Origin: an uncultured virus (IMG/VR IMGVR_UViG_3300025168_000061)
Taxonomy: Duplodnaviria > Heunggongvirae > Uroviricota > Caudoviricetes
Virus record (IMG/VR): IMGVR_UViG_3300025168_000061
Strand: one strand, 5' to 3'
Length of the DNA: 64,000 bases
This document shows positions 1 through 64,000 of the stretch, piece after piece (the stretch's first letter is position 1; the number at the start of each line of letters is the position of its first letter). The position numbers and the translations under genes were made by a program. The notes beneath the pieces were generated by a model. The model searched no databases. It saw nothing but the letters and a program-made list of their open reading frames with translations, and was not told the origin of the DNA.

Positions 1-56
1 GATGTTGTGCTACCAAAATCTATATTTGGTGCTTGTTGTTGGTTTGGATTGTTCAT
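1..56 (-). CDS. 5' part of a hypothetical protein running off the window (MNNPNQQQAPNIDFGSTT...)
   Basis: ATG at 56, 14 nt after the clamp loader stop; open to the window edge. Confidence 0.6.
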   Translation of the reverse strand, partial: MNNPNQQQAPNIDFGSTT

Positions 57-70
57 AATTTTTATTTTAT

Positions 71-994
71 TTATATTACTTGTGGTTTTTTAATTTCAAT
101 TATTTTACTTAAACAGGATGCAATATTGATCTCTTTATCGATACGAAAGTTTGAATGGTACTGATGCTCATTTAATATTACTGCTACACTACCTTCTCTA
201 CCCTTAGCATATTCATGGGTATTATCAAACAGTGATCTATATAGTTCTTCGAAATCCTTAACTCCCGAGTCGGCAATTATTTGTCTTAACTTTCTATAAT
301 CCGTTTTTGGGTTTTTTAATTCGGCTATGACTTGTTTTATATAGTTGGATGATACTAGGATTGATTCATCTACTACTAACTCATTATCTTTGGTAGATAA
401 TTGAATCGTATTCAACATTTTTCGTATATCCGGATAATGGGTGTTGACTATTGTAGCTAAGACTTTTAAATCGTATTTTGTTTCTTCCTTGTCTAGGATT
501 GTAACTATGTGTTTTGCTACTTCTTTTTTACTTGGTGGTATTATTTTTAGTACTTGGCATCTTGATTGTAATGGGTCTATTATTCTCTCTATGAAGTTAC
601 ACGTCATAATAAAACGTGTAGTTCTTGAGAATGTTTCTATTACGTTTCTTAGTGATGCTTGCGCTTGAATTGTAAGGAAATCAGCTTCATCAAGGATAAC
701 AACTTTGATCTGTTTAAACGAAGCAGTACTTGAGAAATTTGTGACTTTGTCCCTAATAGTTTCAATACCCCGTTCATCGCTAGCGTTAATGTATAGATAG
801 TCGCAGTCCAAATTATTAACAATGAGTTTTGCAAGAGTAGTTTTACCCGTTCCGCTTGGACCATAGAATATAAAGTTTTGAATGTCATCTTGATCTAAAT
901 ATTTTTGTATTTGTTTTTTAATATGTTCGTTCCCTACATATTCATCTAAGGTCTTAGAACGATATCTCTCAACCAGGAGACTGTGGTCTTTCAT
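71..994 (-). CDS. Clamp loader AAA+ subunit (T4 gp44 / RFC small subunit-like)
   Basis: ERYR..LDEYVG, Walker A GPSGTGKT, INASDERGI, Walker B ILDEAD, LQSRC motif. Confidence 0.95.
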   Translation of the reverse strand: MKDHSLLVERYRSKTLDEYVGNEHIKKQIQKYLDQDDIQNFIFYGPSGTGKTTLAKLIVNNLDCDYLYINASDERGIETIRDKVTNFSSTASFKQIKVVILDEADFLTIQAQASLRNVIETFSRTTRFIMTCNFIERIIDPLQSRCQVLKIIPPSKKEVAKHIVTILDKEETKYDLKVLATIVNTHYPDIRKMLNTIQLSTKDNELVVDESILVSSNYIKQVIAELKNPKTDYRKLRQIIADSGVKDFEELYRSLFDNTHEYAKGREGSVAVILNEHQYHSNFRIDKEINIASCLSKIIEIKKPQVI

Positions 995-1014
995 AACTTT
1001 TTTTGTTTTAGTGT

Positions 1015-1044
1015 AATATACGAATAATTTTTGGCTTCTCCTAA
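1015..1044 (-). promoter_or_regulatory. Bacteroidota-type promoter variant (TTAG-N20-TATATT)
   Basis: Same spacing as seven TTTG-N19/20-TATATT copies; lies upstream of the clamp loader. Confidence 0.55.
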
Positions 1045-1242
1045 TTAATATTCATCTTCGTTTTGGTTTAATGGATTCCATCTATGTTCCTTTGAGACAT
1101 AATGAATTGTCTCTTCATCACTAATAATGACTATCCTATTTTGACTTAGAAATCTATCTAATTGGTCACTCGGATACTTTGTTTCAATTTCATGTATTGG
1201 AATACCTGTTGGGTCTAGTACTTGAATTTTGATTTTACTCAT
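1045..1242 (-). CDS. Hypothetical protein (65 aa)
   Basis: ATGA overlap with the upstream ORF; bounded by 22-bp repeats. Confidence 0.7.
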   Translation of the reverse strand: MSKIKIQVLDPTGIPIHEIETKYPSDQLDRFLSQNRIVIISDEETIHYVSKEHRWNPLNQNEDEY

Positions 1243-1501
1243 CTTCGTTTTGGTTTAATGAATTCATCATACCCACACATTTCTCTATCTTCGATAATAT
1301 CACCTATTTTATGTTTATTCCACCAAGATTTAGTTGTTGTGTTTTCTAATTTAATTTTACCCTCAAATGTTCCTCTATCGTCATATACATGCTCGACATA
1401 TAAACACTTTGTCCCTTCAATAAACCAAGTATCTTTTTTAGCGATATAATATTCCCCTTCTATAAAATCTTCTTTACTCTTCATCTTTGTTTTGGTTTAA
1501 T
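1052..1501. repeat. Three direct repeats tcatcttcgttttggtttaat(g) at 1052-1073, 1239-1260 and 1481-1501
   Basis: First two are identical over 22 bp; the third has one mismatch over 21 bp. Confidence 0.9.
1239..1484 (-). CDS. Hypothetical protein (81 aa)
   Basis: ORF in operon orientation, bounded by the repeats. Confidence 0.7.
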   Translation of the reverse strand: MKSKEDFIEGEYYIAKKDTWFIEGTKCLYVEHVYDDRGTFEGKIKLENTTTKSWWNKHKIGDIIEDREMCGYDEFIKPKRR

Positions 1502-1760
1502 ATTCATCTCCGTAAATATTATATCTTTTTATGGGTTCGGGTTTGATTTCTTCTTCAGATGTTTTAATTGCATACAATTTACTTCCTAAAGGATCTAATC
1601 TATATTCACCCTTAAAGTTAGTAGCTCCCAAATATGCTTCTAAAGTATCTGTTAAAGATTTGTGGATGATCTTTTTGGAGTCATCTACTAAAAGCCAAGA
1701 ATCCCCAGGGGGGACTCTTGTGGCTATTAGTTCATTATGTTCTATAACTTTTGTTTCCAT
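1497..1760 (-). CDS. Hypothetical protein (87 aa)
   Basis: Starts 1 nt after the groEL stop. Confidence 0.8.
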   Translation of the reverse strand: METKVIEHNELIATRVPPGDSWLLVDDSKKIIHKSLTDTLEAYLGATNFKGEYRLDPLGSKLYAIKTSEEEIKPEPIKRYNIYGDEY

Positions 1761-1761
1761 A

Positions 1762-3387
1762 TTACATCATTCCCATCATTGCTGAAGGGTCTATTTCTGG
1801 TGTATTAGATTCTGATGGTTTGTCAACAATTGTTGCTTCTGTTAGTAGAATAGTTCCCGCAATTGAAGAAGCATTTTGTAATGCACTTCTTGTTACTTTA
1901 AATGGATCTATAATACCCGCATCTTTTAGGTTAACGTTTTCACTTGTTTTGATGTTATATCCATCCCAATTTAATGTTTCAACTGTAGTGGATATTTCTG
2001 TGGCTTCTTCATTAGTGTAACCTGCATTGGTTAGGATTTGAATAAATGGTTGTTTACATGCCTTTTTAACTATGTAAGCACCAAATTCAAAATCAGCATT
2101 TCCTTTGCATTCTACTTTTAATGAAGCACCCAATAAAGCAACTCCACCACCAGGTAGGATTCCTTCTTCAATTGCAGCTTTAGTAGCATGTAAGGCATCA
2201 TCAACTCTATCTTTCTTTTCATTCATCTCAGTTTCTGTGTTTCCACCAACATGAACAATTGCTACCCCACCTACAAACTTAGACATTCTATTCTGCAAGC
2301 TTTCCATTTCAAATGGTGTTTGGGCATTTTCAATTTGTGTTGATAATTCTTCAACTCGGCTTGTAATAGCTTCTTCACTACCCTTACCATCAACAATTGT
2401 GGTTTTTTCTTTGGAGATTGTTGCTACTCTAGCTTCACCAAACCATTCCCAACTGAATTTTTCGAGTTTCATTCCTTTTTCTTTAGTAAATACTTGACCA
2501 CCTGTTAATGTAGCTATATCCTCTAAGACTAATTTTTTTCTATCTCCGAATTCAGGTGCTTTTACAGCACATACTTTTAAAGTGCCTCTCATCTTATTTA
2601 CAATAAGGGTAGCTAAGGCTTCATTATCAATATCATCTGCGATAATTAATAATGATTTATTAGTGTTAGATACACCCTCTAAAATTGGTAATAATTCCTT
2701 TACTTGAGTAAATTTATGGTCAGCAACTAAAACATAAACATCATTTAATGTTGATGTCATTGTATTATTGTTAGTAACAAAATATGGAGATTTAAATCCT
2801 CTATTAAATTGCATACCCTCAACAGTCTCTAAATATGTTTCTCCTGTTTTAGATTCTTCAATATGAACAACACCTTCTCTACCTACTTTTTCCATTGCTC
2901 TGGATATAAGTTTTCCTATTGTTTCATCATTATTAGCTGAAATAGTAGCGATTTGTTCTAGTTGTTCTGGGGAAGATACATCTTCGTTAATTGTTCTTAG
3001 TTGAGTTATAACTTGCTCTACAGCACTGTCAATTCCTCTTTTAATATCTACAGCATTTGCTCCCTCATCTAAAGCCGATAATCCTGCTTTAACCATTTCT
3101 CTAGCTAATAAAGTAGATGTAGTTGTACCATCACCTGCGTTATCTGCGGTTTTAATAGCGGCTTGTTTGATCATTTGAACCCCTAACTCTTCAGTTGGAT
3201 CATCTAATGAAATATTTTTAGCTACTGTTACTCCATCCTTTGTGGATTGTGGGGATTGTCCTGGTTTAGAAATTACTACGTTTCTACCATTTGGTCCTAA
3301 TGTAGATACTACTGCATTGGCCATTGTGTCTATACCTGATACTAATTTTGCTCTAGCCTCAGGTCCAAATTCAATAATTTTACTCAT
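1762..3387 (-). CDS. groEL: Chaperonin GroEL
   Basis: TLGPNGRNV, TKDGVTVAK, GDGTTT, VEGMQFNRG, C-terminal MMGMM. Confidence 0.98.
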   Translation of the reverse strand: MSKIIEFGPEARAKLVSGIDTMANAVVSTLGPNGRNVVISKPGQSPQSTKDGVTVAKNISLDDPTEELGVQMIKQAAIKTADNAGDGTTTSTLLAREMVKAGLSALDEGANAVDIKRGIDSAVEQVITQLRTINEDVSSPEQLEQIATISANNDETIGKLISRAMEKVGREGVVHIEESKTGETYLETVEGMQFNRGFKSPYFVTNNNTMTSTLNDVYVLVADHKFTQVKELLPILEGVSNTNKSLLIIADDIDNEALATLIVNKMRGTLKVCAVKAPEFGDRKKLVLEDIATLTGGQVFTKEKGMKLEKFSWEWFGEARVATISKEKTTIVDGKGSEEAITSRVEELSTQIENAQTPFEMESLQNRMSKFVGGVAIVHVGGNTETEMNEKKDRVDDALHATKAAIEEGILPGGGVALLGASLKVECKGNADFEFGAYIVKKACKQPFIQILTNAGYTNEEATEISTTVETLNWDGYNIKTSENVNLKDAGIIDPFKVTRSALQNASSIAGTILLTEATIVDKPSESNTPEIDPSAMMGMM

Positions 3388-3388
3388 A

Positions 3389-3715
3389 TTACTTTGTTGT
3401 TTTTGATTCTTCTGTTAATACTTCTGATTTTACTCTAGCTAGGATTTGTGTTTCTTGCCCTATGTAGTACTCATCTCCTTTGTGTTCTAATTTAGTAAAA
3501 CCAATTGTAGGTAAGATAACACTATCTCCTACTTGGATTTCAGTTTCTATGAAACCTACTCCTCCAACATGGCGACCAGGACCAACAGCTACTACTGTTC
3601 CATGTTCGTTTCTGTCTTTACCTAAATCTGGTACTACTATTGAACCATAAGTTGTTTCCTCTTCTTCTTGAGGTTTAACGATAACCGCATCAAATAATGC
3701 TTCTAATTCTGTCAT
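3389..3715 (-). CDS. groES: Co-chaperonin GroES
   Basis: LFDAVIVK, TTYGSIVVP mobile loop, GTVVAVGPG; adjacent to groEL. Confidence 0.95.
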   Translation of the reverse strand: MTELEALFDAVIVKPQEEEETTYGSIVVPDLGKDRNEHGTVVAVGPGRHVGGVGFIETEIQVGDSVILPTIGFTKLEHKGDEYYIGQETQILARVKSEVLTEESKTTK

Positions 3716-3743
3716 AACATTGTTGTTTTTTATGTTTTGGGTT

Positions 3744-3772
3744 AATATAATAAAAATATTTCAGTAAGCAAA
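3744..3772 (-). promoter_or_regulatory. TTTG-N19-TATATT promoter upstream of groES
   Basis: Matches the recurring motif. Confidence 0.65.
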
Positions 3773-4292
3773 CCTAGGATGCGTTTTTTTTACTTAATTT
3801 CTACTGTTTTTTGTTGTTTAGTTTTTGCTACAGGAATGGATAAATTTAATAATCCATTTTCCATTTTAGCTTTTACTTTTGGTAAATCAAATTTGGAGGC
3901 AATTTTATACCCTAAATCAAATGATTTTTTGGATAAACCGTGGTAAATGTAACCTGAAAGATCTGAGGTGTCTTCTGGTTTTTGGTAATTTATTTTTAAT
4001 AAATCCCCATCTATATCTATATTAATATCTTCTTTAGTTAGACCTGTACAAGCCACTTCAAAGTGGAGTCCTTCATCGTCATAAAAAATATTAATTGGGT
4101 GGGGTTGCTTTGAATTTAAAGCGGGGGCAAATTTATCTTCGGCATTGAAGAAATTGCGGAATAAAATGTCGAACGGTGAACGTTCATCAAATAATGTACT
4201 CATATCATATAATTTTGTGAGTGCCTTGGCTACTCTGTTTATTAATTACTTGACTTCCATTTGGTAAGTCGTTTTGTGCATCCTAAGTTTGC
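3768..4292. repeat. 15-bp inverted repeat flanking hsp20 (arms 3768-3782 and 4278-4292)
   Basis: gcaaacctaggatgc versus the reverse complement of gcatcctaagtttgc; the one mismatch is a G:U pair in the mRNA. Confidence 0.8.
3790..4203 (-). CDS. Small heat-shock protein (Hsp20/IbpA family)
   Basis: P.NI...EVA..GL.KEDI.I and AKMENGLLNLSIP alpha-crystallin motifs. Confidence 0.93.
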   Translation of the reverse strand: MSTLFDERSPFDILFRNFFNAEDKFAPALNSKQPHPINIFYDDEGLHFEVACTGLTKEDINIDIDGDLLKINYQKPEDTSDLSGYIYHGLSKKSFDLGYKIASKFDLPKVKAKMENGLLNLSIPVAKTKQQKTVEIK

Positions 4293-4295
4293 AAG

Positions 4296-4303
4296 TATAA
4301 ATA
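4296..4303 (-). promoter_or_regulatory. TATTTATA putative late promoter (hsp20)
   Basis: Recurring intergenic motif. Confidence 0.6.
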
Positions 4304-4321
4304 TATGGGAAAAATTCCCTA

Positions 4322-5059
4322 TTACAAAACTCCATCTTCTTGTGGAACCATGTAATATTCACTTTCAATGTTTTCATTTTGGAATGTTAAATACATCAAT
4401 CCCTCTTGAGATATTTTAAGTAGACCTTCATCTACGTCCTTATTGGCATTCAATATTGTTTTCAACATATCTGAGTTGTATCTGATTTTAATGTTGTCTT
4501 TTTTAATTTCTCCCTTTAGTTGGTATGTTATTTTATTATTGTGACCTGCTTCATCTCCAAAAACAAATTCACAAACATCAACTCCATCCAGATCTTGGGT
4601 TGTTGTAACCAACATATTGTCTATATCTGCTAAAGCACTTTTTGCTTTTAGGAGATTACCAATTTCTTCCCTGGTTATTTTTAATTCAATATCCCATCCA
4701 TCAACGGGTTTTACTTTGCCTGCTTTTTTAATTAGTAATGGGTCTGATAATGCATAGGATAAATTAAAGTTCAAATCAGATATGTTAAGTTTTAATAACA
4801 TTTCTTTTTGTTTTTCTAATTCTAGTAATAGGTCTCCACTACATATTGAAATTAAATTTGATAGTTTTTTGGTATTATATATCGCTAAATCCGCATCTTC
4901 TAATGGAAAATCACCACATCTTACACTACCTAATACCATTCTACTAGGTGCTGCAAAATTAATTGTTAGATGATTATCTCGTATTTCCCATTTTACTCTT
5001 TCTATTTCTCCTAAATAATATTTAGAGATAACATTTTGTACTATGTTTTTATTTATCAT
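4322..5059 (-). CDS. DNA polymerase sliding clamp (gp45-like)
   Basis: 245 aa with an alternating beta/alpha pattern; follows the polymerase, and a clamp loader is nearby. Confidence 0.75.
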   Translation of the reverse strand: MINKNIVQNVISKYYLGEIERVKWEIRDNHLTINFAAPSRMVLGSVRCGDFPLEDADLAIYNTKKLSNLISICSGDLLLELEKQKEMLLKLNISDLNFNLSYALSDPLLIKKAGKVKPVDGWDIELKITREEIGNLLKAKSALADIDNMLVTTTQDLDGVDVCEFVFGDEAGHNNKITYQLKGEIKKDNIKIRYNSDMLKTILNANKDVDEGLLKISQEGLMYLTFQNENIESEYYMVPQEDGVL

Positions 5060-5070
5060 GCTTTAATTTA

Positions 5071-6030
5071 TTAAAATTCAAAAAATTTATCTATGTTTTC
5101 GTTCAGGTTAAGATGCCAACTTAGATCGCTAAAGAATCCCTCTAATTTATTTAATAATATGCTTTCAAATACCTTTTTTGTATCAGCGTATTCATCTAAG
5201 AAATCTTTTATTTTATCAGGTAAATCAAATTCTAAAAAAGCTAGGGCTTCGATTTGATAGGTGTTTGGTTTAAGGTAAATCCATTTAACTTTATCACCTT
5301 GTGTTATATAACTGTGTTTTCCATTTAAATTCCAAAATCTAATTAAGTCATTATAAGCTATAGTTGCCTTAACTGATGCTGGTGCTCCTTTAGCGGGGGA
5401 GGAAAACATTTCACCGGCCCTAGCTTTTCGTTCAGTATATTTATTTAATGTTTTTACTGATGTTGGGTTACCTAATTCTGTTAATGGGATTTCTCCGTTT
5501 AATATTTCTTTTTTAAATTCTTTTACTCTTTGATATATTTCTTCTTGTTGGGTTCCCTTTAGAACATCAATTAAAACCTCTTTAAAAAACTTACCTAATA
5601 CAGGAGGAAAATTTGATTTTTTAAATTCTAATCCTTTTATATCTAATGTTTCTTTTTCAATACCCTCTTGTTTAGTAATCCATTGGGCATATCTTCTAGT
5701 AGCTCTGAAATATGCGGATCGAATGACACATTCTGTTTTCATTTCTAACCAATGGTCTTTTTCTCTATCTTCAAACCATGGGAATTTATAAACATTAAAT
5801 GCTTCTTTAGATAAAATATCATATTGGTTTGTTATAATATCCTGATATTCTAAGGCTATAGTTTCTAGGGATCCATCTTTTTCTTTATCAGACATTTCAT
5901 CAAAATTTGAATGACGATGTCTTAATAAGGGTTCAGCATGGATATAGATTGAATCAGTGTCTGAATAAGCTATATAGTTAGTTGCTTCCCTATCACATAT
6001 CCACCAAGGTGTGTCTTCTAAATGTTTCAT
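5071..6030 (-). CDS. Family B DNA polymerase, C-terminal part (motif C, thumb)
   Basis: YSDTDSIY, RRYAQW, LDIKGLEFKKS, GDKVKWIYL. Confidence 0.93.
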   Translation of the reverse strand: MKHLEDTPWWICDREATNYIAYSDTDSIYIHAEPLLRHRHSNFDEMSDKEKDGSLETIALEYQDIITNQYDILSKEAFNVYKFPWFEDREKDHWLEMKTECVIRSAYFRATRRYAQWITKQEGIEKETLDIKGLEFKKSNFPPVLGKFFKEVLIDVLKGTQQEEIYQRVKEFKKEILNGEIPLTELGNPTSVKTLNKYTERKARAGEMFSSPAKGAPASVKATIAYNDLIRFWNLNGKHSYITQGDKVKWIYLKPNTYQIEALAFLEFDLPDKIKDFLDEYADTKKVFESILLNKLEGFFSDLSWHLNLNENIDKFFEF

Positions 6031-6287
6031 TCCCAGTCCTCCGGTTTTTTAAGTTTAGTTGGAGATTCAAAATCTCCTCTGCTATTTCGTATCTTAGAAC
6101 CTGATTTTTTAATTTCATAAACATTACCTCGAAGTGTTATTTTACCCCCCTGTTGGAGCATCTTTCGAAAGCGTTGTTCTTCCTTTTCAGTGAATTCTTT
6201 TGATATTTCTATCATTTCATCCTTTTCTAATAACTTGCCATTTAAATAAATGGTATGTTCTTTTCTGATTGACTGTTTACTTAACAT
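6027..6287 (-). CDS. Basic hypothetical protein (86 aa) lying between the two polB halves
   Basis: Overlaps both neighbours (ATGTTAA and ATGA). Confidence 0.8.
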   Translation of the reverse strand: MLSKQSIRKEHTIYLNGKLLEKDEMIEISKEFTEKEEQRFRKMLQQGGKITLRGNVYEIKKSGSKIRNSRGDFESPTKLKKPEDWE

Positions 6288-8014
6288 AATTCTCCTCGAA
6301 TTTCTTGGTTCATTTTTCTATTTGCACATAAAGCACTCTCCTGGATTATGCGCTGACCAGAGAGAGTTATAGATTTTGATAATGTTCTATTCCCATATCT
6401 AAAACTTGCTAAAGCCGTTGCACCATACAAACTATTTAATAAAATTTTCATAGTATATTGTTTCATATGAAATTTAGCTCCTAAATCCTTATCTTTAACC
6501 TTATATGCTTTTTTCATTTCATTTTTATAATTAACTCTTTCCCCAAACCATTTAGCTAATATTGTTGATAATACTGATTGTCTGTCGGTTGCATACATTG
6601 TCCCATTAGCTGAAACAGTCCATTTATTATCTTTTATAAATTTAATTAGTTGGGATACTGTTAATTCCGCTCTTTTATTTTTATTATTTTTAATTAAAAT
6701 AGACTTATTAGGATCCATTTCTTCCAAATCATTTAATCCTAAACGATTATTTCTACTGTCAGCATCTATAATGTAACCCATTAATGTTTCTTTTCCTATA
6801 TTTAAAGACATTATAATACAAGGATATAGTGATGTTAAATCTTCATCAAACACATAATTATAGATACCTGCTTTAGGGCAAAATAAGTATCCACCTGCGT
6901 AGCTATCAGTATAATTAATGTGTGGATCCTTATTGGGAGGAACTATTCCTTTACCTAATAAGTAAGCTGAAATAGCACCATCTTGGGTTACTGTATTAGC
7001 ATAAATTTCATGGTATAAATGTTTTCCTTTATGAGCTATGTTTTTTGTTAAAGACAAATATTCTAGGTTTTCATCTAATTTAACTAATATTTCAACATCC
7101 ACAAAATTGTATTGAATGAATTTTTGAATATCTGTCTCAAATAAAGTATCTAAGTTACCATCATATTCTACTTTATTTATACCCGCATACTTTTCTCCAA
7201 TTGCATCTAGTTTCCAACTTGGTTCATCTGCCCAACTATATTTTTTATGCATTCTCATATAATCAAGAGATGATAGTCCTTTTATATCTACTTCTTGGAA
7301 ATTTTTTCCCTTAATAGTATCTTTATGCCTAGTAAGACTTGAGGTGACTTTCCCAATAGGTGACATTCTATCAGCAAATTCCCTTCCTAATATATTACAA
7401 GTTCTATAGTAAAGGTAGGGTATATCAAAATAGTCTGAGTTGTATCCTATTAAAATATCAGGGCGGATTTCTTCCATTTTTTCAATCCATTTGAATAAAA
7501 GATCCTCTTCATGTTGTACAGGAATGATTTCTTTATTTTTGAATTTTTGATGTTTTAATTGATTTTTCTTATCTAAAATTACAATTCCCCATTTGTCTGC
7601 TAATTTATCATACCACGCTATGGAGGTAACCATTTTAGGAGCTTTCCTAATGCCCTCTTCTGTTAGAGAATCTAACATTTCGGTTTCAATATCAAAAAAT
7701 AGCTCGCAGTGGGTAGTTGAGGGTTCATCATTAGTTCCATATTTTTCAATTAAGAATTTTTGGTGAGCTTTCATGTCTGCAAAATGTATATCACTTTCAT
7801 TATCAGAAGCGGGACCAAAACCATTATAATAATATTTTGTAGTTTTCTTTAATGGTTTACCATTTAAACCTACATGGGTAGCATCTGCTTCATGACATTC
7901 TCTATAGGCAGGATTAACCCATTCAAAGTTTTTATATCCAGAATCTGACCATAAGTGGATTAAATGGGTGTTCTTTTTACCTCTTACCCTTTCTGTGTAT
8001 ATATTTTTGTACAT
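6281..8014 (-). CDS. Family B DNA polymerase, N-terminal part (3'-5' exonuclease, motifs A and B)
   Basis: FFDIET, GYNSDYFDIPY, YNFVDV, DLTSLYP, KILLNSLYG, SITLSGQ. Confidence 0.95.
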   Translation of the reverse strand: MYKNIYTERVRGKKNTHLIHLWSDSGYKNFEWVNPAYRECHEADATHVGLNGKPLKKTTKYYYNGFGPASDNESDIHFADMKAHQKFLIEKYGTNDEPSTTHCELFFDIETEMLDSLTEEGIRKAPKMVTSIAWYDKLADKWGIVILDKKNQLKHQKFKNKEIIPVQHEEDLLFKWIEKMEEIRPDILIGYNSDYFDIPYLYYRTCNILGREFADRMSPIGKVTSSLTRHKDTIKGKNFQEVDIKGLSSLDYMRMHKKYSWADEPSWKLDAIGEKYAGINKVEYDGNLDTLFETDIQKFIQYNFVDVEILVKLDENLEYLSLTKNIAHKGKHLYHEIYANTVTQDGAISAYLLGKGIVPPNKDPHINYTDSYAGGYLFCPKAGIYNYVFDEDLTSLYPCIIMSLNIGKETLMGYIIDADSRNNRLGLNDLEEMDPNKSILIKNNKNKRAELTVSQLIKFIKDNKWTVSANGTMYATDRQSVLSTILAKWFGERVNYKNEMKKAYKVKDKDLGAKFHMKQYTMKILLNSLYGATALASFRYGNRTLSKSITLSGQRIIQESALCANRKMNQEIRGELC

Positions 8015-8022
8015 TCGCTAAT

Positions 8023-8550
8023 TTAACTGTGTTTAATATAGTTTATTTCTGATTTAGTGAAAAATTGTCTTAGGTTTGGTCTAAAATAGTTAATATTTTT
8101 CATAACCTTATTATCATGGCTCCTGTATACAACATAACCATATTTGGTTTTTTCATAATGGCATTTAGTATTTTGTTCTCTACTTCTAACTTCCACTGTT
8201 TTAATAGCTTCTTCTTCAGTTGAACAAATTTTGGACATATTTGAGGCTTGCACTTCAGCATATCCTGCTTCAATTTTATCCTTTAATCCAAAAACCATAG
8301 CCCCATTCCCTAATCCTACATAGGCAATATCTAGGATAGCATCAAAAACTTCAACAATATCTCTATTTTCAATTGCTTCTTTTAATTCATCTAGTTCCTC
8401 TTGGATAAAATTAACTACAAAATCAGCATCTTCTCTGTTGATAGTAGGTTGGGTTTGGTTTTGGTAGGATTTACCCATTACGTTATTAAATTCCTCTACT
8501 TCGCTTATAAAGGGTACTTTTTCTTCTTTAAATGGTATTTCTAATTGCAT
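8023..8550 (-). CDS. MazG-like / PRA-PH family NTP pyrophosphohydrolase
   Basis: EELDEL...VEVFDAILDIAYV, EVQASNMSK, KVMK..YFRPNL. Confidence 0.88.
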   Translation of the reverse strand: MQLEIPFKEEKVPFISEVEEFNNVMGKSYQNQTQPTINREDADFVVNFIQEELDELKEAIENRDIVEVFDAILDIAYVGLGNGAMVFGLKDKIEAGYAEVQASNMSKICSTEEEAIKTVEVRSREQNTKCHYEKTKYGYVVYRSHDNKVMKNINYFRPNLRQFFTKSEINYIKHS

Positions 8551-8560
8551 AATTTTTATT

Positions 8561-9256
8561 TTATATGTTGTGTCCCCCGTTGTTGATTTTTAAACTATCA
8601 AAAAATTCTTTTCTGGATAGATTTTCATTATCTCTAAAAACACCTGATGCTTTGGTTGTAATCATAGCTGCTCCCTGATGTTTGACACCCCTACAGCTTA
8701 CGCAGTTATGTGTTCCTACAATAGTAACAATAACACCCTTATTACCTTCAGTAATTTTCGATACAGCATTATGTATTGCTGAAGTTAATTGTTCTTGGAT
8801 TGCTCCTCTTCTACCAAATAATTCAACTATTCTGTTTAATTTAGATAATCCAATTACCTGACCCTTATCTCCCGCTATATACCCAATATGAACTACCCCT
8901 CCAATTGTTTGGTGGTGATGTGAACACATTGAAGTTAGAGGTATATTTCTTTCAATAATAATACCGTCATAACCATCTGAGGGGAATGAGGTAATTGGGG
9001 ACATTGCTGTGTACCTACCTTCCCATAAATCATTTACATATGCTTTGGCTACACGTTTAGGTGTTTCCATTGAATTGGGGTCATTTCTCCAATCACACCT
9101 TAGGGCATCTAAAAAATCACCGAATGCTATTGTAGCATCTTCGATCATATCTGATTTTTCTTGAAGGGATAGGGGAAATCCTTCTGCTACTCCATTAGCA
9201 AAACCTTCTTTTACCACTTCTAATTCCTCGTGGATTTTTCTACGTTTGTTTTCCAT
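8561..9256 (-). CDS. folE: GTP cyclohydrolase I
   Basis: ETPKRVAK, SMCSHH, GLSKLNR, IQEQLT, HNCVSCRGV. Confidence 0.97.
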   Translation of the reverse strand: MENKRRKIHEELEVVKEGFANGVAEGFPLSLQEKSDMIEDATIAFGDFLDALRCDWRNDPNSMETPKRVAKAYVNDLWEGRYTAMSPITSFPSDGYDGIIIERNIPLTSMCSHHHQTIGGVVHIGYIAGDKGQVIGLSKLNRIVELFGRRGAIQEQLTSAIHNAVSKITEGNKGVIVTIVGTHNCVSCRGVKHQGAAMITTKASGVFRDNENLSRKEFFDSLKINNGGHNI

Positions 9257-9280
9257 TGATTATACTTTTATGTTTATCTC

Positions 9281-9310
9281 AATATACGAAGGTTTATGTA
9301 GAAATCCAAA
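9281..9310 (-). promoter_or_regulatory. TTTG-N20-TATATT promoter (folE)
   Basis: TTTGGATTTCTACATAAACCTTCGTATATT. Confidence 0.7.
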
Positions 9311-9730
9311 TTATACTTTATAATCTTGTATGGTTTTTGAATCTTTCCTTTCCCAAGGATATGTTATCCAATCATCATCATATAATTTTTTGGAGTAAAA
9401 GGTTGGGGTTAAAGATGAAGTGTGGGGTTTGTAGTGTAATACTGCAGTGTTAAGATTAAATGGGAAGGAATATAATGTTTGATAATCTTTTGTAAGTTTA
9501 TCTAATGTTTCTCCACTATCACAGATATCATCTACTATTAAAGTATTTGGGCCAATGTCTCCTTTGGCCATAGGTATTCCTAATTGGTGGGAAATCATAA
9601 CTGCAGGAATAAGTCCTCCTCTTTGTAGACCAAATATGTTTTTATACTTGGTTTTTGAATTGGTTATTTTGAGAGATAAGTTATTAACTAATGCTTCTAT
9701 CTCTTCCCAGGGTATATAATGTTTATTCAT
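9311..9730 (-). CDS. Type I phosphoribosyltransferase (Gpt / xanthine-guanine PRT-like)
   Basis: GLQRGGLIPA, PRPP-binding LIVDDICDSGETL, WITYPWE. Confidence 0.92.
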   Translation of the reverse strand: MNKHYIPWEEIEALVNNLSLKITNSKTKYKNIFGLQRGGLIPAVMISHQLGIPMAKGDIGPNTLIVDDICDSGETLDKLTKDYQTLYSFPFNLNTAVLHYKPHTSSLTPTFYSKKLYDDDWITYPWERKDSKTIQDYKV

Positions 9731-9736
9731 AACATT

Positions 9737-9766
9737 AATATACGAATGATATTTGGGGGGGACAAA
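9737..9766 (-). promoter_or_regulatory. TTTG-N20-TATATT promoter (PRTase), 6 nt from the ATG
   Basis: TTTGTCCCCCCCAAATATCATTCGTATATT. Confidence 0.7.
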
Positions 9767-9865
9767 TTTAATTTATGGGGGTTGTTATAGAGAACTCCCA
9801 CATTTATTTATTTGAAGTATGTTTTGAGAGGTAATTTTATATTATTAGATGAGATTTAAGAAATT

Positions 9866-10135
9866 TTACCATAGGTTTAAATACTCAAAAGTAGGTGCCT
9901 TTCCTTTATAATCTTGATGGTTTATAAAATAATTTGTAAAGGCAACTTTACATTCTTCTAATGTGCTATCTTTCGTTAATTTCAAATCTGCTTGAGAGGG
10001 GGTAATAATAAAGTAATTATTTCCATCTAAAATACCATTAAATTTATGTTGTTGATATATACCATCTTTTAATTCTAGCACACAATTCCCATTATTTACT
10101 AATTCTGTTGATTGTTGTAATGTTAAATGACTCAT
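9866..10135 (-). CDS. Hypothetical protein (89 aa), possibly a fibre-associated protein
   Basis: Directly follows the fibre-like gene. Confidence 0.65.
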   Translation of the reverse strand: MSHLTLQQSTELVNNGNCVLELKDGIYQQHKFNGILDGNNYFIITPSQADLKLTKDSTLEECKVAFTNYFINHQDYKGKAPTFEYLNLW

Positions 10136-10148
10136 TTTATTTTCTATT

Positions 10149-11288
10149 TTACTGCATTGTAATTATTTCGGCTGAAGTTCTCCAGTTCCAAGTTCCTACT
10201 ACGGGGGTGACTGTTACTAGAACGGTGTCTGTACCTGAGATAGTAAAATCAACACTTAAACCTACGTTAGTAGCTTGGTCGATAAGGGTGGTGTAGCTAT
10301 CGACTGCTGATACTGTTCCACCAGAATTTTTGAAGGTTCCTACTATATTCCAATATCCCCCTTGTTGGGGGTCGCTATTGTTTTGGCACCCAATTTTAGC
10401 ATTGATCGTGGTGATTTGATCTCTTCCAACTGTGATAATACCACAAAATGCTGCTACTGCTATAGTTGTTTGTGCTGAAGCTAAAAAGGTTTTATTTATA
10501 GTTGTTCCTGTGCCCGATGTGGTAGTAATGTCCCCTGTTGTAATTAGATTATCACCATATAAATCACCACTAGCACTAATATTTGCAGATGATGTAATAT
10601 TACCACTAGAATCTATATTAAAATTATCTGATTCTACTGTTAGAGGACTGGATCCTAATAAATGGCTAAATGAACCTGTTATTCCATATACTGTATTACT
10701 TGCACTTATGTTAGATCCGGTTATATCACCTGTTACTATTAATGAACCAGTAATTTCACCATTCCCATTTAAAGTTCCATCCCATTCACTTTCAACACCC
10801 GTTAATTGTGAACCATCACCTAGTAAATGTAAAAATGAACCTGTTACTCCATAGATATCTGCACTTGAGCTTATATTACCTGAGGAAGTTATTTGGCCAA
10901 CTACATTTAAGCTGTCATCTATTCTTACAACATTTGTAGCACTGTTTACAACAGGGGTTTGGATATATGAAGCAGCTACTATTCTATCCCCAAATAAATT
11001 TGAACTTGAACTTATAATACCAGTTACAGTTAAAGACCCAGTTATTGAAGCATTTCCATTGTGAGAACCATCCCATTCTCCTGTTACACCTGTAATTCCA
11101 GAACCATCTCCTTGGAAACTTCCTGAGAATGAACCTGATACTGAGTAGTTGCCTCCACTTAATAGATTATCTACTGTGATTTTTTTAGTTTCGGTATTTG
11201 TTGTATCTACTATTGCTAGTAAATCAATTGATGATGTTACTTCATTTGAAGTAAGGGGATTTAATTGGGATATTTTTTTTACTGACAT
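10149..11288 (-). CDS. Fibre-like virion protein with Gly/Ser/Thr repeats
   Basis: N-terminal KKISQL, SGSFSGSFQGDGS, duplicated GDGS..TGV..EWDG..NGN..ITGSL.VTG; preceded by TATTTATA. Confidence 0.75.
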   Translation of the reverse strand: MSVKKISQLNPLTSNEVTSSIDLLAIVDTTNTETKKITVDNLLSGGNYSVSGSFSGSFQGDGSGITGVTGEWDGSHNGNASITGSLTVTGIISSSSNLFGDRIVAASYIQTPVVNSATNVVRIDDSLNVVGQITSSGNISSSADIYGVTGSFLHLLGDGSQLTGVESEWDGTLNGNGEITGSLIVTGDITGSNISASNTVYGITGSFSHLLGSSPLTVESDNFNIDSSGNITSSANISASGDLYGDNLITTGDITTTSGTGTTINKTFLASAQTTIAVAAFCGIITVGRDQITTINAKIGCQNNSDPQQGGYWNIVGTFKNSGGTVSAVDSYTTLIDQATNVGLSVDFTISGTDTVLVTVTPVVGTWNWRTSAEIITMQ

Positions 11289-11309
11289 ATTGTTATATAA
11301 GTTATATAT

Positions 11310-11317
11310 TATAAATA
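11310..11317 (-). promoter_or_regulatory. TATTTATA putative late promoter
   Basis: Recurring intergenic motif. Confidence 0.6.
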
Positions 11318-11359
11318 TGAAGGAAAAAGTGTTGGTATTAAAATGTTAAAATAAAGGTT

Positions 11360-12172
11360 TTATGATGAAGTATGTTCAGGCATTTTTGCTCTGATTTCAT
11401 CTACTAATCCCATTTCCATAGCCTGATCCGCACTTAACCACCAATCCTGTCTATCCCAGTTCTTTTTAATTTTTTGTTTTGATAAATTAGATCTGCTTGT
11501 AAAAATATCAAGGATTCTACCTTCAATTCTTTGAATGAACCTTACTTCATCTTCAATCTCAAATGTTTTACCTGAGGCTCCAAATGCTGCTCTGTGAATC
11601 ATTACCCATGCTTGTTGGCCTACCCATCTTACATCACCCGCTTGTAGTAAAACACCTGCCATTGAAGCAGCGTATCCTAAAGTACCTGTTGTTAAGTGGT
11701 GACCTTGATATCTTAAATCTTGTAAAAAATCAAACAATTCAAATCCATCTATAATACTTCCTCCTGGGGATGAAAAAATAATTTCAATTGCACATTTAGG
11801 ATCTAATCTATGCCATTCCGTTAATGTTTCCATACACATTTTAACTGAACCTGATGATACTTTATCATTAAATCTATATAAGTAATTTTTCTCATCCCTA
11901 GAATTTCTTATATCAATCATTTCTAGTTCATCTTTCAGTTCTAACTCTTTAAGTTGAAGAGTAATTTGACTTTGTTTTAAAGATATTTCTTCCTTTTGGA
12001 GAAGTATTTTGGTTTTAGCAATGTCTATTTTTTGTTTTATTGCTTGGTTGCCTAGAATTTTAGATTCTGTTTTGATTTTATCAGCTTCTGCTTCTAATTT
12101 ACTTATTTGAGCTTGCTTAAGTTGATTATTTAGTGGGTTCTCTTGGGGGGTATCTTCTTTCTCTTCACTCAT
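11360..12172 (-). CDS. clpP: ClpP-family serine protease with an N-terminal coiled-coil extension
   Basis: SSPGGS, AASMAG (Ser), MIHR (His), DRQDWWLSA (Asp), MGLVDEI. Confidence 0.88.
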   Translation of the reverse strand: MSEEKEDTPQENPLNNQLKQAQISKLEAEADKIKTESKILGNQAIKQKIDIAKTKILLQKEEISLKQSQITLQLKELELKDELEMIDIRNSRDEKNYLYRFNDKVSSGSVKMCMETLTEWHRLDPKCAIEIIFSSPGGSIIDGFELFDFLQDLRYQGHHLTTGTLGYAASMAGVLLQAGDVRWVGQQAWVMIHRAAFGASGKTFEIEDEVRFIQRIEGRILDIFTSRSNLSKQKIKKNWDRQDWWLSADQAMEMGLVDEIRAKMPEHTSS

Positions 12173-12178
12173 ATATTA

Positions 12179-12313
12179 TTATTTTGATAATTGTATTATT
12201 TTATTTCTAAGTTCATCAATCATTTCTTGAACCTCATCTGGTTCCATTGTAATAGCACAACACGTTCCTACATGCTCTGATATTTCATCTAATAGTTCTA
12301 AAGCTTCCTTCAT
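12179..12313 (-). CDS. Small hypothetical protein (44 aa, MKEALELLDEISEHVGTCCAITMEPDEVQEMIDELRNKIIQLSK), absent from the ORF track
   Basis: TAATG overlap with the queE stop; fills the gap to clpP. Confidence 0.75.
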   Translation of the reverse strand: MKEALELLDEISEHVGTCCAITMEPDEVQEMIDELRNKIIQLSK

Positions 12314-13083
12314 TACACACCCCTTTCAGTATCAAATGCAATTATATGATCTCGCCCTGTCATATTATAACCATGTTCAGCACACATTTCAAATACTAGG
12401 GGATACATTTCAATTAGAGTTTCTCTAGTATCTCCAGCAGGCATTATATAAGTTTTGTCTTTTGGGATTTCCATTTTAATTCTAAAGTCTTCAATTTCCT
12501 TTAGGTTTTCATCCGTACCATCCCAAACTGGTTTATAATGATAATCTGTATGGTAATCAAGGGTTTGTCTTATTTTTTCATAATTAAGTCTAAACTTATT
12601 ATGTTGTTTAATCATTCTTTCGTCTGCCACTTTTCCTTGAGGCGTAACAGCACCAAGTACGGGTACAGAATTACTAAACTTAGGACTGAGAGAGATAAGA
12701 GAAAGAGGATAGTCAGTATTAAGGAAATGACTTCCTTCGGTTTCAATTGTAATGAGAATATTTCTTTCATAAGCAAAATGGGTTAGCTCATTTACTAATG
12801 CTGGGTGCATAGTTGGTGAACCCCCTGTTAACATCATTTCTTTAATATGAGGATTTTCATCATATATTTTAATAATATCATTAAATGAGAATGTTCCTTT
12901 TTCAGGATGAATACTAGTGTAAAATGAATCACACCATCCACCTTCGCCAAAGAAACAACGATGAGTACATCCAGTGGTTCTTACTGCTATTGTAGGTCTT
13001 CCAAACCTAGAGCCTTCTGATTGGACACATCTATATAATTCTAATATTGGTAAGGTTTTGTTGTAATCTTCTATTCGTTTCAT
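12313..13083 (-). CDS. queE: 7-carboxy-7-deazaguanine synthase (radical SAM)
   Basis: VQSEG, RTTGCTHRC...WCDS, LTGGSP, IETEG, SLSPK. Confidence 0.93.
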   Translation of the reverse strand: MKRIEDYNKTLPILELYRCVQSEGSRFGRPTIAVRTTGCTHRCFFGEGGWCDSFYTSIHPEKGTFSFNDIIKIYDENPHIKEMMLTGGSPTMHPALVNELTHFAYERNILITIETEGSHFLNTDYPLSLISLSPKFSNSVPVLGAVTPQGKVADERMIKQHNKFRLNYEKIRQTLDYHTDYHYKPVWDGTDENLKEIEDFRIKMEIPKDKTYIMPAGDTRETLIEMYPLVFEMCAEHGYNMTGRDHIIAFDTERGV

Positions 13084-13098
13084 AACTGTTTTTAATTT

Positions 13099-13176
13099 TG
13101 GTGGAGGTACTCAGGATCGAACTGAGACGTCTTCTGCGTGCAAGGCAGATGTTTTAGCCATTTAAACTATACCCCC
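13099..13176 (-). tRNA. tRNA-Ala(UGC)
   Basis: Acceptor stem GGGGGTA/TACCTCC with G3:U70, D stem GTTT/AAAC, anticodon arm TCTGC-CTTGCAC-GCAGA, T arm CTCAG-TTCGATC-CTGAG, encoded CCA. Confidence 0.95.
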
Positions 13177-13202
13177 ATGTTTAATAATAAATATTAATAG
13201 TA

Positions 13203-13670
13203 TTAGTCTTCACAATAGTAGGCTGCATTTTTTCCATGTTCCATAAACTTCACTTTAGTAACCCTAACTCGCCCATCTGTTTCCTCAAGTACGAATGGGT
13301 TTAGTTTATTGAAAATATACTCAGCAAATTTTTCTGCACCCGTTGCTTCAATAACTCTCAATTGTATAACACCTAAATCATTCATTGTTTTCCAACCTCC
13401 CATTCCTGGGTCGTCTTCAGCTACTATAACTGTGTGGTCAAACATATAGTCCATCCATTCTTTTGGTTGTTTATCTTCAATTAGGGTTTTAGCTCTTTTC
13501 ATTCCTCCAAAATCCCATACCCAATTTCTATCATCTAATTCGCCTTCAAAGTAAACTTTAAATGATATACCATATCCATGTAAAAACCTACAGTGTGTGT
13601 TTTCTGCTTTCCATTGACGAAACACTGTACTAAAACCGTCAAATACTTTACTTGATTGAAACTTTCCCAT
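13203..13670 (-). CDS. queD: 6-carboxy-5,6,7,8-tetrahydropterin synthase
   Basis: HCRFLHGY, WVWDFG, FDHT, GAEKFAE, EHGKN. Confidence 0.93.
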   Translation of the reverse strand: MGKFQSSKVFDGFSTVFRQWKAENTHCRFLHGYGISFKVYFEGELDDRNWVWDFGGMKRAKTLIEDKQPKEWMDYMFDHTVIVAEDDPGMGGWKTMNDLGVIQLRVIEATGAEKFAEYIFNKLNPFVLEETDGRVRVTKVKFMEHGKNAAYYCED

Positions 13671-13921
13671 TATACTAATTCTTCATAAATTCCTACTACT
13701 TCACTTAAAACCAAAACCGATGCTGCTATTGGTATACTATAAAATAATAACCCATAACCCGCTATCCTAATTCCAGATTTAATAAAACTAATTCTTTGGT
13801 GTTCTTTAGGATCAGGTAATTTATGTCCATCAATATGGATAGCACCTTTTTTTACTGTTGTTTTGTTTTTTATAACATCAAGAATTTCACCTTGAACTTT
13901 ATTCTTTGGTTTATACGCCAT
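13670..13921 (-). CDS. Small membrane protein
   Basis: Hydrophobic C-terminal half; coupled to the queD start. Confidence 0.7.
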   Translation of the reverse strand: MAYKPKNKVQGEILDVIKNKTTVKKGAIHIDGHKLPDPKEHQRISFIKSGIRIAGYGLLFYSIPIAASVLVLSEVVGIYEELV

Positions 13922-13931
13922 AATTTTAATT

Positions 13932-14777
13932 TTAATGTTCTGCTAAAACTTGTTCTACGTGTGCCTTAGCTACTTTATATTCTACAGGTCCTTTTTCATT
14001 TGCATAACTTACGGGATCAGGTTTTCCTAATTTAATAAATGCTTCTATTCTCTCTACTGATGAAGCGGATTTGTAATCTGAATACCATTTTCCTCCTCCT
14101 GTATCTGACCAACTATGGGGGATAAAAATTGGTTTATAACTTGTGTTTGTTCTTTTATAAACTTCATCAAAATCTAGTCCTAAACATTCACAACATGATT
14201 CTCCATCTTTTAAGATATCAAACTTATCTCCATTTAAATATGGTGTATAAATTTTTACTTTATCTCCTTCCCAATTTCCTTCTAAGAATGCATTGTAATC
14301 AGCATCTCTAAATTCTTGTCTACAATCAGGATAAATTTCATGATCACCTGCATGAATTCCCATTGCTATTTTAACTTCATCTCCGGTTTCAGTTGCAATT
14401 GATAGTGCTACTGCTTGGATAATTGATGAAAATATTTTATTTCTGTTAGGAACTACTGTTGCCTTCATATTATCATTCTCATAATGACCCTCAGGCACTT
14501 CATCTCCACCTTCTACTAAAGCTGAGTTTAGTAAGGTAGATAAACCGTCTAATTTGATTACTTGGTATGTTATATTATGTTTAATATAGGGATTTTTAGT
14601 TTTTTTACCTTTATCATTTAAGTAATCTACTAATTGTTGTGCTCTTTCTAGTTCAACACTGTGTTTTTGCCCATAATCAAAACTTAAACACGTTACCTTA
14701 TAACCATTAGCTAATAGGTGGAGTAATACTGTACTACTATCCATTCCGCCACTTAAACTTAATACTGCTCTTTTCAT
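13932..14777 (-). CDS. queC: 7-cyano-7-deazaguanine (preQ0) synthase
   Basis: SGGMDS, FDYGQKH..E, VPNRN, YPDCR.EF. Confidence 0.95.
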   Translation of the reverse strand: MKRAVLSLSGGMDSSTVLLHLLANGYKVTCLSFDYGQKHSVELERAQQLVDYLNDKGKKTKNPYIKHNITYQVIKLDGLSTLLNSALVEGGDEVPEGHYENDNMKATVVPNRNKIFSSIIQAVALSIATETGDEVKIAMGIHAGDHEIYPDCRQEFRDADYNAFLEGNWEGDKVKIYTPYLNGDKFDILKDGESCCECLGLDFDEVYKRTNTSYKPIFIPHSWSDTGGGKWYSDYKSASSVERIEAFIKLGKPDPVSYANEKGPVEYKVAKAHVEQVLAEH

Positions 14778-14790
14778 AATTTATTTATTT

Positions 14791-15054
14791 TTAAAATGGT
14801 AAATCTCCGTCATATGTGTCTTGTGGAAGAACAAATTCTTCATTATTTTCTTTAGCATAAAAGTAATCATCTAAAAATTTCTTTGTATAACAAAATACTT
14901 CTCCTTTGTAATTTCCATGTTCAATTTTTTGAGTTACATATTTTTGTTTATGTTTCATTGCTGTTTTATTTACTTCATCTCCTAATATAGGACCAGCAGC
15001 TTTACCTAAATACTCATATAATGAGTGATATTCTATTTCATCTATAGTTTGCAT
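14791..15054 (-). CDS. Hypothetical protein (87 aa)
   Basis: ORF in the operon. Confidence 0.75.
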   Translation of the reverse strand: MQTIDEIEYHSLYEYLGKAAGPILGDEVNKTAMKHKQKYVTQKIEHGNYKGEVFCYTKKFLDDYFYAKENNEEFVLPQDTYDGDLPF

Positions 15055-15055
15055 A

Positions 15056-15853
15056 TTATTTATTTTTTGGTATAAATTCTTTAAATTTCTTTACATTATA
15101 TAATACTAGATCCCAATTTTCACTATTACCTTCAAATTTATCTACTTTATGTGGTAATTTATCTTCTAATCCATAATCTTCATATTTAACTCCTGCCAAA
15201 CCATGAATAACTGGATTTGAAGTGTCTATTGATTCAATAAAGGGTGTGTCATGATACCAACTAAATTCTTGTGGTATGTTACATCCTAACAAATGGACTC
15301 TATCCGTTTTATCTATTAATCTCTTTTGGTAAAATTCTTTTATAGCGTTATATCTCCCATGAGCTTTGGTTATAAATTTATTACTAATATTAGGGGAGGA
15401 TTTTAATCCTTCTTTATAATACCAATCGGCCCCATAACTAAATGCTATTTTCTTATAACCCTGCATTTTTAAAATTTGGTAACATTCAAAGGCATCACTT
15501 TTACAATCAGCTTGAACTACAGCCACTGGAGTTGTTCCTTTTGGGTATTTTTTATTTATCCACTCTTTAGCTGTTACTAGTGTTTTTGTTTTATCTTGCC
15601 AATAATCTGGTACTATAAATTCATCAGGTTTGAAATAATTCATCCAATACCATAATCTTTCAGAATCATATGGTTTACCTAGTTCATGTAATGAATTATC
15701 CATAATAATATAACGCCCCATTTCCTTAGATTTTTGGAAATAGTTCTTGTATTCTTCACTTTCATCTAGTAAGTGAGGGAGACAGTAATCATACGAATTG
15801 AATGCTCTACTTTTAGCTAAATATGGAATTGGAACTTCATGTGATACCTTCAT
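15056..15853 (-). CDS. TGT/DpdA-like TIM-barrel protein (putative deazaguanine transglycosylase)
   Basis: IMDNS, VAVVQ, IAFSY, VHLLG and SIDTS resemble TGT-fold motifs; adjacent to queC. Confidence 0.65.
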   Translation of the reverse strand: MKVSHEVPIPYLAKSRAFNSYDYCLPHLLDESEEYKNYFQKSKEMGRYIIMDNSLHELGKPYDSERLWYWMNYFKPDEFIVPDYWQDKTKTLVTAKEWINKKYPKGTTPVAVVQADCKSDAFECYQILKMQGYKKIAFSYGADWYYKEGLKSSPNISNKFITKAHGRYNAIKEFYQKRLIDKTDRVHLLGCNIPQEFSWYHDTPFIESIDTSNPVIHGLAGVKYEDYGLEDKLPHKVDKFEGNSENWDLVLYNVKKFKEFIPKNK

Positions 15854-15854
15854 T

Positions 15855-16358
15855 TTATTTTATTTTTTTAGGACGTCCACGAGTGGACAATGGTTTATTT
15901 CTTTTGCCGAATTTCTTTTCACAGTAAATATAAAACTTTTCTATTGAGTTTCCAAATTCCCCCATTTCTTCTTTGACTTGTATTTTTTCCATTTTGAAAT
16001 TGATGTAGAAATCCTTTATAATTTGATTTAACCTACCATTTTCTTCCTTTTCAAAATCATCCCACAAACGTTTTCTTCTAGCACCATTAATAGCATTTTC
16101 TTCATTGAATCTTGAAAAGTCAGGATAACATTTATCATATATTTCGTTTATTTCCAATTCTGTGTATTTGGCCTGCCAATAATATTGGGAGAATTCATAG
16201 TCACCATTTTGGATTTTACTTAATAAATCTGAATTTTTGTTGAGGGGTTGGGATTTGGAGGTATATCTTCTCCACCACATAAACCTATTGTAATTTAGAG
16301 GTTGGAGTTTTTTAATTTCTTTTAAAACTAGTTTTTCGTTTACTTCATATAATGGCAT
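15855..16358 (-). CDS. Hypothetical protein (167 aa) with a C-terminal AT-hook-like RGRPKK
   Basis: ORF with its own upstream promoter. Confidence 0.75.
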   Translation of the reverse strand: MPLYEVNEKLVLKEIKKLQPLNYNRFMWWRRYTSKSQPLNKNSDLLSKIQNGDYEFSQYYWQAKYTELEINEIYDKCYPDFSRFNEENAINGARRKRLWDDFEKEENGRLNQIIKDFYINFKMEKIQVKEEMGEFGNSIEKFYIYCEKKFGKRNKPLSTRGRPKKIK

Positions 16359-16363
16359 ACCAT

Positions 16364-16393
16364 AATATAATGAAGATTTGTTGGGGAGCCAAA
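16364..16393 (-). promoter_or_regulatory. TTTG-N20-TATATT promoter heading the deazaguanine operon
   Basis: TTTGGCTCCCCAACAAATCTTCATTATATT. Confidence 0.7.
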
Positions 16394-16398
16394 TAAAC

Positions 16399-17520
16399 TT
16401 AGTAAGTTATTTGATTGTCTTCGTCTCTCAATTTATTTATTTGAGAATCTAAATCAATTAAGGCTTGGGAGGATTTTTTAGAAGACGTATCAGATCTTCT
16501 TATTTTATTTTTTTGTTTTTCTAAGTATTGAATTTGATTTTCAATATTCTTTACTTTATCTAAATCCCTAGGGGGAGTGGGTTCAGGAGTTTCTATTATT
16601 TCTTCTTCTACCTCGGTTATAACTTCTTTTATATCATATGGTGTTTCGAATTCTTTCCCTTCAGGAACAGAATACTCTACAGTTTCACCATATAAGTTTT
16701 CTCTTGTGTGAGGTTTTAGTTTTTCAAAAGCAAAATTTGCTGCTATAACTAAACTAATAGCAAGTGGATCAAATACAAAAATAATTATCAAAAGTAAATA
16801 ATTAATGATTTTATCCATAGGTAGCCCCGTTAGTCCTGAAAGGTATTTTAATGGTCCTAGTTCACCTGATGTTCCGTCTCCAATTTTGGCTTCTACTATT
16901 TCAGATTCATAATCAAATATTTTTGTGTTTAAATCATCTACCTTTGTGTTTACCGCAGTTTGTCTGGTAATGGCTTGGTCTAGCTGTTTTTCCAATGCTT
17001 TGCGGTTTGATGACGATGAACGTGTTAGGATTTGACCTGTTTCTCTATCCCTATATGTGGTAGTATTATTAGATAGTCCCTTTCTTAATTCAGCAATAGC
17101 TTCATTGATTGATGTTTTTTCTCCATTGTAAACTTCTAGTTGTTCCCTTATATTATCTCTTTTAGTTTCAATGAGTTCTATTTTGGCACTCATATTGCTA
17201 TCTTTATTGGCAGTCTCTTGATATGCTGAGCTTAGGAAGCCATAAATTCCCATTGAGGTAATTAAGATTAATACAGTACATGCTGTGATTAGATATCCCT
17301 TTAAAAGTGTAGGTAATGTTTTTCGGTATTGATATAATAAAGATGCTATAACTAGTTTAGCAACCTCAAGTGAGCTTGCCATTACTACTACTTCCCATTG
17401 TGCTCCAGCAAATAATTTACTTAAACCACTTACAGAGTAAAATGCAGCTGATGCTGATACTGCTAGGGCAGTGATAGCGATCAGAAATGGAAATATTCTT
17501 TCTGTTAGTTTTTTAAGCAT
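16399..17520 (-). CDS. Membrane protein: three TM segments, long coiled coil, one further TM segment
   Basis: Hydrophobicity pattern; GELGPLKYL and IIFVFDPLA motifs. Confidence 0.8.
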   Translation of the reverse strand: MLKKLTERIFPFLIAITALAVSASAAFYSVSGLSKLFAGAQWEVVVMASSLEVAKLVIASLLYQYRKTLPTLLKGYLITACTVLILITSMGIYGFLSSAYQETANKDSNMSAKIELIETKRDNIREQLEVYNGEKTSINEAIAELRKGLSNNTTTYRDRETGQILTRSSSSNRKALEKQLDQAITRQTAVNTKVDDLNTKIFDYESEIVEAKIGDGTSGELGPLKYLSGLTGLPMDKIINYLLLIIIFVFDPLAISLVIAANFAFEKLKPHTRENLYGETVEYSVPEGKEFETPYDIKEVITEVEEEIIETPEPTPPRDLDKVKNIENQIQYLEKQKNKIRRSDTSSKKSSQALIDLDSQINKLRDEDNQITY

Positions 17521-17528
17521 ATTTGTTT

Positions 17529-18221
17529 TTATACTAATTTTTTGGATTCTACTTCTTGTATCATCTCAAAATGGATTTTTGCTATTCTATCTCTACCATC
17601 TTCTGAGAGTAGATATTTGTGGCAATTGTCTGAATTTGTCATAAAGAAGTTTTCACTTAGGATAGCGGGCATTACTGTTTTTCTTAAAACATAAAAATCT
17701 TCTTCTTTTGTTCCTCTCATTTTTTCATCAGGAAACTCTGATGTTGCTTTATCTAGTAAAACCGATGCTATTAGGTCTGATTTTGTTTCACCTTCAGATG
17801 TATAAACAGACCAACCATTTGCTGATTCGTCACTAAACCCATTGGCATGAACCGAAACATAGATACAGGGTTTACCTCCCTTATCATATTCTTTTCTCCA
17901 AATGTCATTAGCTTTATCCGTACGTTCAGATAAAGGCATGTCTTCTTGTGTATCAACTAAATTAACACATTCAATTCCTGCATCAGTACATAATTTCATT
18001 AATCTATTAACAATACCTCTATTGAATTCTCCTTCATATAAAATTTCTCCATCAGGCCATAAGGGTGATCTTTTACCAGATGTTTGGTAAACACCATCTA
18101 TTATTCCTCCATGGCCATTATCAAATAGCCAAATATAGTTTGATTCAGATGTAGAGGGTTTAGGCGTAACCGTAACCTCATATTTAGCCCCACAATTAGG
18201 ACATTTTACATCTTTACTCAT
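17529..18221 (-). CDS. N-acetylmuramoyl-L-alanine amidase (Amidase_3), probable endolysin
   Basis: DNGHGG, EGEFN, LSERT..AN, VSVHAN, AILSENFFMTN. Confidence 0.93.
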   Translation of the reverse strand: MSKDVKCPNCGAKYEVTVTPKPSTSESNYIWLFDNGHGGIIDGVYQTSGKRSPLWPDGEILYEGEFNRGIVNRLMKLCTDAGIECVNLVDTQEDMPLSERTDKANDIWRKEYDKGGKPCIYVSVHANGFSDESANGWSVYTSEGETKSDLIASVLLDKATSEFPDEKMRGTKEEDFYVLRKTVMPAILSENFFMTNSDNCHKYLLSEDGRDRIAKIHFEMIQEVESKKLV

Positions 18222-18445
18222 TTTGGGTCTTTTTTTGCAAATGCTTTAATTGTTGATACCCCTAACATTGTAGCTGAGAATATAAGCATTGAGTTAAATA
18301 AGTCTTGATTTACTGTAAACCAATGGAAACCATCACCAATAAAGGCAAGGCATACAAGTATGCCCGAAATGATTCCTAAAGTTTTTTTGGATGAATACTT
18401 ATCTTCTTTTAAATCTTCTGTGAATATGTCGCTTACGAATTTCAT
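18218..18445 (-). CDS. Holin-like two-TM protein
   Basis: 75 aa, two TM segments, ATGA-coupled to the amidase. Confidence 0.6.
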   Translation of the reverse strand: MKFVSDIFTEDLKEDKYSSKKTLGIISGILVCLAFIGDGFHWFTVNQDLFNSMLIFSATMLGVSTIKAFAKKDPK

Positions 18446-18456
18446 TTTATTTTGTT

Positions 18457-19032
18457 TTATGCAGGAACTCCTGCCATTATTTTAGTGTGATTACTTCCCC
18501 CTAACTCTCTTGTGTACCAACCTTTACCAGGTTTGGAAGGATCTGTTGGATGTTCACCATGCCACTCAATTTCTTTTCCACGTAAAATGTCTCTTACTGT
18601 TTCTTCATCATCAACTGTAGGAACACCTCCTATTTCAACAAATGCTCTAAATGCAGGACCTGAAACTTCAATGTAATTACCTGATGTTTTTAATAAATCA
18701 GATTTGTGTCTTAGTAAGTTTTTAATATTTGCTTTATCTCCATCATGACCCATTCCTGTGTGTTTAATGCCTTGTTTTTTCCTTTTACCGAATGTAACTA
18801 CATCTAATTCAGGATCAGCATCAATATCTGCTACTCTCCAATATGTTATATCTGGGTCTAAAATGTCTGAGGGGGAACCAATATTTACATGACCACCTAT
18901 TGAAGAATAAGCGTTTTGAACTAAATCAAATAGTTGGTCTTGAATATCTTTTAATTCAGATGAATCAGTTACTTGAATGTATTTACCCTTCGGATATTCT
19001 ATTTCACTTAATAAATCTAATAATTTTATCAT
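18457..19032 (-). CDS. Hypothetical protein, candidate internal head protein
   Basis: N-terminus MIKLLDLLSE (L-x-E); own TATTTATA motif. Confidence 0.7.
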   Translation of the reverse strand: MIKLLDLLSEIEYPKGKYIQVTDSSELKDIQDQLFDLVQNAYSSIGGHVNIGSPSDILDPDITYWRVADIDADPELDVVTFGKRKKQGIKHTGMGHDGDKANIKNLLRHKSDLLKTSGNYIEVSGPAFRAFVEIGGVPTVDDEETVRDILRGKEIEWHGEHPTDPSKPGKGWYTRELGGSNHTKIMAGVPA

Positions 19033-19048
19033 TTTAGGGGGTGTTTGT

Positions 19049-19056
19049 TATAAATA
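19049..19056 (-). promoter_or_regulatory. TATTTATA putative late promoter (lysis operon)
   Basis: Recurring motif. Confidence 0.6.
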
Positions 19057-19068
19057 TGTAACCTTCTA

Positions 19069-20781
19069 CTATCCATCGCAAGAAGAACATTGGGATAATC
19101 TTGACCCTAAGTCACCTTTAATCACTGAGTCTGTTCTTAAATAATATAGAGTTTTAATTCCAAGCCTATGTGCTTCAATGTGGACCTGGTTTATCCATTT
19201 TGGAGAATCTGTAGGGTCAAAACTTAAATTTAAGGATTGTGTTTGATCTATATATTTTTGTCGGATGGCAGCTTGTTGAACTAACCCTAACTGGTTTATT
19301 TCAGAAAATGATAAAAATACTTCTTTTTCATCCTCTGTTAAAATTGTATTTGGGAGGTTTTGAACGGATCCATTATCTACTAGAATTTGATCCCAGGTTT
19401 TTTCATTATTATATCCTTTTTCTTCTAAGACCTTAGCTAATTCAGGGTTTTTAACTATAAATGTTCCCTTAGCTCCATTAAATGTATAAACATTAGCAGG
19501 TTGAGGTTCTATTCCTGCGGAACATCCGCCAATTCTAGAATTAGATACTGTAGGTGCCACTGCTAACAGATGAGTATTTCTCATTCCTGTACCTTTACAC
19601 CATAGAGGTTCACCATATTCTTGAGCCAATTGACGTGAGGCAGATTCTGCTTTTAATTTTATTTGAGAGAATACAGTATGTGTCCAAGCTGTTGATGATA
19701 TAGAATTAAATGGTAAGTCTCTTTGTTGTAGAAATGTATGCCAACCCATAACCCCTAATCCTAATGCTCTTCCTTTTTTAGCATGTCTATGAGTTCGGGC
19801 CATAGATTCTTTACCATTAGTTTTATCAATGAACTCTTGCATTACACCATCTAAAAAATATACTGCTGTTTCTACAACATCAGTGTCTTTCCATTCATCA
19901 TATTTTGCCAGATTTAAGCTAGATAAACAACAAATAAACGAGTGCTCCTCATCTGTGTGGAGGGTGATTTCAGTACAAATATTAGTCATTGATACATTAA
20001 GATTATTCATAAGATAAGCCATTGGGTTATCTTTATTAATGTTGTCTGAATACATTATGTAAGGTTCACCAGTTTCTACTCTTGATTTTAGAATCTCAAG
20101 CCATATGTCCATAGCTTCAGTATCCCTATCATGTAGTTTCTTCATAAAACTATCATCAATAGAAACACATTGGTGTAAATTTAAACATTGTCTATTTGGA
20201 TCACCTTTTGGGCGTCTAATTTGTAAAAATTCGCGTATATCTTCGTGGTTAATGTCTAAATTAACGCTAGCAGCCCCTCTTCGCACACTGCCCTGATTCG
20301 TAGCAATTATCGTTGAATCAAATATTTTAGCCCAAGGAACAACACCTTCACTTGTTCCATTACCCTTAATTGAAGTTCCTCTTTCTCGGATTTTTGATAA
20401 ACCAATTCCCACACCCCCACCTTGAGAGGTTAACTTCATTAGTTCTGCATTGGTTAAACCTATACCCCTAATTGAATCGGGTGTGTCAACACCAAAGCAT
20501 GAAATGGGTAAACCCCTATCTGTTCCTGTGTTAGATAAGACAGGTGAAGCTAAACCAATCCAACCATTCCAAATATACTTAAAGAATTTATTCTCTAAAT
20601 CTGGTCGGTTTAGTCTTTGGGCTACTGCGTAAGCTACTCTACGGTATGCTTTTTTAGGGGTTTCTCCTGGGAGGAGGTACCCTTTAGAAATTGTAGATAA
20701 AGCTACGTCATCAAAAAATTCAGGATAATCACTGCCCTTTTTCCAGTTTGTGTAATCGGCTATTAAATCGTTATTGTCCAT
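19069..20781 (-). CDS. nrdA: Class I ribonucleotide reductase alpha subunit (short, no ATP cone)
   Basis: PISCF, GGGVG, RRGA, TNICTEI, APT.S, KTLYY, C-terminal CSSCDG. Confidence 0.96.
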   Translation of the reverse strand: MDNNDLIADYTNWKKGSDYPEFFDDVALSTISKGYLLPGETPKKAYRRVAYAVAQRLNRPDLENKFFKYIWNGWIGLASPVLSNTGTDRGLPISCFGVDTPDSIRGIGLTNAELMKLTSQGGGVGIGLSKIRERGTSIKGNGTSEGVVPWAKIFDSTIIATNQGSVRRGAASVNLDINHEDIREFLQIRRPKGDPNRQCLNLHQCVSIDDSFMKKLHDRDTEAMDIWLEILKSRVETGEPYIMYSDNINKDNPMAYLMNNLNVSMTNICTEITLHTDEEHSFICCLSSLNLAKYDEWKDTDVVETAVYFLDGVMQEFIDKTNGKESMARTHRHAKKGRALGLGVMGWHTFLQQRDLPFNSISSTAWTHTVFSQIKLKAESASRQLAQEYGEPLWCKGTGMRNTHLLAVAPTVSNSRIGGCSAGIEPQPANVYTFNGAKGTFIVKNPELAKVLEEKGYNNEKTWDQILVDNGSVQNLPNTILTEDEKEVFLSFSEINQLGLVQQAAIRQKYIDQTQSLNLSFDPTDSPKWINQVHIEAHRLGIKTLYYLRTDSVIKGDLGSRLSQCSSCDG

Positions 20782-20784
20782 TTT

Positions 20785-21771
20785 TTAAAATATTGCGTTT
20801 GCATCCCAATCTTTGGTCCCTTTAGAGTAATTAGTTACCCTTCCTGCGAAGAAGTCGGTGTGTTGTTTTCCTGCTGATAAGTGGTCGAACCACTTCATGT
20901 TGTTTAGTGATGGTAAGTCTACATCACTAATTATTGGATTATATCCTAAATCTCCTAATTTTGTATTAACTCTATTTTTGATAAAATTTGTTAAATCATA
21001 TTTAGAACAACCTTCTAAATCTCCCAACTCATATACCTTATCTATAAAATCAAGTTCAAGTTTAAGTGAAAGTAAAGCAGCTTCGTTTATTGCTGTTTCT
21101 AATTCTGGTGTTTTTAAATTAGGGTTTTCTTCTAGTAAAGTTCTAAATAACCAACACCCCGCTTCCGAGTGCATTGATTCATCCCTAATTGACCATTCTA
21201 CTATTTGACCTACACCCTTGAGTTTGTTTCTCATTTTAAATGAAAGTAAAATTGCAAACGAAGAAAATAAATTTACTCCTTCAGTAAAGGCTGAGAATAT
21301 AGCTAATGATGTTGCTCTTTTATGCCAATCTACTTCTTCATTAAAGCTATCTCTAACCTCCATTAAAGTTTCAATTTTAGCCATAGTTGTATCATCTTCT
21401 AAAAATTCAGAAAAATCATCTAAACCTAATTCTTCATTAAGTAATGAGTAAGCTTCGGCATGGATTGTTTCCATAGCACCAAAAGTAGTAGCCATTGCTA
21501 TTATTTCAGGTTTCCTAAACCATTTTGTTACTAACCCGGTCCAATAATCATTTACTACGGTTTCAGTTTGAGCAAAGCCCTTTAAGATAGAACCTATTAT
21601 ATTTTTTTCTGTTTCTGTTAAATTTTGTTTCCAATCATTGATGTCACTCATCATTGGAACTTCTGTGTGGATCCAATGTGCCTGATGCTGTTTAAGCCAA
21701 TAGTCAGCGGCTTTAGGATATTCAAAAGGCTTATAGACTATTCTTTCTTTAAGTAAATTTGGTTTTGCCAT
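20785..21771 (-). CDS. nrdB: Class I ribonucleotide reductase beta subunit
   Basis: METIHAEAY, EGVNLFSSF, RDESMH, TDFF..RVTNY. Confidence 0.96.
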   Translation of the reverse strand: MAKPNLLKERIVYKPFEYPKAADYWLKQHQAHWIHTEVPMMSDINDWKQNLTETEKNIIGSILKGFAQTETVVNDYWTGLVTKWFRKPEIIAMATTFGAMETIHAEAYSLLNEELGLDDFSEFLEDDTTMAKIETLMEVRDSFNEEVDWHKRATSLAIFSAFTEGVNLFSSFAILLSFKMRNKLKGVGQIVEWSIRDESMHSEAGCWLFRTLLEENPNLKTPELETAINEAALLSLKLELDFIDKVYELGDLEGCSKYDLTNFIKNRVNTKLGDLGYNPIISDVDLPSLNNMKWFDHLSAGKQHTDFFAGRVTNYSKGTKDWDANAIF

Positions 21772-21788
21772 TGTTTGTGTTGGTTTGT

Positions 21789-23165
21789 TTATTGGTTCAT
21801 AAAAAAGTTTTCTGTAATGTCTTGACCCTTTATATGGGATTTGTCGTAACTATTAAAATTAGATGTTGAAAGCGATTCTGTTTGTAAGTTTGTTACTAAC
21901 TCATCATCCTCATCGTAATCATGAACTGTAAAGTGTCCAGTTGATGTGTCAGCTTTTACTCCAAATGTTAATCCATCCATCCCGTATCTGTTTTTCATTA
22001 CATGAAACCTACCTGTGCCATTTACTTTATCTTTTGCTTTTCTAGATAAGGATAAACAAAAGTCAGTTATCATAATTTTATCATAACTTCCGGCTGCTTT
22101 ATCTCCTTCAATGACATCATCTTTAGCACCCGCTCGATTTACTTGAGAAACTGACCAAATTGGTACCTTTAATTCTCTAGCAAGTCCTTTAGTGCTTGTA
22201 TAAATATCATCTATCTCCCCTTTACGATCAGCTGTTTTCTTTCTTGTGCCTAAAAGGTCAACATAATCTATTATTATTAAATCTGGTTTGATGTCTAGGT
22301 CTTGACATTTTCTAATATGTGATTCTACAGTGTGGATAGTTGTTTTACCCATTGGAAATTCTTTAATAACTAATTTACCTGGTATTTTAGGGATAATTTC
22401 TTCTACTTTGTCTTTGTGTTGAGTTATGTTATTTACAGGTATTTGAGTAAAAAAGGCATCATATCTTCTACCTACATAATCTTCCCCTAATTCTAAAGTA
22501 TAGTGTAAAACATTATAACCTGCTCTAACGGCAAATCCTCCAAGTGCTACTAGGGACCAACTTTTTCCACCTCCTGGATTACCAAATATTAAACCAAAAT
22601 CTCCACTGCCTAATCCTCCTTGTAGTAATTCATTTATTCTATCCCAAGGTGTAGGAATTGGATTTCTTGTATCCTCTCTATATCTGGTTTCAATATCTAT
22701 ATTATATTCATGTCCTATATTCTTATCGTTTCCTGCCCTTAAAGCGCTTTCTACTAACAATTTTATAGAATCATAATCTCCCGCCTTTAATAAATCTACT
22801 GAAGATAATAATGCTTTTTTAAGTTGTTGGTTCTTACAAAATGCAGAAAATTCTTCCTGTACATATTTTAAGTCATCATCACTTGCTATGTATGCCTCTC
22901 TAAGCTGTTCTTTAATAGAAATTTGTAGTACCTCATTTTCTATTTTTTTAACCTTAACTTTTAAAATGTCCAGTGAGGGAACTGTATGGTATTTGTCATA
23001 ATATTTTATTATTTCTTTTATAATCCATTTATGGGCTTGATTATTAAAATCTTCCTCATTTAAGATATCATATATGTTTGTTAAAAATTCTTTATGGGTT
23101 AATAAAGAAGATAAAACCTTAATTTGAAATCCCTTTCCATATTCTTCTATTGATTTTAATGTCAT
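21789..23165 (-). CDS. Replicative DnaB-like helicase (gp41-like)
   Basis: GNPGGGKS, YTLE, IIIDY, SQVNR, KNRYG. Confidence 0.93.
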   Translation of the reverse strand: MTLKSIEEYGKGFQIKVLSSLLTHKEFLTNIYDILNEEDFNNQAHKWIIKEIIKYYDKYHTVPSLDILKVKVKKIENEVLQISIKEQLREAYIASDDDLKYVQEEFSAFCKNQQLKKALLSSVDLLKAGDYDSIKLLVESALRAGNDKNIGHEYNIDIETRYREDTRNPIPTPWDRINELLQGGLGSGDFGLIFGNPGGGKSWSLVALGGFAVRAGYNVLHYTLELGEDYVGRRYDAFFTQIPVNNITQHKDKVEEIIPKIPGKLVIKEFPMGKTTIHTVESHIRKCQDLDIKPDLIIIDYVDLLGTRKKTADRKGEIDDIYTSTKGLARELKVPIWSVSQVNRAGAKDDVIEGDKAAGSYDKIMITDFCLSLSRKAKDKVNGTGRFHVMKNRYGMDGLTFGVKADTSTGHFTVHDYDEDDELVTNLQTESLSTSNFNSYDKSHIKGQDITENFFMNQ

Positions 23166-23170
23166 ATAAC

Positions 23171-24202
23171 TTATTTATTTGTAACTAATTTTGCGAAGAC
23201 ATCATCTAACCAAAAATCTAAATTTCTGATCATTCCACCTAATTTGTCTTCATTATATAATGCTGTGAACTGCTCGGGAAGATAATTTAAATCTTTGGAT
23301 TCTACAAATCCATCTATATATTTCTTATCATTTTCTCCTAACATTGGATTACTTAAATCCATTACTTTATAATTTTTCTCTAATTCACTTATCCCTTGAA
23401 TTACTCGGGCATATACTACATGGTCCTTAAATTTCTTTTCACATATATCAAGAATATCATCAAATGTTAAAATACCTTCGGTTAATTCGGGGAATTTTTT
23501 AAATAATCCTTTTTCACCTAACCCCTTAACTCCCTTAATTTTATCTGAATTATCGCCTAATAATGTTTTGTAAATGATGAAATTTTGGGCAGGCATATTA
23601 TACTTTTCTTTTATAACATCTTCAGTATAATACTTTTTTTCCATTGGTCTATAAACTATAACATTTTTGGAAATCAATTGGAGAAAATCTTTATCGCTAG
23701 ATATTATAAACACCTTATCGTCTTGGTGATTTGGCAGTTTATCACTTAAATATGCGATAATATCATCGGCTTCCGCCTTATCTAAGGATAGTGTTTTAAC
23801 AGGTAAGGTTTTTAAATATTGTATTACTCTTACTATTTGATCTACTTTAGAATCATCTTCATCATCTAAGTTTTCAAATACCTCCCAATTAGTAATTCGT
23901 TGTAAATTCCTCCCTGATTTATATTCAGGGAGGAGATTTTTTCGGTTAGCTGTTGAACCTGCACCATCAAAAATTACGTAAACTTGATCTGGTTGGGTTT
24001 TACGAATCATAGCTCCTAATGATCTAAAGAATCCACCTAAACCCCCTATATGGACACCATCGGGATTAACCATATTGAGCATAGCAAAGTTTCTAAAAAA
24101 TAAATTTAGACCATCTAGAATTAATATTCTATTACCTTCAGACAGACTTTTATCATTCTCCTGAGTATCACCCAGAAGTTCAAGTAATTCTTTCTTTTTC
24201 AT
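23171..24202 (-). CDS. 5'-3' exonuclease / RNase H (FEN family)
   Basis: ILDGLN, FDG, YKSGR, EADDIIA, SSDKDFLQ, GDNSDKIKGVKGLG. Confidence 0.95.
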   Translation of the reverse strand: MKKKELLELLGDTQENDKSLSEGNRILILDGLNLFFRNFAMLNMVNPDGVHIGGLGGFFRSLGAMIRKTQPDQVYVIFDGAGSTANRKNLLPEYKSGRNLQRITNWEVFENLDDEDDSKVDQIVRVIQYLKTLPVKTLSLDKAEADDIIAYLSDKLPNHQDDKVFIISSDKDFLQLISKNVIVYRPMEKKYYTEDVIKEKYNMPAQNFIIYKTLLGDNSDKIKGVKGLGEKGLFKKFPELTEGILTFDDILDICEKKFKDHVVYARVIQGISELEKNYKVMDLSNPMLGENDKKYIDGFVESKDLNYLPEQFTALYNEDKLGGMIRNLDFWLDDVFAKLVTNK

Positions 24203-24204
24203 AA

Positions 24205-25281
24205 TTATTCTGGTTCTTCGGTGTATGAGGATATATCATTGTATTCATGATCTTCCTCAACGATTTGAAAATCACCCCCACCTAATATATTTTTCCAAGC
24301 AGCGGCATTATCTGTTTTATAATCTTTAAGCTCTTTATCAGTATCATTGATAAAGCCATGAGGTGTCATAACTATTCTACCTCTAGTGGTAACTCCATTA
24401 ATGTGATTTTTATCAATTTGTAAGTTAACACGCTTAGCAAATTCAACTTGCTTGCCATCTTTAATTGCTTTAATTTTAGATGTTCCTGCATTTGAAATAT
24501 TACCAAATGTAACTACAAATGTTGAATCAAACCACATAGCAAATCCACCCTTATTCATTAATTTTGGTTTACCCATAGGTGATTCTGCTTTGGCCGTCCA
24601 TACTTTATTAATACAAACCAAAGTATTAGTAAATGGGGATGATTCTTTTCTTGATAATGTAACTCTTTGGTTAACATTATTTCCAAATTGAGTTGACATT
24701 GCACCCGCATTCCACTCATTGTTGTTTTTATTGGATTTAATAGACATTTCACATGGAACTGATCCTATTGAATCCCATAAAAATAATAAATCATAAGGTA
24801 AATCACCTTTTTTCTGTTCATCCATTAAGTCTAAGATAAACACGGCTACATCTTCAATAGTATTAATTGTTTCTCTATCTACGTAAATGAAATTACCTTC
24901 ATAATTTACAACTTCACCTGTTTCCTTATCAACAACTTCTTCAACTTCTAATCCCATTTGTTTTGCATGTTCCCAATTCCATTTCATTTCAGTAATGATG
25001 AAAATTGGTAGGATATTTCTTTTTTGAGCTGATACGGCTGCTTCTAGTAGTGCAGTTGTTTTACCTGTATCTGAATGACCTCTAAGTAATACAATATGTC
25101 CCATTGGAATACCAGGGATTGATGTAACATCTTGAAATGCTTTTGACAGTGGTATCCAAGATTGTTCTTTAAATTTAACGTTTTGTTTAAGTCCCTTCTT
25201 TTCTTTGAAGGAACTTAAATCAAATTTAGATTTTATTTCAGCAGAGACTGCTTCATGTAACGATTTTTTAACTCTAGGCAT
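24205..25281 (-). CDS. uvsX: RecA/UvsX-like recombinase
   Basis: GIPMG, GHSDTGKTT, WDSIGS, KGG; located between the SSB and exonuclease genes. Confidence 0.88.
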   Translation of the reverse strand: MPRVKKSLHEAVSAEIKSKFDLSSFKEKKGLKQNVKFKEQSWIPLSKAFQDVTSIPGIPMGHIVLLRGHSDTGKTTALLEAAVSAQKRNILPIFIITEMKWNWEHAKQMGLEVEEVVDKETGEVVNYEGNFIYVDRETINTIEDVAVFILDLMDEQKKGDLPYDLLFLWDSIGSVPCEMSIKSNKNNNEWNAGAMSTQFGNNVNQRVTLSRKESSPFTNTLVCINKVWTAKAESPMGKPKLMNKGGFAMWFDSTFVVTFGNISNAGTSKIKAIKDGKQVEFAKRVNLQIDKNHINGVTTRGRIVMTPHGFINDTDKELKDYKTDNAAAWKNILGGGDFQIVEEDHEYNDISSYTEEPE

Positions 25282-25292
25282 ATATTTTCAAT

Positions 25293-26147
25293 TTAAAAGG
25301 GTAAGTCATCATTTTTACCATCATCAAATAAATCATCGAATTCAGCTGATTTGGCTTTCTTAGGTGTTCCTTGGGTTGCTAAACTAAATGCTTTTGGGGG
25401 AGAAGCATCCGTACCATTTGTAGTATTACTTTCAAATGCAACTGCAGGTTCTGATGTTATTTCACCTTCACCCCCTTCGTTACCTGCTATGAAATTTTGT
25501 AATTCATCTTTTAATTTATCGTAAGTGTATTTATACCTTTCTTCTAGTAATTGTGGTTGGTTTTCTAACCACGCATTTACAGTATTAGCATCTTCACTCA
25601 ATGGTGTTTGTTTAGGTTTTGGTCTCAAACTAAGCCCAAATCCAGGTCTATCAGCTACCTTGGAGGCATTAACAATAAAATCAAACCCTTCAGCTACATC
25701 TGTAAAATCACCATAATCCTCATCATCAGCAATTGATAACAATTCCATGTAGATAGTTTTACTAAACTCAAACAAACGAACACCTTTATCTTCTTCTCCT
25801 CTAACAATAACAGGAGCGAATACTCTTAATTTCGGATCTAACTTTTTAGCTAATCTCCAATTTTCAGAATCACTTGTAGTCCTTAATTTTTTAGTAAAAT
25901 CAACTACCGGATCTTGTTCTCCCCAGTTAGACAATGCAACGATTGGATACTTTCCAACACCATAGTGCATGTAAATTTCCTGGAAGGGGTTGTTTTTGTT
26001 TAGTAATGAGGGGACAAATCTAATTTGATATTTTCCCTCTTGTCTTGGTTTCCAATAAACTAAGGTATAGTCTTTTTTCTCACCTGTTTTTGGTTTGGCA
26101 TCCTGATTCAAAGATGTCAAACGATTCTTGATTTGATTTAAATCCAT
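25293..26147 (-). CDS. Single-stranded DNA-binding protein (gp32-like)
   Basis: YWKP, IRFVP, DP, GVRLFEF, acidic tail ending DDLPF. Confidence 0.88.
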   Translation of the reverse strand: MDLNQIKNRLTSLNQDAKPKTGEKKDYTLVYWKPRQEGKYQIRFVPSLLNKNNPFQEIYMHYGVGKYPIVALSNWGEQDPVVDFTKKLRTTSDSENWRLAKKLDPKLRVFAPVIVRGEEDKGVRLFEFSKTIYMELLSIADDEDYGDFTDVAEGFDFIVNASKVADRPGFGLSLRPKPKQTPLSEDANTVNAWLENQPQLLEERYKYTYDKLKDELQNFIAGNEGGEGEITSEPAVAFESNTTNGTDASPPKAFSLATQGTPKKAKSAEFDDLFDDGKNDDLPF

Positions 26148-26177
26148 AATTATAACTGTTTTTTTTATTTATACTTA

Positions 26178-26207
26178 AATATAATGAAAATTTAGCTGGA
26201 AGCCAAA
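26178..26207 (-). promoter_or_regulatory. TTTG-N20-TATATT promoter (ssb-nrd operon)
   Basis: TTTGGCTTCCAGCTAAATTTTCATTATATT. Confidence 0.7.
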
Positions 26208-26214
26208 TTATAAT

Positions 26215-26688
26215 CTAGGGAAGATTAATTATATCGTGAATTTTTGTGTTGAGTTGTTTTAAATCTCCATGTTGGGTAAGCAAAACACAATTTCTGTAGT
26301 GCTGCCAATTAATTGGAAATTTAGTATCAACAACTCCCCCATTAAGCTTTTTAATTAGCTCATTTAGGGCATTTATTGTGTATAATGTATTCGTTTCTTT
26401 CTTTCTATGTACTAAGATAGTATTCAGGGGGATATTTCTTACATTACCCTGGTCAACATTATAAGTAATTACATATTCGTCATTACTTTTGATATAAAGT
26501 ATAAACATTTTGTTATACATTATATTGTATGTGGTTGAAAGTTCTTTAACTTTAAACTCAATCTCTTCGGCCTTTACAAAGGTACAAAATAATTTATTAT
26601 TCAAATCTCCTAAATTTATAAAGTTGTCATTATCATATTCCATCTTATAAATATTAGAGGGTTGATTAAAAGTCATAACTGATTCCAT
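26215..26688 (-). CDS. Hypothetical protein; the true start may be the ATG at 26643
   Basis: ORF; a TATTTATA at 26646-26653 precedes the internal ATG. Confidence 0.75.
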   Translation of the reverse strand: MESVMTFNQPSNIYKMEYDNDNFINLGDLNNKLFCTFVKAEEIEFKVKELSTTYNIMYNKMFILYIKSNDEYVITYNVDQGNVRNIPLNTILVHRKKETNTLYTINALNELIKKLNGGVVDTKFPINWQHYRNCVLLTQHGDLKQLNTKIHDIINLP

Positions 26689-26878
26689 GTGTAATTTTTG
26701 TTTTAAGTTTATATTTTTTAAATACAGATAATATGCGCTCTAATGTATCTTTTTCGGTGTTTTTAAAATCCAGCAAAAATGCGTCATATGTGTACAATAC
26801 TAATTTTGTTTCTTGTTTTTGTAAAATTTTAATTATATCCCATAATATACAAACATTAGTTGATGTTTCCAAGTTCTG
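26666..26878 (-). pseudogene. Displaced duplicate of the polA 3' end (about 70 codons, includes motif C)
   Basis: QNLETSTNVCILWD...KLVLYTYDAFLLD...KYKLK...G.SYDF parallels the polA C-terminus. Confidence 0.92.
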
Positions 26879-27593
26879 GTTTGTATTTTTGGTCTTTAGG
26901 AACGTTTCTATTACCTATAGAGGTGTCACCCATTTTATGGGAGATTTCTGTTGTCTTCCATAAAGGAATTAAATTATCTAACCCCCAACATTCTTTTATA
27001 GCCTTTTCATTAGTTACATCATATAAATTTTGAGGTGTAATATGATGTATTTCCCATAGGTTTCCACAGTTATCCCAATTCATGCCCTTTCTAAAATGTT
27101 TTTCTAAGTGGGTTTTTAATTGTTGGAAGGTGTAATCTGTGACTTTACTAAAACTGAGGTGTTTAGATTTACCCTTATCTTTAAAGAATAAATGAAAATT
27201 TGCCTTCATTAATTGTTGTAATCTAAAATCAACATCATTTTTATATCGTTCTCTCCATCTTTCATTTCTTCGTATTCTTACCTCAGGTTGTTGGCTATAC
27301 ATTTTTAATCTTTCTTTATTCTCTTGATAATATTCTTTAAAATAACCTTCCTTTAAATATTTATCATTCCATTTTTTGCTTTGGATTAAATATAATTCTG
27401 GGTTGTCTATTTTCCATTTATTATATCTTTCAGTTTCTTGTTTAATATAGTATTTTCTTTTTTTTAAGTAAGATTTTTTAACACTTTTTTTAACACATTC
27501 TTTACACCTATTACTCAAACCATCCTTATTGTTTTGGTTTCTATTAAACATTGGATGTTGAATATTGCATTGGGGGTTATTACATTTTTTCAT
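26856..27593 (-). CDS. Putative HNH homing endonuclease
   Basis: N-terminal Cys cluster (C..PQC...CKEC), basic helix, GMNWDN.G..WEIHHITP...CW..DNL.PLW. Confidence 0.85.
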   Translation of the reverse strand: MKKCNNPQCNIQHPMFNRNQNNKDGLSNRCKECVKKSVKKSYLKKRKYYIKQETERYNKWKIDNPELYLIQSKKWNDKYLKEGYFKEYYQENKERLKMYSQQPEVRIRRNERWRERYKNDVDFRLQQLMKANFHLFFKDKGKSKHLSFSKVTDYTFQQLKTHLEKHFRKGMNWDNCGNLWEIHHITPQNLYDVTNEKAIKECWGLDNLIPLWKTTEISHKMGDTSIGNRNVPKDQKYKPELGNIN

Positions 27594-27608
27594 ATTTTTA
27601 TATTTTAA

Positions 27609-27616
27609 TATAAATA
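27609..27616 (-). promoter_or_regulatory. TATTTATA putative late promoter (HNH)
   Basis: Recurring motif. Confidence 0.55.
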
Positions 27617-27643
27617 CATAAAGTCTCCAAATTTTGTAAAAAA

Positions 27644-28906
27644 TTAAGAACTAAAGTCGTAAGTCATACCTTCATCCTCTTTTATTTTAAGTTTGTAGGA
27701 TTTGAATATGTTTCTAATCTCGGGTAAAAGATAGTCCTCTTCCTCACAAATATCTAGTAAAAAACTGTCATAGACGTAAAGAACTATTTTAGTTTTTTTA
27801 CCTCTTAACAATTTTAACATATCCCACAATATACAAACATTAGTTGACGTTTCTAGATTCTGAAGGAGGTAATTAAATAACTTTTGAGGACGCATGCCAT
27901 CTAATTTTTCTTTTTCAAATTTATAATTAGATATTGGACATTCGATAAAACCCTTAGTTTGAAAATCATTCCAGAGGTTATCTATATATTTTTGAGTCTT
28001 TTGGAAAAACTCTAAATCCTTATATTGTTCAAATACACCCCCATATAGCTGTTTGAATGTAAGTTCCTTGGATTTTTTATAATCTACCCCATACATCTTA
28101 GCAAATGATTTATGAATGTCTTCAGTATCAAATTCATAATCAATTAGGTGACTTGCTAGAGTAGGATGGTATGCTGAAATATCTATTTCAATGAATTTAT
28201 CATTATTAGGGATAAATGATTTTCTACAACCATTTTCTTTATTTAAGGCAGCATAATTTACTCCCCCAAACCTGTTTGAGGGTCTAGTTGTTGTTGTTCT
28301 GTAATTGTATTGTGTGTACACTTTATCTCCCAAATCTTGGTTGAAGTGTTCTTTGAATAGCTCGGGGTCAACTTGTATACCATTCCTTTCGATTGAATTG
28401 AATACCAATGGTACTCTGTTGTTGTAAAATTGGTTGATTGGTTCATTGAAATATTGTTTTAGATTATTGTAATTTTTTTCACATACCTCATAATGTTTTA
28501 CTACAGGTATTATTCTGTTTATAGTAGTATTATTTGGGATTTTTTGGTTTAGGAATTGATGAGCTCTTGTAGTCTCCATTTCATATCCAGGTGATAGTAA
28601 TGAAACATCATCAACGTTTTTATGCGAATAGAAATGCAGGAATTCCTTTTTCCCCCAAACATGCAACTTAGTATAGCTACTAATTAATTCACGTATATTC
28701 TCGTTGTTTAATTGTGTTGTTTCGCTATGGTTTATTGATAAAATGAAACCCTTGGGTGATTCCAGAGGTCTTAGATAAACTAGACTTGTTGGGGTCTTTG
28801 CAGGATGAGTTTCGTATGAATATGGGATTACTTCAATGTAAGCTTCTTCATAACCCTTATCATAAAACTCCTTTAACTGCTCGTTATTTTCTATCAGCCA
28901 AAACAT
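27644..28906 (-). CDS. Compact, divergent family A DNA polymerase (probable start ATG 28906)
   Basis: IERNGI.VD, TTTTRPS, RKSFIP, DISAYH (motif A), KELTFKQLYG (B), NYLLQ, YVYDSF (C). Confidence 0.88.
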   Translation of the reverse strand: MFWLIENNEQLKEFYDKGYEEAYIEVIPYSYETHPAKTPTSLVYLRPLESPKGFILSINHSETTQLNNENIRELISSYTKLHVWGKKEFLHFYSHKNVDDVSLLSPGYEMETTRAHQFLNQKIPNNTTINRIIPVVKHYEVCEKNYNNLKQYFNEPINQFYNNRVPLVFNSIERNGIQVDPELFKEHFNQDLGDKVYTQYNYRTTTTRPSNRFGGVNYAALNKENGCRKSFIPNNDKFIEIDISAYHPTLASHLIDYEFDTEDIHKSFAKMYGVDYKKSKELTFKQLYGGVFEQYKDLEFFQKTQKYIDNLWNDFQTKGFIECPISNYKFEKEKLDGMRPQKLFNYLLQNLETSTNVCILWDMLKLLRGKKTKIVLYVYDSFLLDICEEEDYLLPEIRNIFKSYKLKIKEDEGMTYDFSS

Positions 28907-28913
28907 TTGGCCC

Positions 28914-28943
28914 AATATAGTAATAATGTTTTAATTATCCAAA
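28914..28943 (-). promoter_or_regulatory. TTTG-N20-TATATT promoter (polA)
   Basis: TTTGGATAATTAAAACATTATTACTATATT. Confidence 0.7.
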
Positions 28944-29516
28944 GTTACCTCGAAAATAAGAAGTAAAACCATACCATTCATTGTTTCTTTCTATTTGAGA
29001 TACTATTTTTATATTAACTTCTGGGTTTCCATCTATGTTCCATGGTAAGAATAAACACTCATATAAATCTGAAGCTACAGTGGGGTCATTAGATTTAAAT
29101 TTTGTGTAGGTTTCTTTGGATATTTCAATGTAAATTAATTCATTAGTTTTTTTGGCAAAGTATCTTCTATATTCCCCTATTGAAACCTCCTCACCTGTCG
29201 GTGATGAGTAATAAGGTGGAGGTGGGGGGGTAAGGGGGGAAGTATTAGATAGATTTGTTAAGGTAGAATATTCATAGTTGGATTTGGTCCCAAATCTAAG
29301 GTCTATTTGAAAGTTTTCACTTTCAATTTCGAGGGTTGGGAATTCATCTAAAAATATTAATTCTATTTGAGTAGAAGAAGGATTTTCCCCTACATAATAT
29401 TTACCTGTTGAGGTGGCATAGTACTTCCCATAATAGGGTTTATTGGATGATTTAATAGCCAAATTCCCATTACTAGTAAGATTAGGGGTTATTTGGGATT
29501 TAGGATAGTAATTCAT
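28935..29516 (-). CDS. Hypothetical protein, last gene of the baseplate operon
   Basis: ORF overlapping the M15 peptidase stop. Confidence 0.75.
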   Translation of the reverse strand: MNYYPKSQITPNLTSNGNLAIKSSNKPYYGKYYATSTGKYYVGENPSSTQIELIFLDEFPTLEIESENFQIDLRFGTKSNYEYSTLTNLSNTSPLTPPPPPYYSSPTGEEVSIGEYRRYFAKKTNELIYIEISKETYTKFKSNDPTVASDLYECLFLPWNIDGNPEVNIKIVSQIERNNEWYGFTSYFRGNFG

Positions 29517-30204
29517 TTATATTTAATTTGGGGTTTAAACCATCAGGGTTAGCTTTTATATACTCACTTAAAGAGGGATTATTCCCCAAACTATATAATT
29601 TGTTTACTGCTTCCTTAACTTTAATTGCTTTATTTGGTGCCCATTCTTCCACATAAAAGTGAATATAATCCTTGTATGAGGCGTAATTGCCCCCCCAACC
29701 TAATTTGTATTTTTTTGCTATATCAACTATCCCTGTAGCTAGCCATTTTTCTTTTCCTTCACTCTTTCTTAATGTTTCCCCATTTGGGGTTTTTAAATTC
29801 ATATCTATAGCTAACCCATAATTATGGGCGGATTTACCTGGGGATGCATTTTCTGAGTTTTGTTTTTTTAGTTCTGCTGATTCCTTAAATGTTCGATAAG
29901 TATCGTTTATTGAAAACCTATATCCCGTAGGGTTTAAAGCTATAAATTCATTAAAAAAGGAACGGAATCTTTCCCTGTATGCCGGGTTAAGTCTTTGGAG
30001 GAGGGTGTCAACAGTAATTTCTTGTTTTCTAGTTCCATAGTTACTTTCATTATCTCTAATAAATGTTGTGTTTTTATTGTTGGGGTTTGATAAAGAATTT
30101 TTAACTGAGGATAAAGAAACATTGTTACTACCTCCACTACCACCTGCGGCTCCAAAAGTAAATCCTTTTAATAGATCTGGTGTGTTTATAATTTTATTAG
30201 GCAT
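29500..30204 (-). CDS. Peptidase M15 (L-Ala-D-Glu / VanY-like), probably virion-associated
   Basis: YRT, SAHNYGLAID, WGG, DYIHF. Confidence 0.88.
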   Translation of the reverse strand: MPNKIINTPDLLKGFTFGAAGGSGGSNNVSLSSVKNSLSNPNNKNTTFIRDNESNYGTRKQEITVDTLLQRLNPAYRERFRSFFNEFIALNPTGYRFSINDTYRTFKESAELKKQNSENASPGKSAHNYGLAIDMNLKTPNGETLRKSEGKEKWLATGIVDIAKKYKLGWGGNYASYKDYIHFYVEEWAPNKAIKVKEAVNKLYSLGNNPSLSEYIKANPDGLNPKLNINELLS

Positions 30205-30218
30205 AAGGGTTATTAGTT

Positions 30219-33200
30219 TTAAATTGGTTCCGTGGGTCTAATTGAAACATCTTCTATTATTTCGGATTTAGGAGCAACAGGTCCTGTACTTGTGCGAGAT
30301 GAAGGTTGGGGTTGTTTTTCACCATTTAATAATTCTTCAGTATCTATAGTATTAAGTGCTGCATCTTGTTTTTCTTTACTTGTAGCAATAGTATCTAAAC
30401 TAGTTACCCATTCATTGTTACTTAATTTATGATTAACTCCTGTTACTATAAATGATAGGGTTTCACCGTAGTTAGATGGTAAAAATGCAACATTAACTTT
30501 TATTTTATTATAAATTTTTATTCCACTTAAACCATCCATTGACAGTTTTAGGTTGAATGGGAGAAAACCAATAGAAGATTCTATATATTGGGGGTCTTCA
30601 TTAGTAGTTTGGGCTTGGGCGTATTTGTAGTAATCGGAGGCTGCGGATTTGTTAATATCAACATAGTCAGAAGAGATTATATATTTCCCATTCTCTGCAG
30701 TAAATCCTAATTTTTCGAAATTTTGTTCAAGAAAATTTTTATAGTTTACTAGTACACTTTCATTTTGAGTTTCTATGTTACCCTCAACCCCTGCATCTAT
30801 TATATTTTCTTTAAATCTGTCTTTAATACCTACATTCCATTTAGAAAAGGCGGTGGCTTCAGCACCCGGTATAGAACCATTTGCAGTAGCACCTATAGTA
30901 ATTATAGTTGCATATTCTTTACTTATTTCAGTAGTAATTCCGGCATTTCGTACAAAGTTAGAAGTATTATCCTTGGGATTTAATCCAAAAATCTCTAATG
31001 TAGCTTCCTCTTTTTCAAAAATATCATAACCCGGAATGTTTTGGGCTATTGTTTTTAATCCTGGGATGGGGGTTTGGTCTATAAATCTAATAGTGTTTGA
31101 TTCTTTGTCTATAATAGGTTCAATATTATTTATATTTCCTAAAGAGTCATTTATATCAGTTGCTAAGTTTTTCAATACTTTAAACACCGATATTTGGTTA
31201 TTATTGTCAACTTCATCCATAATTTCTCTTATTCTATTAAAACTAAAATATATATTCATTATATTTCCATATCTAAAACCATTTACAGTCTTGATGAAAG
31301 TGTTTAATTCTGGGTATATTTTTTCAAATGCTTCGTTTCCTACATAAAATTCAGGGTTAGAAATAGCAGTTTTGTTAGGATCAAGAGAAATTTCATTATC
31401 TATAACATAGCATATATTAGTAAGGGGGTTAAAATCAATTAAAAGAAGAGGTTGTCCCTTATTTGAGCCCTTTTCAATTTTGGGAATTATGTTGGTTTCA
31501 AAAAATTCTAAAAAAGTCCCTAATCTTATAAAATGTTGATATTTAGGGTTATTAAGATTAGTTAATTGGAAAACATCAACAGTTCCTTCAACCCTATTAA
31601 TATAAATCTCTCTATATCCTGCTGCGGTTAAACCAAATTTTCTTGCAAATTTTTCCTGTTGTTCTGGGGTTAATGCGTTAAATTTTGTTGTTCTTTCAGA
31701 TGAAGAATATATTGGGAATCCTACCTTTTTATTCCATAGGGCGGCATCATTAGAGGTGGGGTTTATTACAACCCCTAAATTCTTGTCTAAGGCTGTGATA
31801 TTAAGTGAAGTTGGATTATCATATTCTTTTTGGATATTAAATAAATATTCAAATACCTTATTTTTTCCTCTTGTGGATTGAAGATTAATATCTAGGTCTA
31901 CTCGAGCTTGGAGTTCTTCTGTGGCTTTTGTTTCTTCCTCAGTTTTTTCTATCCCCTCTAAAGTAAGCCTACCTTCAGAACCCCCTGCGATATTTCTTTG
32001 GGTAAAATATCCATAAAACTTAGATAAAAATTTATTTAAGCTTATATTATCCATTATAAACTTTCGTTTAACATCTATAGATGCATTTTTAGTAGCATCT
32101 AATTGTAATTTCTTCGAATCAGAGATGTTTAGAACAAAGCTACGCCAAGCTTCTACAAGAGCATATAGGGTTGCATCTTCAGTTACCCTACTGATGTCAT
32201 TACTAGGGCCAGAAAATGCAAACGCCCCTGTTCTGATTAATGTTTCTCTACTTTTGTCAAAATCATTTTTATAATTACCAAATAATAATTTAGGGAAACT
32301 AAAACTATCAGATGCAACTGGAGTATAAGGCTGTATATAATCTTCGGAGACGTCAAAAGGGGTGATTCTAGACTCCAATTGGTTTATTATGTATGAATAT
32401 CGAACTTGGCCCAAGTTAAATCCATATTTGCCTCCATTAAACCAATCAGTAAGAATATCTTTAAGACCTGGGTAGGTAAGACTATAGAATTTATCTTGGG
32501 TAACTTCGGCATTGGCTTCTAAATTTTGGTTTTTTAAATCATCATATTGGTTTGTTATGATTTTAGTAGCTGGAAGGTTTGCTTTTAAGGATTCAATTAT
32601 ATCCCCTTGACTCATTAATTCTAATTTAATGTTGTATGTCCCATCTGCTTCAAAAGTCCATGAAAAGTTAGATATTACTCCAAAAAAACCATCATAGTTT
32701 CCCTTATACTTTTTCCTTAATTCTTCGATTTCAGGGAGAATTTCATTATAAGAGGATTTATTATATTTCCAAAATTGTCTATCAATTAAAGTAGTTCCCA
32801 TAGATTCAACATCACCATTTCCTCCTTTTAAACCATCTAAGTATTTATCAACTCCCCACTCTAACATTACTGAGTATCCTAATCTTAAGTATAAAGCATC
32901 TATAACATCAAATTGATTTCTGTTGTGGGCTTTAATATTAATAGTAGCCTTTTTAATTGAACCTCTATTTAAATCCTTAATATCCGCATCTATTATTCCC
33001 GGCATTGGAGAGTATCCATGTTGACCTGTTCCTCCTACACCGTATGCTCTATTTGCTCCACTTATTCCTGCTCTTTGGGTTTGGGAGTAGTTGTAATAAC
33101 CTGAAGCTTTTCCTTGAGTGAAATCTGAAATATTTCCTCCTGTAATATCAAAATTTCCACCTTTTTCTTGAAATAATTTATTAGTTTCAGCAATCTTCTT

Positions 33201-33500
33201 TTTATTTAAACCCCCAAAACTTGTTAAACCATTAAACAATACGTTTCTCATGGCTAAATCTTGACCTGGGGCTACTCCTATTAAAAGTGGATTTTCTTCT
33301 TGGTCTCCTTTGTTTTTCTTTAAAAGATCTAATCTACTTTGATTAAAAGAAGTTCCGGATGCTAGTTTTATCCAAGCATTTCTAGAATTTAAGTATTGGA
33401 GCTCCTCAACAGTCCTATTTGCTTTACCATGTACAGCTTGCCTGTCATTGATTTGATTAGTCACATAATCCTTAAAAGGTTCTCCTAAAAGATTTCCCAT
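30219..33500 (-). CDS. Large baseplate hub-like structural protein (1093 aa)
   Basis: PMPGI, LYLRLGYSVMLEWG, YDGFFG.ISNFSW, F.VTGVNH.L....W.T hub-type ending; follows the LysM gene. Confidence 0.65.
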   Translation of the reverse strand: MGNLLGEPFKDYVTNQINDRQAVHGKANRTVEELQYLNSRNAWIKLASGTSFNQSRLDLLKKNKGDQEENPLLIGVAPGQDLAMRNVLFNGLTSFGGLNKKKIAETNKLFQEKGGNFDITGGNISDFTQGKASGYYNYSQTQRAGISGANRAYGVGGTGQHGYSPMPGIIDADIKDLNRGSIKKATINIKAHNRNQFDVIDALYLRLGYSVMLEWGVDKYLDGLKGGNGDVESMGTTLIDRQFWKYNKSSYNEILPEIEELRKKYKGNYDGFFGVISNFSWTFEADGTYNIKLELMSQGDIIESLKANLPATKIITNQYDDLKNQNLEANAEVTQDKFYSLTYPGLKDILTDWFNGGKYGFNLGQVRYSYIINQLESRITPFDVSEDYIQPYTPVASDSFSFPKLLFGNYKNDFDKSRETLIRTGAFAFSGPSNDISRVTEDATLYALVEAWRSFVLNISDSKKLQLDATKNASIDVKRKFIMDNISLNKFLSKFYGYFTQRNIAGGSEGRLTLEGIEKTEEETKATEELQARVDLDINLQSTRGKNKVFEYLFNIQKEYDNPTSLNITALDKNLGVVINPTSNDAALWNKKVGFPIYSSSERTTKFNALTPEQQEKFARKFGLTAAGYREIYINRVEGTVDVFQLTNLNNPKYQHFIRLGTFLEFFETNIIPKIEKGSNKGQPLLLIDFNPLTNICYVIDNEISLDPNKTAISNPEFYVGNEAFEKIYPELNTFIKTVNGFRYGNIMNIYFSFNRIREIMDEVDNNNQISVFKVLKNLATDINDSLGNINNIEPIIDKESNTIRFIDQTPIPGLKTIAQNIPGYDIFEKEEATLEIFGLNPKDNTSNFVRNAGITTEISKEYATIITIGATANGSIPGAEATAFSKWNVGIKDRFKENIIDAGVEGNIETQNESVLVNYKNFLEQNFEKLGFTAENGKYIISSDYVDINKSAASDYYKYAQAQTTNEDPQYIESSIGFLPFNLKLSMDGLSGIKIYNKIKVNVAFLPSNYGETLSFIVTGVNHKLSNNEWVTSLDTIATSKEKQDAALNTIDTEELLNGEKQPQPSSRTSTGPVAPKSEIIEDVSIRPTEPI

Positions 33501-33504
33501 AACT

Positions 33505-33804
33505 TTATTTATTTATTTCTTCATACTCCGCTATAAAGGGAGTAGGGTTAGCTGGTATTCTTAATTGTGTTCCTGTTGGGGGTGTTAATGAGTTTTGAGG
33601 TAATTTTCCATTGGCACATGAAATAATCCACCATAAGGATGAGTTACCATAGTATTGTTGAGCTAAGGTATCATATCGATCCCCAATAGTAGTATAAACA
33701 TAGATATCACTAAATGCTCTTGGAATTTCTGGGTAACGAACAGTTTTATAAATTCGTTCTCTATTGGGAGCTAGTGTTCTTGGTATGTTGGTATAACGTG
33801 CCAT
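33505..33804 (-). CDS. LysM-domain baseplate protein (gp53/gpX-like)
   Basis: GDRYDTLAQQYYGNSSLWWIIS.AN...G..LRIP. Confidence 0.88.
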   Translation of the reverse strand: MARYTNIPRTLAPNRERIYKTVRYPEIPRAFSDIYVYTTIGDRYDTLAQQYYGNSSLWWIISCANGKLPQNSLTPPTGTQLRIPANPTPFIAEYEEINK

Positions 33805-33815
33805 TATTTTGTTTT

Positions 33816-35606
33816 TTAGATATTAACTCTTACCCTTTCACCATCATCATTTTTAATTCTTTTGGTATCATTGTAATTTTCTGAGATGCCATTGGTTAGT
33901 TCTATGTATCTTTGTTTACCGTATCCTCTATTTTCTATTCCTGTTGGGACTAGTCCATTATCTCCATACTCATTTTTCTGTAATTCAGGTCTGAATGTAT
34001 GGATTGGGGTAAAGTTCATGGTTACTTTGCATATATAAGGCATTTCTTGAACTGTAGGATCGGATTCACCTGAATCATTTATTCCTATTTCCCAAGGTGA
34101 TTCTTGAGGTATATCTAATGTTAATGAATCTATAAAACCTGGTAGTTCATAGCACCATCCTCCTAAAGTTAATGTTGTTAAAACACCACCCATATAACCA
34201 CTACTACCATAATCTGGTGCTAATGTTGAAGCTAAGAAGTTAAGTTTTTTATATTGTTCCATTATCTCAGGTTTTGATTGAGCTGCTACAGTATAAGATA
34301 ATGATATTTTTCGACTAAACCCACCGTATTTGTAGAATTCTTCACCCCTTCCCATGTATTGTATTCCACTCCACTTAGCACCATAAGAATCTGAGAATTG
34401 GTCAATAAAGGCTCTAAAATGCATAAAAACTTTTTCCCCATCTCTTAATACAGCTCCTATTCTAAATTTAACTAAATCGTTTTTAGCTACATCGGTTTGT
34501 TTAACATTTTTTGATTTATATATGGGTTGGGCATTTATTTTATCTACTACTGATAGATTTCCATTTACAATTTTGCCTCGGGTATAGCTTATTACATTTC
34601 CTCTTTGGCCCGGGGATGTATAATTTATTCTAGATCCATTAACTCCATCTATTGTTTTTCCCGCTGCGGGGTTATATGAGGGGGCAAAACTGATGACTGT
34701 GGATGATTTTTGGTCTTTTAAATAAGGTACTCTAAAGTCATCTTGTTTTAATTCTTTACCTTTAAAAACACCAAACCCTGTTGGTTTTCCTGATGGGGGT
34801 GTCCCCTCAGGTTGGAAGTTTTGATTTTCACTTCCTAAAAGTAAGCTATTTCTTTGAAGTAAATCTCCTATTGGGTCTAGTTGTGTTGATGTAATAGGGA
34901 AAAAGCCTGAATTTTTAAGTTGGTTGTTTTCAATTCCTGTTCTTAAAGGGGCACCTTTGTTGTCAGTAGCAAATTTTATATTGGTTTTCCCAATGCCCAA
35001 ATCAGAATTAGGTCCTCCGGAGTAGGAATATATATTAATTGGGTCATTTATTGTAAATTGGTTTCCTATATTTGATGATTTGCTGTTATATAAGTCAACT
35101 AATCTATTTCCTTCCCCATCATTTCCACCTATTATTGAGGTTTTTACATCAAGGTAAGTATTAACCCCCTTTAAAGGATTTAATCCTTGTTTATATAAAT
35201 GTGCTCCAGTAAATCCTACTCCTGCTTGTGCTATTGTAGATAGGGGGTTGTATGTCCCCTCGTTTAAAGGAGAATCTTTCCAACTATTAGAATCTGATTG
35301 GTTTCCACTTGCTTGGGTAGCAGCTCCTATTCTTGATAGTAAGTTTTGTTTTGCTACAAATAAAATACCTCTTGGTGATTTTAAATCCCCAAAAAACTTT
35401 GTTAACCTAATCACATCATTAGCCGCATCAAGAGGGGCGTTAAGTCCTCCTCTTAATAGAAAATCTTCATTTTGGGGAATTATATCACTACTAATAGGGT
35501 CTGTAATATAAGGCTGACTACTATTACCACTTCCAGGTCTATCAGAAGCAGGTGGATTCCCAAATTTGAGAGATTTTAAATCTGTTTTTAGGTCTAATAA
35601 TCCCAT
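33816..35606 (-). CDS. Baseplate / tail-tube initiator-like protein
   Basis: FRAFI..FSDSY.A.W....YMGRGE.FY.Y.GFSR.ISL; located after the tape measure. Confidence 0.65.
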   Translation of the reverse strand: MGLLDLKTDLKSLKFGNPPASDRPGSGNSSQPYITDPISSDIIPQNEDFLLRGGLNAPLDAANDVIRLTKFFGDLKSPRGILFVAKQNLLSRIGAATQASGNQSDSNSWKDSPLNEGTYNPLSTIAQAGVGFTGAHLYKQGLNPLKGVNTYLDVKTSIIGGNDGEGNRLVDLYNSKSSNIGNQFTINDPINIYSYSGGPNSDLGIGKTNIKFATDNKGAPLRTGIENNQLKNSGFFPITSTQLDPIGDLLQRNSLLLGSENQNFQPEGTPPSGKPTGFGVFKGKELKQDDFRVPYLKDQKSSTVISFAPSYNPAAGKTIDGVNGSRINYTSPGQRGNVISYTRGKIVNGNLSVVDKINAQPIYKSKNVKQTDVAKNDLVKFRIGAVLRDGEKVFMHFRAFIDQFSDSYGAKWSGIQYMGRGEEFYKYGGFSRKISLSYTVAAQSKPEIMEQYKKLNFLASTLAPDYGSSGYMGGVLTTLTLGGWCYELPGFIDSLTLDIPQESPWEIGINDSGESDPTVQEMPYICKVTMNFTPIHTFRPELQKNEYGDNGLVPTGIENRGYGKQRYIELTNGISENYNDTKRIKNDDGERVRVNI

Positions 35607-35845
35607 TAAAATGAAGCTCCTTCAGGTGTATTATCTTTGTAGTTATTTGCAGGTACAACCCCGTCTAAATCTAATGTTGAAGGTTGTGGTTTGTTAGGTA
35701 CGTTTGGTATCCCATTTATAGAATATGTATCTTGTAATTTTGATTGAGCTGTTGCTCCTACGGGTGTAGGAGGAGTTGAACCGTTCCCTTTGGATAGAGG
35801 TGATCCTGTTCCTGTTGGTGATGTTAATTTATCTAATAGTCCCAT
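35606..35845 (-). CDS. Small hypothetical structural protein (79 aa)
   Basis: Shares the MGLLD start with the coupled downstream gene. Confidence 0.75.
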   Translation of the reverse strand: MGLLDKLTSPTGTGSPLSKGNGSTPPTPVGATAQSKLQDTYSINGIPNVPNKPQPSTLDLDGVVPANNYKDNTPEGASF

Positions 35846-35867
35846 TGTGTTATATTTTTATGTTTAT

Positions 35868-35875
35868 TATAAATA
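35868..35875 (-). promoter_or_regulatory. TATTTATA putative late promoter (baseplate operon)
   Basis: Recurring motif. Confidence 0.6.
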
Positions 35876-35882
35876 TTAAATT

Positions 35883-38354
35883 TTATTGAATTTCTCGTTC
35901 TGCTGTGTTAATACCTTGACCTACTTCATTTCCTCCCATTTCTATTACTGTTGATTTTGATGCTATTTGGTTAAGTATTGCGTTTTGGGCATTTATTGCT
36001 GCTACTATAGGTTGGATGTTTATGTTGTTTTTACTGCTACCACCTTTACCTTTCCCACCTAAGTTAGTTCCTACTATCATGGAATCATCTTTATCTAATT
36101 GGATTGACCCTTTTGGGCCTGATACTACTGTTTCACCACCGGGTCCTATGACACCATCACTCATTTGGGACATTACGTAAGCAGTTGCTGTTAAACCTGC
36201 GGCCAACCCAATAGCTGCTCCTATGGGGTTTACAACGAATGCTGAGGTAATTGATGCTGCCTTGGCTAAGGCTTTTTTCTTTTCTGCTTTTTCTTCCTTT
36301 TTAGTAAATAGTAAACCAATACCTTTGGCTATGTTAGCACCTAGTATACTTAATTTTATGGCTGCGTATAACCCTGCTACTGTTCCCAATATTGTAGCAA
36401 GATTTTCAGCTCCTCCTACCATGTTTGTTATACCCTCAACAATTCCCAAAATAGGTTCTGCCATTCTCATAAAAACATCTTGGATTCTAGTTACTATTCC
36501 TTCCATGTTGGCTGCTACTGAAGCAGATTCTAGTTGATTTGATAAATTTTCATTATTAATCTCCTTAGCTGCCTCTTCAGCTGACATTCCCGCTGCTCTT
36601 TTATCATTGTATTCTTTTTGAGCATCAGACATACTTTCAACACCCTTACCATATTGATCTTGGAGGATTTTAAGGTTTTGTTGTTCAGTAACAACATCCG
36701 CTAATTGATCCACAGTTAATCCAGCGGCTTTAGCTGCTGCTTCTTGTGCTATAACATTATCTGTTTCAAAGGCTTTCATTATAGACTGGTTTTTTAATAC
36801 CTCTTTGGCTGCTCCAATTTTATCTCCTTGTAATGCTAGTGCTCTTGCGGATTCTAAATTAATGTCTTGACCTAATAATAATTCAGCTTGGAGTTCATTT
36901 TGAATTGAACTTTCAAAATCCAATAAACTTGAAGACATAGCAGCTGCATGTTCCATGTTTATTCCTAAAGCTTTAGATTCAATGACTGCTTTAGTTAATT
37001 CTTCAACTCCTCCTTTAGTACGGAGTTTGAAGGTATTTGAAAGTTTGGCTACACCTTCTTGTACTTCTTTAACACTTACAAGAGTTTTGTTTTGTTTATT
37101 AAGTTCTAAAGTTGTATTTTTGATATCTAATAAAACTCCTTTTGTAGTTTTACCATTTTTCATTGCGGTTTTTGTAAAAAACCCCATTGCCTTGTTGGAA
37201 AGACCTGTTCGTTCTTGAATTGAAGCAAATTCTTCAGCAATTTCACCTGAGAATTTTGCTCCAGTACCAAAATATTCATTTAGTGATTTTTGGGCCTCTA
37301 TAAGATTTTTTCTATTTACTAGTATGTCCTCTGAGGCTAATGCTGTTTTGGTCATTTCATTACCCAATGCAAGGGATTCTTGGTAAGAAACCCCCATTTC
37401 TTTAGCTAATTCACCCGCTTCCTTATCCGCCCCCTTTAAAGCATCTACAAACATTTTTATAGCACCAACTGCTAGTGTGGTTGGGTCCAATAAATCTTTT
37501 ACCAGATTTTTCCCAAGAGCTTTAAACTGCATACCCGCAATTTTAGCTTTAGAAGGTAATTCTTCTCCAGCATCAGCCGCCCTTTCCAATTCTTTAGTAA
37601 CTTCAGCTAATGCTTTGGATGCCGAGCCCCCTATTCCGGGGATTGCTCCTAATAGCTTGTTTAGTTTACCCGCTACTCCTAATTTTTCTTCAATTTCTTT
37701 TGCTTTCTCAAGTTCAGCTTCCCTTTGCGCATTTTGTTTTTCTAGCTCTTTAGTATTTAATTGAGAGAAAACTAGTTGTTGTTGTGAAGTAGAAAGGGTA
37801 TCCATTAGATTTTTAGCTATATTAGCGGCAATCGCCTCTTTTTCGTAAAGTTTTTCTAATGCGCTTTCATCAAAGGTTCCACCTTCTTTTTGAAGGTTTA
37901 CCATTTCTTCTATTTCCTTTGAAGCTTTTTGGGATAAACTATAAGCCTTTGCTGCTCTTCCAGCTCTTTCTATTTGAGTTTTACTTAATGAGTTTTCTAG
38001 TGATTGTTGTTGTAGTTTACCCTTTGATATAACCTTATTATTTTTAGCAATTCTTTTGTTAATAGTTTCTATTGATGCTAAACCCTTTTGTTGGTTAAGA
38101 ATGGTTGTATTAATTTCTTTATTAACTTTTAAAAGGTTAGCATCTGCTGTGCTTCTTTTAGTGTTAATACCTAAAACTTCTTTAATAGAGTCAACAAGGG
38201 AAGAAGATAAATCTAAACTTTCAGATTGAAGCTTAATTTGTTCTTTTAAAAGGTAATTTTCTTCTTTTGTAAGTTTAGCTCTTTCCTCAGCATTTACTGT
38301 TCCTTCTTTAAGTAAAGCATTTATTTCCTCTAACCTTTTTCTACTATCAGCCAT
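35883..38354 (-). CDS. Tape measure protein
   Basis: 823 aa, helical, Ala/Lys/Glu-rich with late hydrophobic segments; follows the tube and chaperone genes. Confidence 0.85.
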   Translation of the reverse strand: MADSRKRLEEINALLKEGTVNAEERAKLTKEENYLLKEQIKLQSESLDLSSSLVDSIKEVLGINTKRSTADANLLKVNKEINTTILNQQKGLASIETINKRIAKNNKVISKGKLQQQSLENSLSKTQIERAGRAAKAYSLSQKASKEIEEMVNLQKEGGTFDESALEKLYEKEAIAANIAKNLMDTLSTSQQQLVFSQLNTKELEKQNAQREAELEKAKEIEEKLGVAGKLNKLLGAIPGIGGSASKALAEVTKELERAADAGEELPSKAKIAGMQFKALGKNLVKDLLDPTTLAVGAIKMFVDALKGADKEAGELAKEMGVSYQESLALGNEMTKTALASEDILVNRKNLIEAQKSLNEYFGTGAKFSGEIAEEFASIQERTGLSNKAMGFFTKTAMKNGKTTKGVLLDIKNTTLELNKQNKTLVSVKEVQEGVAKLSNTFKLRTKGGVEELTKAVIESKALGINMEHAAAMSSSLLDFESSIQNELQAELLLGQDINLESARALALQGDKIGAAKEVLKNQSIMKAFETDNVIAQEAAAKAAGLTVDQLADVVTEQQNLKILQDQYGKGVESMSDAQKEYNDKRAAGMSAEEAAKEINNENLSNQLESASVAANMEGIVTRIQDVFMRMAEPILGIVEGITNMVGGAENLATILGTVAGLYAAIKLSILGANIAKGIGLLFTKKEEKAEKKKALAKAASITSAFVVNPIGAAIGLAAGLTATAYVMSQMSDGVIGPGGETVVSGPKGSIQLDKDDSMIVGTNLGGKGKGGSSKNNINIQPIVAAINAQNAILNQIASKSTVIEMGGNEVGQGINTAEREIQ

Positions 38355-38368
38355 TTAATAATGTTTAT

Positions 38369-38376
38369 TATAAATA
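38369..38376 (-). promoter_or_regulatory. TATTTATA putative late promoter (tape measure)
   Basis: Recurring motif. Confidence 0.6.
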
Positions 38377-38655
38377 CTACTTATAACTGGAAGATGTAGG
38401 TTTTTTGAAAGATTGGGGGTTTATCTTACCATCTGCACCTATAGCGGTTTGTTTATTAGAATCCTTAGATGAAGCGCTTTCATATGCTTCTTGTTCTTCC
38501 TTCTTATATTCTGATATTTGGTTAAAAGTAAAATTTCTTAACCATACAGGCATGTTGTATAAGGTATAATAGTCATATCCCCCACCACCGTGGAAGATTA
38601 TGTCATGAATTGTTTTAAAGATGGATAATCTATATTTAGGCGTCAGGCCAAAGAA
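38377..38655 (-). CDS. Tail assembly chaperone extension (gp51 / gpGT-like), probably reached by frameshift
   Basis: Open +1 frame FFGLTPKYRLSIFKTIHDIIFHGGGGYDYYTLYNMPVWLRNF...SSSYK*; first ATG only at 38553. Confidence 0.7.
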   Translation of the reverse strand, partial: FFGLTPKYRLSIFKTIHDIIFHGGGGYDYYTLYNMPVWLRNFTFNQISEYKKEEQEAYESASSKDSNKQTAIGADGKINPQSFKKPTSSSYK

Positions 38656-39373
38656 ACCCGGCAGTCATAGGAACTGTAGCGTCCTCCTCTTCGCCACTAT
38701 TTCCAATAAAGTGAAATTTCATTTCAATATCGGGTTGTGTTAATCTAATGTGTTCTCTAAAAGATCTTGAATCTCTTGCTAGCATATAGTTATCAACAAA
38801 TTCTCTAATTTTTGCATTTTCTGTATCGCCACCAACTGAGGTAATCATGAATTTTAATCTAGTTGATAATTCGGGAGAAGCCTGTTTATGAATTTTTTTA
38901 AGACCTTTTATTTCAGCTTCTATTTTCTTTTCATCACTACCTGTTAGCAACTTATAAGTAATAAGTGTATTGGTATGAGGTAAAGTAAATGCGAATTCAT
39001 TTTTACCATCTAACATTGTAGATTCATCTAAATACTTAGTTTCCAATTCAGTTAAATCAACAGTTACTGGTTCTCCATTGTAATTAAAGTCATAATCTTT
39101 ACCATAACCTAAAATACGAGAAGCTATAAGTATAGCATTTTTATCTCCCACTATTAAATCATCGTGGTTTATTTTAGTAACAACCAAGGATTTTAGTAAT
39201 TTATCTATTACTGTTCCATTCTTGATATAATTTTGGTTTGTTAAAATATCCTCTTCTTTAGCAGTCATGTATTTTATTTCTACTTTTCCGCTTGATAATG
39301 GATTATCTTTAGGGTAAATTAAACCCTTAGATGGTAATTCAACCTCTTCGGTTGGGAATTTCAATTCGCTCAT
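38636..39373 (-). CDS. Tail/baseplate assembly chaperone (T4 gp26-like)
   Basis: ELPSKG, YMTAKEEDIL, GD..AILIASR..GYG, ends GFLWPDA; lies between tube and tape measure. Confidence 0.8.
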   Translation of the reverse strand: MSELKFPTEEVELPSKGLIYPKDNPLSSGKVEIKYMTAKEEDILTNQNYIKNGTVIDKLLKSLVVTKINHDDLIVGDKNAILIASRILGYGKDYDFNYNGEPVTVDLTELETKYLDESTMLDGKNEFAFTLPHTNTLITYKLLTGSDEKKIEAEIKGLKKIHKQASPELSTRLKFMITSVGGDTENAKIREFVDNYMLARDSRSFREHIRLTQPDIEMKFHFIGNSGEEEDATVPMTAGFLWPDA

Positions 39374-39421
39374 AATTTTTATTTGGTTATAACTTGTTTT
39401 TCATATAATAAATACCAAGAT

Positions 39422-39451
39422 AAAAAAAGAGCTTGACATAGCCAAACTCTT
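39422..39451 (-). terminator. Intrinsic terminator after the tail tube gene
   Basis: AAGAGTTTGGC-TAT-GTCAAGCTCTT followed by a T run. Confidence 0.75.
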
Positions 39452-39474
39452 CTTAATAAAATATATGAAATTTT

Positions 39475-39963
39475 TTAGAAATTCAATACTGCGTAGTCAA
39501 TAGATACCGTCATTGTAAGTTCAGTTGCTGAATCTGCTGATGACCAATCATAATCTCCAAAGTTAGCATCTACAATAAATGCTCCTTTTAGAATCCATTC
39601 AGAAACTATATCTCCTACTGGTCCTAGAACGTTGATTGTTAAATCTTTCTTATAGAAATCAGAATAACCATCTCTACCTGTTACAGATTCATGATGTAAT
39701 CTTACCCATTCCATTATTGCTTGTGCTCCAGATGGTGTAATTGGGTCATATAATGATAAAGAAACATCACCCCATTTTGATTTACCTTTAACTTTTCTTT
39801 CTACGTTAATATGATCTAGAGTTACTACTCCTTGGGTTAAAGTTACTGCGCCTGCCTTTTTAATCATAAAGCTTGGGATACCATCCACATAAAGGATGAA
39901 TCTGTTCGCTTGTTTGGGTTCAAACGCTGTAAAAAATATTTCATTGGGATCTAATACTGCCAT
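39475..39963 (-). CDS. Tail tube protein (gp19-like)
   Basis: EPKQANRF, GK.KW.D..L..YD, YKKD, EW.LKGAF. Confidence 0.9.
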   Translation of the reverse strand: MAVLDPNEIFFTAFEPKQANRFILYVDGIPSFMIKKAGAVTLTQGVVTLDHINVERKVKGKSKWGDVSLSLYDPITPSGAQAIMEWVRLHHESVTGRDGYSDFYKKDLTINVLGPVGDIVSEWILKGAFIVDANFGDYDWSSADSATELTMTVSIDYAVLNF

Positions 39964-39984
39964 TTTTTATTGTTTATTTTCAAT

Positions 39985-39992
39985 TATAAATA
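39985..39992 (-). promoter_or_regulatory. TATTTATA putative late promoter (tube)
   Basis: Recurring motif. Confidence 0.6.
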
Positions 39993-40008
39993 TCTAATTT
40001 TTTAATTT

Positions 40009-42048
40009 TTATGCCGGGAAAGTAGCTCCAGTTGGCATCACATTGAAATCTAAGTAAATAAATTCTGCTGTTTTGGTTGGTTGGATATATATTTGCCCTA
40101 TTAACTCATTTCTATCAATAACATCTGGTGTGTTATTTGAGTCGTCCATTACTACTTTAAAGGCATATAAACCTTGTCTTTGTTGTACACTTTCTAAGTA
40201 TGGATTTACTGTGCTTAAGAAATTGTTTCTTGTTGCTATTGTATTTTGTTCAAATACTAAGTTATCTGCTACTTGTGAAATATATGATTTTAATTCTATC
40301 AACAATCTTCTAACATTTACTCTATCTAAAGCACTTGCTTTTTTCTGTAGTGTTTTCTGTCCGAATACTACTACTCCTGCATTTGGGAATGTAGCTATTG
40401 GGTTAACACCCGCTTGATACAATGTGTTTCTGTTTCCGTTTGTTAAGTTTCTTTCTGCTCTTAATACTGTTGATAATCCACCTCTACTTAAACCTGCAGG
40501 TGCAAACCATGCTTCTCCTGATCTATCATTAAAAGCAAATACTCCTGGCATCATTGTTGAAGCTGGTACCCAAACTTGACCTCCTAAATCTGGGTCTAAT
40601 GTTTGTAACCATGGCCAATAAGTAGCTGCGTATGAAGAATCAATTGCTGCTGCTCCTGCTGTTACTGTTGCTAATGTAGTAGTATTATAATTAACTAAAT
40701 CTACTATAGCTAAATTATCACCTCTTGTTTGAGCTGTAGTAACCATTGTAGTAAGTTCACCTGTTGCTGTAGCATTGGCTTTAACTAATCCTGGTGCTGT
40801 GATTAAATTGTATTGGTATAAATCTTGATTAGCTAATAAGTTTAAAGCTACTGCATAAGTACCATTTGTAGTTGTATCATCTAAAGCAGATGAATCAAAT
40901 CCTTGTGTATTTGTATCACTTATGTCTCCATAAAATTTAGCTTCCATTCCTACAAATGGAGCTCCTGTTGCTCCTCCAAATGTTCCTTCAGATGCTAATG
41001 GGATAGAACTTGTAAATGCTGCTTTAGCATTTCCTGCGTTATCAAAATAATTTAATGTTTTAGTACCAACAGATTTAACTCTTACATAACTACTTAAAGT
41101 GTTGTAAGTACCATCGTTTTTAACATAATATTCTCCTGTTGATGAATCTGAGGTTACTGTTTGTTTTGAGTTACCTATTACTTTTTCAATGTAATTAGTT
41201 GCATTTGGGTCTAATGATAAATTACCCCAAGTTTCTAATACTGTTTTTGAAGTTGTAATATCATTACCTCTTCTAATTAATAAACTAAATGTTCCAGAAG
41301 CTGTGTTTGGAGAAACAATTTCCCATCTAATATTATCTACTGTACCATCTGCTAATTGTCCTGATGAACCTAAAGTAGATGTGCTATTTTGGTTTGTTCC
41401 TTCAGATAATGTTTCTAATACTATTCCTGAGTCTGTATTTACTATATCATTGGCATCTAAAGTTATAGTCATATTAGTTCCTACAACTCCTCCTGAGTAT
41501 CCTAAAGATGCTGATGGGATTGTAAGTACATCTCCTATTGTATATCCTAAACCACTTGTTGCTGTTATAGTAGAAACTGTGTTTCCATTAGATAATGTTA
41601 TACTTGCTGTAAAATTTGTTCCTGTACCTCCTGATCCTGATATTGTATAAGATCCTGCTGAACCCGTAGCACTTGCTAATGAAGTTAATAATGCATCTGC
41701 ATCTGTTGAAACTACTCCACTTTCTAAATCATTAGGGATACTAGTATTAACAGCACTAGTGTAAGAACCACTTGCTACTCTTGTTACTAATAATGAATCT
41801 CCACCTTGTTGGAAATAATTGTAAGCTGAAATTGATGTGAAGTAAGTATATTCGGCACTTCCACTCTCAACTACTGCTCCAAATTTATTTTGGTATTGAC
41901 TATAAGTAGTGACTAATGTTGGTATTCCAACCGGCCCTTTTACTGTAGGACCTACAATCGCCGCGCCTGCTTGTACAGGTTGGGCTTGTAAAAACGATTG
42001 ATCATTTTCTCGAGCTAATACTCCAGGGGATAATAATACTTCTGCCAT
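40009..42048 (-). CDS. Tail sheath protein (gp18-like)
   Basis: SPGV..RE.D, YWPW, WFAPAG..RG, VNPI, GQKT, DRVNVRRL, FEQN, AEFI. Confidence 0.96.
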   Translation of the reverse strand: MAEVLLSPGVLARENDQSFLQAQPVQAGAAIVGPTVKGPVGIPTLVTTYSQYQNKFGAVVESGSAEYTYFTSISAYNYFQQGGDSLLVTRVASGSYTSAVNTSIPNDLESGVVSTDADALLTSLASATGSAGSYTISGSGGTGTNFTASITLSNGNTVSTITATSGLGYTIGDVLTIPSASLGYSGGVVGTNMTITLDANDIVNTDSGIVLETLSEGTNQNSTSTLGSSGQLADGTVDNIRWEIVSPNTASGTFSLLIRRGNDITTSKTVLETWGNLSLDPNATNYIEKVIGNSKQTVTSDSSTGEYYVKNDGTYNTLSSYVRVKSVGTKTLNYFDNAGNAKAAFTSSIPLASEGTFGGATGAPFVGMEAKFYGDISDTNTQGFDSSALDDTTTNGTYAVALNLLANQDLYQYNLITAPGLVKANATATGELTTMVTTAQTRGDNLAIVDLVNYNTTTLATVTAGAAAIDSSYAATYWPWLQTLDPDLGGQVWVPASTMMPGVFAFNDRSGEAWFAPAGLSRGGLSTVLRAERNLTNGNRNTLYQAGVNPIATFPNAGVVVFGQKTLQKKASALDRVNVRRLLIELKSYISQVADNLVFEQNTIATRNNFLSTVNPYLESVQQRQGLYAFKVVMDDSNNTPDVIDRNELIGQIYIQPTKTAEFIYLDFNVMPTGATFPA

Positions 42049-42069
42049 TGTTTATGAATTAATTTTGTT

Positions 42070-42077
42070 TATAAATA
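42070..42077 (-). promoter_or_regulatory. TATTTATA putative late promoter (sheath)
   Basis: Recurring motif. Confidence 0.6.
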
Positions 42078-42100
42078 CTATAAGACCCTTTGAAAATCGA

Positions 42101-42349
42101 TTAAGTTTTAACAAACTCTCCACTTTCTAAATTAACTGTTCCCTTGCCGTATTTTTCTTCAAGTTGTTTAGCTAATTGGATTTGGTTTTGTTCAAAAGAT
42201 TCTATTTGTTGATTAATTTTTTGTTTTTGTTGGTTTAATAAGTTTTTTTGATATTCGATTTGTCCTAATTGAATAACAAAATTGTCTTGTTGATTTTGTA
42301 ACGAAGAAAGATTGTCTATTTCTTCTTTTGATAAAACTGTTTTTTCCAT
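42101..42349 (-). CDS. Small coiled-coil protein (82 aa)
   Basis: Gln-rich helix ending LEEKYGKGTVNLESGEF; TATTTATA at 42353-42360. Confidence 0.8.
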   Translation of the reverse strand: MEKTVLSKEEIDNLSSLQNQQDNFVIQLGQIEYQKNLLNQQKQKINQQIESFEQNQIQLAKQLEEKYGKGTVNLESGEFVKT

Positions 42350-42488
42350 GATTATAAATATTAAATGTTTTTGTTAAAAGTATATTAAATAAATATAAAT
42401 TACAAATTTTTTTAAGGGAAGCTAAGGGGGGGTGAGTATATTATCTTCTTTTTAAGAAAAGTCAATCCCCCCAAAGCTATCCACTATT

Positions 42489-42698
42489 TTAAGTAATTTC
42501 TTGTTTTACAAAGTCACCATTATCATCTATAGTGACTCTATACCTTTTTCCTGAAGGTGAATTGAGAATGATCCCTTTAGTGGGGTCGGTTATTTCTATG
42601 TCTTGTTCTGTTGTTGGAGATAATTTGGTATCAATTTTTGCATTTACTTCTGTAAATTTTTGACCTAAAAATTGTCCCAACTCTGATAATATACTCAT
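42489..42698 (-). CDS. Small fibre-like protein (69 aa)
   Basis: N-terminal helix, then DIEITD..KGIIL.SPSG.RYR.TIDDNG; TATTTATA at 42729-42736. Confidence 0.75.
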   Translation of the reverse strand: MSILSELGQFLGQKFTEVNAKIDTKLSPTTEQDIEITDPTKGIILNSPSGKRYRVTIDDNGDFVKQEIT

Positions 42699-42750
42699 AT
42701 GACCTGTTTGGTAAAAACATTAATATGGTATAAATATTAGGGAAAAAGGT

Positions 42751-42777
42751 AAAAAAAAGGGGAACCGAAGTTCCCCT
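42751..42777 (-). terminator. Strong intrinsic terminator with a UUCG tetraloop
   Basis: AGGGGAAC-TTCG-GTTCCCCT followed by a T run. Confidence 0.92.
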
Positions 42778-42815
42778 ATTTGATTAATATATAGTTAAAA
42801 AACTATTTAATCGTT

Positions 42816-43289
42816 TTATTTTGCCTGTACGAATGATGACCCGCTAAGTGCATTTTCAATTGTTGCTAATGCTGCATCAATTTCATCAAATCCAAAATTT
42901 AATCTTGCTAATTCATCTGCATCATCTATTAATTTAACTGCTGCTTCAATATCAGTTGCTAAGTTTGCATTTTCTAGTGCTAATTTAGCTGAAGCTTCTG
43001 CAATAGAGTTTTCTACTTCTTCTTCTTCTGCATTAATTAATGAGAATGCTCTTACTCTCATTGCTTCAAATGCATCTGCTATTTCTACTTTAGATGCACC
43101 ATCTGCTGTTGCTCTATCGGCATTTGATGTATTAAATTTGCTTTTTTCACCATTTGTAAAAGAAACATATTGTCCTGATTTGTCTGAGTTGTTTGAGATG
43201 TAATCAGCTTTTTGGGCTGCTCTCCCATTAGTAATTACTGCTTGTCTTTCATTTAAAAGACCAGCTATTTGTGATAATTGTGTTGACAT
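42816..43289 (-). CDS. Ala-rich coiled-coil protein 3 (157 aa)
   Basis: Helical composition; third gene of the 3-gene operon. Confidence 0.85.
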   Translation of the reverse strand: MSTQLSQIAGLLNERQAVITNGRAAQKADYISNNSDKSGQYVSFTNGEKSKFNTSNADRATADGASKVEIADAFEAMRVRAFSLINAEEEEVENSIAEASAKLALENANLATDIEAAVKLIDDADELARLNFGFDEIDAALATIENALSGSSFVQAK

Positions 43290-43336
43290 TTTATTTATAT
43301 TTTAATTTGTTAAAAAATCTGTTAAGTTAGAGGTGA

Positions 43337-43771
43337 TTATTCACTTTCTCCTACAAAAGCAGATTGGAATTCTACGACTGAACCTCTCGCTGTTTCATAA
43401 GCTGCTACTTTGGCACTTTGGTGTGCTGCTGTTGTACTTAAGTCAACACCATATTTAGCCTTATAATCCTCATGTGCTGCTTGAACTTCTAGAAGGGATT
43501 TCATAATCCCATCATCTACATCTTCAGTTTTTAAAGCCTCAACAATTGCTGCTTTTTCTGCTTTTAATACTGATTCTGCTGCAATTCTTGCTGCGTGTGC
43601 TTCTCCTTCTGCTGTGTTAATTGCTGTGATTGCAGCTGTAACTTCTGTTGTTAAAGTTGCTTTTGCTCCCTCCATTGAAGTTGTAGTCTCTGCTATGTCA
43701 GCTACGAATGCTGAATGTTTGTCTGCTACTGATTGTTTTATGGCTGCAGCCATTCCTGCTAATTTTCCCAT
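43337..43771 (-). CDS. Ala-rich coiled-coil protein 2 (144 aa)
   Basis: EAHAARIAAESVL and KSLLEVQAA fibre-like motifs. Confidence 0.85.
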   Translation of the reverse strand: MGKLAGMAAAIKQSVADKHSAFVADIAETTTSMEGAKATLTTEVTAAITAINTAEGEAHAARIAAESVLKAEKAAIVEALKTEDVDDGIMKSLLEVQAAHEDYKAKYGVDLSTTAAHQSAKVAAYETARGSVVEFQSAFVGESE

Positions 43772-43824
43772 TTTGATTTATTTTTTTAAGTTTTATAATT
43801 TATCTTTTAGTTCTTTACTTTAGA

Positions 43825-44220
43825 TTATGCTAAAATAAAGTCTGCAACAACTGTTCCTTCGTCACTTCCAATTTGTGCCCATGCTGCTGCATTGTCTGTG
43901 TTAGCTTTTTCTAATTGGTCATCAAGACTCTTATCAGATAATACTAATGCTGCTACTTCTGCAGTAACTGGTCCTATTACATTTGCAAGCATATCTGCTA
44001 ACATTGCTTCGTGGTCTGAGGTTCTTGTAGCATCAAAATCTTTATAAGTAGAATCTGCTGCGGATCGGAAATTAGTAGATATTGCTGTAATGTCTTCTGT
44101 TGATTGTGCCCATGCAGCGTTGATGTCTGATGTTTCGTCATTCATGTGTCTGTCTGTTGAAGCTTTTGATAGGTCGTAAAGCCCTTTAGAAGCTCCGGCC
44201 ATTCTTTGGTATAAATTCAT
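43825..44220 (-). CDS. Ala-rich coiled-coil protein 1 (131 aa)
   Basis: Repeated NAA(A)WAQ; first gene after the TATTTATA at 44324. Confidence 0.85.
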   Translation of the reverse strand: MNLYQRMAGASKGLYDLSKASTDRHMNDETSDINAAWAQSTEDITAISTNFRSAADSTYKDFDATRTSDHEAMLADMLANVIGPVTAEVAALVLSDKSLDDQLEKANTDNAAAWAQIGSDEGTVVADFILA

Positions 44221-44323
44221 ATCGAATTGTTTTATATTGGTTAAAAAAAATGTAACTTAATGTGGAAACTAACTACACAGAATCGTGTAATTTGATTGAT
44301 GTACTTTCTATTTTTTGTACGGT

Positions 44324-44331
44324 TATAAATA
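44324..44331 (-). promoter_or_regulatory. TATTTATA putative late promoter with an approximately 100-nt structured leader
   Basis: Recurring motif; leader hairpin AATTACAC-GATTCT-GTGTAGTT. Confidence 0.6.
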
Positions 44332-44415
44332 CGAAAAAATAAAGGAAAAATGCGAGAAAATTTGGAAAAAATGAAAACAAGTTTGTGATGTTAGGCCCAC
44401 ATCTTTTATAGAATT

Positions 44416-45045
44416 TTATTGTGGATCGTCGTCATCATCAAATGATAATCCTAGCAAACCTGCTTCAAATGCTGCAACATCATCGTCATCGATACTGCCT
44501 TGTCTTTCCCATTTAGAATCATCAAATTCTGAGGTAGAGGTGTGTTCCTCTATACAGTTATATAATCTTTTATCAGGTCCTATAACATCATCTTCTATAC
44601 CATAATATGTGTTAGATGTCCAATCTGTCATACCAGATGTATGTCCCATTGCTTTTTGTTGTAGTACGTTTATTCTAACTTTTATTTCTTGGGAGGAATT
44701 GCCTAGTTGGTTTTGTATTTCTATACATTCAAATGTAATATAATTTACGTTACCTGCTGAGAATTTTCCAGAGTTTTCTAGTATTACAAATGGGGTATTT
44801 CCTGCTAGAAAAGCAGCGTTAACTTCCTCTAATTCATAACCGTCTATCTTTATACCTGCTGTGCTAGTATACAGCCTAATATGGCTGATTTTGCCCGGTT
44901 TTAGCTTGAGGAGACCATCAGTGTGTTTAATAGAATTGTATTTGCTTTTATGGCCTGAGGTTTCACGGTTTAAAACTCTAAAGTCAATAGCTCTATCTTG
45001 ATAGATTACACTAGTTTCTTCTTTTATTTGATTTGGATGGTACAT
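44416..45045 (-). CDS. Protein with a C-terminal CBM5/12-like carbohydrate-binding module
   Basis: WTSNTYY...D.V......LYNCIEEHTS...FD..KW; TATTTATA at 45050-45057. Confidence 0.75.
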   Translation of the reverse strand: MYHPNQIKEETSVIYQDRAIDFRVLNRETSGHKSKYNSIKHTDGLLKLKPGKISHIRLYTSTAGIKIDGYELEEVNAAFLAGNTPFVILENSGKFSAGNVNYITFECIEIQNQLGNSSQEIKVRINVLQQKAMGHTSGMTDWTSNTYYGIEDDVIGPDKRLYNCIEEHTSTSEFDDSKWERQGSIDDDDVAAFEAGLLGLSFDDDDDPQ

Positions 45046-45057
45046 TTGTTATAAATA

Positions 45058-47136
45058 TTAGAAAATAAACCAACCTGTACCACCATCACTGACAGTTGAA
45101 ATTGATTCGTATTGTATGTCTAATTGACCAGCATATGATGTAGCCCCATCAATAGTATCTGAACCTTGTCTTTGGAGTGTAACTGTATTTGCTCCTGCGG
45201 CTTGTGTCAATTTAAAAAATATTTGTCTACCCGGATAAGTTGAAGCATCAGGCATGTTTACTGTAACATCTCCACCTGAAGGATCAATTAAAATGAATTG
45301 TTGAGTTCCTGTTATAGTATAAGGTGAGTCAGTATGATCTATTGAGACTGTACCTGTGTTTAAGAGTGATCCTGATATTGTTGTAGTGTTTAGTAGGATT
45401 TCTCCGGTTGCTAATGAAGCAGAGATTACTGTTACTGATTCACCGTTTCCTATTCTAAGTTGATTTGATTCTCCTGCTATACCTAAACTTCCTGATCCTA
45501 TTGTTATATTTCCATTACCTGTAGTTTGGTTGAATCCAGCATAATATCCAACACCAATATTATTTTGACCCGTGCTAGTGTTATATAGGGTAGTAGTACC
45601 TAGTGCTAAATTATAGGCACCTGATCCCATATTTCGCATCGCAAAATATCCAATGCCTATATTGTTGTCTCCAGATGTAAGAAATAGTAGAGACTGAACC
45701 CCTATACCAATATTATTATCAGCCGAACTCATTCTACCCGTTCCTGAAGTACCACCTGCACCTGATAACTTACCTATAAAGACATTAGCATCTGAAGCAT
45801 TGTTATGTAACCCGTATCCTGCTTTATAACCAACTGCTACATTATCGTCTCCACTTGTATTTGTATATCCTGCTTGATATCCCACCATTACATTCCGGGG
45901 GCCATTTACAGTAGAAAGAGCTCCTGCGCCTTCTCCTAATATTACGTCGGTTGTGTTTAATCTAAAGGCATTAAATGATCCTGATATTGTTAATGATCCT
46001 GTTATTGAAGCATCTCCAGTAAATGGGAAGGGTGGTGGGTTGTTTAATAAATGGGATGCAGTAACAGCAAAACTTGATGATAGTACACTCATTGAAGATG
46101 TCTGTGAGTTAGTTACGAATGAAGCTGTTGCGCTTGATGTAACAAACCCCAAACTACTTATTTGAGCAGAACCTGATACTGTTCCTAATGGTATTTGGGT
46201 AGTGTTAAGAGCATGAGATGCAGTTATAGCATAGCTTGAACTAACCGCATTTAAGATGTAAGATGCTGTTTGAGCAGTTTCTACATAAGAAGCAGTTGTT
46301 GAATATGATGATGATATTACCCCAATTAATTCACTACCATCTCCTTGAAATGAGCCGGTAAAAGACCCAGTAGCTTGGAAATCTCCTGAGCCACTATTAT
46401 TAAGTAAAGCAATTGTTCCCGTAGCAGTAGGGAGAGAGTAAGTATATGCTAAACCATTAGAGGGGAATTGTATTTTCATTAGACCACCACCATCTGGGGT
46501 AACTTCAATATCTCCGTTATTCCTAATAAGGGTTTGGTTAGCGGACCCAAGACCACCACCTAGTAATGTTAACCCTCCTCCCTCATAAGTAGCGGTATCG
46601 GCACCATCAGTTAATGTAACACCCTTACTACCTTCAAGTATAAGGAGATTTCCATCGGTTGATATTAGATTTTGGGATGGGAAAATTCTAACATAATCCC
46701 CGCTTATTTGTTGAAAGGTAAAAAGTCCTCCTGGTATGTTGGCAGTAAAACCTTCCCCATCATAAGTAATGGTTGAATTACCTATTGCATTTGTACCTGT
46801 AAATATTGGAATAGTATTTGCAGTTCCATTAACAGTTGGAAGACCTATAATCCCTGATGAGGGGATATTTGTTAAGCCACTACCATTACCTTGAAGACTT
46901 CCACTAAATGAACCACTAAAAATACCATTTCCACTTTGTGCAAATGAAGCAGTATCTGCATAACTTGAGGATACTTCTTTTATAATTTCATAAGAAGCAG
47001 ATACAGCATATGATGCTGATGTAGCAAAGTCAGCATATGAGGCTGTTAGTGCATAGCTTGAAGAGATTGATGAACCTCCACTTTCTCCAGATGCATTAAC
47101 CATTATACCTGGGTCTACAAATCTTATTTTACTCAT
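45058..47136 (-). CDS. Tail fibre / adhesin-like protein
   Basis: SSSYA.TASYA repeats, SGSFSGS, YadA-head-like N.A.GY.AG repeats, C-terminal beta domain; TATTTATA at 47156-47163. Confidence 0.85.
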   Translation of the reverse strand: MSKIRFVDPGIMVNASGESGGSSISSSYALTASYADFATSASYAVSASYEIIKEVSSSYADTASFAQSGNGIFSGSFSGSLQGNGSGLTNIPSSGIIGLPTVNGTANTIPIFTGTNAIGNSTITYDGEGFTANIPGGLFTFQQISGDYVRIFPSQNLISTDGNLLILEGSKGVTLTDGADTATYEGGGLTLLGGGLGSANQTLIRNNGDIEVTPDGGGLMKIQFPSNGLAYTYSLPTATGTIALLNNSGSGDFQATGSFTGSFQGDGSELIGVISSSYSTTASYVETAQTASYILNAVSSSYAITASHALNTTQIPLGTVSGSAQISSLGFVTSSATASFVTNSQTSSMSVLSSSFAVTASHLLNNPPPFPFTGDASITGSLTISGSFNAFRLNTTDVILGEGAGALSTVNGPRNVMVGYQAGYTNTSGDDNVAVGYKAGYGLHNNASDANVFIGKLSGAGGTSGTGRMSSADNNIGIGVQSLLFLTSGDNNIGIGYFAMRNMGSGAYNLALGTTTLYNTSTGQNNIGVGYYAGFNQTTGNGNITIGSGSLGIAGESNQLRIGNGESVTVISASLATGEILLNTTTISGSLLNTGTVSIDHTDSPYTITGTQQFILIDPSGGDVTVNMPDASTYPGRQIFFKLTQAAGANTVTLQRQGSDTIDGATSYAGQLDIQYESISTVSDGGTGWFIF

Positions 47137-47163
47137 TTAATATCTTTTTATTAGTTATAAATA

Positions 47164-48258
47164 TTAACCATTTGATATAGTTGGTACTCCTCCGTTATTC
47201 CATATTACACCTGCTACTAAAGGATCTGATGTTGGTAGATCATTTAAAGAAGTATACACTGGAGGAGTTGGATCGTTTGGAAAACTAACTGGGGATGTTC
47301 CCAAATTAATTTTTCCCGTTGTAGTATCTCTAGTCCTACCATCTGGTGTTACTGTTGGGTTTGCTTCATATCTATCAGGGTTTGAATCTGTTTCTAGTCC
47401 AAATATAATTTTTGATTTTTCATTATATTTTCTAACAGCTTCCATATCCTTTTGTATTACATCTGGGATGATGTAACCATACATTTTTATGTCAAATGTA
47501 CCTCTTACTAATCTTTCTTGACTTTGTTGTAATTCAGTAACTGTAGTAAAATTATCTATTTGGGCTTTAAACTTAAAACGTTCAGGATTACCCCAATATG
47601 AATCTGAGGCATAATTTATTGCTTCGATTATTTTGTTTAATTGTTCTACGTAATATGTTTGAATTATACAGCTATAAGTTAAGTTAACCCAATCTGGGAT
47701 AACGTTTGTTATAAACTGTTTAGTTGGTACTCTATTATTAAGTGAATTAAAGTTACTATAAAAGTTTTTAGGGTTATAAGATTTCTGCCAAGATGTATAC
47801 AAATTAGGTGAATTAGCATCTAACTTTCTAGATAATGTTCTGTTTTTCTCCAATGAGTTTCTTTTAAACATTATAATTGGGTTCATTATAGCACCCTTTT
47901 TATCTCTGTAGTATCCATCTTTTTGTACTGATTTCCATCTTTCGGGAGAACCATATATGATTGGAACTGCTATTCTTTCTCCATTTTGAATTACTGATGG
48001 TTTTATAACATTCTCAAAGTAATACATTATAGACTCATCTATATCTTGTATCCCAATAGAAAAAGGTTTAACTGTATCTCCCTTAAAGGACATTTTAGTT
48101 GACCTGTTAAAGGGAATGTTAGCTTCATTATTTGGTGGAAACTGTCCTCCTTCAGATGCATCATTGGGATTACCATATTCTGATGAATATGGGGTTTGTA
48201 AATCCTTAGATATTTCCTTTTGGGATTTAGGGACGGGTTTTCTATAATTCTTAGCCAT
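47164..48258 (-). CDS. Tail terminator / sheath stabilizer (gp15-like)
   Basis: VPIIYG.PERW, P..V.L.Y...I.T...EQLN.IIE; follows two neck genes. Confidence 0.7.
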   Translation of the reverse strand: MAKNYRKPVPKSQKEISKDLQTPYSSEYGNPNDASEGGQFPPNNEANIPFNRSTKMSFKGDTVKPFSIGIQDIDESIMYYFENVIKPSVIQNGERIAVPIIYGSPERWKSVQKDGYYRDKKGAIMNPIIMFKRNSLEKNRTLSRKLDANSPNLYTSWQKSYNPKNFYSNFNSLNNRVPTKQFITNVIPDWVNLTYSCIIQTYYVEQLNKIIEAINYASDSYWGNPERFKFKAQIDNFTTVTELQQSQERLVRGTFDIKMYGYIIPDVIQKDMEAVRKYNEKSKIIFGLETDSNPDRYEANPTVTPDGRTRDTTTGKINLGTSPVSFPNDPTPPVYTSLNDLPTSDPLVAGVIWNNGGVPTISNG

Positions 48259-48814
48259 TTATTCTTCCTTTTTCTATTTGTACTTTATCTACTGGGGTAT
48301 AATGTGTTTTACATATAATAGATAAATCGCTACCAAAGTTTTCTAATCCTGGGTTTATTGGGTTTTCAGCATAGTTGTAATCAGGATCTTTACCCATAAA
48401 GAATTGATTTCCAATTACATCATCTACTTCATAATAACCTCCGTAATACATTACTATGTCTCCTACTTGAGGAACCAAATCAGCTCCAAAATAATCTCCT
48501 TGGTCAAAATCTTTGTTAAAATCCAAATTTCTCTGCAATAAATCATCGCGTAAAAATTTAAAATCAACATTTCTATAATATTGTACACCGAACTCATCAT
48601 CTGGGTAAGACTGCGGTTCATGTGATATTAAACAACTTAATATAACGCCCCTATAATAATATTTTGAGCCCGCAGATTCACCATAAAGGTTAACTTTAGT
48701 TTCATCTAATTTAAATTTATAGTAAACACATTCTTGAGAGATAATGTTACCCATTAACTCCCTATTTAAGTGTCTAAATAGGCTTATATCTCTTTTTCCT
48801 CCGTATAAAGCCAT
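48251..48814 (-). CDS. Neck / head-closure protein (gp14-like)
   Basis: NLYGE, P.VGD......YYEV; gene order. Confidence 0.7.
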   Translation of the reverse strand: MALYGGKRDISLFRHLNRELMGNIISQECVYYKFKLDETKVNLYGESAGSKYYYRGVILSCLISHEPQSYPDDEFGVQYYRNVDFKFLRDDLLQRNLDFNKDFDQGDYFGADLVPQVGDIVMYYGGYYEVDDVIGNQFFMGKDPDYNYAENPINPGLENFGSDLSIICKTHYTPVDKVQIEKGRING

Positions 48815-48815
48815 A

Positions 48816-49961
48816 TTATCCTATAAAAATTGTGTAAGGTACTTTGTTTAGTTCTTTTTCTAAATAATCACCTTCTTGTGATCTTCTTTCTAATAATTTA
48901 TCTCTTGATGTTTCATCAAAGTATGCTCTTAATCTTTCTACTAGAGCAGCTCTATCAGCTGTAGCTGATGATAATAAATCAGATTGATTTAAAGTAACAT
49001 CTGAATCTGGAATAGGTATTGTAGAGTATTTACCTCTAACATATCCTAAAATTTCTTTTGAAATTGCTAACGTCATTTCAAAAATCCATTGTCTACCTAT
49101 AGAATTGATTAAATTATAATTAGGGTTGGAGAATGGGACTTCGGATACATTTGTTATCTTATTAGTACCATTACTATATGGGTTAGCTCTTTCTGATTTT
49201 TTAATATATTCAAACCATAAATGTCCGTTTGAATTTGGGATGGGGAATACTTTTAGGTTGTTGTTTACTAATTCAAATGAATAATTTGACCTTCTAATAG
49301 TATCATTAAGTTCTATGGCTTGCATTACTTGCAAATCATAATTAATAGGCATCATTAAGAAATTGATAGCAGGTGAGTAACTACCCCAACCAAATGAATC
49401 CATCATATCCATCATTCCTGTACCTGTACCTGCATATGGGTCGAAATATCTTGTTATTGCAGGGGGAGCTTCGTAAAATACTCTCTTAATTTCAATTGAA
49501 TCGTTTGCAGCTAAACTAGCACTAGCTTGTGCCCACTCATTCATATTATAAGTTTGTTTACCTCCTTTTAGAGATAATGAACCTGAATACCATGTTACAT
49601 TTCCACCTACTCCTGCTTCTTCACCATATTGTTCTGATATGTTAACTACATTAGCTAAAGTTGGAGATATAAGTTGTCCATTTGCTTCAGTTATAGATGA
49701 TGCACCTTGTAGAGATAAGTAATTTTCTCTTACTTTATAAGCATATAATTCATTACCATAAATTGTAATTGCTTCCTCAAAAGCTGTATAAAATGATCCT
49801 GATTGTAGTTCTACATCTGCTAAAGGATAACCTAACCTTCGAGCACAAAAGTCTGATACTTTGTCAGCATCAGTTTGGAATTCAATTTGATGGTCATAAA
49901 ACCCAAATGGGGTTTGACCTGCAGAGAAGGTTGATGTTCCGGTCCAAATAGGTATGTTCAT
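48816..49961 (-). CDS. Neck / head-tail adaptor (gp13-like)
   Basis: RRLGYP..DVEL, W.....LA..KE.LG.VRGKY..IP....VTLN. Confidence 0.82.
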   Translation of the reverse strand: MNIPIWTGTSTFSAGQTPFGFYDHQIEFQTDADKVSDFCARRLGYPLADVELQSGSFYTAFEEAITIYGNELYAYKVRENYLSLQGASSITEANGQLISPTLANVVNISEQYGEEAGVGGNVTWYSGSLSLKGGKQTYNMNEWAQASASLAANDSIEIKRVFYEAPPAITRYFDPYAGTGTGMMDMMDSFGWGSYSPAINFLMMPINYDLQVMQAIELNDTIRRSNYSFELVNNNLKVFPIPNSNGHLWFEYIKKSERANPYSNGTNKITNVSEVPFSNPNYNLINSIGRQWIFEMTLAISKEILGYVRGKYSTIPIPDSDVTLNQSDLLSSATADRAALVERLRAYFDETSRDKLLERRSQEGDYLEKELNKVPYTIFIG

Positions 49962-49972
49962 AATATTTTAAT

Positions 49973-50398
49973 TTAAGTGGTTGCTATAAAATACTCCACT
50001 TTAGCACTACCACTGTATGGTTCTACTGATACTGACATTATATCATCATATGTAAAAGTATTTGTAACACTTCCTGTTATTTCACTTGTTGAAAGCATAA
50101 AGGTACCACCTGCGGCTACTGAAAAGTTGAGTAATTCTGATGAAGATGAAACTTTTAAATTTAAAGGAACTGTTGTAGAATAATTAGATATTCTTCCGTA
50201 TTTAAAACTCCCAGTTCTGAATGTACCTGCTCCAGGTAAATCATCATATTTGAATATTGTTGTTACACTCCCGGAAGGAACAGTAACAATACGATTATCT
50301 ATATTCTCAACGTCTTTTATTGATAAATTATAATCAGTACCTCTCTCGGTACCTTCAAGTAATACTCTTTCTCTAATTAAAAGGGTGAAATCAGCCAT
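49973..50398 (-). CDS. Hypothetical beta-rich structural protein (141 aa)
   Basis: ORF after the capsid gene; TATTTATA at 50408-50415. Confidence 0.75.
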   Translation of the reverse strand: MADFTLLIRERVLLEGTERGTDYNLSIKDVENIDNRIVTVPSGSVTTIFKYDDLPGAGTFRTGSFKYGRISNYSTTVPLNLKVSSSSELLNFSVAAGGTFMLSTSEITGSVTNTFTYDDIMSVSVEPYSGSAKVEYFIATT

Positions 50399-50435
50399 GG
50401 TTTTGGTTATAAATATGAAAAAAAATAATTAAAGT

Positions 50436-50465
50436 AAAAAAAGACCTGACTAAAAAGCCAGGTCT
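50436..50465 (-). terminator. Intrinsic terminator after the major capsid gene
   Basis: AGACCTGGCT-TTTT-AGTCAGGTCT followed by a T run. Confidence 0.85.
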
Positions 50466-50493
50466 AATCTTTATAATTTATGTTTGTACTTTA

Positions 50494-52167
50494 TTATACA
50501 GAAGCTAATCCGCTAACAAATACTCTTCCATAAAATTCTGGTCTAATCATCTTCTTAGCGTAACGAGTTAATAGACCTTTTCTTGGTGTGAAAGTGTCTG
50601 GATCGTATACTAATGGAGTCATAATCAATGGAATGTAAGGTGCAAATACCGCTCCTGTTTCTAGGAATTGGTTACCTCTATATCCCATAAGGATTGTTCC
50701 TTCAGTCATATATGGATTCTTGTAGATATCATATCTACTGTTCATCTGTCCCATTTTCTGGATACCGAATGCAAATTTACCTTTTGAAGCATCACCATCT
50801 GAGTTTGAAGCAAATCCTGGGATTGATTCAATGATAGTTGCTACTGAAGGAGATATCACACAGAAATTAGCACCACCTCTAAGAGTTTTCTGGTGAATTT
50901 TGTTAGATACTTTTTGCATTTTAGTTCCCAATGTTTGGAACCACTGTCCTTGTGTATTGAAGAAATTCAAATCATCATACCCTGTTCGGGCAGCATTCAA
51001 ACTGTCGTTGTTTTTAGCACTCCAGTATTCATCAGCAGCTGATGCATCTTGGATTAACATATCAAGAATTTCTAAATCGATTTCCATTGAAATGTATTCA
51101 CTCATAATAGATGTTAATTCTGCTTCAGCATCTAGTGCTTGGTAAGCATTTAAATCTTGAGCAAATTCTGGTGTCCATTGTGCTTTTAACTTTCTAGTTT
51201 TAGCAACAATTGCTTCAGATTTCATTTTAACATCGATAGATGGAATTGCTAACGCATCAGCAGCAGTAGATTCAGCATTTGGTCTACCTGCACCTGCAGC
51301 ATCTTCAAAATCACCTCTTTCGTTATCAGTTGGTTGATAGTTGTAAAATACAACGTTGTCTGTAGCTGTGTTTGGAACAGCAAGATCATTAGCTGAACCT
51401 GACATTATAAATGTAATATTAGTTCCACTAACACTTGTATATTGTGGTCTTAATCTATCAATTGATGCTTGGAAAGCCCAATCAACAGTTGAAGAAGAGA
51501 TAGGGAAAAATGCTCTTGCACCTTTGTAATCTGGTCTGTCTAAGTTAGCACCATCTACTGTTACAGTAACATAATCTCCATATGAAGAGGATAAATCCGA
51601 ATCATAATCTAAATCTGCCCAAGTAGCAGTAGCTACGGTTGTTGCAATTGATTTAGAGAATTGGTTGATTGAATATCCAAATCTTCCGGCACCATATAAA
51701 CCATCAGTTGGATTTGCTCCACCTGCAGGGTTAGTATTACCATACATAGAAGCAGGGCTTGAATAAACATCTCCAGCAGGGCCAAAGTTTACTTCTTTGT
51801 CTTGACCATATTGGAAATCTAAGAAAAATACAAGACCTGAAGGTAAGTTCATTGGTTGAACCGAAACAAATTCTTTTGCTGCGATTTGTCCAAATACCTT
51901 TCTTACCATTGGTAAAGCTACACCTGCCCACTGAGAACCTTGTCCTGCAGTAAAGTTAGCACCACCTTGGTTAGTTGATGATTGCTCAACAACTAATTGT
52001 TTTGCTTGGTTTTCTAGAATTAAAGACATATTGTTCTTGTGAACTTCGCTGTCCATTCCTTCTAGAAGTCCTGTTTTTTCCCACTTTGACGCTAGTCTAG
52101 CTGCGTCACTCTGCATGTTTTTCCAACCTTTTGCAGAGCTTTCTAATAGAGAATTTAATTGACTCAT
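50494..52167 (-). CDS. Major capsid protein (gp23-like)
   Basis: LENQ, VSVQPM..PSGL.F, AKTRKLKA.WT.E.AQDL, APYIPL, F.P..G..TRY. Confidence 0.97.
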   Translation of the reverse strand: MSQLNSLLESSAKGWKNMQSDAARLASKWEKTGLLEGMDSEVHKNNMSLILENQAKQLVVEQSSTNQGGANFTAGQGSQWAGVALPMVRKVFGQIAAKEFVSVQPMNLPSGLVFFLDFQYGQDKEVNFGPAGDVYSSPASMYGNTNPAGGANPTDGLYGAGRFGYSINQFSKSIATTVATATWADLDYDSDLSSSYGDYVTVTVDGANLDRPDYKGARAFFPISSSTVDWAFQASIDRLRPQYTSVSGTNITFIMSGSANDLAVPNTATDNVVFYNYQPTDNERGDFEDAAGAGRPNAESTAADALAIPSIDVKMKSEAIVAKTRKLKAQWTPEFAQDLNAYQALDAEAELTSIMSEYISMEIDLEILDMLIQDASAADEYWSAKNNDSLNAARTGYDDLNFFNTQGQWFQTLGTKMQKVSNKIHQKTLRGGANFCVISPSVATIIESIPGFASNSDGDASKGKFAFGIQKMGQMNSRYDIYKNPYMTEGTILMGYRGNQFLETGAVFAPYIPLIMTPLVYDPDTFTPRKGLLTRYAKKMIRPEFYGRVFVSGLASV

Positions 52168-52193
52168 TTTTTTAATTTTTAATTGTTTTTATA

Positions 52194-53231
52194 TTATTTT
52201 AAACCTGCCAATTTTTGGAACCTTTCCACCATAGGGTCAGTTGCAATAATTGGGTTTTTAGTTTTAAAGTTTCCTGTTGCCTTTGAGGCAGAACCTAAAG
52301 ATTCTCTAATTGGTGCTTTTTTTCTTTTTAATCCTTCGTTTAAAGTTTCAAATACCAATTTAGTTTCTTTTACTGTAGTTGCTTTATCAAATGCACCTAA
52401 TACTTTAACTTTTTCATTTTCAGTTAAGCTTTTAGCTTTGAAAATTTTATTAGTGTATAACAATTTAGCGTTTAACAGGTTAACTTCATTTATTTCATGT
52501 TTAAGAGTATTAACAGTAGAGTTAGATTTTTTAAGATCTTCCTTTAATCTTGATACTTCTTTGTAAACTTCAGCTAATGAATTATCTTCACTAACTTCTA
52601 CAGTTTCATCATCTACAATGTCGATGTCGATTTCTTCATCATCATCAGAATCATCAGACATAACTTCCATGTCTTCTTCTTCTTCTTCAAATTCATCACC
52701 GGCTTCTAATTCACCTGATGAAACCATATCTGCGATAACATCTTCAATGAATCCTTTAAGGTCTTCATCAGTCATATCTTCAAGATCAAGATCTGAGGAT
52801 TTTTCATCCTCCATATCTTCTTTCTCGTCTTCCATACCGTCTTCATAGCCTTCTTCTTCGGCGTCTGTTCTAGCATCTTCTGTGACTGCTTCTTCCTCTT
52901 CTAATTCACTTTCGATTTCATTTAATAGTTCGTCTAGATTGATTTCTTCTTCGATATCAGATTCAGCAAGGTCTTTTCCATACTTCATTTTTTCAGTACG
53001 TTTAGTTTCTTTACTTTCTCCTCCATCTCCACGATCATCACCTTCTTCTTTTTCTTTTTTAGACATTTCATCAATGTCTTCTTTTTCCATCTCCTCTAAT
53101 TTTGCAGATAACATGGATTTAAGTTGAGGTGTGAAAGCTTCTTCTAGAGCTGCTTTTGCATTTGCGATAGCTGTTTCTTTAACGGCTTTAGCGTCAGCAA
53201 TAGCTTCTTTGAGAATATCTCGTTTTGCCAT
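52194..53231 (-). CDS. Prohead scaffold protein (gp22-like)
   Basis: Highly acidic, coiled-coil, many L/I-x-E sites; between protease and capsid genes. Confidence 0.85.
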   Translation of the reverse strand: MAKRDILKEAIADAKAVKETAIANAKAALEEAFTPQLKSMLSAKLEEMEKEDIDEMSKKEKEEGDDRGDGGESKETKRTEKMKYGKDLAESDIEEEINLDELLNEIESELEEEEAVTEDARTDAEEEGYEDGMEDEKEDMEDEKSSDLDLEDMTDEDLKGFIEDVIADMVSSGELEAGDEFEEEEEDMEVMSDDSDDDEEIDIDIVDDETVEVSEDNSLAEVYKEVSRLKEDLKKSNSTVNTLKHEINEVNLLNAKLLYTNKIFKAKSLTENEKVKVLGAFDKATTVKETKLVFETLNEGLKRKKAPIRESLGSASKATGNFKTKNPIIATDPMVERFQKLAGLK

Positions 53232-53333
53232 TTTCCTAAATTTTTTATTTTGTTGGGAAAGTACGTTTATTTGGAAACGTAATAGATTTTATTTATTTGA
53301 TGCTATATGTCCGAAGGGAATAGCATATTCAAA

Positions 53334-53341
53334 TATAAATA
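53334..53341 (-). promoter_or_regulatory. TATTTATA putative late promoter with a structured leader (scaffold-capsid)
   Basis: Recurring motif followed by hairpin ATGCTAT...CTTCGG...ATAGCAT. Confidence 0.65.
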
Positions 53342-53371
53342 TATGGGGATTCTTCAAAGTCGAAGAATTTA

Positions 53372-53974
53372 TTAAAACATTGGGCAGTTTCCATTAGCAC
53401 ATAATATTTCTGTTACTATGCTATTTGCTTTTGAGTATGGGTTTATAATATTTTCTTTACCTTCTTTAATTGTTTTCATGTATGAGCCTGGGTTAGAAGG
53501 TGTTGAAACAAAGTCCCAACATAATAATTCAAAGTCGTCTTGTACTTCCATTACACCACCACTTTCTTCTAATGAACCCATTCCACGAGAGGATACACCG
53601 CATGTAATACCACTTTCGATTAGTGCTTTAAGTATGTTTCCAGATGGTGTAGGTAGTATTTCTATTTTACCTATTACATTATCTCCATCCCACCACATAT
53701 CTTTTATGTTGTGGGAGACGTTTTTTAAGTTAATTACTTGAGACTCTGGGTGGTCTAATTCTCCCATTGCTCTGTTTTCTTTAACTAGTTCTTTGTACTT
53801 ATCGATTTCTCGGTTCCATAAATCTTTAGAGTAATATCTTCCATTACCGTTTTTTATTTCAGCTGTAGCTAAAATACCTTCAACGATTGGATTACCTCTT
53901 TCAGACATTTTACCTTCTGATAATAAACCTGGGGTAGGTTTAAATAACTGTGTTTCAATAAGTACTTGTTTCAT
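53372..53974 (-). CDS. Prohead protease (gp21-like)
   Basis: NGNGRYY, GELDHP, VSH, TPSG.I, GVSSRGMGS, DFVSTPS. Confidence 0.96.
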   Translation of the reverse strand: MKQVLIETQLFKPTPGLLSEGKMSERGNPIVEGILATAEIKNGNGRYYSKDLWNREIDKYKELVKENRAMGELDHPESQVINLKNVSHNIKDMWWDGDNVIGKIEILPTPSGNILKALIESGITCGVSSRGMGSLEESGGVMEVQDDFELLCWDFVSTPSNPGSYMKTIKEGKENIINPYSKANSIVTEILCANGNCPMF

Positions 53975-53975
53975 A

Positions 53976-55481
53976 TTAATAATCTCCCATTTTAAGTCCT
54001 AAATGTTGTTCTATAAATTCTTTTATCTCTTCTATAGACATTCCTGCTTCATATGCCATTTCAACTGCATCTGCTACTGCTTCCATATGTTCAGGTGCCC
54101 CGTCCATTCTATCTTCTTCTAATTCAATAGAATCAACAGTTGCCTTAAATTCTCCAGCACTATCATTTGCGGCATCCATATTTGTTTTTAATTCTTCAGC
54201 ATCCTCTTTAGGACCCTCATTCAAATTAAAATAATCCATGTAGTTTTTATGAGAAAATCCTGTACCTGATACAATGCCACCTGCAATTGCTATTTCATTA
54301 ACTAGTTTTTTAGATTTATCTTCATCATGGGCTACAATAAACTCACCAACTTTTGCACCTGATATTACTTTTTTTATTTGAGCTAAATCTGCATCTTTAA
54401 AATCCATCCCAAATTCTCCTCTATTGGTGAATTTAATACCTTTATCTTTTAAAGCCTGTCTTACTATTTTAGTATCTTTTTTAGCTTTACTACTTGTTCC
54501 TTTTCTTATGATAGCGCCATTAAATTTTGCTTCTTTTATTAATTTTCTTCTTCTACGTTTGTGTTCTTTTAAACCTCTCCCTCCAGGTGCATTATCTGCA
54601 GGGGAGTATTTAGAACGTGTTTTTTCGATTTCAGAATCTATGAATTGAAGTACTTGAACATCTGTTGGGTTTTCAATTTTATCAAAAAACCTTACAACAT
54701 TTTCATAAAAGTCATCATTGTATCCATCTATAAAATCATCTGCAAAATCTTGTCCTTTTTTAGAAGATATATATGCTCTAATCTTATCATAGTCTAAATC
54801 TAATACATCGGGTCCGAATTCCGTATTAGCATCATTCATATAAGTGTATTCACCTTCTTTTATTAATTTTCTTCTTCTACGTTTGTGTTCTTTTAGTTTA
54901 CCATAACCACTTGATTTGTATTCACCTTTTGGTTCTACTGGTTTGCCTAAACTTGGAGCTTCGTCAGTGTAACCTAAATCTTTTTCTCCGAATTGACCAT
55001 TTTTAGTATAAAAAATAGGGTCTTTAGCTAAGTTTTTATAAACAATCTCTAGTAATTCTTGGTCTGTTTTCCCTTCGTTTTTAGGATCTTTGTATTCACA
55101 ATAGTATCCCATTTGGATTTGACCAAAAATCATGTTGTTTGGGTCTTTTTTATCTAATGTGTCATATCCATTAGCTTGGTCTTCTTCAACCTCTTTAGAT
55201 ACTTTCTTTTCTTCAGCTTTTACCTCTGCTTCTGCTATAAAGTTTGCAAATGCATTTTCGTATCCTTCTTTCTTTCTTTCTAGTGGGTTTCCTACCATAG
55301 GAATACCAACAAAGTTTTCGGAGATTATATTCTTTTGCTTAAGAATTTTAGATGCTTCATTATATGTAGCCCCTTGTCTTATTAAATTAGGGAATAGTTT
55401 TTTTGCTTCTTTTAAGAAAACACCTTTATGGCCCTTGTCTTCCTTAATTAATCTGTATTGTTCAGTTAATGTTTTTTTCAT
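53976..55481 (-). CDS. Modular internal head (core) protein, candidate polyprotein
   Basis: Between portal and protease; many L/I-x-E sites; duplicated LKEHKRRRRKLIKE. Confidence 0.8.
   Translation of the reverse strand: MKKTLTEQYRLIKEDKGHKGVFLKEAKKLFPNLIRQGATYNEASKILKQKNIISENFVGIPMVGNPLERKKEGYENAFANFIAEAEVKAEEKKVSKEVEEDQANGYDTLDKKDPNNMIFGQIQMGYYCEYKDPKNEGKTDQELLEIVYKNLAKDPIFYTKNGQFGEKDLGYTDEAPSLGKPVEPKGEYKSSGYGKLKEHKRRRRKLIKEGEYTYMNDANTEFGPDVLDLDYDKIRAYISSKKGQDFADDFIDGYNDDFYENVVRFFDKIENPTDVQVLQFIDSEIEKTRSKYSPADNAPGGRGLKEHKRRRRKLIKEAKFNGAIIRKGTSSKAKKDTKIVRQALKDKGIKFTNRGEFGMDFKDADLAQIKKVISGAKVGEFIVAHDEDKSKKLVNEIAIAGGIVSGTGFSHKNYMDYFNLNEGPKEDAEELKTNMDAANDSAGEFKATVDSIELEEDRMDGAPEHMEAVADAVEMAYEAGMSIEEIKEFIEQHLGLKMGDY
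54530..54895. repeat. Exact 42-bp direct repeat (54530-54571 and 54854-54895)
   Basis: cttcttttattaattttcttcttctacgtttgtgttctttta twice, 324 bp apart and in frame. Confidence 0.95.
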
Positions 55482-56464
55482 TCTCCTTGTTTTAATAATT
55501 TTGTTATGTCATCCAATAATTCATTTACCATATCCGTTGAATATACTATTGCATATGAACCTGGGTTTTCATTATAATATTGGGCTGTTTCGTTTTTTGC
55601 GTTTGATAAAAGTGGTGATATAGAATTTATTTTTTCTTCTACATCCGTAAATATGTTAATTCTGTTTTGTTGGAAATCACTGTATTCAGTTAATTCCTCT
55701 TTTTCAAATAATTGTTTTACTATAGTACCTGCTCCTTTAATTTTTTTAGGTACAGGTTTAAAACCTAATTTATAATAATAAATATCCTTAGCTCCGGTTG
55801 AAGATTTATTTTTGTCAAATGCTCTTGGAGTTAGATAACCCATACCTTCACCTTCTTCAACTTCTTCTTCTTTTATAGAAAGTTCTTCTTCTAATGCAGA
55901 ACCAAAAATAGAATTAAAAGCCTTACTTAATTTAACAAGTTTGTTTTTTAGGTTTGAATAATCAAATTCTTCAGGTGCCATACTATAAAGAATATTACCC
56001 TGGGGTTTATTATGGTGTTTTGATAATTCTACTTCTAATCTTTCTATGTTATTTATAAGGTTATTAAGTGTCTTAAGGGTTAGATTTAAGGGTCTCTTAA
56101 CATTATTAACATCTAATTGTGTCCATTGCTCAGATTCTTTTACCATTCTGATCCTGTCATAGGCTTCAGGGTAATTCTTTCTAACATGGGTTCTGTATTG
56201 GTTAAATAGTTTTTTTACTTGGTCTGTAATTGAATCAATTGTTGAATCAGATTCTGCTTCACCTTCACTTTCTAATGTCCTTAGTAGTTTATTTAACTCA
56301 TTAAAAGTTTTATAAACAGTATCAAATGCGCCTACATTTATTATATCCCATGAAATCGCCCCAGTTACAGGGTTAATATCAGTTACTGTGGATTTGGTTC
56401 CGTCTTTGACTTTTATATCACCAACTTCAAATTCACTATTTTCTTTTAATTTAAATTTATACAT
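55478..56464 (-). CDS. Putative head core protein
   Basis: MYKFKLKE start, GYLTPRAF motif, position in the head module. Confidence 0.75.
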   Translation of the reverse strand: MYKFKLKENSEFEVGDIKVKDGTKSTVTDINPVTGAISWDIINVGAFDTVYKTFNELNKLLRTLESEGEAESDSTIDSITDQVKKLFNQYRTHVRKNYPEAYDRIRMVKESEQWTQLDVNNVKRPLNLTLKTLNNLINNIERLEVELSKHHNKPQGNILYSMAPEEFDYSNLKNKLVKLSKAFNSIFGSALEEELSIKEEEVEEGEGMGYLTPRAFDKNKSSTGAKDIYYYKLGFKPVPKKIKGAGTIVKQLFEKEELTEYSDFQQNRINIFTDVEEKINSISPLLSNAKNETAQYYNENPGSYAIVYSTDMVNELLDDITKLLKQGE

Positions 56465-57314
56465 GGGTAGTTTCTAATTCTTCAATTAAATCGTAATATT
56501 GTAACAAATTGATAAGATCGTTATCTTTAATTTTAGACGTTTTACCTATAACAGGAAGTATTTTAATTACTTCGTTTATTTTGATCTGTGTTGTTTTGTC
56601 TGGGATTGTGTTTGATAGCTCTGTTAGTGAGGTTTTAATTTCACCTACTTTAGTATTATAAAATTCCTTTAACTTTGGGGTATTGTCTATTGAGGTAATT
56701 AATTCCTTTAAAATTTCTTTTTGACTTTCAAGTAAATCCTCATACTTGTCATTGAACTTGTTTAATAAAACCCTAGTTGTTAAAATTCTTAAATCTTTAT
56801 CATATGATTTAAATTCTTCAAGCACTGTTTCCTTAACTTTATCTTTTTTAACTGAGGCAGCTGATAGGTGTTCTAAGATAGTTATTTTATTATCTATAAT
56901 TTGTTGTGTGTTTGATGGGTTTTCTTGGGAAAAACTTTCTATTAAAGTATAAAAAGCAGCTTGTATTTTATAGTGTGGTAAATTGTGGGAGAAAAATTTA
57001 GTAACATCGTAATGTTTTTTAATCTCACTAATTAAATTATATTTTTGTCTTTTAAGTGCTCGTCTATTAAAATTCTTAGAAGATTGCAACAAAGTTGATA
57101 ACGTTACATCAGCTTGGGTTTCAGTAATGCTAGTTTTCTTAAATAGAGTTTCATAGAGTTTATATTCTCTCCCTAATTCTGTTTTTACAAAATATTCTTT
57201 TAGAATACCACTTGCCTTAGAATCAGTACCATTTAATGTATCAGTAGTTATTTGTCTAACTAGTAGCTCAAAAAGAACCCCTGCGTTTTTGTACTTTGAA
57301 TGCTTAATGTTCAT
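56457..57314 (-). CDS. Head-module hypothetical protein
   Basis: KHSKYKNAGVLFELL start; follows the portal; TATTTATA at 57334-57341. Confidence 0.8.
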   Translation of the reverse strand: MNIKHSKYKNAGVLFELLVRQITTDTLNGTDSKASGILKEYFVKTELGREYKLYETLFKKTSITETQADVTLSTLLQSSKNFNRRALKRQKYNLISEIKKHYDVTKFFSHNLPHYKIQAAFYTLIESFSQENPSNTQQIIDNKITILEHLSAASVKKDKVKETVLEEFKSYDKDLRILTTRVLLNKFNDKYEDLLESQKEILKELITSIDNTPKLKEFYNTKVGEIKTSLTELSNTIPDKTTQIKINEVIKILPVIGKTSKIKDNDLINLLQYYDLIEELETTHV

Positions 57315-57353
57315 TCTCTAATGTTTAGTTTATTATAAATATATAAAAAAATC

Positions 57354-59246
57354 TTACTCTTTCAACTGTTTTTCATCAAGTAGGTCATTTTTCTTTTCAT
57401 CTTGCTCAAATACTAATTGCTTTTCAGTACGATGTGGTGAAGGTACTTTATCTAGCATATTTAAAGTTTCTAAAGCCAATGGAGATCTACCTTTATATGA
57501 TGGGTTAAGTCTACCATTATCATTATAATCTTTTTTTATTCCATCTTTACCTATTGGATCCTTCCCAAAAGCACTGTTTTGTGTATGTGATTTAGAATGT
57601 TTTTCTTTTGGTCTTCCTAATGGGGTTTTCTCATCATACCCATCTGGAACATTACTTGGGTCTGATTGTGTTCTACCTACTCCATATAAAGATGCTAAAT
57701 CATGTGGTGTACCATAAGATTTACCTGTTTCTTGTGGATCATTACCTTCAGCTTCTATTTGAGTTAATCTAAAGTTACGTTTAGTATCTTGCTTAATTAA
57801 ATCTCTATATTCATCGTATTGATCTTCACTAAAGTGGAATATGTTTTCATAAATCCAATCAGATGGAATCAATTTACTATCTAACATTGATTGTGCCAAT
57901 GTGATCTTATCGGTCATTAATGCTACTCTTTCTTGATCGTATATGATTGATGGAGTAGTCAAAGACAAATCAAAGTTTGTTAAATTTTCATCTTTATAAC
58001 CCAAAGTATACAAATGAACTAATGCTATCTTCTGTAGTTCAGATACCATAATTCTTTGAATTCTTTCTATCGTTCTAGCAAATCTAATATCTTGTGCCGC
58101 TAGTGTAGCTTTACCTTCTGTATCTGCATCATACCCCATAAACGCTTTAGGGACTTTAAGTGCCGCAAATAACTTATCTCTTAAATATTCTACATCAGCT
58201 ATACCATCGTATTGTAATCCGGGGGTAGTATCTATTTTTGTTGCTGTGTCATTTCCTCTAACAGGTATGTAAAAATCTTCAAGCATGTTTTGCATGTTGT
58301 ATTTAAGATTATACTCTCCGGTTTGTGGATCTGTAAAAGGTGTACGTTTCATTTTAGAAATAGTCTTCTGCATAAAGTTTTCTACTTCAGCAGGAGGAAT
58401 GTTACCTACGTTCATGTAAAATATGCGCTTTTCAGGCGCTCTAACTATTCTATGTATCAACATTGCGTCTTCCATTAGAACGTACTGTTTAAACAGTTTA
58501 CGTGCTGGTTCTATATATGATCTGCCATATGGAAGGAAATTAGTATCAGTTAATAATCTAAAATGAGCCATTTCATAATTATCAAATAGAATGGCATTAT
58601 CACTTACATCATTTGAGTTAGGAACATTATAGTAACCATAACCCCCTGTTGATAAACCATTAGGGTCAAATTGGAATTGGATATCTGCAGGTTTATCAGG
58701 ATCTCCACCTTCTATTCTTTCAATATGAAATGCATTATAAGGTATAACATTATAAACACCAAATTTTTCTGCTATTTCTAATTTAAGGAAAAAATCCCCA
58801 TATTTACACATATTTCTAACCCAAGGCCATAGGTTAAATTCTATGTTTAATACATCATAAAATAAATTGTATAATATTTTTTGGACATTTTCATCTGAAC
58901 TTCTAATTTGAAGTACTTCACCCATGTCATTTTTAAGTGTAGACTCATCTGCTATAATATCTAAGGCAGAAGCTATAATAGCATCTGTATCCATAGAATC
59001 ATATTCTGAATATAGTTGGGGTCTTAATGTTTGGTAATTGTAATTACTTTGAGAGCCGTATAGTGATGTAGGTGATGTTGAGTATAATCTATTGAACCTA
59101 TCTACTAGTGAGTTGTTTTCATACTCACCGGATTGTTGGATTTTATTTATATCAACAACTTTTAATTGGTCTCCACCTTGATTACGTATTATAACATCTG
59201 TTGAGAATAACCTTTTTAACCTTGAAAATAATCTTGTATCTGCCAT
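57354..59246 (-). CDS. Portal protein (gp20-like)
   Basis: LMEDAMLIHRI.RAPEKRIFY..VGNIP, MLEDFYIP.RG, ALKVPK, DIRF; TATTTATA at 59260-59267. Confidence 0.96.
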   Translation of the reverse strand: MADTRLFSRLKRLFSTDVIIRNQGGDQLKVVDINKIQQSGEYENNSLVDRFNRLYSTSPTSLYGSQSNYNYQTLRPQLYSEYDSMDTDAIIASALDIIADESTLKNDMGEVLQIRSSDENVQKILYNLFYDVLNIEFNLWPWVRNMCKYGDFFLKLEIAEKFGVYNVIPYNAFHIERIEGGDPDKPADIQFQFDPNGLSTGGYGYYNVPNSNDVSDNAILFDNYEMAHFRLLTDTNFLPYGRSYIEPARKLFKQYVLMEDAMLIHRIVRAPEKRIFYMNVGNIPPAEVENFMQKTISKMKRTPFTDPQTGEYNLKYNMQNMLEDFYIPVRGNDTATKIDTTPGLQYDGIADVEYLRDKLFAALKVPKAFMGYDADTEGKATLAAQDIRFARTIERIQRIMVSELQKIALVHLYTLGYKDENLTNFDLSLTTPSIIYDQERVALMTDKITLAQSMLDSKLIPSDWIYENIFHFSEDQYDEYRDLIKQDTKRNFRLTQIEAEGNDPQETGKSYGTPHDLASLYGVGRTQSDPSNVPDGYDEKTPLGRPKEKHSKSHTQNSAFGKDPIGKDGIKKDYNDNGRLNPSYKGRSPLALETLNMLDKVPSPHRTEKQLVFEQDEKKNDLLDEKQLKE

Positions 59247-59267
59247 TTTATTGTATTATTATAAATA

Positions 59268-60842
59268 TTATAGAAGCCAACTAATGTCTTCTTCTCCACC
59301 TGAATATGGGTTATCTATTTTGAATGGGTTTTGGTTTGTTGTTGGAGAATATGCTCCTATATGTTTGGGTTTGTTTGATGTTATGTTATTTAACATATTT
59401 TTTGTTAAATCCATCCCATGTTGCTTATATTTAAATGCTGTATCTCTCATGTATTGCCCCATAGAGAAACTTAATACTAAATCATCGTTATAACCGGATT
59501 GGGCTTCTGGTTTTCCGTTTCTCCAAATAAAAGTTCTCATTTCTTCTAATAACCTTTTACTTTGGAATGTAACACCTTTATCAGATAGTGATTCTTGAAA
59601 TTTACTTATCACCATAGGCCTTGTCCTTGAAGACATTGTAAATCCAGGTGTCATTTTTGATGTATCCATATATTGTTCAAAATACGAATCAGCTCTCACT
59701 TCTCCACTCTTAGGTGAATAGTAAAGGTTAGTATATCCTCTGTCTATAACTGTTTGTATTGTTGCCCAACCTATACTATTATTTTCTATTACTAATAAAG
59801 CATTATTGTATTCCGTGGCTATACCTACTAGTAAATGTCCATATTCTTTTGTGCCTAATTGTCCTCTATATTCTGCTACTTGAACATTGTTTTCCACATC
59901 AATGATATGGAACGCAGAATGATCTTTCCCATCTCCACGAGCGACATCAGCAACCACCATATAATCTCTGGAATAGTCACATGGTTCCCAAACCCATAAA
60001 TTGCGATCAGTTCCCCTACGTTCCAGAGGTTCTTTAATGTAGGTTTTTTCATAAAATTCTATATATTCAGGATAAAATACTACATCACCCGATGTGCTAA
60101 AATCACAGTCACATTCTTGTGCCGCCATTCTAGGGTCGCCTAGTAATTCATCTTGTCTTTTTCTCCATGTTTCATCTCTTTCGGGATGAACAAACCATGG
60201 AAGTTTAATTGGAAGGAAATCGTTTTCTTTATTTTCTGCTCTTACCCATGTTTGATGGAACCAATTCCCGGTACCATAAGGAGTAGATAAAGCAATACAA
60301 CCACCACCTGTAGCTAGGGTTTGTTGAGCTGATGCCCATATTTCACCTATATTTTCAATGAAGGCAGCCTCATCGATTAGTAGTAAAGATACTGCTTCGG
60401 ATCTACCTGCATCACTTGATGCGGATGTTGCTTTAATTTGAGATCCGTTAATTAATCGTAATGTAAGTTTGTTGTTTTCAGGGGCATCTATTTTAAGCCA
60501 TGAAGGTAAATTTTCATACATGAATTTTACCTTGGTGACCATATTTTTGGCTGTCTCCTGCTTAGTTGCTATACAAAGTATATTTTTATCCTTATGAAAT
60601 AACATTAACCATAGAGAATAACCGGCACCCAGAGTAGATATACCTAATTGTCTAGATTTTAAAACAATGGAATAGGGGTTTTCTTGAAATAAGGATAATA
60701 CTTTTTCCTGGAAGGGGTATAATGCAAATTGAATTCTACCTCTTTGGGGGTGTTGAATAAAACAGTATTTTTTCATAAAATGTACAGGGTCGCTAGCACA
60801 TTTTAAGTATTCTTGTTTTATAACTTTTTTTATATCACTCAT
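59268..60842 (-). CDS. terL: Terminase large subunit (gp17-like)
   Basis: LYPFQ, KSRQLGIST, LLIDEAAF, LSTPYG, ADVARG, DDLV. Confidence 0.97.
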   Translation of the reverse strand: MSDIKKVIKQEYLKCASDPVHFMKKYCFIQHPQRGRIQFALYPFQEKVLSLFQENPYSIVLKSRQLGISTLGAGYSLWLMLFHKDKNILCIATKQETAKNMVTKVKFMYENLPSWLKIDAPENNKLTLRLINGSQIKATSASSDAGRSEAVSLLLIDEAAFIENIGEIWASAQQTLATGGGCIALSTPYGTGNWFHQTWVRAENKENDFLPIKLPWFVHPERDETWRKRQDELLGDPRMAAQECDCDFSTSGDVVFYPEYIEFYEKTYIKEPLERRGTDRNLWVWEPCDYSRDYMVVADVARGDGKDHSAFHIIDVENNVQVAEYRGQLGTKEYGHLLVGIATEYNNALLVIENNSIGWATIQTVIDRGYTNLYYSPKSGEVRADSYFEQYMDTSKMTPGFTMSSRTRPMVISKFQESLSDKGVTFQSKRLLEEMRTFIWRNGKPEAQSGYNDDLVLSFSMGQYMRDTAFKYKQHGMDLTKNMLNNITSNKPKHIGAYSPTTNQNPFKIDNPYSGGEEDISWLL

Positions 60843-61301
60843 TTAGGTTAAAGATATTAGTGTAATTATAGGTAATAAAAGGGATCCTATAAAACCAACT
60901 ATTTTTAATCTTTTTTGTTTTTTTATTTCTTTTTCTTGTGTTTTAATAACTTTGTCTTTAAGCTCAATTTCTTTTTTATTGTTACTTAATATTTCTTCAA
61001 AATTATCAATCATAGACTGTTGATTGTCTGATTTGATAGAAAGCTTAATAAATATATCTTTTTGCATTTCTATTATCTCTTGACATAAACTATCTTTTTC
61101 TTTATAAGCAAGGAGGAGACTATCTGCTATTTCATACTCTAAAAGATCGATTAATATAATTCGAGCATCATCTAAATGCATTAAAATTAAAGTATCACCT
61201 TTAGTGTTAATTATTTCCCTTACCTCTCCTCTTGAGATAGTCTGAGATGTTATTTGTGACATCGTCGCTATCCATATTGTTAATAATATTAGGTATTTCA
61301 T
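60843..61301 (-). CDS. Signal peptide + coiled coil + C-terminal TM protein, spanin-like
   Basis: Topology; overlaps the upstream membrane gene by 95 nt in another frame. Confidence 0.55.
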   Translation of the reverse strand: MKYLILLTIWIATMSQITSQTISRGEVREIINTKGDTLILMHLDDARIILIDLLEYEIADSLLLAYKEKDSLCQEIIEMQKDIFIKLSIKSDNQQSMIDNFEEILSNNKKEIELKDKVIKTQEKEIKKQKRLKIVGFIGSLLLPIITLISLT

Positions 61302-61587
61302 TTCGTTTTTTTTCTAAAGCTGCTAGTTTAGTTTCTGTTTCTTTTAAGATAACTTCAGTACTATCTATAGCATATAGTATAATGTTGATTTCGTTTTGTA
61401 GTTTACTATTAGCTAAACTGAGACTATCGTTGGATAGTCTTAGTTTTTTGTTTTGTTTTTTTAATAGATTTATTTCATCCTTATAAGTATCAATTGGAGT
61501 TGATGGTTTGGATAATAGGCTTAAAATTAATGCAACTGCTAATATTATTATAAAAACTAATTGTATGTTATTAAAGAGCTTTTTCAA
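61207..61587 (-). CDS. N-terminal TM + coiled-coil protein, i-spanin-like
   Basis: Single TM segment followed by heptad repeats. Confidence 0.55.
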   Translation of the reverse strand: MKKLFNNIQLVFIIILAVALILSLLSKPSTPIDTYKDEINLLKKQNKKLRLSNDSLSLANSKLQNEINIILYAIDSTEVILKETETKLAALEKKRNEIPNIINNMDSDDVTNNISDYLKRRGKGNN

Positions 61588-62497
61588 GTTGTTTCTTTTC
61601 TTTAGTCATTTTCTTTAATTGCTCCACGTACTTTTCCATATCATTGGTAGCATTTGCTTTTTTTGCTCTTTTATAACTACCTGCTATGTCCTTCATTTTT
61701 TTAGTTAGCTTTTGAAGTTTATTTGAAGTTGTAGCTATTGAATCTTTTTTCTTTAATTCTGCTGATGTTGGTTCTTCTTCTTCTCTTAAATCTCCTTCAG
61801 CAAGTCTTAATTGATCACTACTATATTCTACTGTTTCATCTCCTATTTCTGGGAAATCAACATTTGCATTAAATTTGGTTCCATCTAGTTTTTCAACTCT
61901 ATAAGCCATTTTGTCAGACGCAAATAATTGTCTTACACCAACTACTCTTAGTTTATCACCTCCTCTTGTTAGGGTTACTATATCATCTAATTGGATTTCT
62001 TCTGATAATACAGATTTAATTTCTGCTTTGATTGCTTCTTTTAATTTAGATCTTTTATTTTTTCCAGCATCTGTCATTTCTTTCTTTTCTTCTCTAATAG
62101 AAATATCATCTAGTGCATCCATTGTATCTCCAAAACCTGGCATATCATACTTTGTATCTGATTTTCGTTGTTCTAAAGCTGCCATAATTGCATACACAGC
62201 ATCTTGTTCGCTATAATCATATCGTTTAGCAGTTCTTGCAATGTAACGATTTACATCTCTAAATACTTCAGGGTTTAATGATTCGTTTAGTCCTCTTTCT
62301 CTATCCATCATTCTTGAGACTTCGGCTGCTTGTAAAGCGTCTATGGCTCTACCCATTAAGTCTTTCTTTCTCTTATCAACATAGATATTTTGCATGTCTC
62401 TAAGAACTCTAAATGCTTCATCTGTAGTCATTAGACCTTCTGATAGAAGTGATTTTATTTTGCTTTTGATTGCTTCTTTGAGCGTGGATTTTTTCAT
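61571..62497 (-). CDS. Modular internal head protein candidate (probable start ATG 62497)
   Basis: MKKSTLKEAIKSKIKSLLSE is repeated internally as KRSKLKEAIKAEIKSVLSE; TATTTATT variant at 62512-62519. Confidence 0.75.
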   Translation of the reverse strand: MKKSTLKEAIKSKIKSLLSEGLMTTDEAFRVLRDMQNIYVDKRKKDLMGRAIDALQAAEVSRMMDRERGLNESLNPEVFRDVNRYIARTAKRYDYSEQDAVYAIMAALEQRKSDTKYDMPGFGDTMDALDDISIREEKKEMTDAGKNKRSKLKEAIKAEIKSVLSEEIQLDDIVTLTRGGDKLRVVGVRQLFASDKMAYRVEKLDGTKFNANVDFPEIGDETVEYSSDQLRLAEGDLREEEEPTSAELKKKDSIATTSNKLQKLTKKMKDIAGSYKRAKKANATNDMEKYVEQLKKMTKEKKQLEKAL

Positions 62498-62519
62498 TGG
62501 AATGTTTTTGTAATAAATA

Positions 62520-63050
62520 TTAAACACTTAGTGCCTCTCGCACTAACTTAACACGCTCCTCATTACTGCCCTTAATTTCTACCAGATTTTTAATTCTATG
62601 GTTGTACTTATTAATAAAGCTTTTAATTGATGAATCAACTAAATCCCTATATTCCGCATCTGTTTCTCTAACCCCATTGTTTTCTATTTCAACTCCCTCA
62701 GGGGAAACATAGAATATATAATCATAATCTGATATTAGATTAGATGCATGTTGTGTAAAGTCATCAGCATGAATATAAGATATTGTTTTAGCTAAATTTG
62801 TAAATGCTATAACATCTATAATAGTTCTATCCGTTATAACGTTTTCATTCATTAATTCAGCTGCTCTTTCAGCTAAAAACACTGTTTGACCCTTAATGGT
62901 AGAATCTGTGTTTAATGGAATACCTAAATCTCTTAAGTATTTGGATCGTTCTGTTTTGAACTCATATTCTTTGAACTCAGGGAGTTCCTTTAGTGTATTT
63001 ACAAGTGTTGTTTTACCAACACTCATTGTACCACAAAAACCTATCTTCAT
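62520..63050 (-). CDS. P-loop nucleotide kinase (AAA_28 / NadR-like)
   Basis: GTMSVGKTT, ITDRT.ID, YDYIFY, NGVRE. Confidence 0.85.
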   Translation of the reverse strand: MKIGFCGTMSVGKTTLVNTLKELPEFKEYEFKTERSKYLRDLGIPLNTDSTIKGQTVFLAERAAELMNENVITDRTIIDVIAFTNLAKTISYIHADDFTQHASNLISDYDYIFYVSPEGVEIENNGVRETDAEYRDLVDSSIKSFINKYNHRIKNLVEIKGSNEERVKLVREALSV

Positions 63051-63056
63051 AATTAT

Positions 63057-63085
63057 AATATAATAAAATTGTTTAACGTATCAAA
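63057..63085 (-). promoter_or_regulatory. TTTG-N19-TATATT promoter (kinase), 6 nt from the ATG
   Basis: TTTGATACGTTAAACAATTTTATTATATT. Confidence 0.65.
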
Positions 63086-63356
63086 ATCTAGCTACAGCTT
63101 TCATTGATGGATTTTTATACCAAGGTAAACCTTCTTTACTTTGTTGAAATTCATTAAACTCATCATAAGTTTTTTCAATTCCATGGAAGTAATATTGTTT
63201 TGGAATACTTCTATCTTCTGGGTCAACTGGTTCAATTGCAGGACCTTCTGAATTGTGGTGTTTCCAATTGTCACTAGCGTTTCCTCTAAATAAATGGTGA
63301 AAAGCACCCTTTACTTTAATTTTCTTGTACTCGTAAAATTTCTCTTTCTTGCTCAT
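63081..63356 (-). CDS. Hypothetical protein (91 aa)
   Basis: H...GPA...YY.HG motif; overlaps the oxidoreductase end. Confidence 0.75.
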   Translation of the reverse strand: MSKKEKFYEYKKIKVKGAFHHLFRGNASDNWKHHNSEGPAIEPVDPEDRSIPKQYYFHGIEKTYDEFNEFQQSKEGLPWYKNPSMKAVARF

Positions 63357-64000
63357 TTTCGTTTTGTTTTAGTAAATTTTCTGCTACATATGTTCCTTGT
63401 GCTCCTGATACTGTTATACCTCTTGCTGATAATGCATCTCCAACAAAGTGAACATTGTCATATTTGGTTAAAGATAAATTATCGTAGTTAACTAATGGTT
63501 CTGGGGATAGATATTTTACTTCTGGCATGTAAATACCCCAATCTTTACCTAATGTTGGGAATACTTTTTCCATATCTTCAATAAAGTCTTCTATATACAA
63601 AGCATAATCACCTAAAGCATCATGTAGTGAATCCATACTGTTAACTATTTCTGTTTTAACATAATCGCCTTCAGATGTTTTAGATGGTACTCTGTTTGAG
63701 TTAGGTGAATAAAATGTTCCTTTACCATCAATTTGTAATTTTTTAACTGCTTCTCTTGACCAATCAAATGGTTTATCGATACCTCTAATTTCCATTAGTA
63801 TACCAAAATTAGTCATATCATTACGAAATGCTTCATCTTTTTTAGCATGACCATTGTAGCTGTAATCTCCGTAGGTATGCTCTGCTGCTACATAAGCTGC
63901 ATTGTTGTTTGTACAAAATGATCTTAATGAAACACCTTTATCTTCAAATTTTCTATATAATTTAAAATCATAACTAATATCAATTAATTTTTGAAAGTGG
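63316..64000 (-). CDS. FAD-dependent oxidoreductase (COG2509-like), 3' part; starts outside the window
   Basis: Frame open to the edge: RSFCTN...NGH, TNFGIL, PEVKY, VGDA...RGI..SG..G. Confidence 0.85.
   Translation of the reverse strand, partial: HFQKLIDISYDFKLYRKFEDKGVSLRSFCTNNNAAYVAAEHTYGDYSYNGHAKKDEAFRNDMTNFGILMEIRGIDKPFDWSREAVKKLQIDGKGTFYSPNSNRVPSKTSEGDYVKTEIVNSMDSLHDALGDYALYIEDFIEDMEKVFPTLGKDWGIYMPEVKYLSPEPLVNYDNLSLTKYDNVHFVGDALSARGITVSGAQGTYVAENLLKQNENEQEREILRVQEN

Follow-up and report, generated by a model that had tools for sequence, protein, structure and literature searches.

A head-operon gene of an uncultured T4 relative with a polymorphic slot for exchangeable modules bounded by (L/I/V)-x-E junctions

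The window analyzed here, a 64-kb stretch of DNA from an uncultured marine T4-type phage, contains a T4-type head operon in which the minus-strand ORF 53976-55481 encodes a modular protein of 501 aa. The order of the operon (portal, 285-aa gene, 328-aa gene, 501-aa gene, S77 protease, scaffold-like protein, and gp23-type major capsid protein [MCP]) was retained in all 37 of the related IMG/VR loci with sufficient downstream DNA, on which synteny was judged; the conserved N-terminal module (N-module) of the 501-aa protein was present in 46 related loci. The genes of the operon are as follows.

57354..59246, minus strand: portal protein, gp20 family (Pfam PF07230, E 4.7e-69)
56457..57314, minus strand: conserved 285-aa gene of the operon, 42% identical to immuto26A_198
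55478..56464, minus strand: 328-aa gene of the same operon, upstream of the 501-aa gene, with a variable middle (locus comparison)
53976..55481, minus strand: modular prohead-operon gene, 501 aa (ORF; no Pfam match above the cut-off and no PHROG match)
53372..53974, minus strand: prohead protease S77 (T4 gp21 family), 200 aa (Pfam PF03420, E 5.7e-31)
52194..53231, minus strand: acidic scaffold-like protein, 345 aa, C-terminus ...VERFQKLAGLK (position and composition)
50494..52167, minus strand: MCP, gp23 family (Pfam PF07068, E 9.7e-74)

As the preliminary description had it, the modular gene lies directly upstream of the prohead protease, which matches Peptidase_S77 as well as PHROG 207 (head maturation protease, E 1.8e-60). 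The end of one ORF and the start of the other are one base apart, and the two genes are probably translationally coupled. The MCP is 59% identical to that of Flavobacterium phage vB_FspM_immuto, the nearest cultured relative, in which the N-module is found in the carrier gene immuto26A_200. The density of [LI]xE motifs across the window ORFs ranges from 0 to 4.9 per 100 aa, with the top value in the 285-aa gene and 4.3 in the scaffold-like protein. In the 328-aa gene, the N-part ends ...RIRMVKE and the C-part begins GEG(M/I)GYLTPRAF, and the segment between them differs among the window and two related loci (L002 and L012).

The 501-aa protein consists of the following parts.

55407..55481, minus strand: N-terminal leader region, aa 1-25 (MKKTLTEQYRLIKE then DKGHKGVFLKE), from conservation
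54888..55406, minus strand: conserved N-module, aa 26-198, ending PKGEYKSSGYGKLKE, from homologue clusters
54854..54895, minus strand: 42-nt repeat before the acidic module, encoding (L)KEHKRRRRKLIKE(G), aa 196-210, from the repeat search
54564..54854, minus strand: acidic cargo module, aa 210-306 (GEYTYMND...GGRGLKE), 97 aa, helical, from charge, AF2 modeling, and recurrence
54530..54571, minus strand: 42-nt repeat before the basic module, encoding (L)KEHKRRRRKLIKE(A), aa 304-318, from the repeat search
54294..54530, minus strand: basic cargo module, aa 318-396 (AKFNGAIIRKG...KKLVNE), 79 aa, beta-alpha-beta-beta-alpha-beta, from charge, AF2 modeling, and recurrence
54216..54293, minus strand: conserved Gly-rich peptide, aa 397-422 (IAIAGGIVSGTGFSHKNYMDYFNLNE), found in 113 of 113 parsed homologues whatever the insert
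53979..54215, minus strand: acidic linker, aa 423-456 (ends LEE), and conserved C-terminal helical module, aa 457-501 (...EQHLGLKMGDY)

The repeat search identified a single repeat family, two 100% identical copies of 42 nt (54530-54571 and 54854-54895) with a start-to-start distance of 324 nt, in agreement with the exact in-frame repeat reported from inspection of the sequence around an acidic module, here delimited at 97 aa. With up to three mismatches allowed, these two were the only matches to the 42-mer in the window; 100 dinucleotide-preserving shuffles yielded none. Both copies are in frame and encode KEHKRRRRKLIKE, at aa 197-209 in one and at aa 305-317 in the other, with a Leu ahead of it in both. 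The acidic module has a net charge of -11 and a pI of 4.2, and the basic module has a net charge of +8 and a pI of 9.9; the succession noted earlier of a basic module and motifs LVNE, LNE, and LEE was recovered, with the motifs at aa 393-396, 420-422, and 454-456. The polybasic peptide HKRRRRKLIKE, previously put forward as a cleavage product, is indeed present (11 aa, net charge +6), but it is a minority form of the spacer, found once in each of 11 of the 120 listed homologues, whereas the others mostly contain an NKILKE-type spacer or lack a spacer altogether; the system can therefore do without the Arg run.

Conservation across 150 sequences is pronounced in the leader, in which T4, L5, and Y9 are invariant and Q8, L11, I12, K13, L23, K24, and E25 are conserved at 90% or more, and extends to L420 and E422 of the Gly-rich peptide (90% or more). 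The leader contains I-K-E (aa 12-14) and L-K-E (aa 23-25), to which AIQE and FIAE correspond in the immuto homologue. Altogether, the protein contains 14 [LI]xE sites, several of them within predicted helices of the N-module; the motif being this short and this frequent, it alone therefore cannot place the cuts.

An AlphaFold model of the complete protein (501 aa, pTM 0.29) does not form a single folded unit, as would have spoken against modularity, but comprises separate confident modules (aa 1-55, 120-170, 230-292, and 318-386) joined by low-confidence linkers at the junctions (pLDDT below 50 at aa 184-228, 293-304, and 387-411). In AF2 models, the acidic module is helical (helices within aa 231-291, pLDDT about 75), the basic module reaches a pLDDT of about 90, and the N-module has a pLDDT of 81 with a pTM of 0.42; the second spacer copy was modeled as a helix (aa 302-316, pLDDT 50-57). 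The N-module showed no fold match (best VIA-align Z-score 4.2; Foldseek E≥3.5). A Foldseek search of the PDB with the full model gave nothing at E≤1e-3, the only entries beyond that threshold being alignments of about 75 aa with ferredoxin-like folds (E 0.3-1), and a BFVD search with the model returned uncharacterized relatives only. Profile search of PDB sequences produced coiled-coil noise only (E≥0.01), and the ESM Atlas gave no usable match to the acidic module (Atlas model pLDDT 0.53). Pfam and PHROGs yielded nothing above the cut-off for the 501-aa protein and no peptidase family at E≤0.01; of the 148 new representatives, 98 were searched against Pfam, with 0 matches above the cut-off and 3 below it. 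In tblastn searches of 50,697 phage records, neither the 501-aa protein nor a leader-type protein from a related locus (L057 2462-2989) had a match, and no relative was found among species-representative prokaryote genomes. A literature search found no paper mentioning the peptide strings of the locus and no proteomic, biochemical, or genetic data for the phage group, nor, among the papers listed, a virion proteome of immuto.

The first 199 aa of the protein were matched by 544 clusters (50% identity) at E≤1e-3, and in the 150 listed clusters, with proteins of 152-1000 aa, the match lies at or close to the N-terminus. The 501-aa protein as a whole has 2264 homologues at E≤1e-3, of which the 120 listed span 276-646 aa. 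The region between the N-module and the C-part (hereafter, the slot) was compared in 121 sequences, namely, the window protein and the 120 listed of the 2264 homologues, and 113 were parsed. The turnover of modules predicted in the preliminary description was observed: the orthologues are not colinear, with modules present, absent, or replaced. No insert was detected in 36 of the 113, where the N-module is joined straight to the C-part (LKE|HSISMAGG); 50 carry a 6-7-aa remnant, such as NKEPVNE; and 27 carry an insert of 81-334 aa, representing 11 unrelated cargo types. The acidic module is the sole cargo in P0001-P0003 and L052-L054, and the basic module, behind NKILKE or HKRRRRKLIKE, is the sole cargo in 15 listed homologues. 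The 11 unrelated cargo types of the family are found behind spacers of the K-L-(I/L)-K-E type. A second slot is apparent in P0001, P0004, and P0007, with a 54-aa insert between NFLAE| and GLFE|.

All junctions in the 113 parsed homologues come after (L/I/V)-x-E. Immediately ahead of the slot stands LKE in 99, VNE in 13, and LNE in 1, a count that is partly circular because the N-side junction was found with a regular expression containing the motif; ahead of the C-part, the three residues are VNE in 49, LKE in 36, INE in 17, and LNE in 11. Two lines of evidence are not circular, the contexts of module starts and the DNA breakpoints. [LIVMF]xE immediately precedes the basic module in 8 of 8 contexts and the acidic module in 13 of 15 upstream contexts, where one of the two exceptions is a spurious match of the regular expression within the N-module.

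At the DNA level, the cassettes are bordered by LKEH codons. N-module DNA of the window shares about 96% identity with that of two insert-free loci, L002 and L003, and beyond the LKEH codons the sequences diverge. The acid-only allele ends GGT TTA AAA GAA CAT TCA, compared with ...GAA CAC AAA CGT in the window, and the right-hand breakpoint of the basic cassette falls 3-4 residues past the Glu (IAI vs HSISM before AGG). The earlier suggestion that the repeat serves as a recombination handle fits the observation that the 40-nt spacer DNA AAAGAACACAAACGTAGAAGAAGAAAATTAATAAAAGAAG is shared without any difference by three alleles that carry different cargo: L052 (acidic module only), L055 (basic module only), and both copies of the window. 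The 42-nt repeat of the window differs from the L052 and L055 spacers at the Leu codon only; because of this difference between related alleles, the exact 42-mer had 0 matches both in metagenome contigs and in viral contigs. In the X3 sample, one contig connects 54284 and 54886 through 13 other letters, which would fit the presence of an insert-free allele there. No joint that skips the 324 nt was detected in 4 runs, whose unitigs break within both repeat copies and would not display such a deletion. Judged from these comparisons of sequence, the slot is polymorphic, and its breakpoints are found either at (L/I/V)-x-E junctions or at the spacer.

Both the acidic and the basic module recurred in other carrier genes. 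The basic module is located at the C-terminus of the scaffold-like protein in L047 and L048, after ...RWQKLAGISVQE|NKILKE|; the RWQKLAGI that precedes it matches the C-terminal motif of the scaffold-like protein of the window, and the module in L048 is 80% identical to the one considered here. The acidic module follows a leader of the form M(D/N)NFDL(R/K)KYLAEG(R/K)LLKE| (MDNFDLRKYLAEGKLLKE, MDNFDLRKYLAEG) in 12 of the 18 metagenome loci that were found by search with the cargo region, the best tblastn segments being 53-87% identical, and in several leader-type loci, KYLAEGKLLKE| plus another module come after it. In IMG/VR, the FDLRKYLAEG pattern was detected in 113 stretches with 109 distinct contexts, in at least 106 of which it comes directly after the start Met and is followed by unrelated sequence; the RKYLAEG pattern had 0 matches in phage immuto. 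Related loci hold separate leader genes as well as fused ones. ORF L064 2913-4151 contains a whole internal leader including its Met, which indicates gene fusion, and multi-module genes with repeated delimiters were identified in L057, L061, and L065.

The internal proteins of T4, with their capsid-targeting sequence, are the textbook case of proteins loaded into a phage head for delivery, and these proteins (IPI, IPII, IPIII, and Alt), together with their processing by gp21, are the closest known counterpart of the locus described here. According to the portions of PMC9026906 used here, gp21 cuts after L/I-X-E, the core proteins gp22, gp67, and gp68 are cut to fragments, and ten-residue propeptides (CTS) direct internal proteins to the core. 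As far as described in the sections used of PMC3012670 and PMC12373910, T-even internal proteins have the leader alone in common and are diverse injected anti-restriction factors; the latter source states that the three internal proteins of T4 all block restriction enzymes. The two systems share a T4-type head operon with an S77 protease, short (L/I)-x-E-ending peptides ahead of otherwise unrelated small proteins, and a cargo set that varies between related phages; the start MKTYQEFIAE, common to IPII and IPIII of T4, may be set beside MKKTLTEQYRLIKE here. In T4, every cargo protein has a gene of its own and bears the leader at its N-terminus. Here, the cargo is located inside a conserved carrier gene of the head operon, several cargos may be chained with the spacer repeated internally, and the modules are shared with a scaffold-like carrier and with leader-type genes. 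The leader sequences, too, are not those of T4.

By position between portal and protease and by the presence of multiple L/I-x-E motifs (T4 gp67 has DLIKE and FLIE), the 501-aa gene also resembles those for T4 gp67 and gp68; it is far longer than these proteins (501 aa vs 80 and 141 aa) and, unlike them, has folded modules, as predicted, that are exchanged between phages. Homology to gp68 or gp67 was not detected, the probabilities from hhalign with the 150-sequence alignment being 0.3% and 0.2%, respectively. In phiKZ-like giant phages (phiKZ, 201phi2-1, and SPN3US), inner-body and ejection proteins are likewise processed by a gp21-related protease, and many head-internal proteins are cut after Glu at short motifs, with several sites per propeptide (PMC9026906; see also the abstracts of PMC5694885, PMC7411985, and PMC10052503); the parts of these reports drawn upon describe separate genes or paralogues with N-terminal propeptides, and neither cassettes between conserved ends nor a repeated spacer. 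Polyvalent proteins (Iyer et al. 2017, PMC5512222) similarly combine several unrelated modules in one polypeptide near virion genes and, in the sections of that study used here, are predicted to be packaged and delivered, with proteolytic release proposed. Those sections describe recognizable conflict domains and often, commonly but not universally, an own peptidase (zincin-like MPTase), whereas the multiple independent modules of the present protein have no match to a known domain, and the protease is a separate head-maturation gene whose motif is found at the joints.

Taken together, these observations make it probable, in our assessment, that the 501-aa protein is a carrier of the prohead core with a slot for exchangeable cargo modules, which we propose to be cut and packaged. 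From the action of T4 gp21, its L/I-X-E rule, and the capsid-targeting sequence, we infer by analogy cleavage, packaging, and delivery. The conserved leader and N-module (aa 1-198) and the C-part (aa 397-501) would enclose the slot, which would hold zero, one, or more small, independently folding modules bounded by (L/I/V)-x-E, each preceded by a short spacer peptide ending K-L-(I/L)-K-E. The protein would be built into the prohead core, where the S77 protease from the adjoining gene would cut after the junction Glu and thereby liberate the N-module, both cargo modules (acidic and basic), HKRRRRKLIKE (+6) in two copies, and C-terminal pieces. The LKEH codons and the 40-nt spacer could provide short homology for insertion, deletion, and combination of cassettes, and the tandem allele of the window would be the expected product of a crossover within the LKEH codons between an acid-only (L052-like) and a basic-only (L055-like) allele. 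More speculatively, the released modules might remain inside the head and be carried into the host along with the DNA, like the T4 internal proteins.

A broader version of this scheme is possible and is offered tentatively. In uncultured marine T4-type phages, head-internal carrier genes of at least three classes would draw on a shared, circulating pool of small modules (the classes being the N-module/C-part gene, the scaffold-like protein, and arrays of leader-tagged genes resembling those for internal proteins). Circulation would depend on the short peptide class ending K-L-(I/L)-K-E, which would act at once as packaging tag, protease site, and recombination handle. The modules would then be recombinable, co-injected proteins including counter-defense factors, and a polybasic DNA-binding peptide would be released.

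Alternatively, although we regard this as unlikely, the protein could be a prohead core or scaffold component with variable filler that is cut and whose pieces are expelled or inert, so that the inserts would tune core volume, charge, and head size and have no delivered function. The gene is placed where T4 has core genes 67 and 68, and in T4, most core fragments leave the head (according to the portion of PMC9026906 used here). Furthermore, 86 of the 113 parsed homologues have no cargo module (36 with no insert and 50 with 6-7 aa), and cargo is therefore dispensable; nor do the modules contain a recognizable enzymatic or anti-defense domain. Against mere filling of the core, carriers unrelated to one another retain the modules as whole units (identity of 53-87% for the acidic and 80% for the basic one), which points to selection on the module itself. 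They are also predicted to fold alone, the basic one with high model confidence, and the leader-type genes with the same modules resemble T-even internal-protein genes, which encode injected effectors.

It is improbable that the product is an uncleaved multidomain head or ejection protein, with the spacers as linkers at which shuffling occurs, as it would in any protein built of modules, and L-x-E as a by-product of a K/L/E-rich composition. The Glu is kept while the other junction residues vary (LKE, VNE, INE, LNE, LIKE, LLKE, LFKE, and VVKE), the same peptide heads standalone genes as a leader, a place in which a linker would make no sense, and the gene of the S77 protease adjoins, probably in translational coupling; these points weigh against features that a linker would account for, namely, the helical model of the second spacer, which could be a structural linker, the frequency of [LI]xE in a K/E-rich proteome (the range across window ORFs given above), and the packaging of some polyvalent proteins unprocessed, as in the case of the N4 virion RNA polymerase (from the sections used of PMC5512222).

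Finally, it is very improbable that the tandem arrangement is an assembly artefact joining acid- and basic-cargo variants via the spacer, and the cassette system itself would stand even then: the two modules occur together in the window only, among the 121 sequences, acid-only and basic-only alleles with identical spacer DNA exist, and Logan unitigs of 4 runs end inside both repeat copies, leaving the tandem and deletion forms both unbridged, but the acid-only allele shares only about 11 nt (TTAAAAGAACA) at the acidic tail/spacer, which is presumably short for an assembler, natural multi-module genes with repeated delimiters are found in the three loci named above, and the near-equal X1 depth of window-type unitigs (protease 25.7, basic module 26.5/24.9, acidic module 25.3, N-module 28.8/28/30.5), where a mixture of two variants would about double the N-module depth, adds a hint that is weak because X1 may be the source sample.

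Under the preferred reading, that of a carrier with a slot for exchangeable cargo, the locus suggests that abundant uncultured marine relatives of T4 have turned the head-loading principle into a cassette system, in which cargo resides within a conserved head-operon gene, is chained by repeated spacers, and is swapped exactly at the motif of the protease. The carrier gene of the cultured Flavobacterium phage immuto makes this idea testable. If cutting and packaging hold true, the junction rule would list the packaged cargo of metagenomic phages from sequence, a large set of small, function-unassigned proteins would become candidates for early host take-over or counter-defense, and the system would offer a blueprint from nature for loading T4-type capsids with several cargos.

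An exact 42-nt direct repeat, the single family found in the window, has copies at 54530-54571 and 54854-54895, spaced 324 nt apart. Even with up to three mismatches allowed, these two copies were the only matches of the 42-mer in the 64-kb window, and none are expected by chance (100 shuffles). The repeat is in frame within the carrier gene; its translation, KEHKRRRRKLIKE, occupies aa 197-209 and 305-317, with Leu before each. The copies are separated by a 97-aa module with a net charge of -11 (acidic module), and the second copy is followed by a 79-aa module with a net charge of +8 (basic module); the spacer heading each cargo, HKRRRRKLIKE, is 11 aa long with a net charge of +6. Further motifs on the C-terminal side are LVNE (aa 393-396), LNE (aa 420-422), and LEE (aa 454-456). 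The repeat search and translation bore out every detail of the repeat, modules, charges, and motifs in the preliminary description.

All but one of the 73 non-overlapping ORFs of the window are on the minus strand. The head genes occur in the following order:

portal (PF07230, E 4.7e-69)
285-aa gene
55478-56464, minus strand, 328-aa gene
53976-55481, minus strand, carrier gene, 501 aa
53372-53974, minus strand, S77 prohead protease of the T4 gp21 family (PF03420, E 5.7e-31)
scaffold-like protein, acidic, 345 aa
major capsid protein, gp23-type (PF07068, E 9.7e-74)

In T4, core genes 67 and 68 occupy the equivalent positions between portal and protease. Among cultured phages, Flavobacterium phage vB_FspM_immuto has the closest capsid protein (59% identical along its full length), and its immuto26A_200 (360 aa), directly upstream of the protease, shows 31% identity to the N-terminal part of the carrier protein (191 aa, E 2e-9). 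In all 37 related IMG/VR loci whose downstream DNA extends far enough, the carrier gene precedes the protease, and the distance between the two starts varies from about 0.9 to 1.8 kb. The window sequence occurs in marine or seawater metagenome runs of 13 studies; no relatives were found in species-representative prokaryote genomes. The 328-aa neighbor is built like the carrier gene, its family having a conserved N-part ending in YDRIRMVKE, a conserved C-part starting with GEG(M/I)GYLTPRAF, and a completely different middle in the window (328 aa), L002 2557-3756 (399 aa), and L012 2745-4004 (419 aa), the last with an additional N-terminal module ending in VIINE. Elsewhere in the window, a 541-aa ORF starting with MSKIIEFGPEARAKL (1762-3387, minus strand) and the adjoining 108-aa ORF (3389-3715, minus strand) look like phage-encoded GroEL and GroES, judged from N-terminal sequence alone.

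The carrier protein had no match among 50,697 phage records and none to a Pfam or PHROG family. A metagenome protein collection contained 2264 homologs (E<=1e-3), of which the 120 listed are 276 to 646 aa long and match chiefly the first 40% of the query. Comparison of the sequences showed a conserved N-part ending in PKGEYKSSGYGKLKE and a conserved C-part (HSISMAGGIVTGTGF..NYMDYFNLNE, acidic linker, ...AYEAGMSIEEI.EF.EQHLGLKMGDY), with a polymorphic slot between them. Among 121 sequences surveyed, 113 were parsed and 8 fell outside the anchors. The slot is empty in 36 of the 113, with LKE joined straight to HSISMAGG; it holds a 6-7-aa peptide, such as NKEPVNE, in 50, and 81-334 aa of 11 unrelated types in 27. 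Two copies of the polybasic spacer were found only in the window protein, and one copy in 11 of the 120 listed homologs. Other multi-module inserts are probable, since TEGKLLDE lies within the 334-aa insert of the homolog P0025. A second insert, of 54 aa, lies inside the N-part of three homologs (P0001, P0004, and P0007), between NFLAE and GLFE. When aa 1-199 were used alone, 544 clusters were recovered at E<=1e-3 from 1.84 billion cluster representatives; the 150 listed match at or near the N-terminus of proteins of 152-1000 aa with unrelated sequence downstream.

The same modules occur on other carriers. A metagenome search with the cargo region (aa 197-396) yielded 18 loci, 6 with N-module genes and 12 of the leader type. 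The latter start with M(D/N/E/K)(N/D)F(D/N)L(R/K)KYLAEG(R/K)LLKE or a close variant, directly followed by the acidic module; in several (L057, L061), KYLAEGKLLKE and a further unrelated module come after it, and in L065, another module and NLSEGRLFKE lie upstream of it. In two IMG/VR loci, L047 and L048, a coiled-coil protein carries the basic module, with an NKILKE spacer, as a C-terminal extension, the join reading ...RWQKLAGISVQE-NKILKE-EKYSGAIIRKG.... The RWQKLAGI of this protein matches the C-terminus of the window scaffold-like protein (...VERFQKLAGLK).

L047 6-941 and L048 3533-4225, scaffold-like basic-module carriers with coiled coil ...KEMQKEIKEIRKMQEKLKKVYEKK...RWQKLAGISVQE
L048 1393-3518, L057 996-2992, and L064 1890-4816, leader arrays with genes starting M(D/N)NF(D/N)LRKYLAEG(K/R)LLKE

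The L047 protein has an extra module of about 150 aa after NNLLKE, and many distant N-module proteins (e.g., P0159, P0165, and P0197) also end in the coiled-coil segment. The arrays consist of 3-5 leader-type genes with (A/S/T)EGKLLKE as internal separators, and a second complete leader, including Met, at mid-ORF in L064 2913-4151 indicates fusion of adjacent genes. Array cargo includes a recurrent one starting with AAMACPLPTQNLELNTKNRDS and one with a P-loop (GAPGAGKGS). In IMG/VR, the FDLRKYLAEG pattern was found in 113 stretches (109 distinct contexts), directly after the start Met in 106 of the 109, with (K/R)L(L/Y/F)(K)E and then unrelated sequence coming next. The right end of the window (62520-63816, minus strand) is syntenic with L048 4354-6556, a region that follows the leader array and scaffold-like gene; an equivalent array would accordingly be expected just past position 64000. 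Upstream of the terminase gene, an ORF of 308 aa (61571-62497, minus strand) that starts with MKKSTLKEAIKSKIKSLLSEGL and has early L-x-E motifs might encode a further leader-tagged protein. A related peptide of 16 aa, (L.E)-(S/Q)KLRSLIRNIIKE-EL, was present in 36 of 148 new N-module-family representatives, where it lies behind the N-module, internally, or at the very C-terminal end. Across P0136-P0259, this amphipathic peptide, (S/Q)KLRSLIRNIIKEEL, nearly always follows (L/V/M)-x-E, and it is C-terminal in about one-third of its 36 proteins. Given this variable placement, the spacer class may have its own role, such as tethering or targeting, in addition to marking cuts.

A protein folding as one unit, named in the preliminary description as evidence against a polyprotein, is not what AlphaFold2 predicts: the model (150 sequences, pTM 0.29) consists of separate confident pieces at aa 1-55, 120-170, 230-292 (acidic module, helical), and 318-386 (basic module, beta-alpha-beta-beta-alpha-beta, pLDDT about 90), with pLDDT below 50 at aa 184-228, 293-304, 387-411, and 422-464. 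The N-module modeled alone reached pLDDT 81; neither it nor the cargo modules had a significant fold or family match, and profile comparison detected no similarity to T4 gp67 or gp68. According to PMC9026906, T4 gp21 cleaves after L/I-X-E, the core proteins gp22, gp67, and gp68 are cut into several fragments, and internal proteins reach the core by means of ten-residue propeptides that are later removed. By analogy, the carrier protein would enter the prohead core via its conserved parts, perhaps with a contribution from the spacers, and the adjacent S77 protease would cut at the junctions to release the N-module, cargo modules, spacer peptides, and C-terminal pieces. We consider such packaging and cleavage likely. 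We propose more tentatively that the modules reach the host as effectors; the main alternative, that the pieces are mere core filler and are expelled, appears unlikely.

Among known systems, the T-even internal-protein/CTS system comes closest. According to PMC3012670 and PMC12373910, the leader is the sole common part of T-even internal proteins, and the leader-type genes resemble these in joining a common leader to an unrelated remainder. T4 IPII and IPIII share the start MKTYQEFIAE. In contrast to that system, the cargo described here lies within a conserved head-operon carrier gene, the modules are chained with the spacer repeated between them, and they are common to two other carrier types. 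Polyvalent proteins (PMC5512222) are likewise conceived as packaged proteins of several modules but, unlike the carrier protein, have recognizable domains and their own peptidases. No published description of the carrier-gene arrangement was found in the literature searched.

All parsed junctions end in (L/I/V)-x-E (LKE, VNE, or LNE before the slot; VNE, LKE, INE, or LNE before the C-part), but the left junction was located by a regex containing this motif, and hence two motif-independent checks were made, module anchoring and DNA comparison. With the modules as anchors, 15 distinct contexts were found upstream of the acidic module, and 13 of them have [LIVMF]xE immediately before its start, the exceptions being a false regex match within the N-module and KEKE in L068; for the basic module, this holds in all 8 contexts. 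One module was found after at least five delimiters (HKRRRRKLIKE, NKHRRRKPLKE, LAEG(K/R)LLKE, LSEGRLFKE, and ENKILKE). The window DNA is about 96% identical to that of the insert-free loci L002 and L003 until the LKEH codons, diverges after them, and returns to near-identity at GCAGGTGGC (AGG). On its right side, the basic cassette ends 3-4 residues past the Glu (IAI vs HSISM), so that breakpoints fall at the motif or a few residues off.

The spacer is conserved at the DNA level: the 40-nt stretch AAAGAACACAAACGTAGAAGAAGAAAATTAATAAAAGAAG does not differ between the two window copies, L052 (which has the acidic module alone), and L055 (which has the basic module alone), and variation is confined to the preceding Leu codon, which explains why exact 42-mer scans of metagenome and viral contigs gave zero matches. 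The acid-only allele ends ...GGT TTA AAA GAA CAT TCA (GLKEH-SIS), and the window reads ...GGT TTA AAA GAA CAC AAA CGT; thus, LKEH codons flank each cassette. Logan unitigs from four runs break inside both repeat copies, with none bridging and no joint that skips 324 bases. That the tandem form is an assembly artifact, which would leave the cassette system unaffected, is very improbable. In run X1, the depth of window-type unitigs (24.9-30.5) is similar over the protease, basic part, acidic part, and N-module, which fits one genome better than two mixed variants; this hint is weak, as X1 may be the source sample. We infer that the tandem allele would be the product of a crossover between acid-only and basic-only alleles inside an LKEH microhomology of about 11 nt; the spacer identity and the breakpoint positions are observed directly. 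The junction and spacer DNA probably have a role in cassette exchange.

Follow-up and report, generated by a model that had tools for sequence, protein, structure and literature searches.

Genomic context

The window analyzed here is a stretch of 64,000 nucleotides from an uncultured tailed virus (IMG/VR record IMGVR_UViG_3300025168_000061; Caudoviricetes). The gene of interest, which encodes a protein of 308 amino acids denoted P0001, occupies positions 61571–62497 on the minus strand (ATG at 62497, stop codon at 61571–61573). The start methionine is common to the homologs P0002 to P0006; an in-frame GTG codon is also found upstream of this ATG, at 62527. The gene lies within a T4-type head module in which the portal, protease, scaffold and capsid genes share the same strand. 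It is flanked by two conserved neighbors, also on the minus strand, namely, an upstream gene for an AAA_28-type kinase-like protein (62520–63050), whose stop codon is separated from the P0001 start by 22 nucleotides, and, beyond two small ORFs downstream, the gene for the large terminase (59268–60842). A Pfam search identifies the gp20-type portal (Portal_T4, 4.7e-69) and the gp23-type capsid protein (Gp23, 9.7e-74). The prohead protease (53372–53974, minus strand) belongs to the Peptidase_S77 family (Pfam 5.7e-31, PHROG 1.8e-60), is 35% identical to T4 gp21 over 141 amino acids (E-value 3e-22) with the columns of T4 His85 and Ser140 kept, and is the presumed processing enzyme. Between the protease and capsid genes, there is a gene for an acidic, scaffold-like protein with 21 [LIVM]xE sites (52194–53231, minus strand); this protein has no match in Pfam or PHROGs and presumably represents the core that the P0001 leader addresses.

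The order kinase-like gene, family gene, terminase, portal is shared by 16 of the 44 viral loci; one further locus, the 17th, is truncated after the family gene. The closest cultured relative, as judged by the terminase, is a Flavobacterium phage. Upstream of its terminase, the cultured Flavobacterium phage immuto has hypermodular genes and genes with leaders. In 7 loci of a sister clade, one of the constituents of P0001 (module C, see below) is found, flanked by [LIVM]xE motifs, in a small gene immediately upstream of that for the protease; in two sister-clade loci that span the site of the family gene (L021 and L030), the kinase-like and terminase genes are immediate neighbors. The location of the P0001 gene upstream of the terminase, outside the portal-to-protease interval, counts against the reading favored below.

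A hypervariable family in marine metagenomes

Relatives of P0001 number in the hundreds, with 506 of them collected, and come from marine metagenomes. Sequence and profile searches started with P0001 detect no match in Pfam, PHROGs or PDB, and tblastn and megablast searches against 50,697 phage records detect no match either, leaving the family without any cultured phage carrier. Among 22 relatives, including nine longer than 700 amino acids, none scores above the Pfam gathering threshold, with weak, sub-threshold similarity to DUF3782 and MLKL_N in two. A search of PHROGs with 34 members at E-values up to 1 yields scattered weak matches only, none of them to a terminase family; the commonest, to a “virion structural protein” family, appears for 7 of the 34 members (best E-value 0.0076).

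The family proteins are laid out as a leader, middle modules and a lysine-rich tail, all encoded in one hypervariable gene. Their lengths range from 168 to 386 amino acids, the commonest forms being helical proteins of 180–200 amino acids. In the sequences compared, the locus is the most variable stretch of its neighborhood. For example, beside a terminase that is 92% identical to that of the window, the family gene product is 45% identical over 179 amino acids and is 193 amino acids long, compared with 308 for P0001. At all 13 loci inspected, there is a single gene of this kind and not an array. The best explanation is that marine T4-like phages carry this hypervariable locus in a single copy and that the P0001 gene is its local allele.

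Modules and predicted structure

P0001 can be divided into consecutive segments, most of which end with an [LIVM]xE motif (all coordinates below refer to the minus strand). The leader (residues 1–20; 62438–62497) is an amphipathic helix with a net charge of +4 that ends with LSE and is of the type carried by the “A-type” lineage of alleles. It is followed by module B (residues 21–72; 62282–62437), which is helical (predicted helices 25–39 and 42–71 in the AlphaFold2 model), ends with LNE and is present in 72 of 264 relatives. Module C (residues 73–136; 62090–62281) ends with IRE and is present in 184 of the 264 relatives; it consists of a highly conserved helix-loop-helix (pLDDT of about 83 for residues 76–113) followed by a flexible stretch, and also recurs within many other proteins, whose sizes run from about 90 to about 1300 amino acids. 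The next ten residues (137–146; 62060–62089) are a remnant of a “type-2” lysine-rich tail, of the kind found in P0013, P0018 and P0037. A second copy of the leader (residues 147–166; 62000–62059), again ending with LSE, corresponds to the start of a “D-type” allele and is followed by module D (residues 167–234; 61796–61999), a small, acidic, five-strand beta module that ends with LAE. In relatives that carry module D, it typically starts within 35 amino acids of the N-terminus (42 of 50). A five-residue linker ending with LRE (residues 235–239; 61781–61795) connects module D to the C-terminal lysine-rich tail (residues 240–308; 61574–61780), a predicted helical hairpin with a net charge of +8 that is present in 150 of the 264 relatives. 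In P0002, an extra module of 68 amino acids uses the seam at this LRE (residues 237–239). With a pI of 4.6, the middle modules are acidic, whereas the classical internal proteins are basic, and this counts against the reading favored below.

The AlphaFold2 model of the whole chain is poor (pLDDT 56.9), whereas that of residues 147–308 is of moderate quality (70.7). The six seam glutamates fall in coil or at helix ends in the model. A Foldseek search of PDB and BFVD yields no match at an E-value of 0.001 or better, with weak SH3-like hits only, in the module D region. For the tail, VIA-align detects only generic helical hairpins, whose Z-scores of 8–9.3 fall short of the bar set for helical folds; the 50 matches listed include no terminase. 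For module C, the ESM Atlas returns unnamed viral clusters only, with scores of 0.75–0.78 that are also below the bar.

A relic leader and the fusion of two alleles

The first-pass annotation had pointed out that the N-terminal sequence recurs in the middle of the protein, and this observation holds: 14 of 20 residues are identical between residues 1–20 and 147–166. The imperfect DNA repeat reported together with it (62000–62040 and 62438–62479) falls within the two leader-coding segments (62000–62059 and 62438–62497), in which 43 of 60 bases are identical. With a profile built from 42 distinct homologous leaders, the two copies score 34.8 and 30.7 bits compared to 4.5 bits for the next-best match when the entire window is translated in all six frames, so that the repeat is far beyond chance. 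The proposed link to the scaffold-like protein through LKEAI fared less well: the string DILKEAI is indeed present at the start of that protein, but its leader-profile score is only 0.3 bits, which makes the connection insignificant.

Both halves of P0001 are known as common stand-alone genes. The first half corresponds to the leader-B-C-tail arrangement, which is more frequent than any other stand-alone form (49 of 264 proteins); the order in the second half is matched by leader-D-tail (31 of 264) and by leader-D with another tail (12 of 264). P0066 is 95% identical to P0001 over the part that can be aligned (30% of P0001). The same leader heads unrelated, fast-evolving putative cargo in the leader-B-C-tail and leader-D-tail forms. 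The fused form is rare (2 of the 264 proteins). The idea that the chain arose by fusion of leader-bearing genes is therefore supported by these comparisons, with two amendments. The fused form, being so rare, does not look like an older arrangement, as had been thought, and, instead of several small genes, DNA alignments point to two alleles of one locus that were joined by a single crossover. In the three-way alignment of the P0001 gene with L051, an allele with a type-2 tail, and L002, one crossover is located in an A-rich tract, where a truncated allele is joined to a whole second allele that lacks only its start codon. The former ATG of the internal leader now reads AAT, and this copy is a near match for the stand-alone genes of L001 and L002 at their 5′ ends. 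A single unequal crossover in the A-rich tract thus attached an allele cut about 10 codons into its tail, with the type-2 remnant to the left of the junction, to a second allele that was complete, leaving an internal leader bracketed by cut motifs. The differences between the two leader copies reflect descent from two diverged allele lineages rather than decay of an old internal duplication. The same fusion junction is present in P0002, on another contig. A metagenome scan (18 loci) yielded the parent-type allele L051 and no further contig across the junction.

Seams at [LIVM]xE sites

All the L-x-E sites that had been listed as separators of dissimilar segments are present in P0001, at residues 18–20 (LSE), 70–72 (LNE), 134–136 (IRE), 232–234 (LAE) and 237–239 (LRE), and each leader copy contains an additional LKE. 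However, the total of 8 [LIVM]xE motifs in P0001 compares with 6.8 ± 2.2 in 1000 shuffled sequences; the count alone is not beyond chance, so these sites acquire meaning only through comparison with relatives. In the family as a whole, too, the density of the motif is close to that expected from composition (ratio 1.08), which counts against the reading favored below. In the other head-core genes of the window, the motif excess is among the highest (z-scores of 5.9, 3.2, 2.4 and 2.0).

The ends of BLAST matches between relatives show a modest enrichment at the sites (7.0% versus 2.3% of the ends exactly at a site; 16.3% versus 11.5% of the starts within 2 amino acids), but this comparison proved too noisy and was replaced by an analysis of 75 non-redundant indels of at least 10 amino acids between relatives, with 200 random placements as the null model. 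Both ends lie exactly after an [LIVM]xE motif in 25 of the 75 indels, against a random mean of 1.3 (maximum 4), and within 2 amino acids of one in 42 (random mean 2.9, maximum 8). Control motifs give far lower exact counts out of 75: 2 for [LIVM]xD, 0 for [LIVM]xK, 2 for [AGST]xE, 3 for E.[LIVM] and 9 for [KRDE]xE. Thus, the segments noticed initially are real modules, with indel ends at [LIVM]xE far above chance. Against this interpretation, 33 of the 75 indels do not have both ends within 2 amino acids of the motif.

The positions of the motif with respect to the modules are consistent across the family. An [LIVM]xE is found at residues 18–20 in 64 of 67 distinct leaders, ahead of the lysine-rich tail in all 44 distinct contexts listed (by inspection), and immediately ahead of module C in 76 of its 82 distinct contexts. 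In the latter case, the glutamate is present in 81 of the 82 contexts and could be structural, as part of the module's own fold. At the seams, only P3 (Leu, Ile, Val or Met) and P1 (Glu) are constrained, whereas P2 is free (Asn, Arg, Ser, Lys, Thr, Asp or Ala). In the phage group to which the window belongs, the capsid propeptide also retains such motifs, namely, LLE-36 and (I/L)LE-52, in 5 of the 5 capsid proteins compared.

Comparison with known systems

The closest parallel is provided by the head proteins of T4, which, like the window phage, encodes a gp21-type protease. In the T4 record, the leader of internal proteins II and III spans 10 residues, the last three being IAE, and the cut motifs of gp23, gp24 and gp21 are LTE at residue 65, LRE at residue 10 and LIE at residue 9, respectively; this cut rule agrees with excerpts of PMC9026906, PMC9958956 and PMC5694885. 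In T4, an Asp as the final residue of the leader prevents processing (PMC9026906). When compared by eye, IPI, IPII, IPIII and Alt of T4 share with P0001 a short N-terminal leader that starts with Met-Lys and ends with hydrophobic-x-Glu; the likeness of the leaders is limited to this general form, which counts against the reading favored below. The propeptide lengths of 10–20 amino acids given in the consulted part of PMC5694885 include that of the P0001 leader (20 amino acids, ending with LSE). According to portions of PMC3012670 and PMC9026906, only the leader is conserved in front of unrelated, fast-evolving T4 internal proteins, and the P0001 family behaves in the same manner. Unlike the T4 internal proteins, P0001 has a leader of 20 residues with two motif copies, several modules per chain at further cut motifs, and a constant lysine-rich tail; moreover, its family occupies one locus near the terminase gene, has acidic middle modules and is known from sequence alone.

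The T4 core proteins gp67 and gp68 are small, contain several [LIV]xE sites and, as stated in the available text of PMC9958956, are degraded by gp21; P0001 is multi-site as well. An acidic front rich in cut motifs and a basic rear are common to gp68 and the P0001 family (in gp68, residues 1–75 include 3 Lys or Arg and 16 Asp or Glu, and residues 76–141 include 25 and 3, respectively), and the 7 sister-clade loci place module C at the genomic position of gp67/gp68. The comparison of P0001 with gp67 and gp68 by hhalign gives probabilities of 0.17% and 0.25%, and, unlike these genes, the P0001 gene is upstream of the terminase, hypervariable and modular.

In the giant phages phiKZ, 201phi2-1 and SPN3US, which have processed ejection and inner-body proteins, as described in sections of PMC5694885 and PMC9026906, a gp21-related protease cuts head proteins after the glutamate of a three-residue motif, and multi-site propeptides and paralogs with common N-terminal leaders are found. 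These phages differ from the present case in the motif (A/S/G-x-Glu) and in the propeptides, which often exceed 100 residues; furthermore, their cut proteins were identified by mass spectrometry, whereas the P0001 cuts are predicted from sequence. The polyvalent proteins of phages and conjugative elements (Iyer et al. 2017, PMC5512222, in the excerpt available) combine many domains in one chain, for which delivery along with the DNA and proteolytic separation have been proposed. They contain their own metallopeptidase and recognizable enzyme domains, whereas P0001 and 22 relatives lack Pfam domains and the presumed protease is a separate head-maturation enzyme. Finally, the modular shuffling in T4-type phages, as presented in part of PMC2839356, consists in insertion, deletion and replacement of whole genes and regulatory cassettes between close relatives; in the P0001 family, the units are modules within one reading frame, with protease-type seams. 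Among the papers listed in full-text literature searches, protease-jointed modular chains in T4-like phages were described in no title or abstract opening.

Functional prediction and alternatives

These observations suggest, with a probability that we put at roughly 0.6, that P0001 is a modular protein that is targeted to the capsid and processed by the protease, and thus a version of the leader-tagged internal proteins of T4 with multiple modules; we infer both cleavage and packaging. P0001 would be made alongside the packaging and head proteins, and its leader would act like the T4 capsid-targeting sequence, bringing the precursor into the prohead scaffolding core. The S77 (gp21-type) protease would then cut after Glu20, Glu72, Glu136, Glu166 and Glu234/239, to produce two helical modules, a small beta module, a short relic-leader peptide and the basic tail. 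These pieces might stay with the DNA and be ejected, as cargo, or else be cleared like core proteins. According to the sequence comparisons, phages appear to insert, delete and swap modules at the seams with the neighboring modules unharmed, and we propose that this is possible because each seam is a cut site.

A different fate after the same targeting and cutting is assumed if P0001 is an assembly helper of the scaffolding core, similar to T4 gp67 and gp68, that is degraded and cleared such that nothing is delivered. The gp68-like layout, in which an acidic N-terminal part with several [LIV]xE sites precedes a strongly basic C-terminal part, and the position of module C in the sister clade are compatible with such a role, but conservation is the rule for core helpers and this locus varies more than any other stretch of its neighborhood, modules of 50–70 amino acids without internal sites would persist as folded mini-proteins, and profile similarity to gp67 or gp68 is lacking, all of which makes the helper role unlikely. 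Alternatively, P0001 might be neither packaged nor cut, but rather a modular cytoplasmic protein involved in host take-over, anti-defense or regulation, with the seams representing conserved helix-end or linker motifs where recombinants happen to stay folded. The absence of an overall motif excess in P0001 and in the family, the nearly invariant and perhaps structural glutamate ahead of module C, the acidic middle modules and the location outside the portal-to-capsid block are in line with this possibility. Nevertheless, we consider it improbable: a constrained P3 and P1 with a free P2 is the pattern of T4 sites, which a linker need not follow; the form and length of the leader are those of known T4-type propeptides (PMC5694885, in the portion consulted); module C is also found in a gene that adjoins the protease gene; and a high motif excess characterizes the head-core genes of the window.

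The least plausible assignment, to which we give little credence, is that of a small terminase subunit or another packaging accessory, with incidental seams, helical modules that bind DNA, and a tail hairpin that serves as the oligomerization or terminase-binding domain. It fits the location of the gene, which lies upstream of the large terminase and is separated from it by two small ORFs, and the commonest forms of 180–200 amino acids, which are helical, with a confidently predicted C-terminal hairpin and a lysine-rich region; furthermore, no other small-terminase candidate is recognized among the 61 ORFs of the window scanned against PHROGs. Yet Pfam and PHROGs give no terminase family, the latter even at E-values up to 1 for 34 members; hhalign against T4 gp16 returns a probability of 0.23%; the variability in length and content described above is at odds with the conserved terminase next door; the site is empty in L021 and L030, where module C adjoins the protease gene; and module C is embedded in proteins as large as about 1300 amino acids.

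If P0001 is indeed a capsid-targeted, processed chain, the capsid loading known from T4 would extend, with modules swapped at protease seams, to abundant uncultured marine phages, and a large block of viral “dark matter” proteins without family assignment would be explained. A simple sequence rule would then predict head-borne proteins along with their cut positions, and foreign proteins could be loaded into phages of Bacteroidota with the leader and seam as parts, as has been done with T4. More tentatively, the cut motif might double as a universal “splice seam” that enables exon-shuffling-like evolution of cargo, with module C as a packaging adaptor: in-frame joins of alleles would still work, since the protease would take the chain apart into independent pieces. 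Under this possible extension, marine T4-like phages of Bacteroidota would evolve capsid cargo within one reading frame, module C, with cut motifs on both flanks, would be a shared excisable adaptor rather than cargo, and P0001, in which a whole second allele and its now useless leader are trapped between cut sites, would show the process as it happens in nature. The P0001 gene offers a clean, datable example of chain growth, two alleles fused by one crossover, and the metagenome scan also revealed a second kind of internal leader relic (L051, L057).

The P0001 gene and its neighborhood

The gene for P0001 (61571-62497, minus strand) encodes a protein of 308 residues, the first 20 of which (leader copy 1; 62438-62497, minus strand) recur as residues 147-166 (leader copy 2; 62000-62059, minus strand); the two copies agree in 14 of 20 residues and in 43 of 60 bases. 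A profile made from 42 distinct homologous leaders and scanned against the six-frame translation of the window scores 34.8 and 30.7 bits for copies 1 and 2, respectively, the next best match in the window reaching 4.5 bits. These results bear out the first-pass annotation, which had described an N-terminal leader recurring mid-protein together with an imperfect DNA repeat; its proposed link to the start of the scaffold protein through the string LKEAI is not significant, the scaffold sequence ILKEAI scoring only 0.3 bits with the leader profile. The triplets LSE, LNE, IRE, LAE and LRE that it took for segment separators are all present in P0001, and the number of [LIVM]xE motifs in the protein is not above that predicted from its composition (8 observed vs 6.8 +/- 2.2). 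The net charge varies by part: +4 in the leader, 0 in module B (residues 21-72), -4 in module C (73-136), -5 in module D (167-234), and +8 in the lysine-rich tail (240-308).

The nearby genes are all on the minus strand. An AAA_28 kinase-like gene (62520-63050) comes first, followed by the P0001 gene, two small ORFs for predicted membrane and coiled-coil proteins (60843-61587; most relatives have a beta-rich gene of about 174 codons there instead), the large terminase (59268-60842), a gp20-type portal (57354-59246), three genes without assignment, a Peptidase_S77 prohead protease (53372-53974), an acidic scaffold-like protein (52194-53231), and a gp23-type capsid protein (50494-52167). The protease shares 35% identity with T4 gp21 over 141 residues (E = 3e-22) and keeps the columns of His85 and Ser140, which we take to be the catalytic residues of gp21. 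No small terminase was recognised within the window, the remainder of which carries tail, replication, chaperonin and 7-deazaguanine genes. By terminase, the nearest cultured phage is Flavobacterium phage vB_FspM_immuto (59%); P0001 itself has no match among cultured phage records.

AlphaFold2 modeling of the whole of P0001 is poor (pLDDT 56.9), confidence being good only for the two helices of module C (about 83) and the helical hairpin of the tail (about 88). The model of residues 147-308 (pLDDT 70.7) consists of a leader helix and a small beta module of five strands, then a disordered seam leading to the hairpin. Fold searches return a weak SH3-like similarity and generic hairpins, and nothing more.

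A modular family

A word-indexed search (7237 candidates) identifies 506 relatives of P0001 at E <= 0.01, and an exhaustive search of cluster representatives identifies 228 at E <= 0.001. All relatives with a labelled source are metagenomic, many of them marine, and none of the 22 that were scanned contains a Pfam domain. The build of the family is strikingly modular: middle modules follow a leader and precede a lysine-rich tail, of which several types exist. Among the 264 proteins assigned by BLASTP to five parts of P0001, 49 show the architecture leader-B-C-tail, 31 leader-D-tail and 12 leader-D with a different tail; 2, P0001 and its relative P0002, show leader-B-C-D-tail, and module C occurs alone within 82 otherwise different proteins. 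Of the 50 proteins with module D, 42 have its start no more than 35 residues from the N-terminus. Thus, each half of P0001 is common as a gene of its own, and their fusion is rare. The segments, which the first-pass annotation had regarded as fused small genes, do therefore occur independently, contrary to the outcome that it had named as a refutation.

The order kinase-like gene, family gene, terminase, portal is found in 16 of 44 IMG/VR loci, and a 17th locus ends past the family gene. Each of the 13 loci examined encodes exactly one family protein, of 168-246 residues. In the viral locus L010, the terminase is 92% identical to that of the window, yet the family protein (193 residues) is 45% identical over 179 residues; the family gene is evolving much faster than its neighbors.

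In two loci of a sister clade (L021 and L030), the kinase-like gene abuts the terminase gene. Module C is found in this clade in a gene of 93-174 codons directly upstream of the prohead protease gene (seven loci: L015, L021, L022, L028, L030, L031 and L033), which is the genomic place of genes 67 and 68 in the T4 record. There, the module is bounded by LTE and by MDE or VNE, and the protein starts with a different leader, itself conserved, and carries a conserved Gly-Tyr-x-Thr-Pro-x-Ala-Phe motif shared with a 328-residue protein of the window and with immuto gp072.

At 18 further loci, module C is embedded in proteins of 259-1296 residues, several of them encoded a few kb upstream of a terminase gene, and immuto gp079 (841 residues, hypermodular) has other modules in common with these proteins. 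No Pfam domain was detected in nine scanned multi-module proteins of more than 700 residues from this group (L016-L044). At least four more types of N-terminal leader occur in the multi-module proteins of these 18 loci, each ending in [LIVM]xE within about 10-20 residues, and the same motif lies between modules, e.g., in P0140, P0150, P0176, P0198 and P0245. In immuto (L045, 3160-8903), gp076 and gp077 have in common a duplicated leader at the N-terminus that carries two [LIVM]xE motifs, and the N-terminus of gp080 is a leader resembling that of P0001; the "PduO" annotation of gp077 looks doubtful.

[LIVM]xE motifs at module seams

The comparison covered 6876 aligned pairs of proteins up to 600 residues long that match each other with 60% identity or better over a stretch of 30 residues or more. 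Insertions were counted when they measured 10 residues or more and their flanks aligned well; the 901 events correspond to 93 distinct segments, or 75 without near-duplicates. An [LIVM]xE motif is present at both ends of the indel in 25 of the 75 segments exactly and in 42 within 2 residues, compared with a mean of 1.3 (maximum 4) and 2.9 (maximum 8), respectively, in 200 trials of random placement. The control motifs give, exactly and within 2 residues, 2 and 4 of 75 ([LIVM]xD), 0 and 0 ([LIVM]xK), 2 and 2 ([AGST]xE), 3 and 10 (E.[LIVM]) and 9 and 10 ([KRDE]xE). Of the 75 indels, 33 lack an [LIVM]xE motif within 2 residues at one end or at both.

Independent agreement comes from the boundaries of the modules themselves. 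The leader ends in [LIVM]xE in 64 of 67 distinct leaders, the motif precedes the tail in all 44 of the contexts listed (by inspection), and 76 of the 82 distinct contexts of module C have it ahead of the module. Among 117 distinct contexts on the other side of module C, the first such motif ends at a distance of 14 residues in 66 and of 32 residues in 32. Residues 4-22 contain the motif in 242 of 278 proteins (a count inflated by relatedness), compared with 101 of 278 when a random internal stretch is taken. At the seams, P3 is restricted to Leu, Ile, Val or Met and P1 to Glu, and only P2 varies. In the structural model, six seam glutamates lie at helix ends or in coil, and the LKE triplets inside both leaders are mid-helix. 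Against the seam reading count the density of [LIVM]xE, which is not raised across the family (ratio 1.08), and an earlier test on the ends of BLAST matches that yielded only modest enrichment.

Origin of the fused allele

The internal leader DNA and the 5' ends of the stand-alone D-type genes in loci L001 and L002 are almost the same sequence; the homology starts one codon past their ATG, in place of which the window has AAT. The ten codons before the internal leader match the start of the type-2 tail, a full version of which is present in L051, P0013, P0018 and P0037. In a three-way DNA alignment, the window tracks L051 as far as an A-rich run, past which it tracks L002. A single unequal crossover between two co-infecting phages with different alleles explains the P0001 gene; the two leader copies differ because they come from two allele lineages. 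P0002, encoded on another contig, has the same fusion junction, with one extra module at the LRE seam, so an assembly artefact in the window's record is an improbable source of the fusion.

There is also a second, independent kind of internal leader relic: a leader that lacks five residues at its start and has a B module on either side, seen in L051 (1241-2128), L057 (1629-2459), P0008 and P0019. In L051 and L057, it stands directly after an LNE seam.

Proposed processing by the prohead protease and alternative readings

The leader-and-protease system of T4 is textbook knowledge, and its cleavage consensus is usually given as Leu/Ile-x-Glu. In the T4 record, internal proteins II and III have a 10-residue leader ending in IAE, and the corresponding motifs are LTE at residue 65 of gp23, LRE at residue 10 of gp24 and LIE at residue 9 of gp21. 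These motifs agree with reviews of T4-type cleavage (PMC9026906, PMC9958956 and PMC5694885), which describe cleavage after Glu by T4 and giant-phage proteases, with T4 leaders of 10-20 residues (PMC5694885), and a gp21 logo with which LIE-9 is consistent, the first 10 residues of IPIII being enough for targeting and residues 8 and 10 controlling its processing (PMC9026906). The internal proteins of T-even phages are described in another review as diverse, with the targeting sequence alone conserved (PMC3012670). In the phage group studied here, LLE-36 and (I/L)LE-52 of the capsid propeptide are kept in 5 of 5 capsid proteins compared, and four head-core genes of the window are among its top seven for [LIVM]xE excess (z 5.9, 3.2, 2.4 and 2.0).

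We consider it reasonably probable (about 0.6) that P0001 is a capsid-targeted, protease-processed modular protein akin to the leader-tagged internal proteins of T4; we infer that it would be cleaved, packaged and delivered. That the protein stays uncut in the cytoplasm is unlikely: the absence of a motif excess fits, but the conservation of P3 and P1 alone among the seam positions and the T4-like leader would be left unexplained. A similarly low probability attaches to a protein that is targeted and cut by the same mechanism and is a mere core helper, only the fate of the pieces being different; T4 gp68 likewise combines an acidic, cut-rich front with a basic rear, but no profile similarity to it was detected. 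In its location, its helical hairpin and the length of its common forms, the family would suit a small terminase. This identity is nevertheless the least probable of the three, given the lack of profile similarity, the hypervariability of the locus, the lack of any such gene at this position in the sister clade, and the occurrence of module C beside the protease gene and within giant proteins.

Long propeptides with multiple cuts in giant phages (excerpts of PMC5694885 and PMC9026906) and polyvalent proteins processed by their own peptidase domain (excerpt of PMC5512222) are known. As far as titles and abstract openings indicate, there is no report of module shuffling at prohead-protease seams in T4-like phages, nor of the P0001 family, although a report of either could have been missed.

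Other genes of the window

Between the portal and the protease, a 501-residue protein (53976-55481, minus strand) contains twice a cassette of a short motif ending in LKE followed by an arginine run and LIKE; it has 17 [LIVM]xE motifs vs 10.2 expected, its final 40 residues reappear elsewhere in locus L002 (67.5% identical), and it is probably the "first polyprotein" implied by the first-pass annotation. The gene right after the portal (56457-57314, minus strand; 285 residues) has the top [LIVM]xE excess in the window (18 vs 6.2 expected, z 5.9) and is kept in all related loci and in immuto (gp073).

Remote from the head module, a second, ClpP-like "head maturation protease" (11360-12172, minus strand; phrog_94, 3.4e-46) is encoded amid nucleotide-metabolism and 7-deazaguanine genes. 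The latter, GTP cyclohydrolase and QueE-, QueD- and QueC-like genes (8561-9256 and 12313-14777, minus strand), make up a 7-deazaguanine DNA modification set; a paper on modifications of this type cites immuto, a relative (PMC10516641). GroEL (1.2e-153), GroES and an Hsp20-type chaperone are encoded side by side (1762-4203, minus strand), and the DNA polymerase (5071-8014, minus strand) is divided between two ORFs about 250 nt apart, 6281-8014 and 5071-6030, which match the front and rear of one PHROG family.
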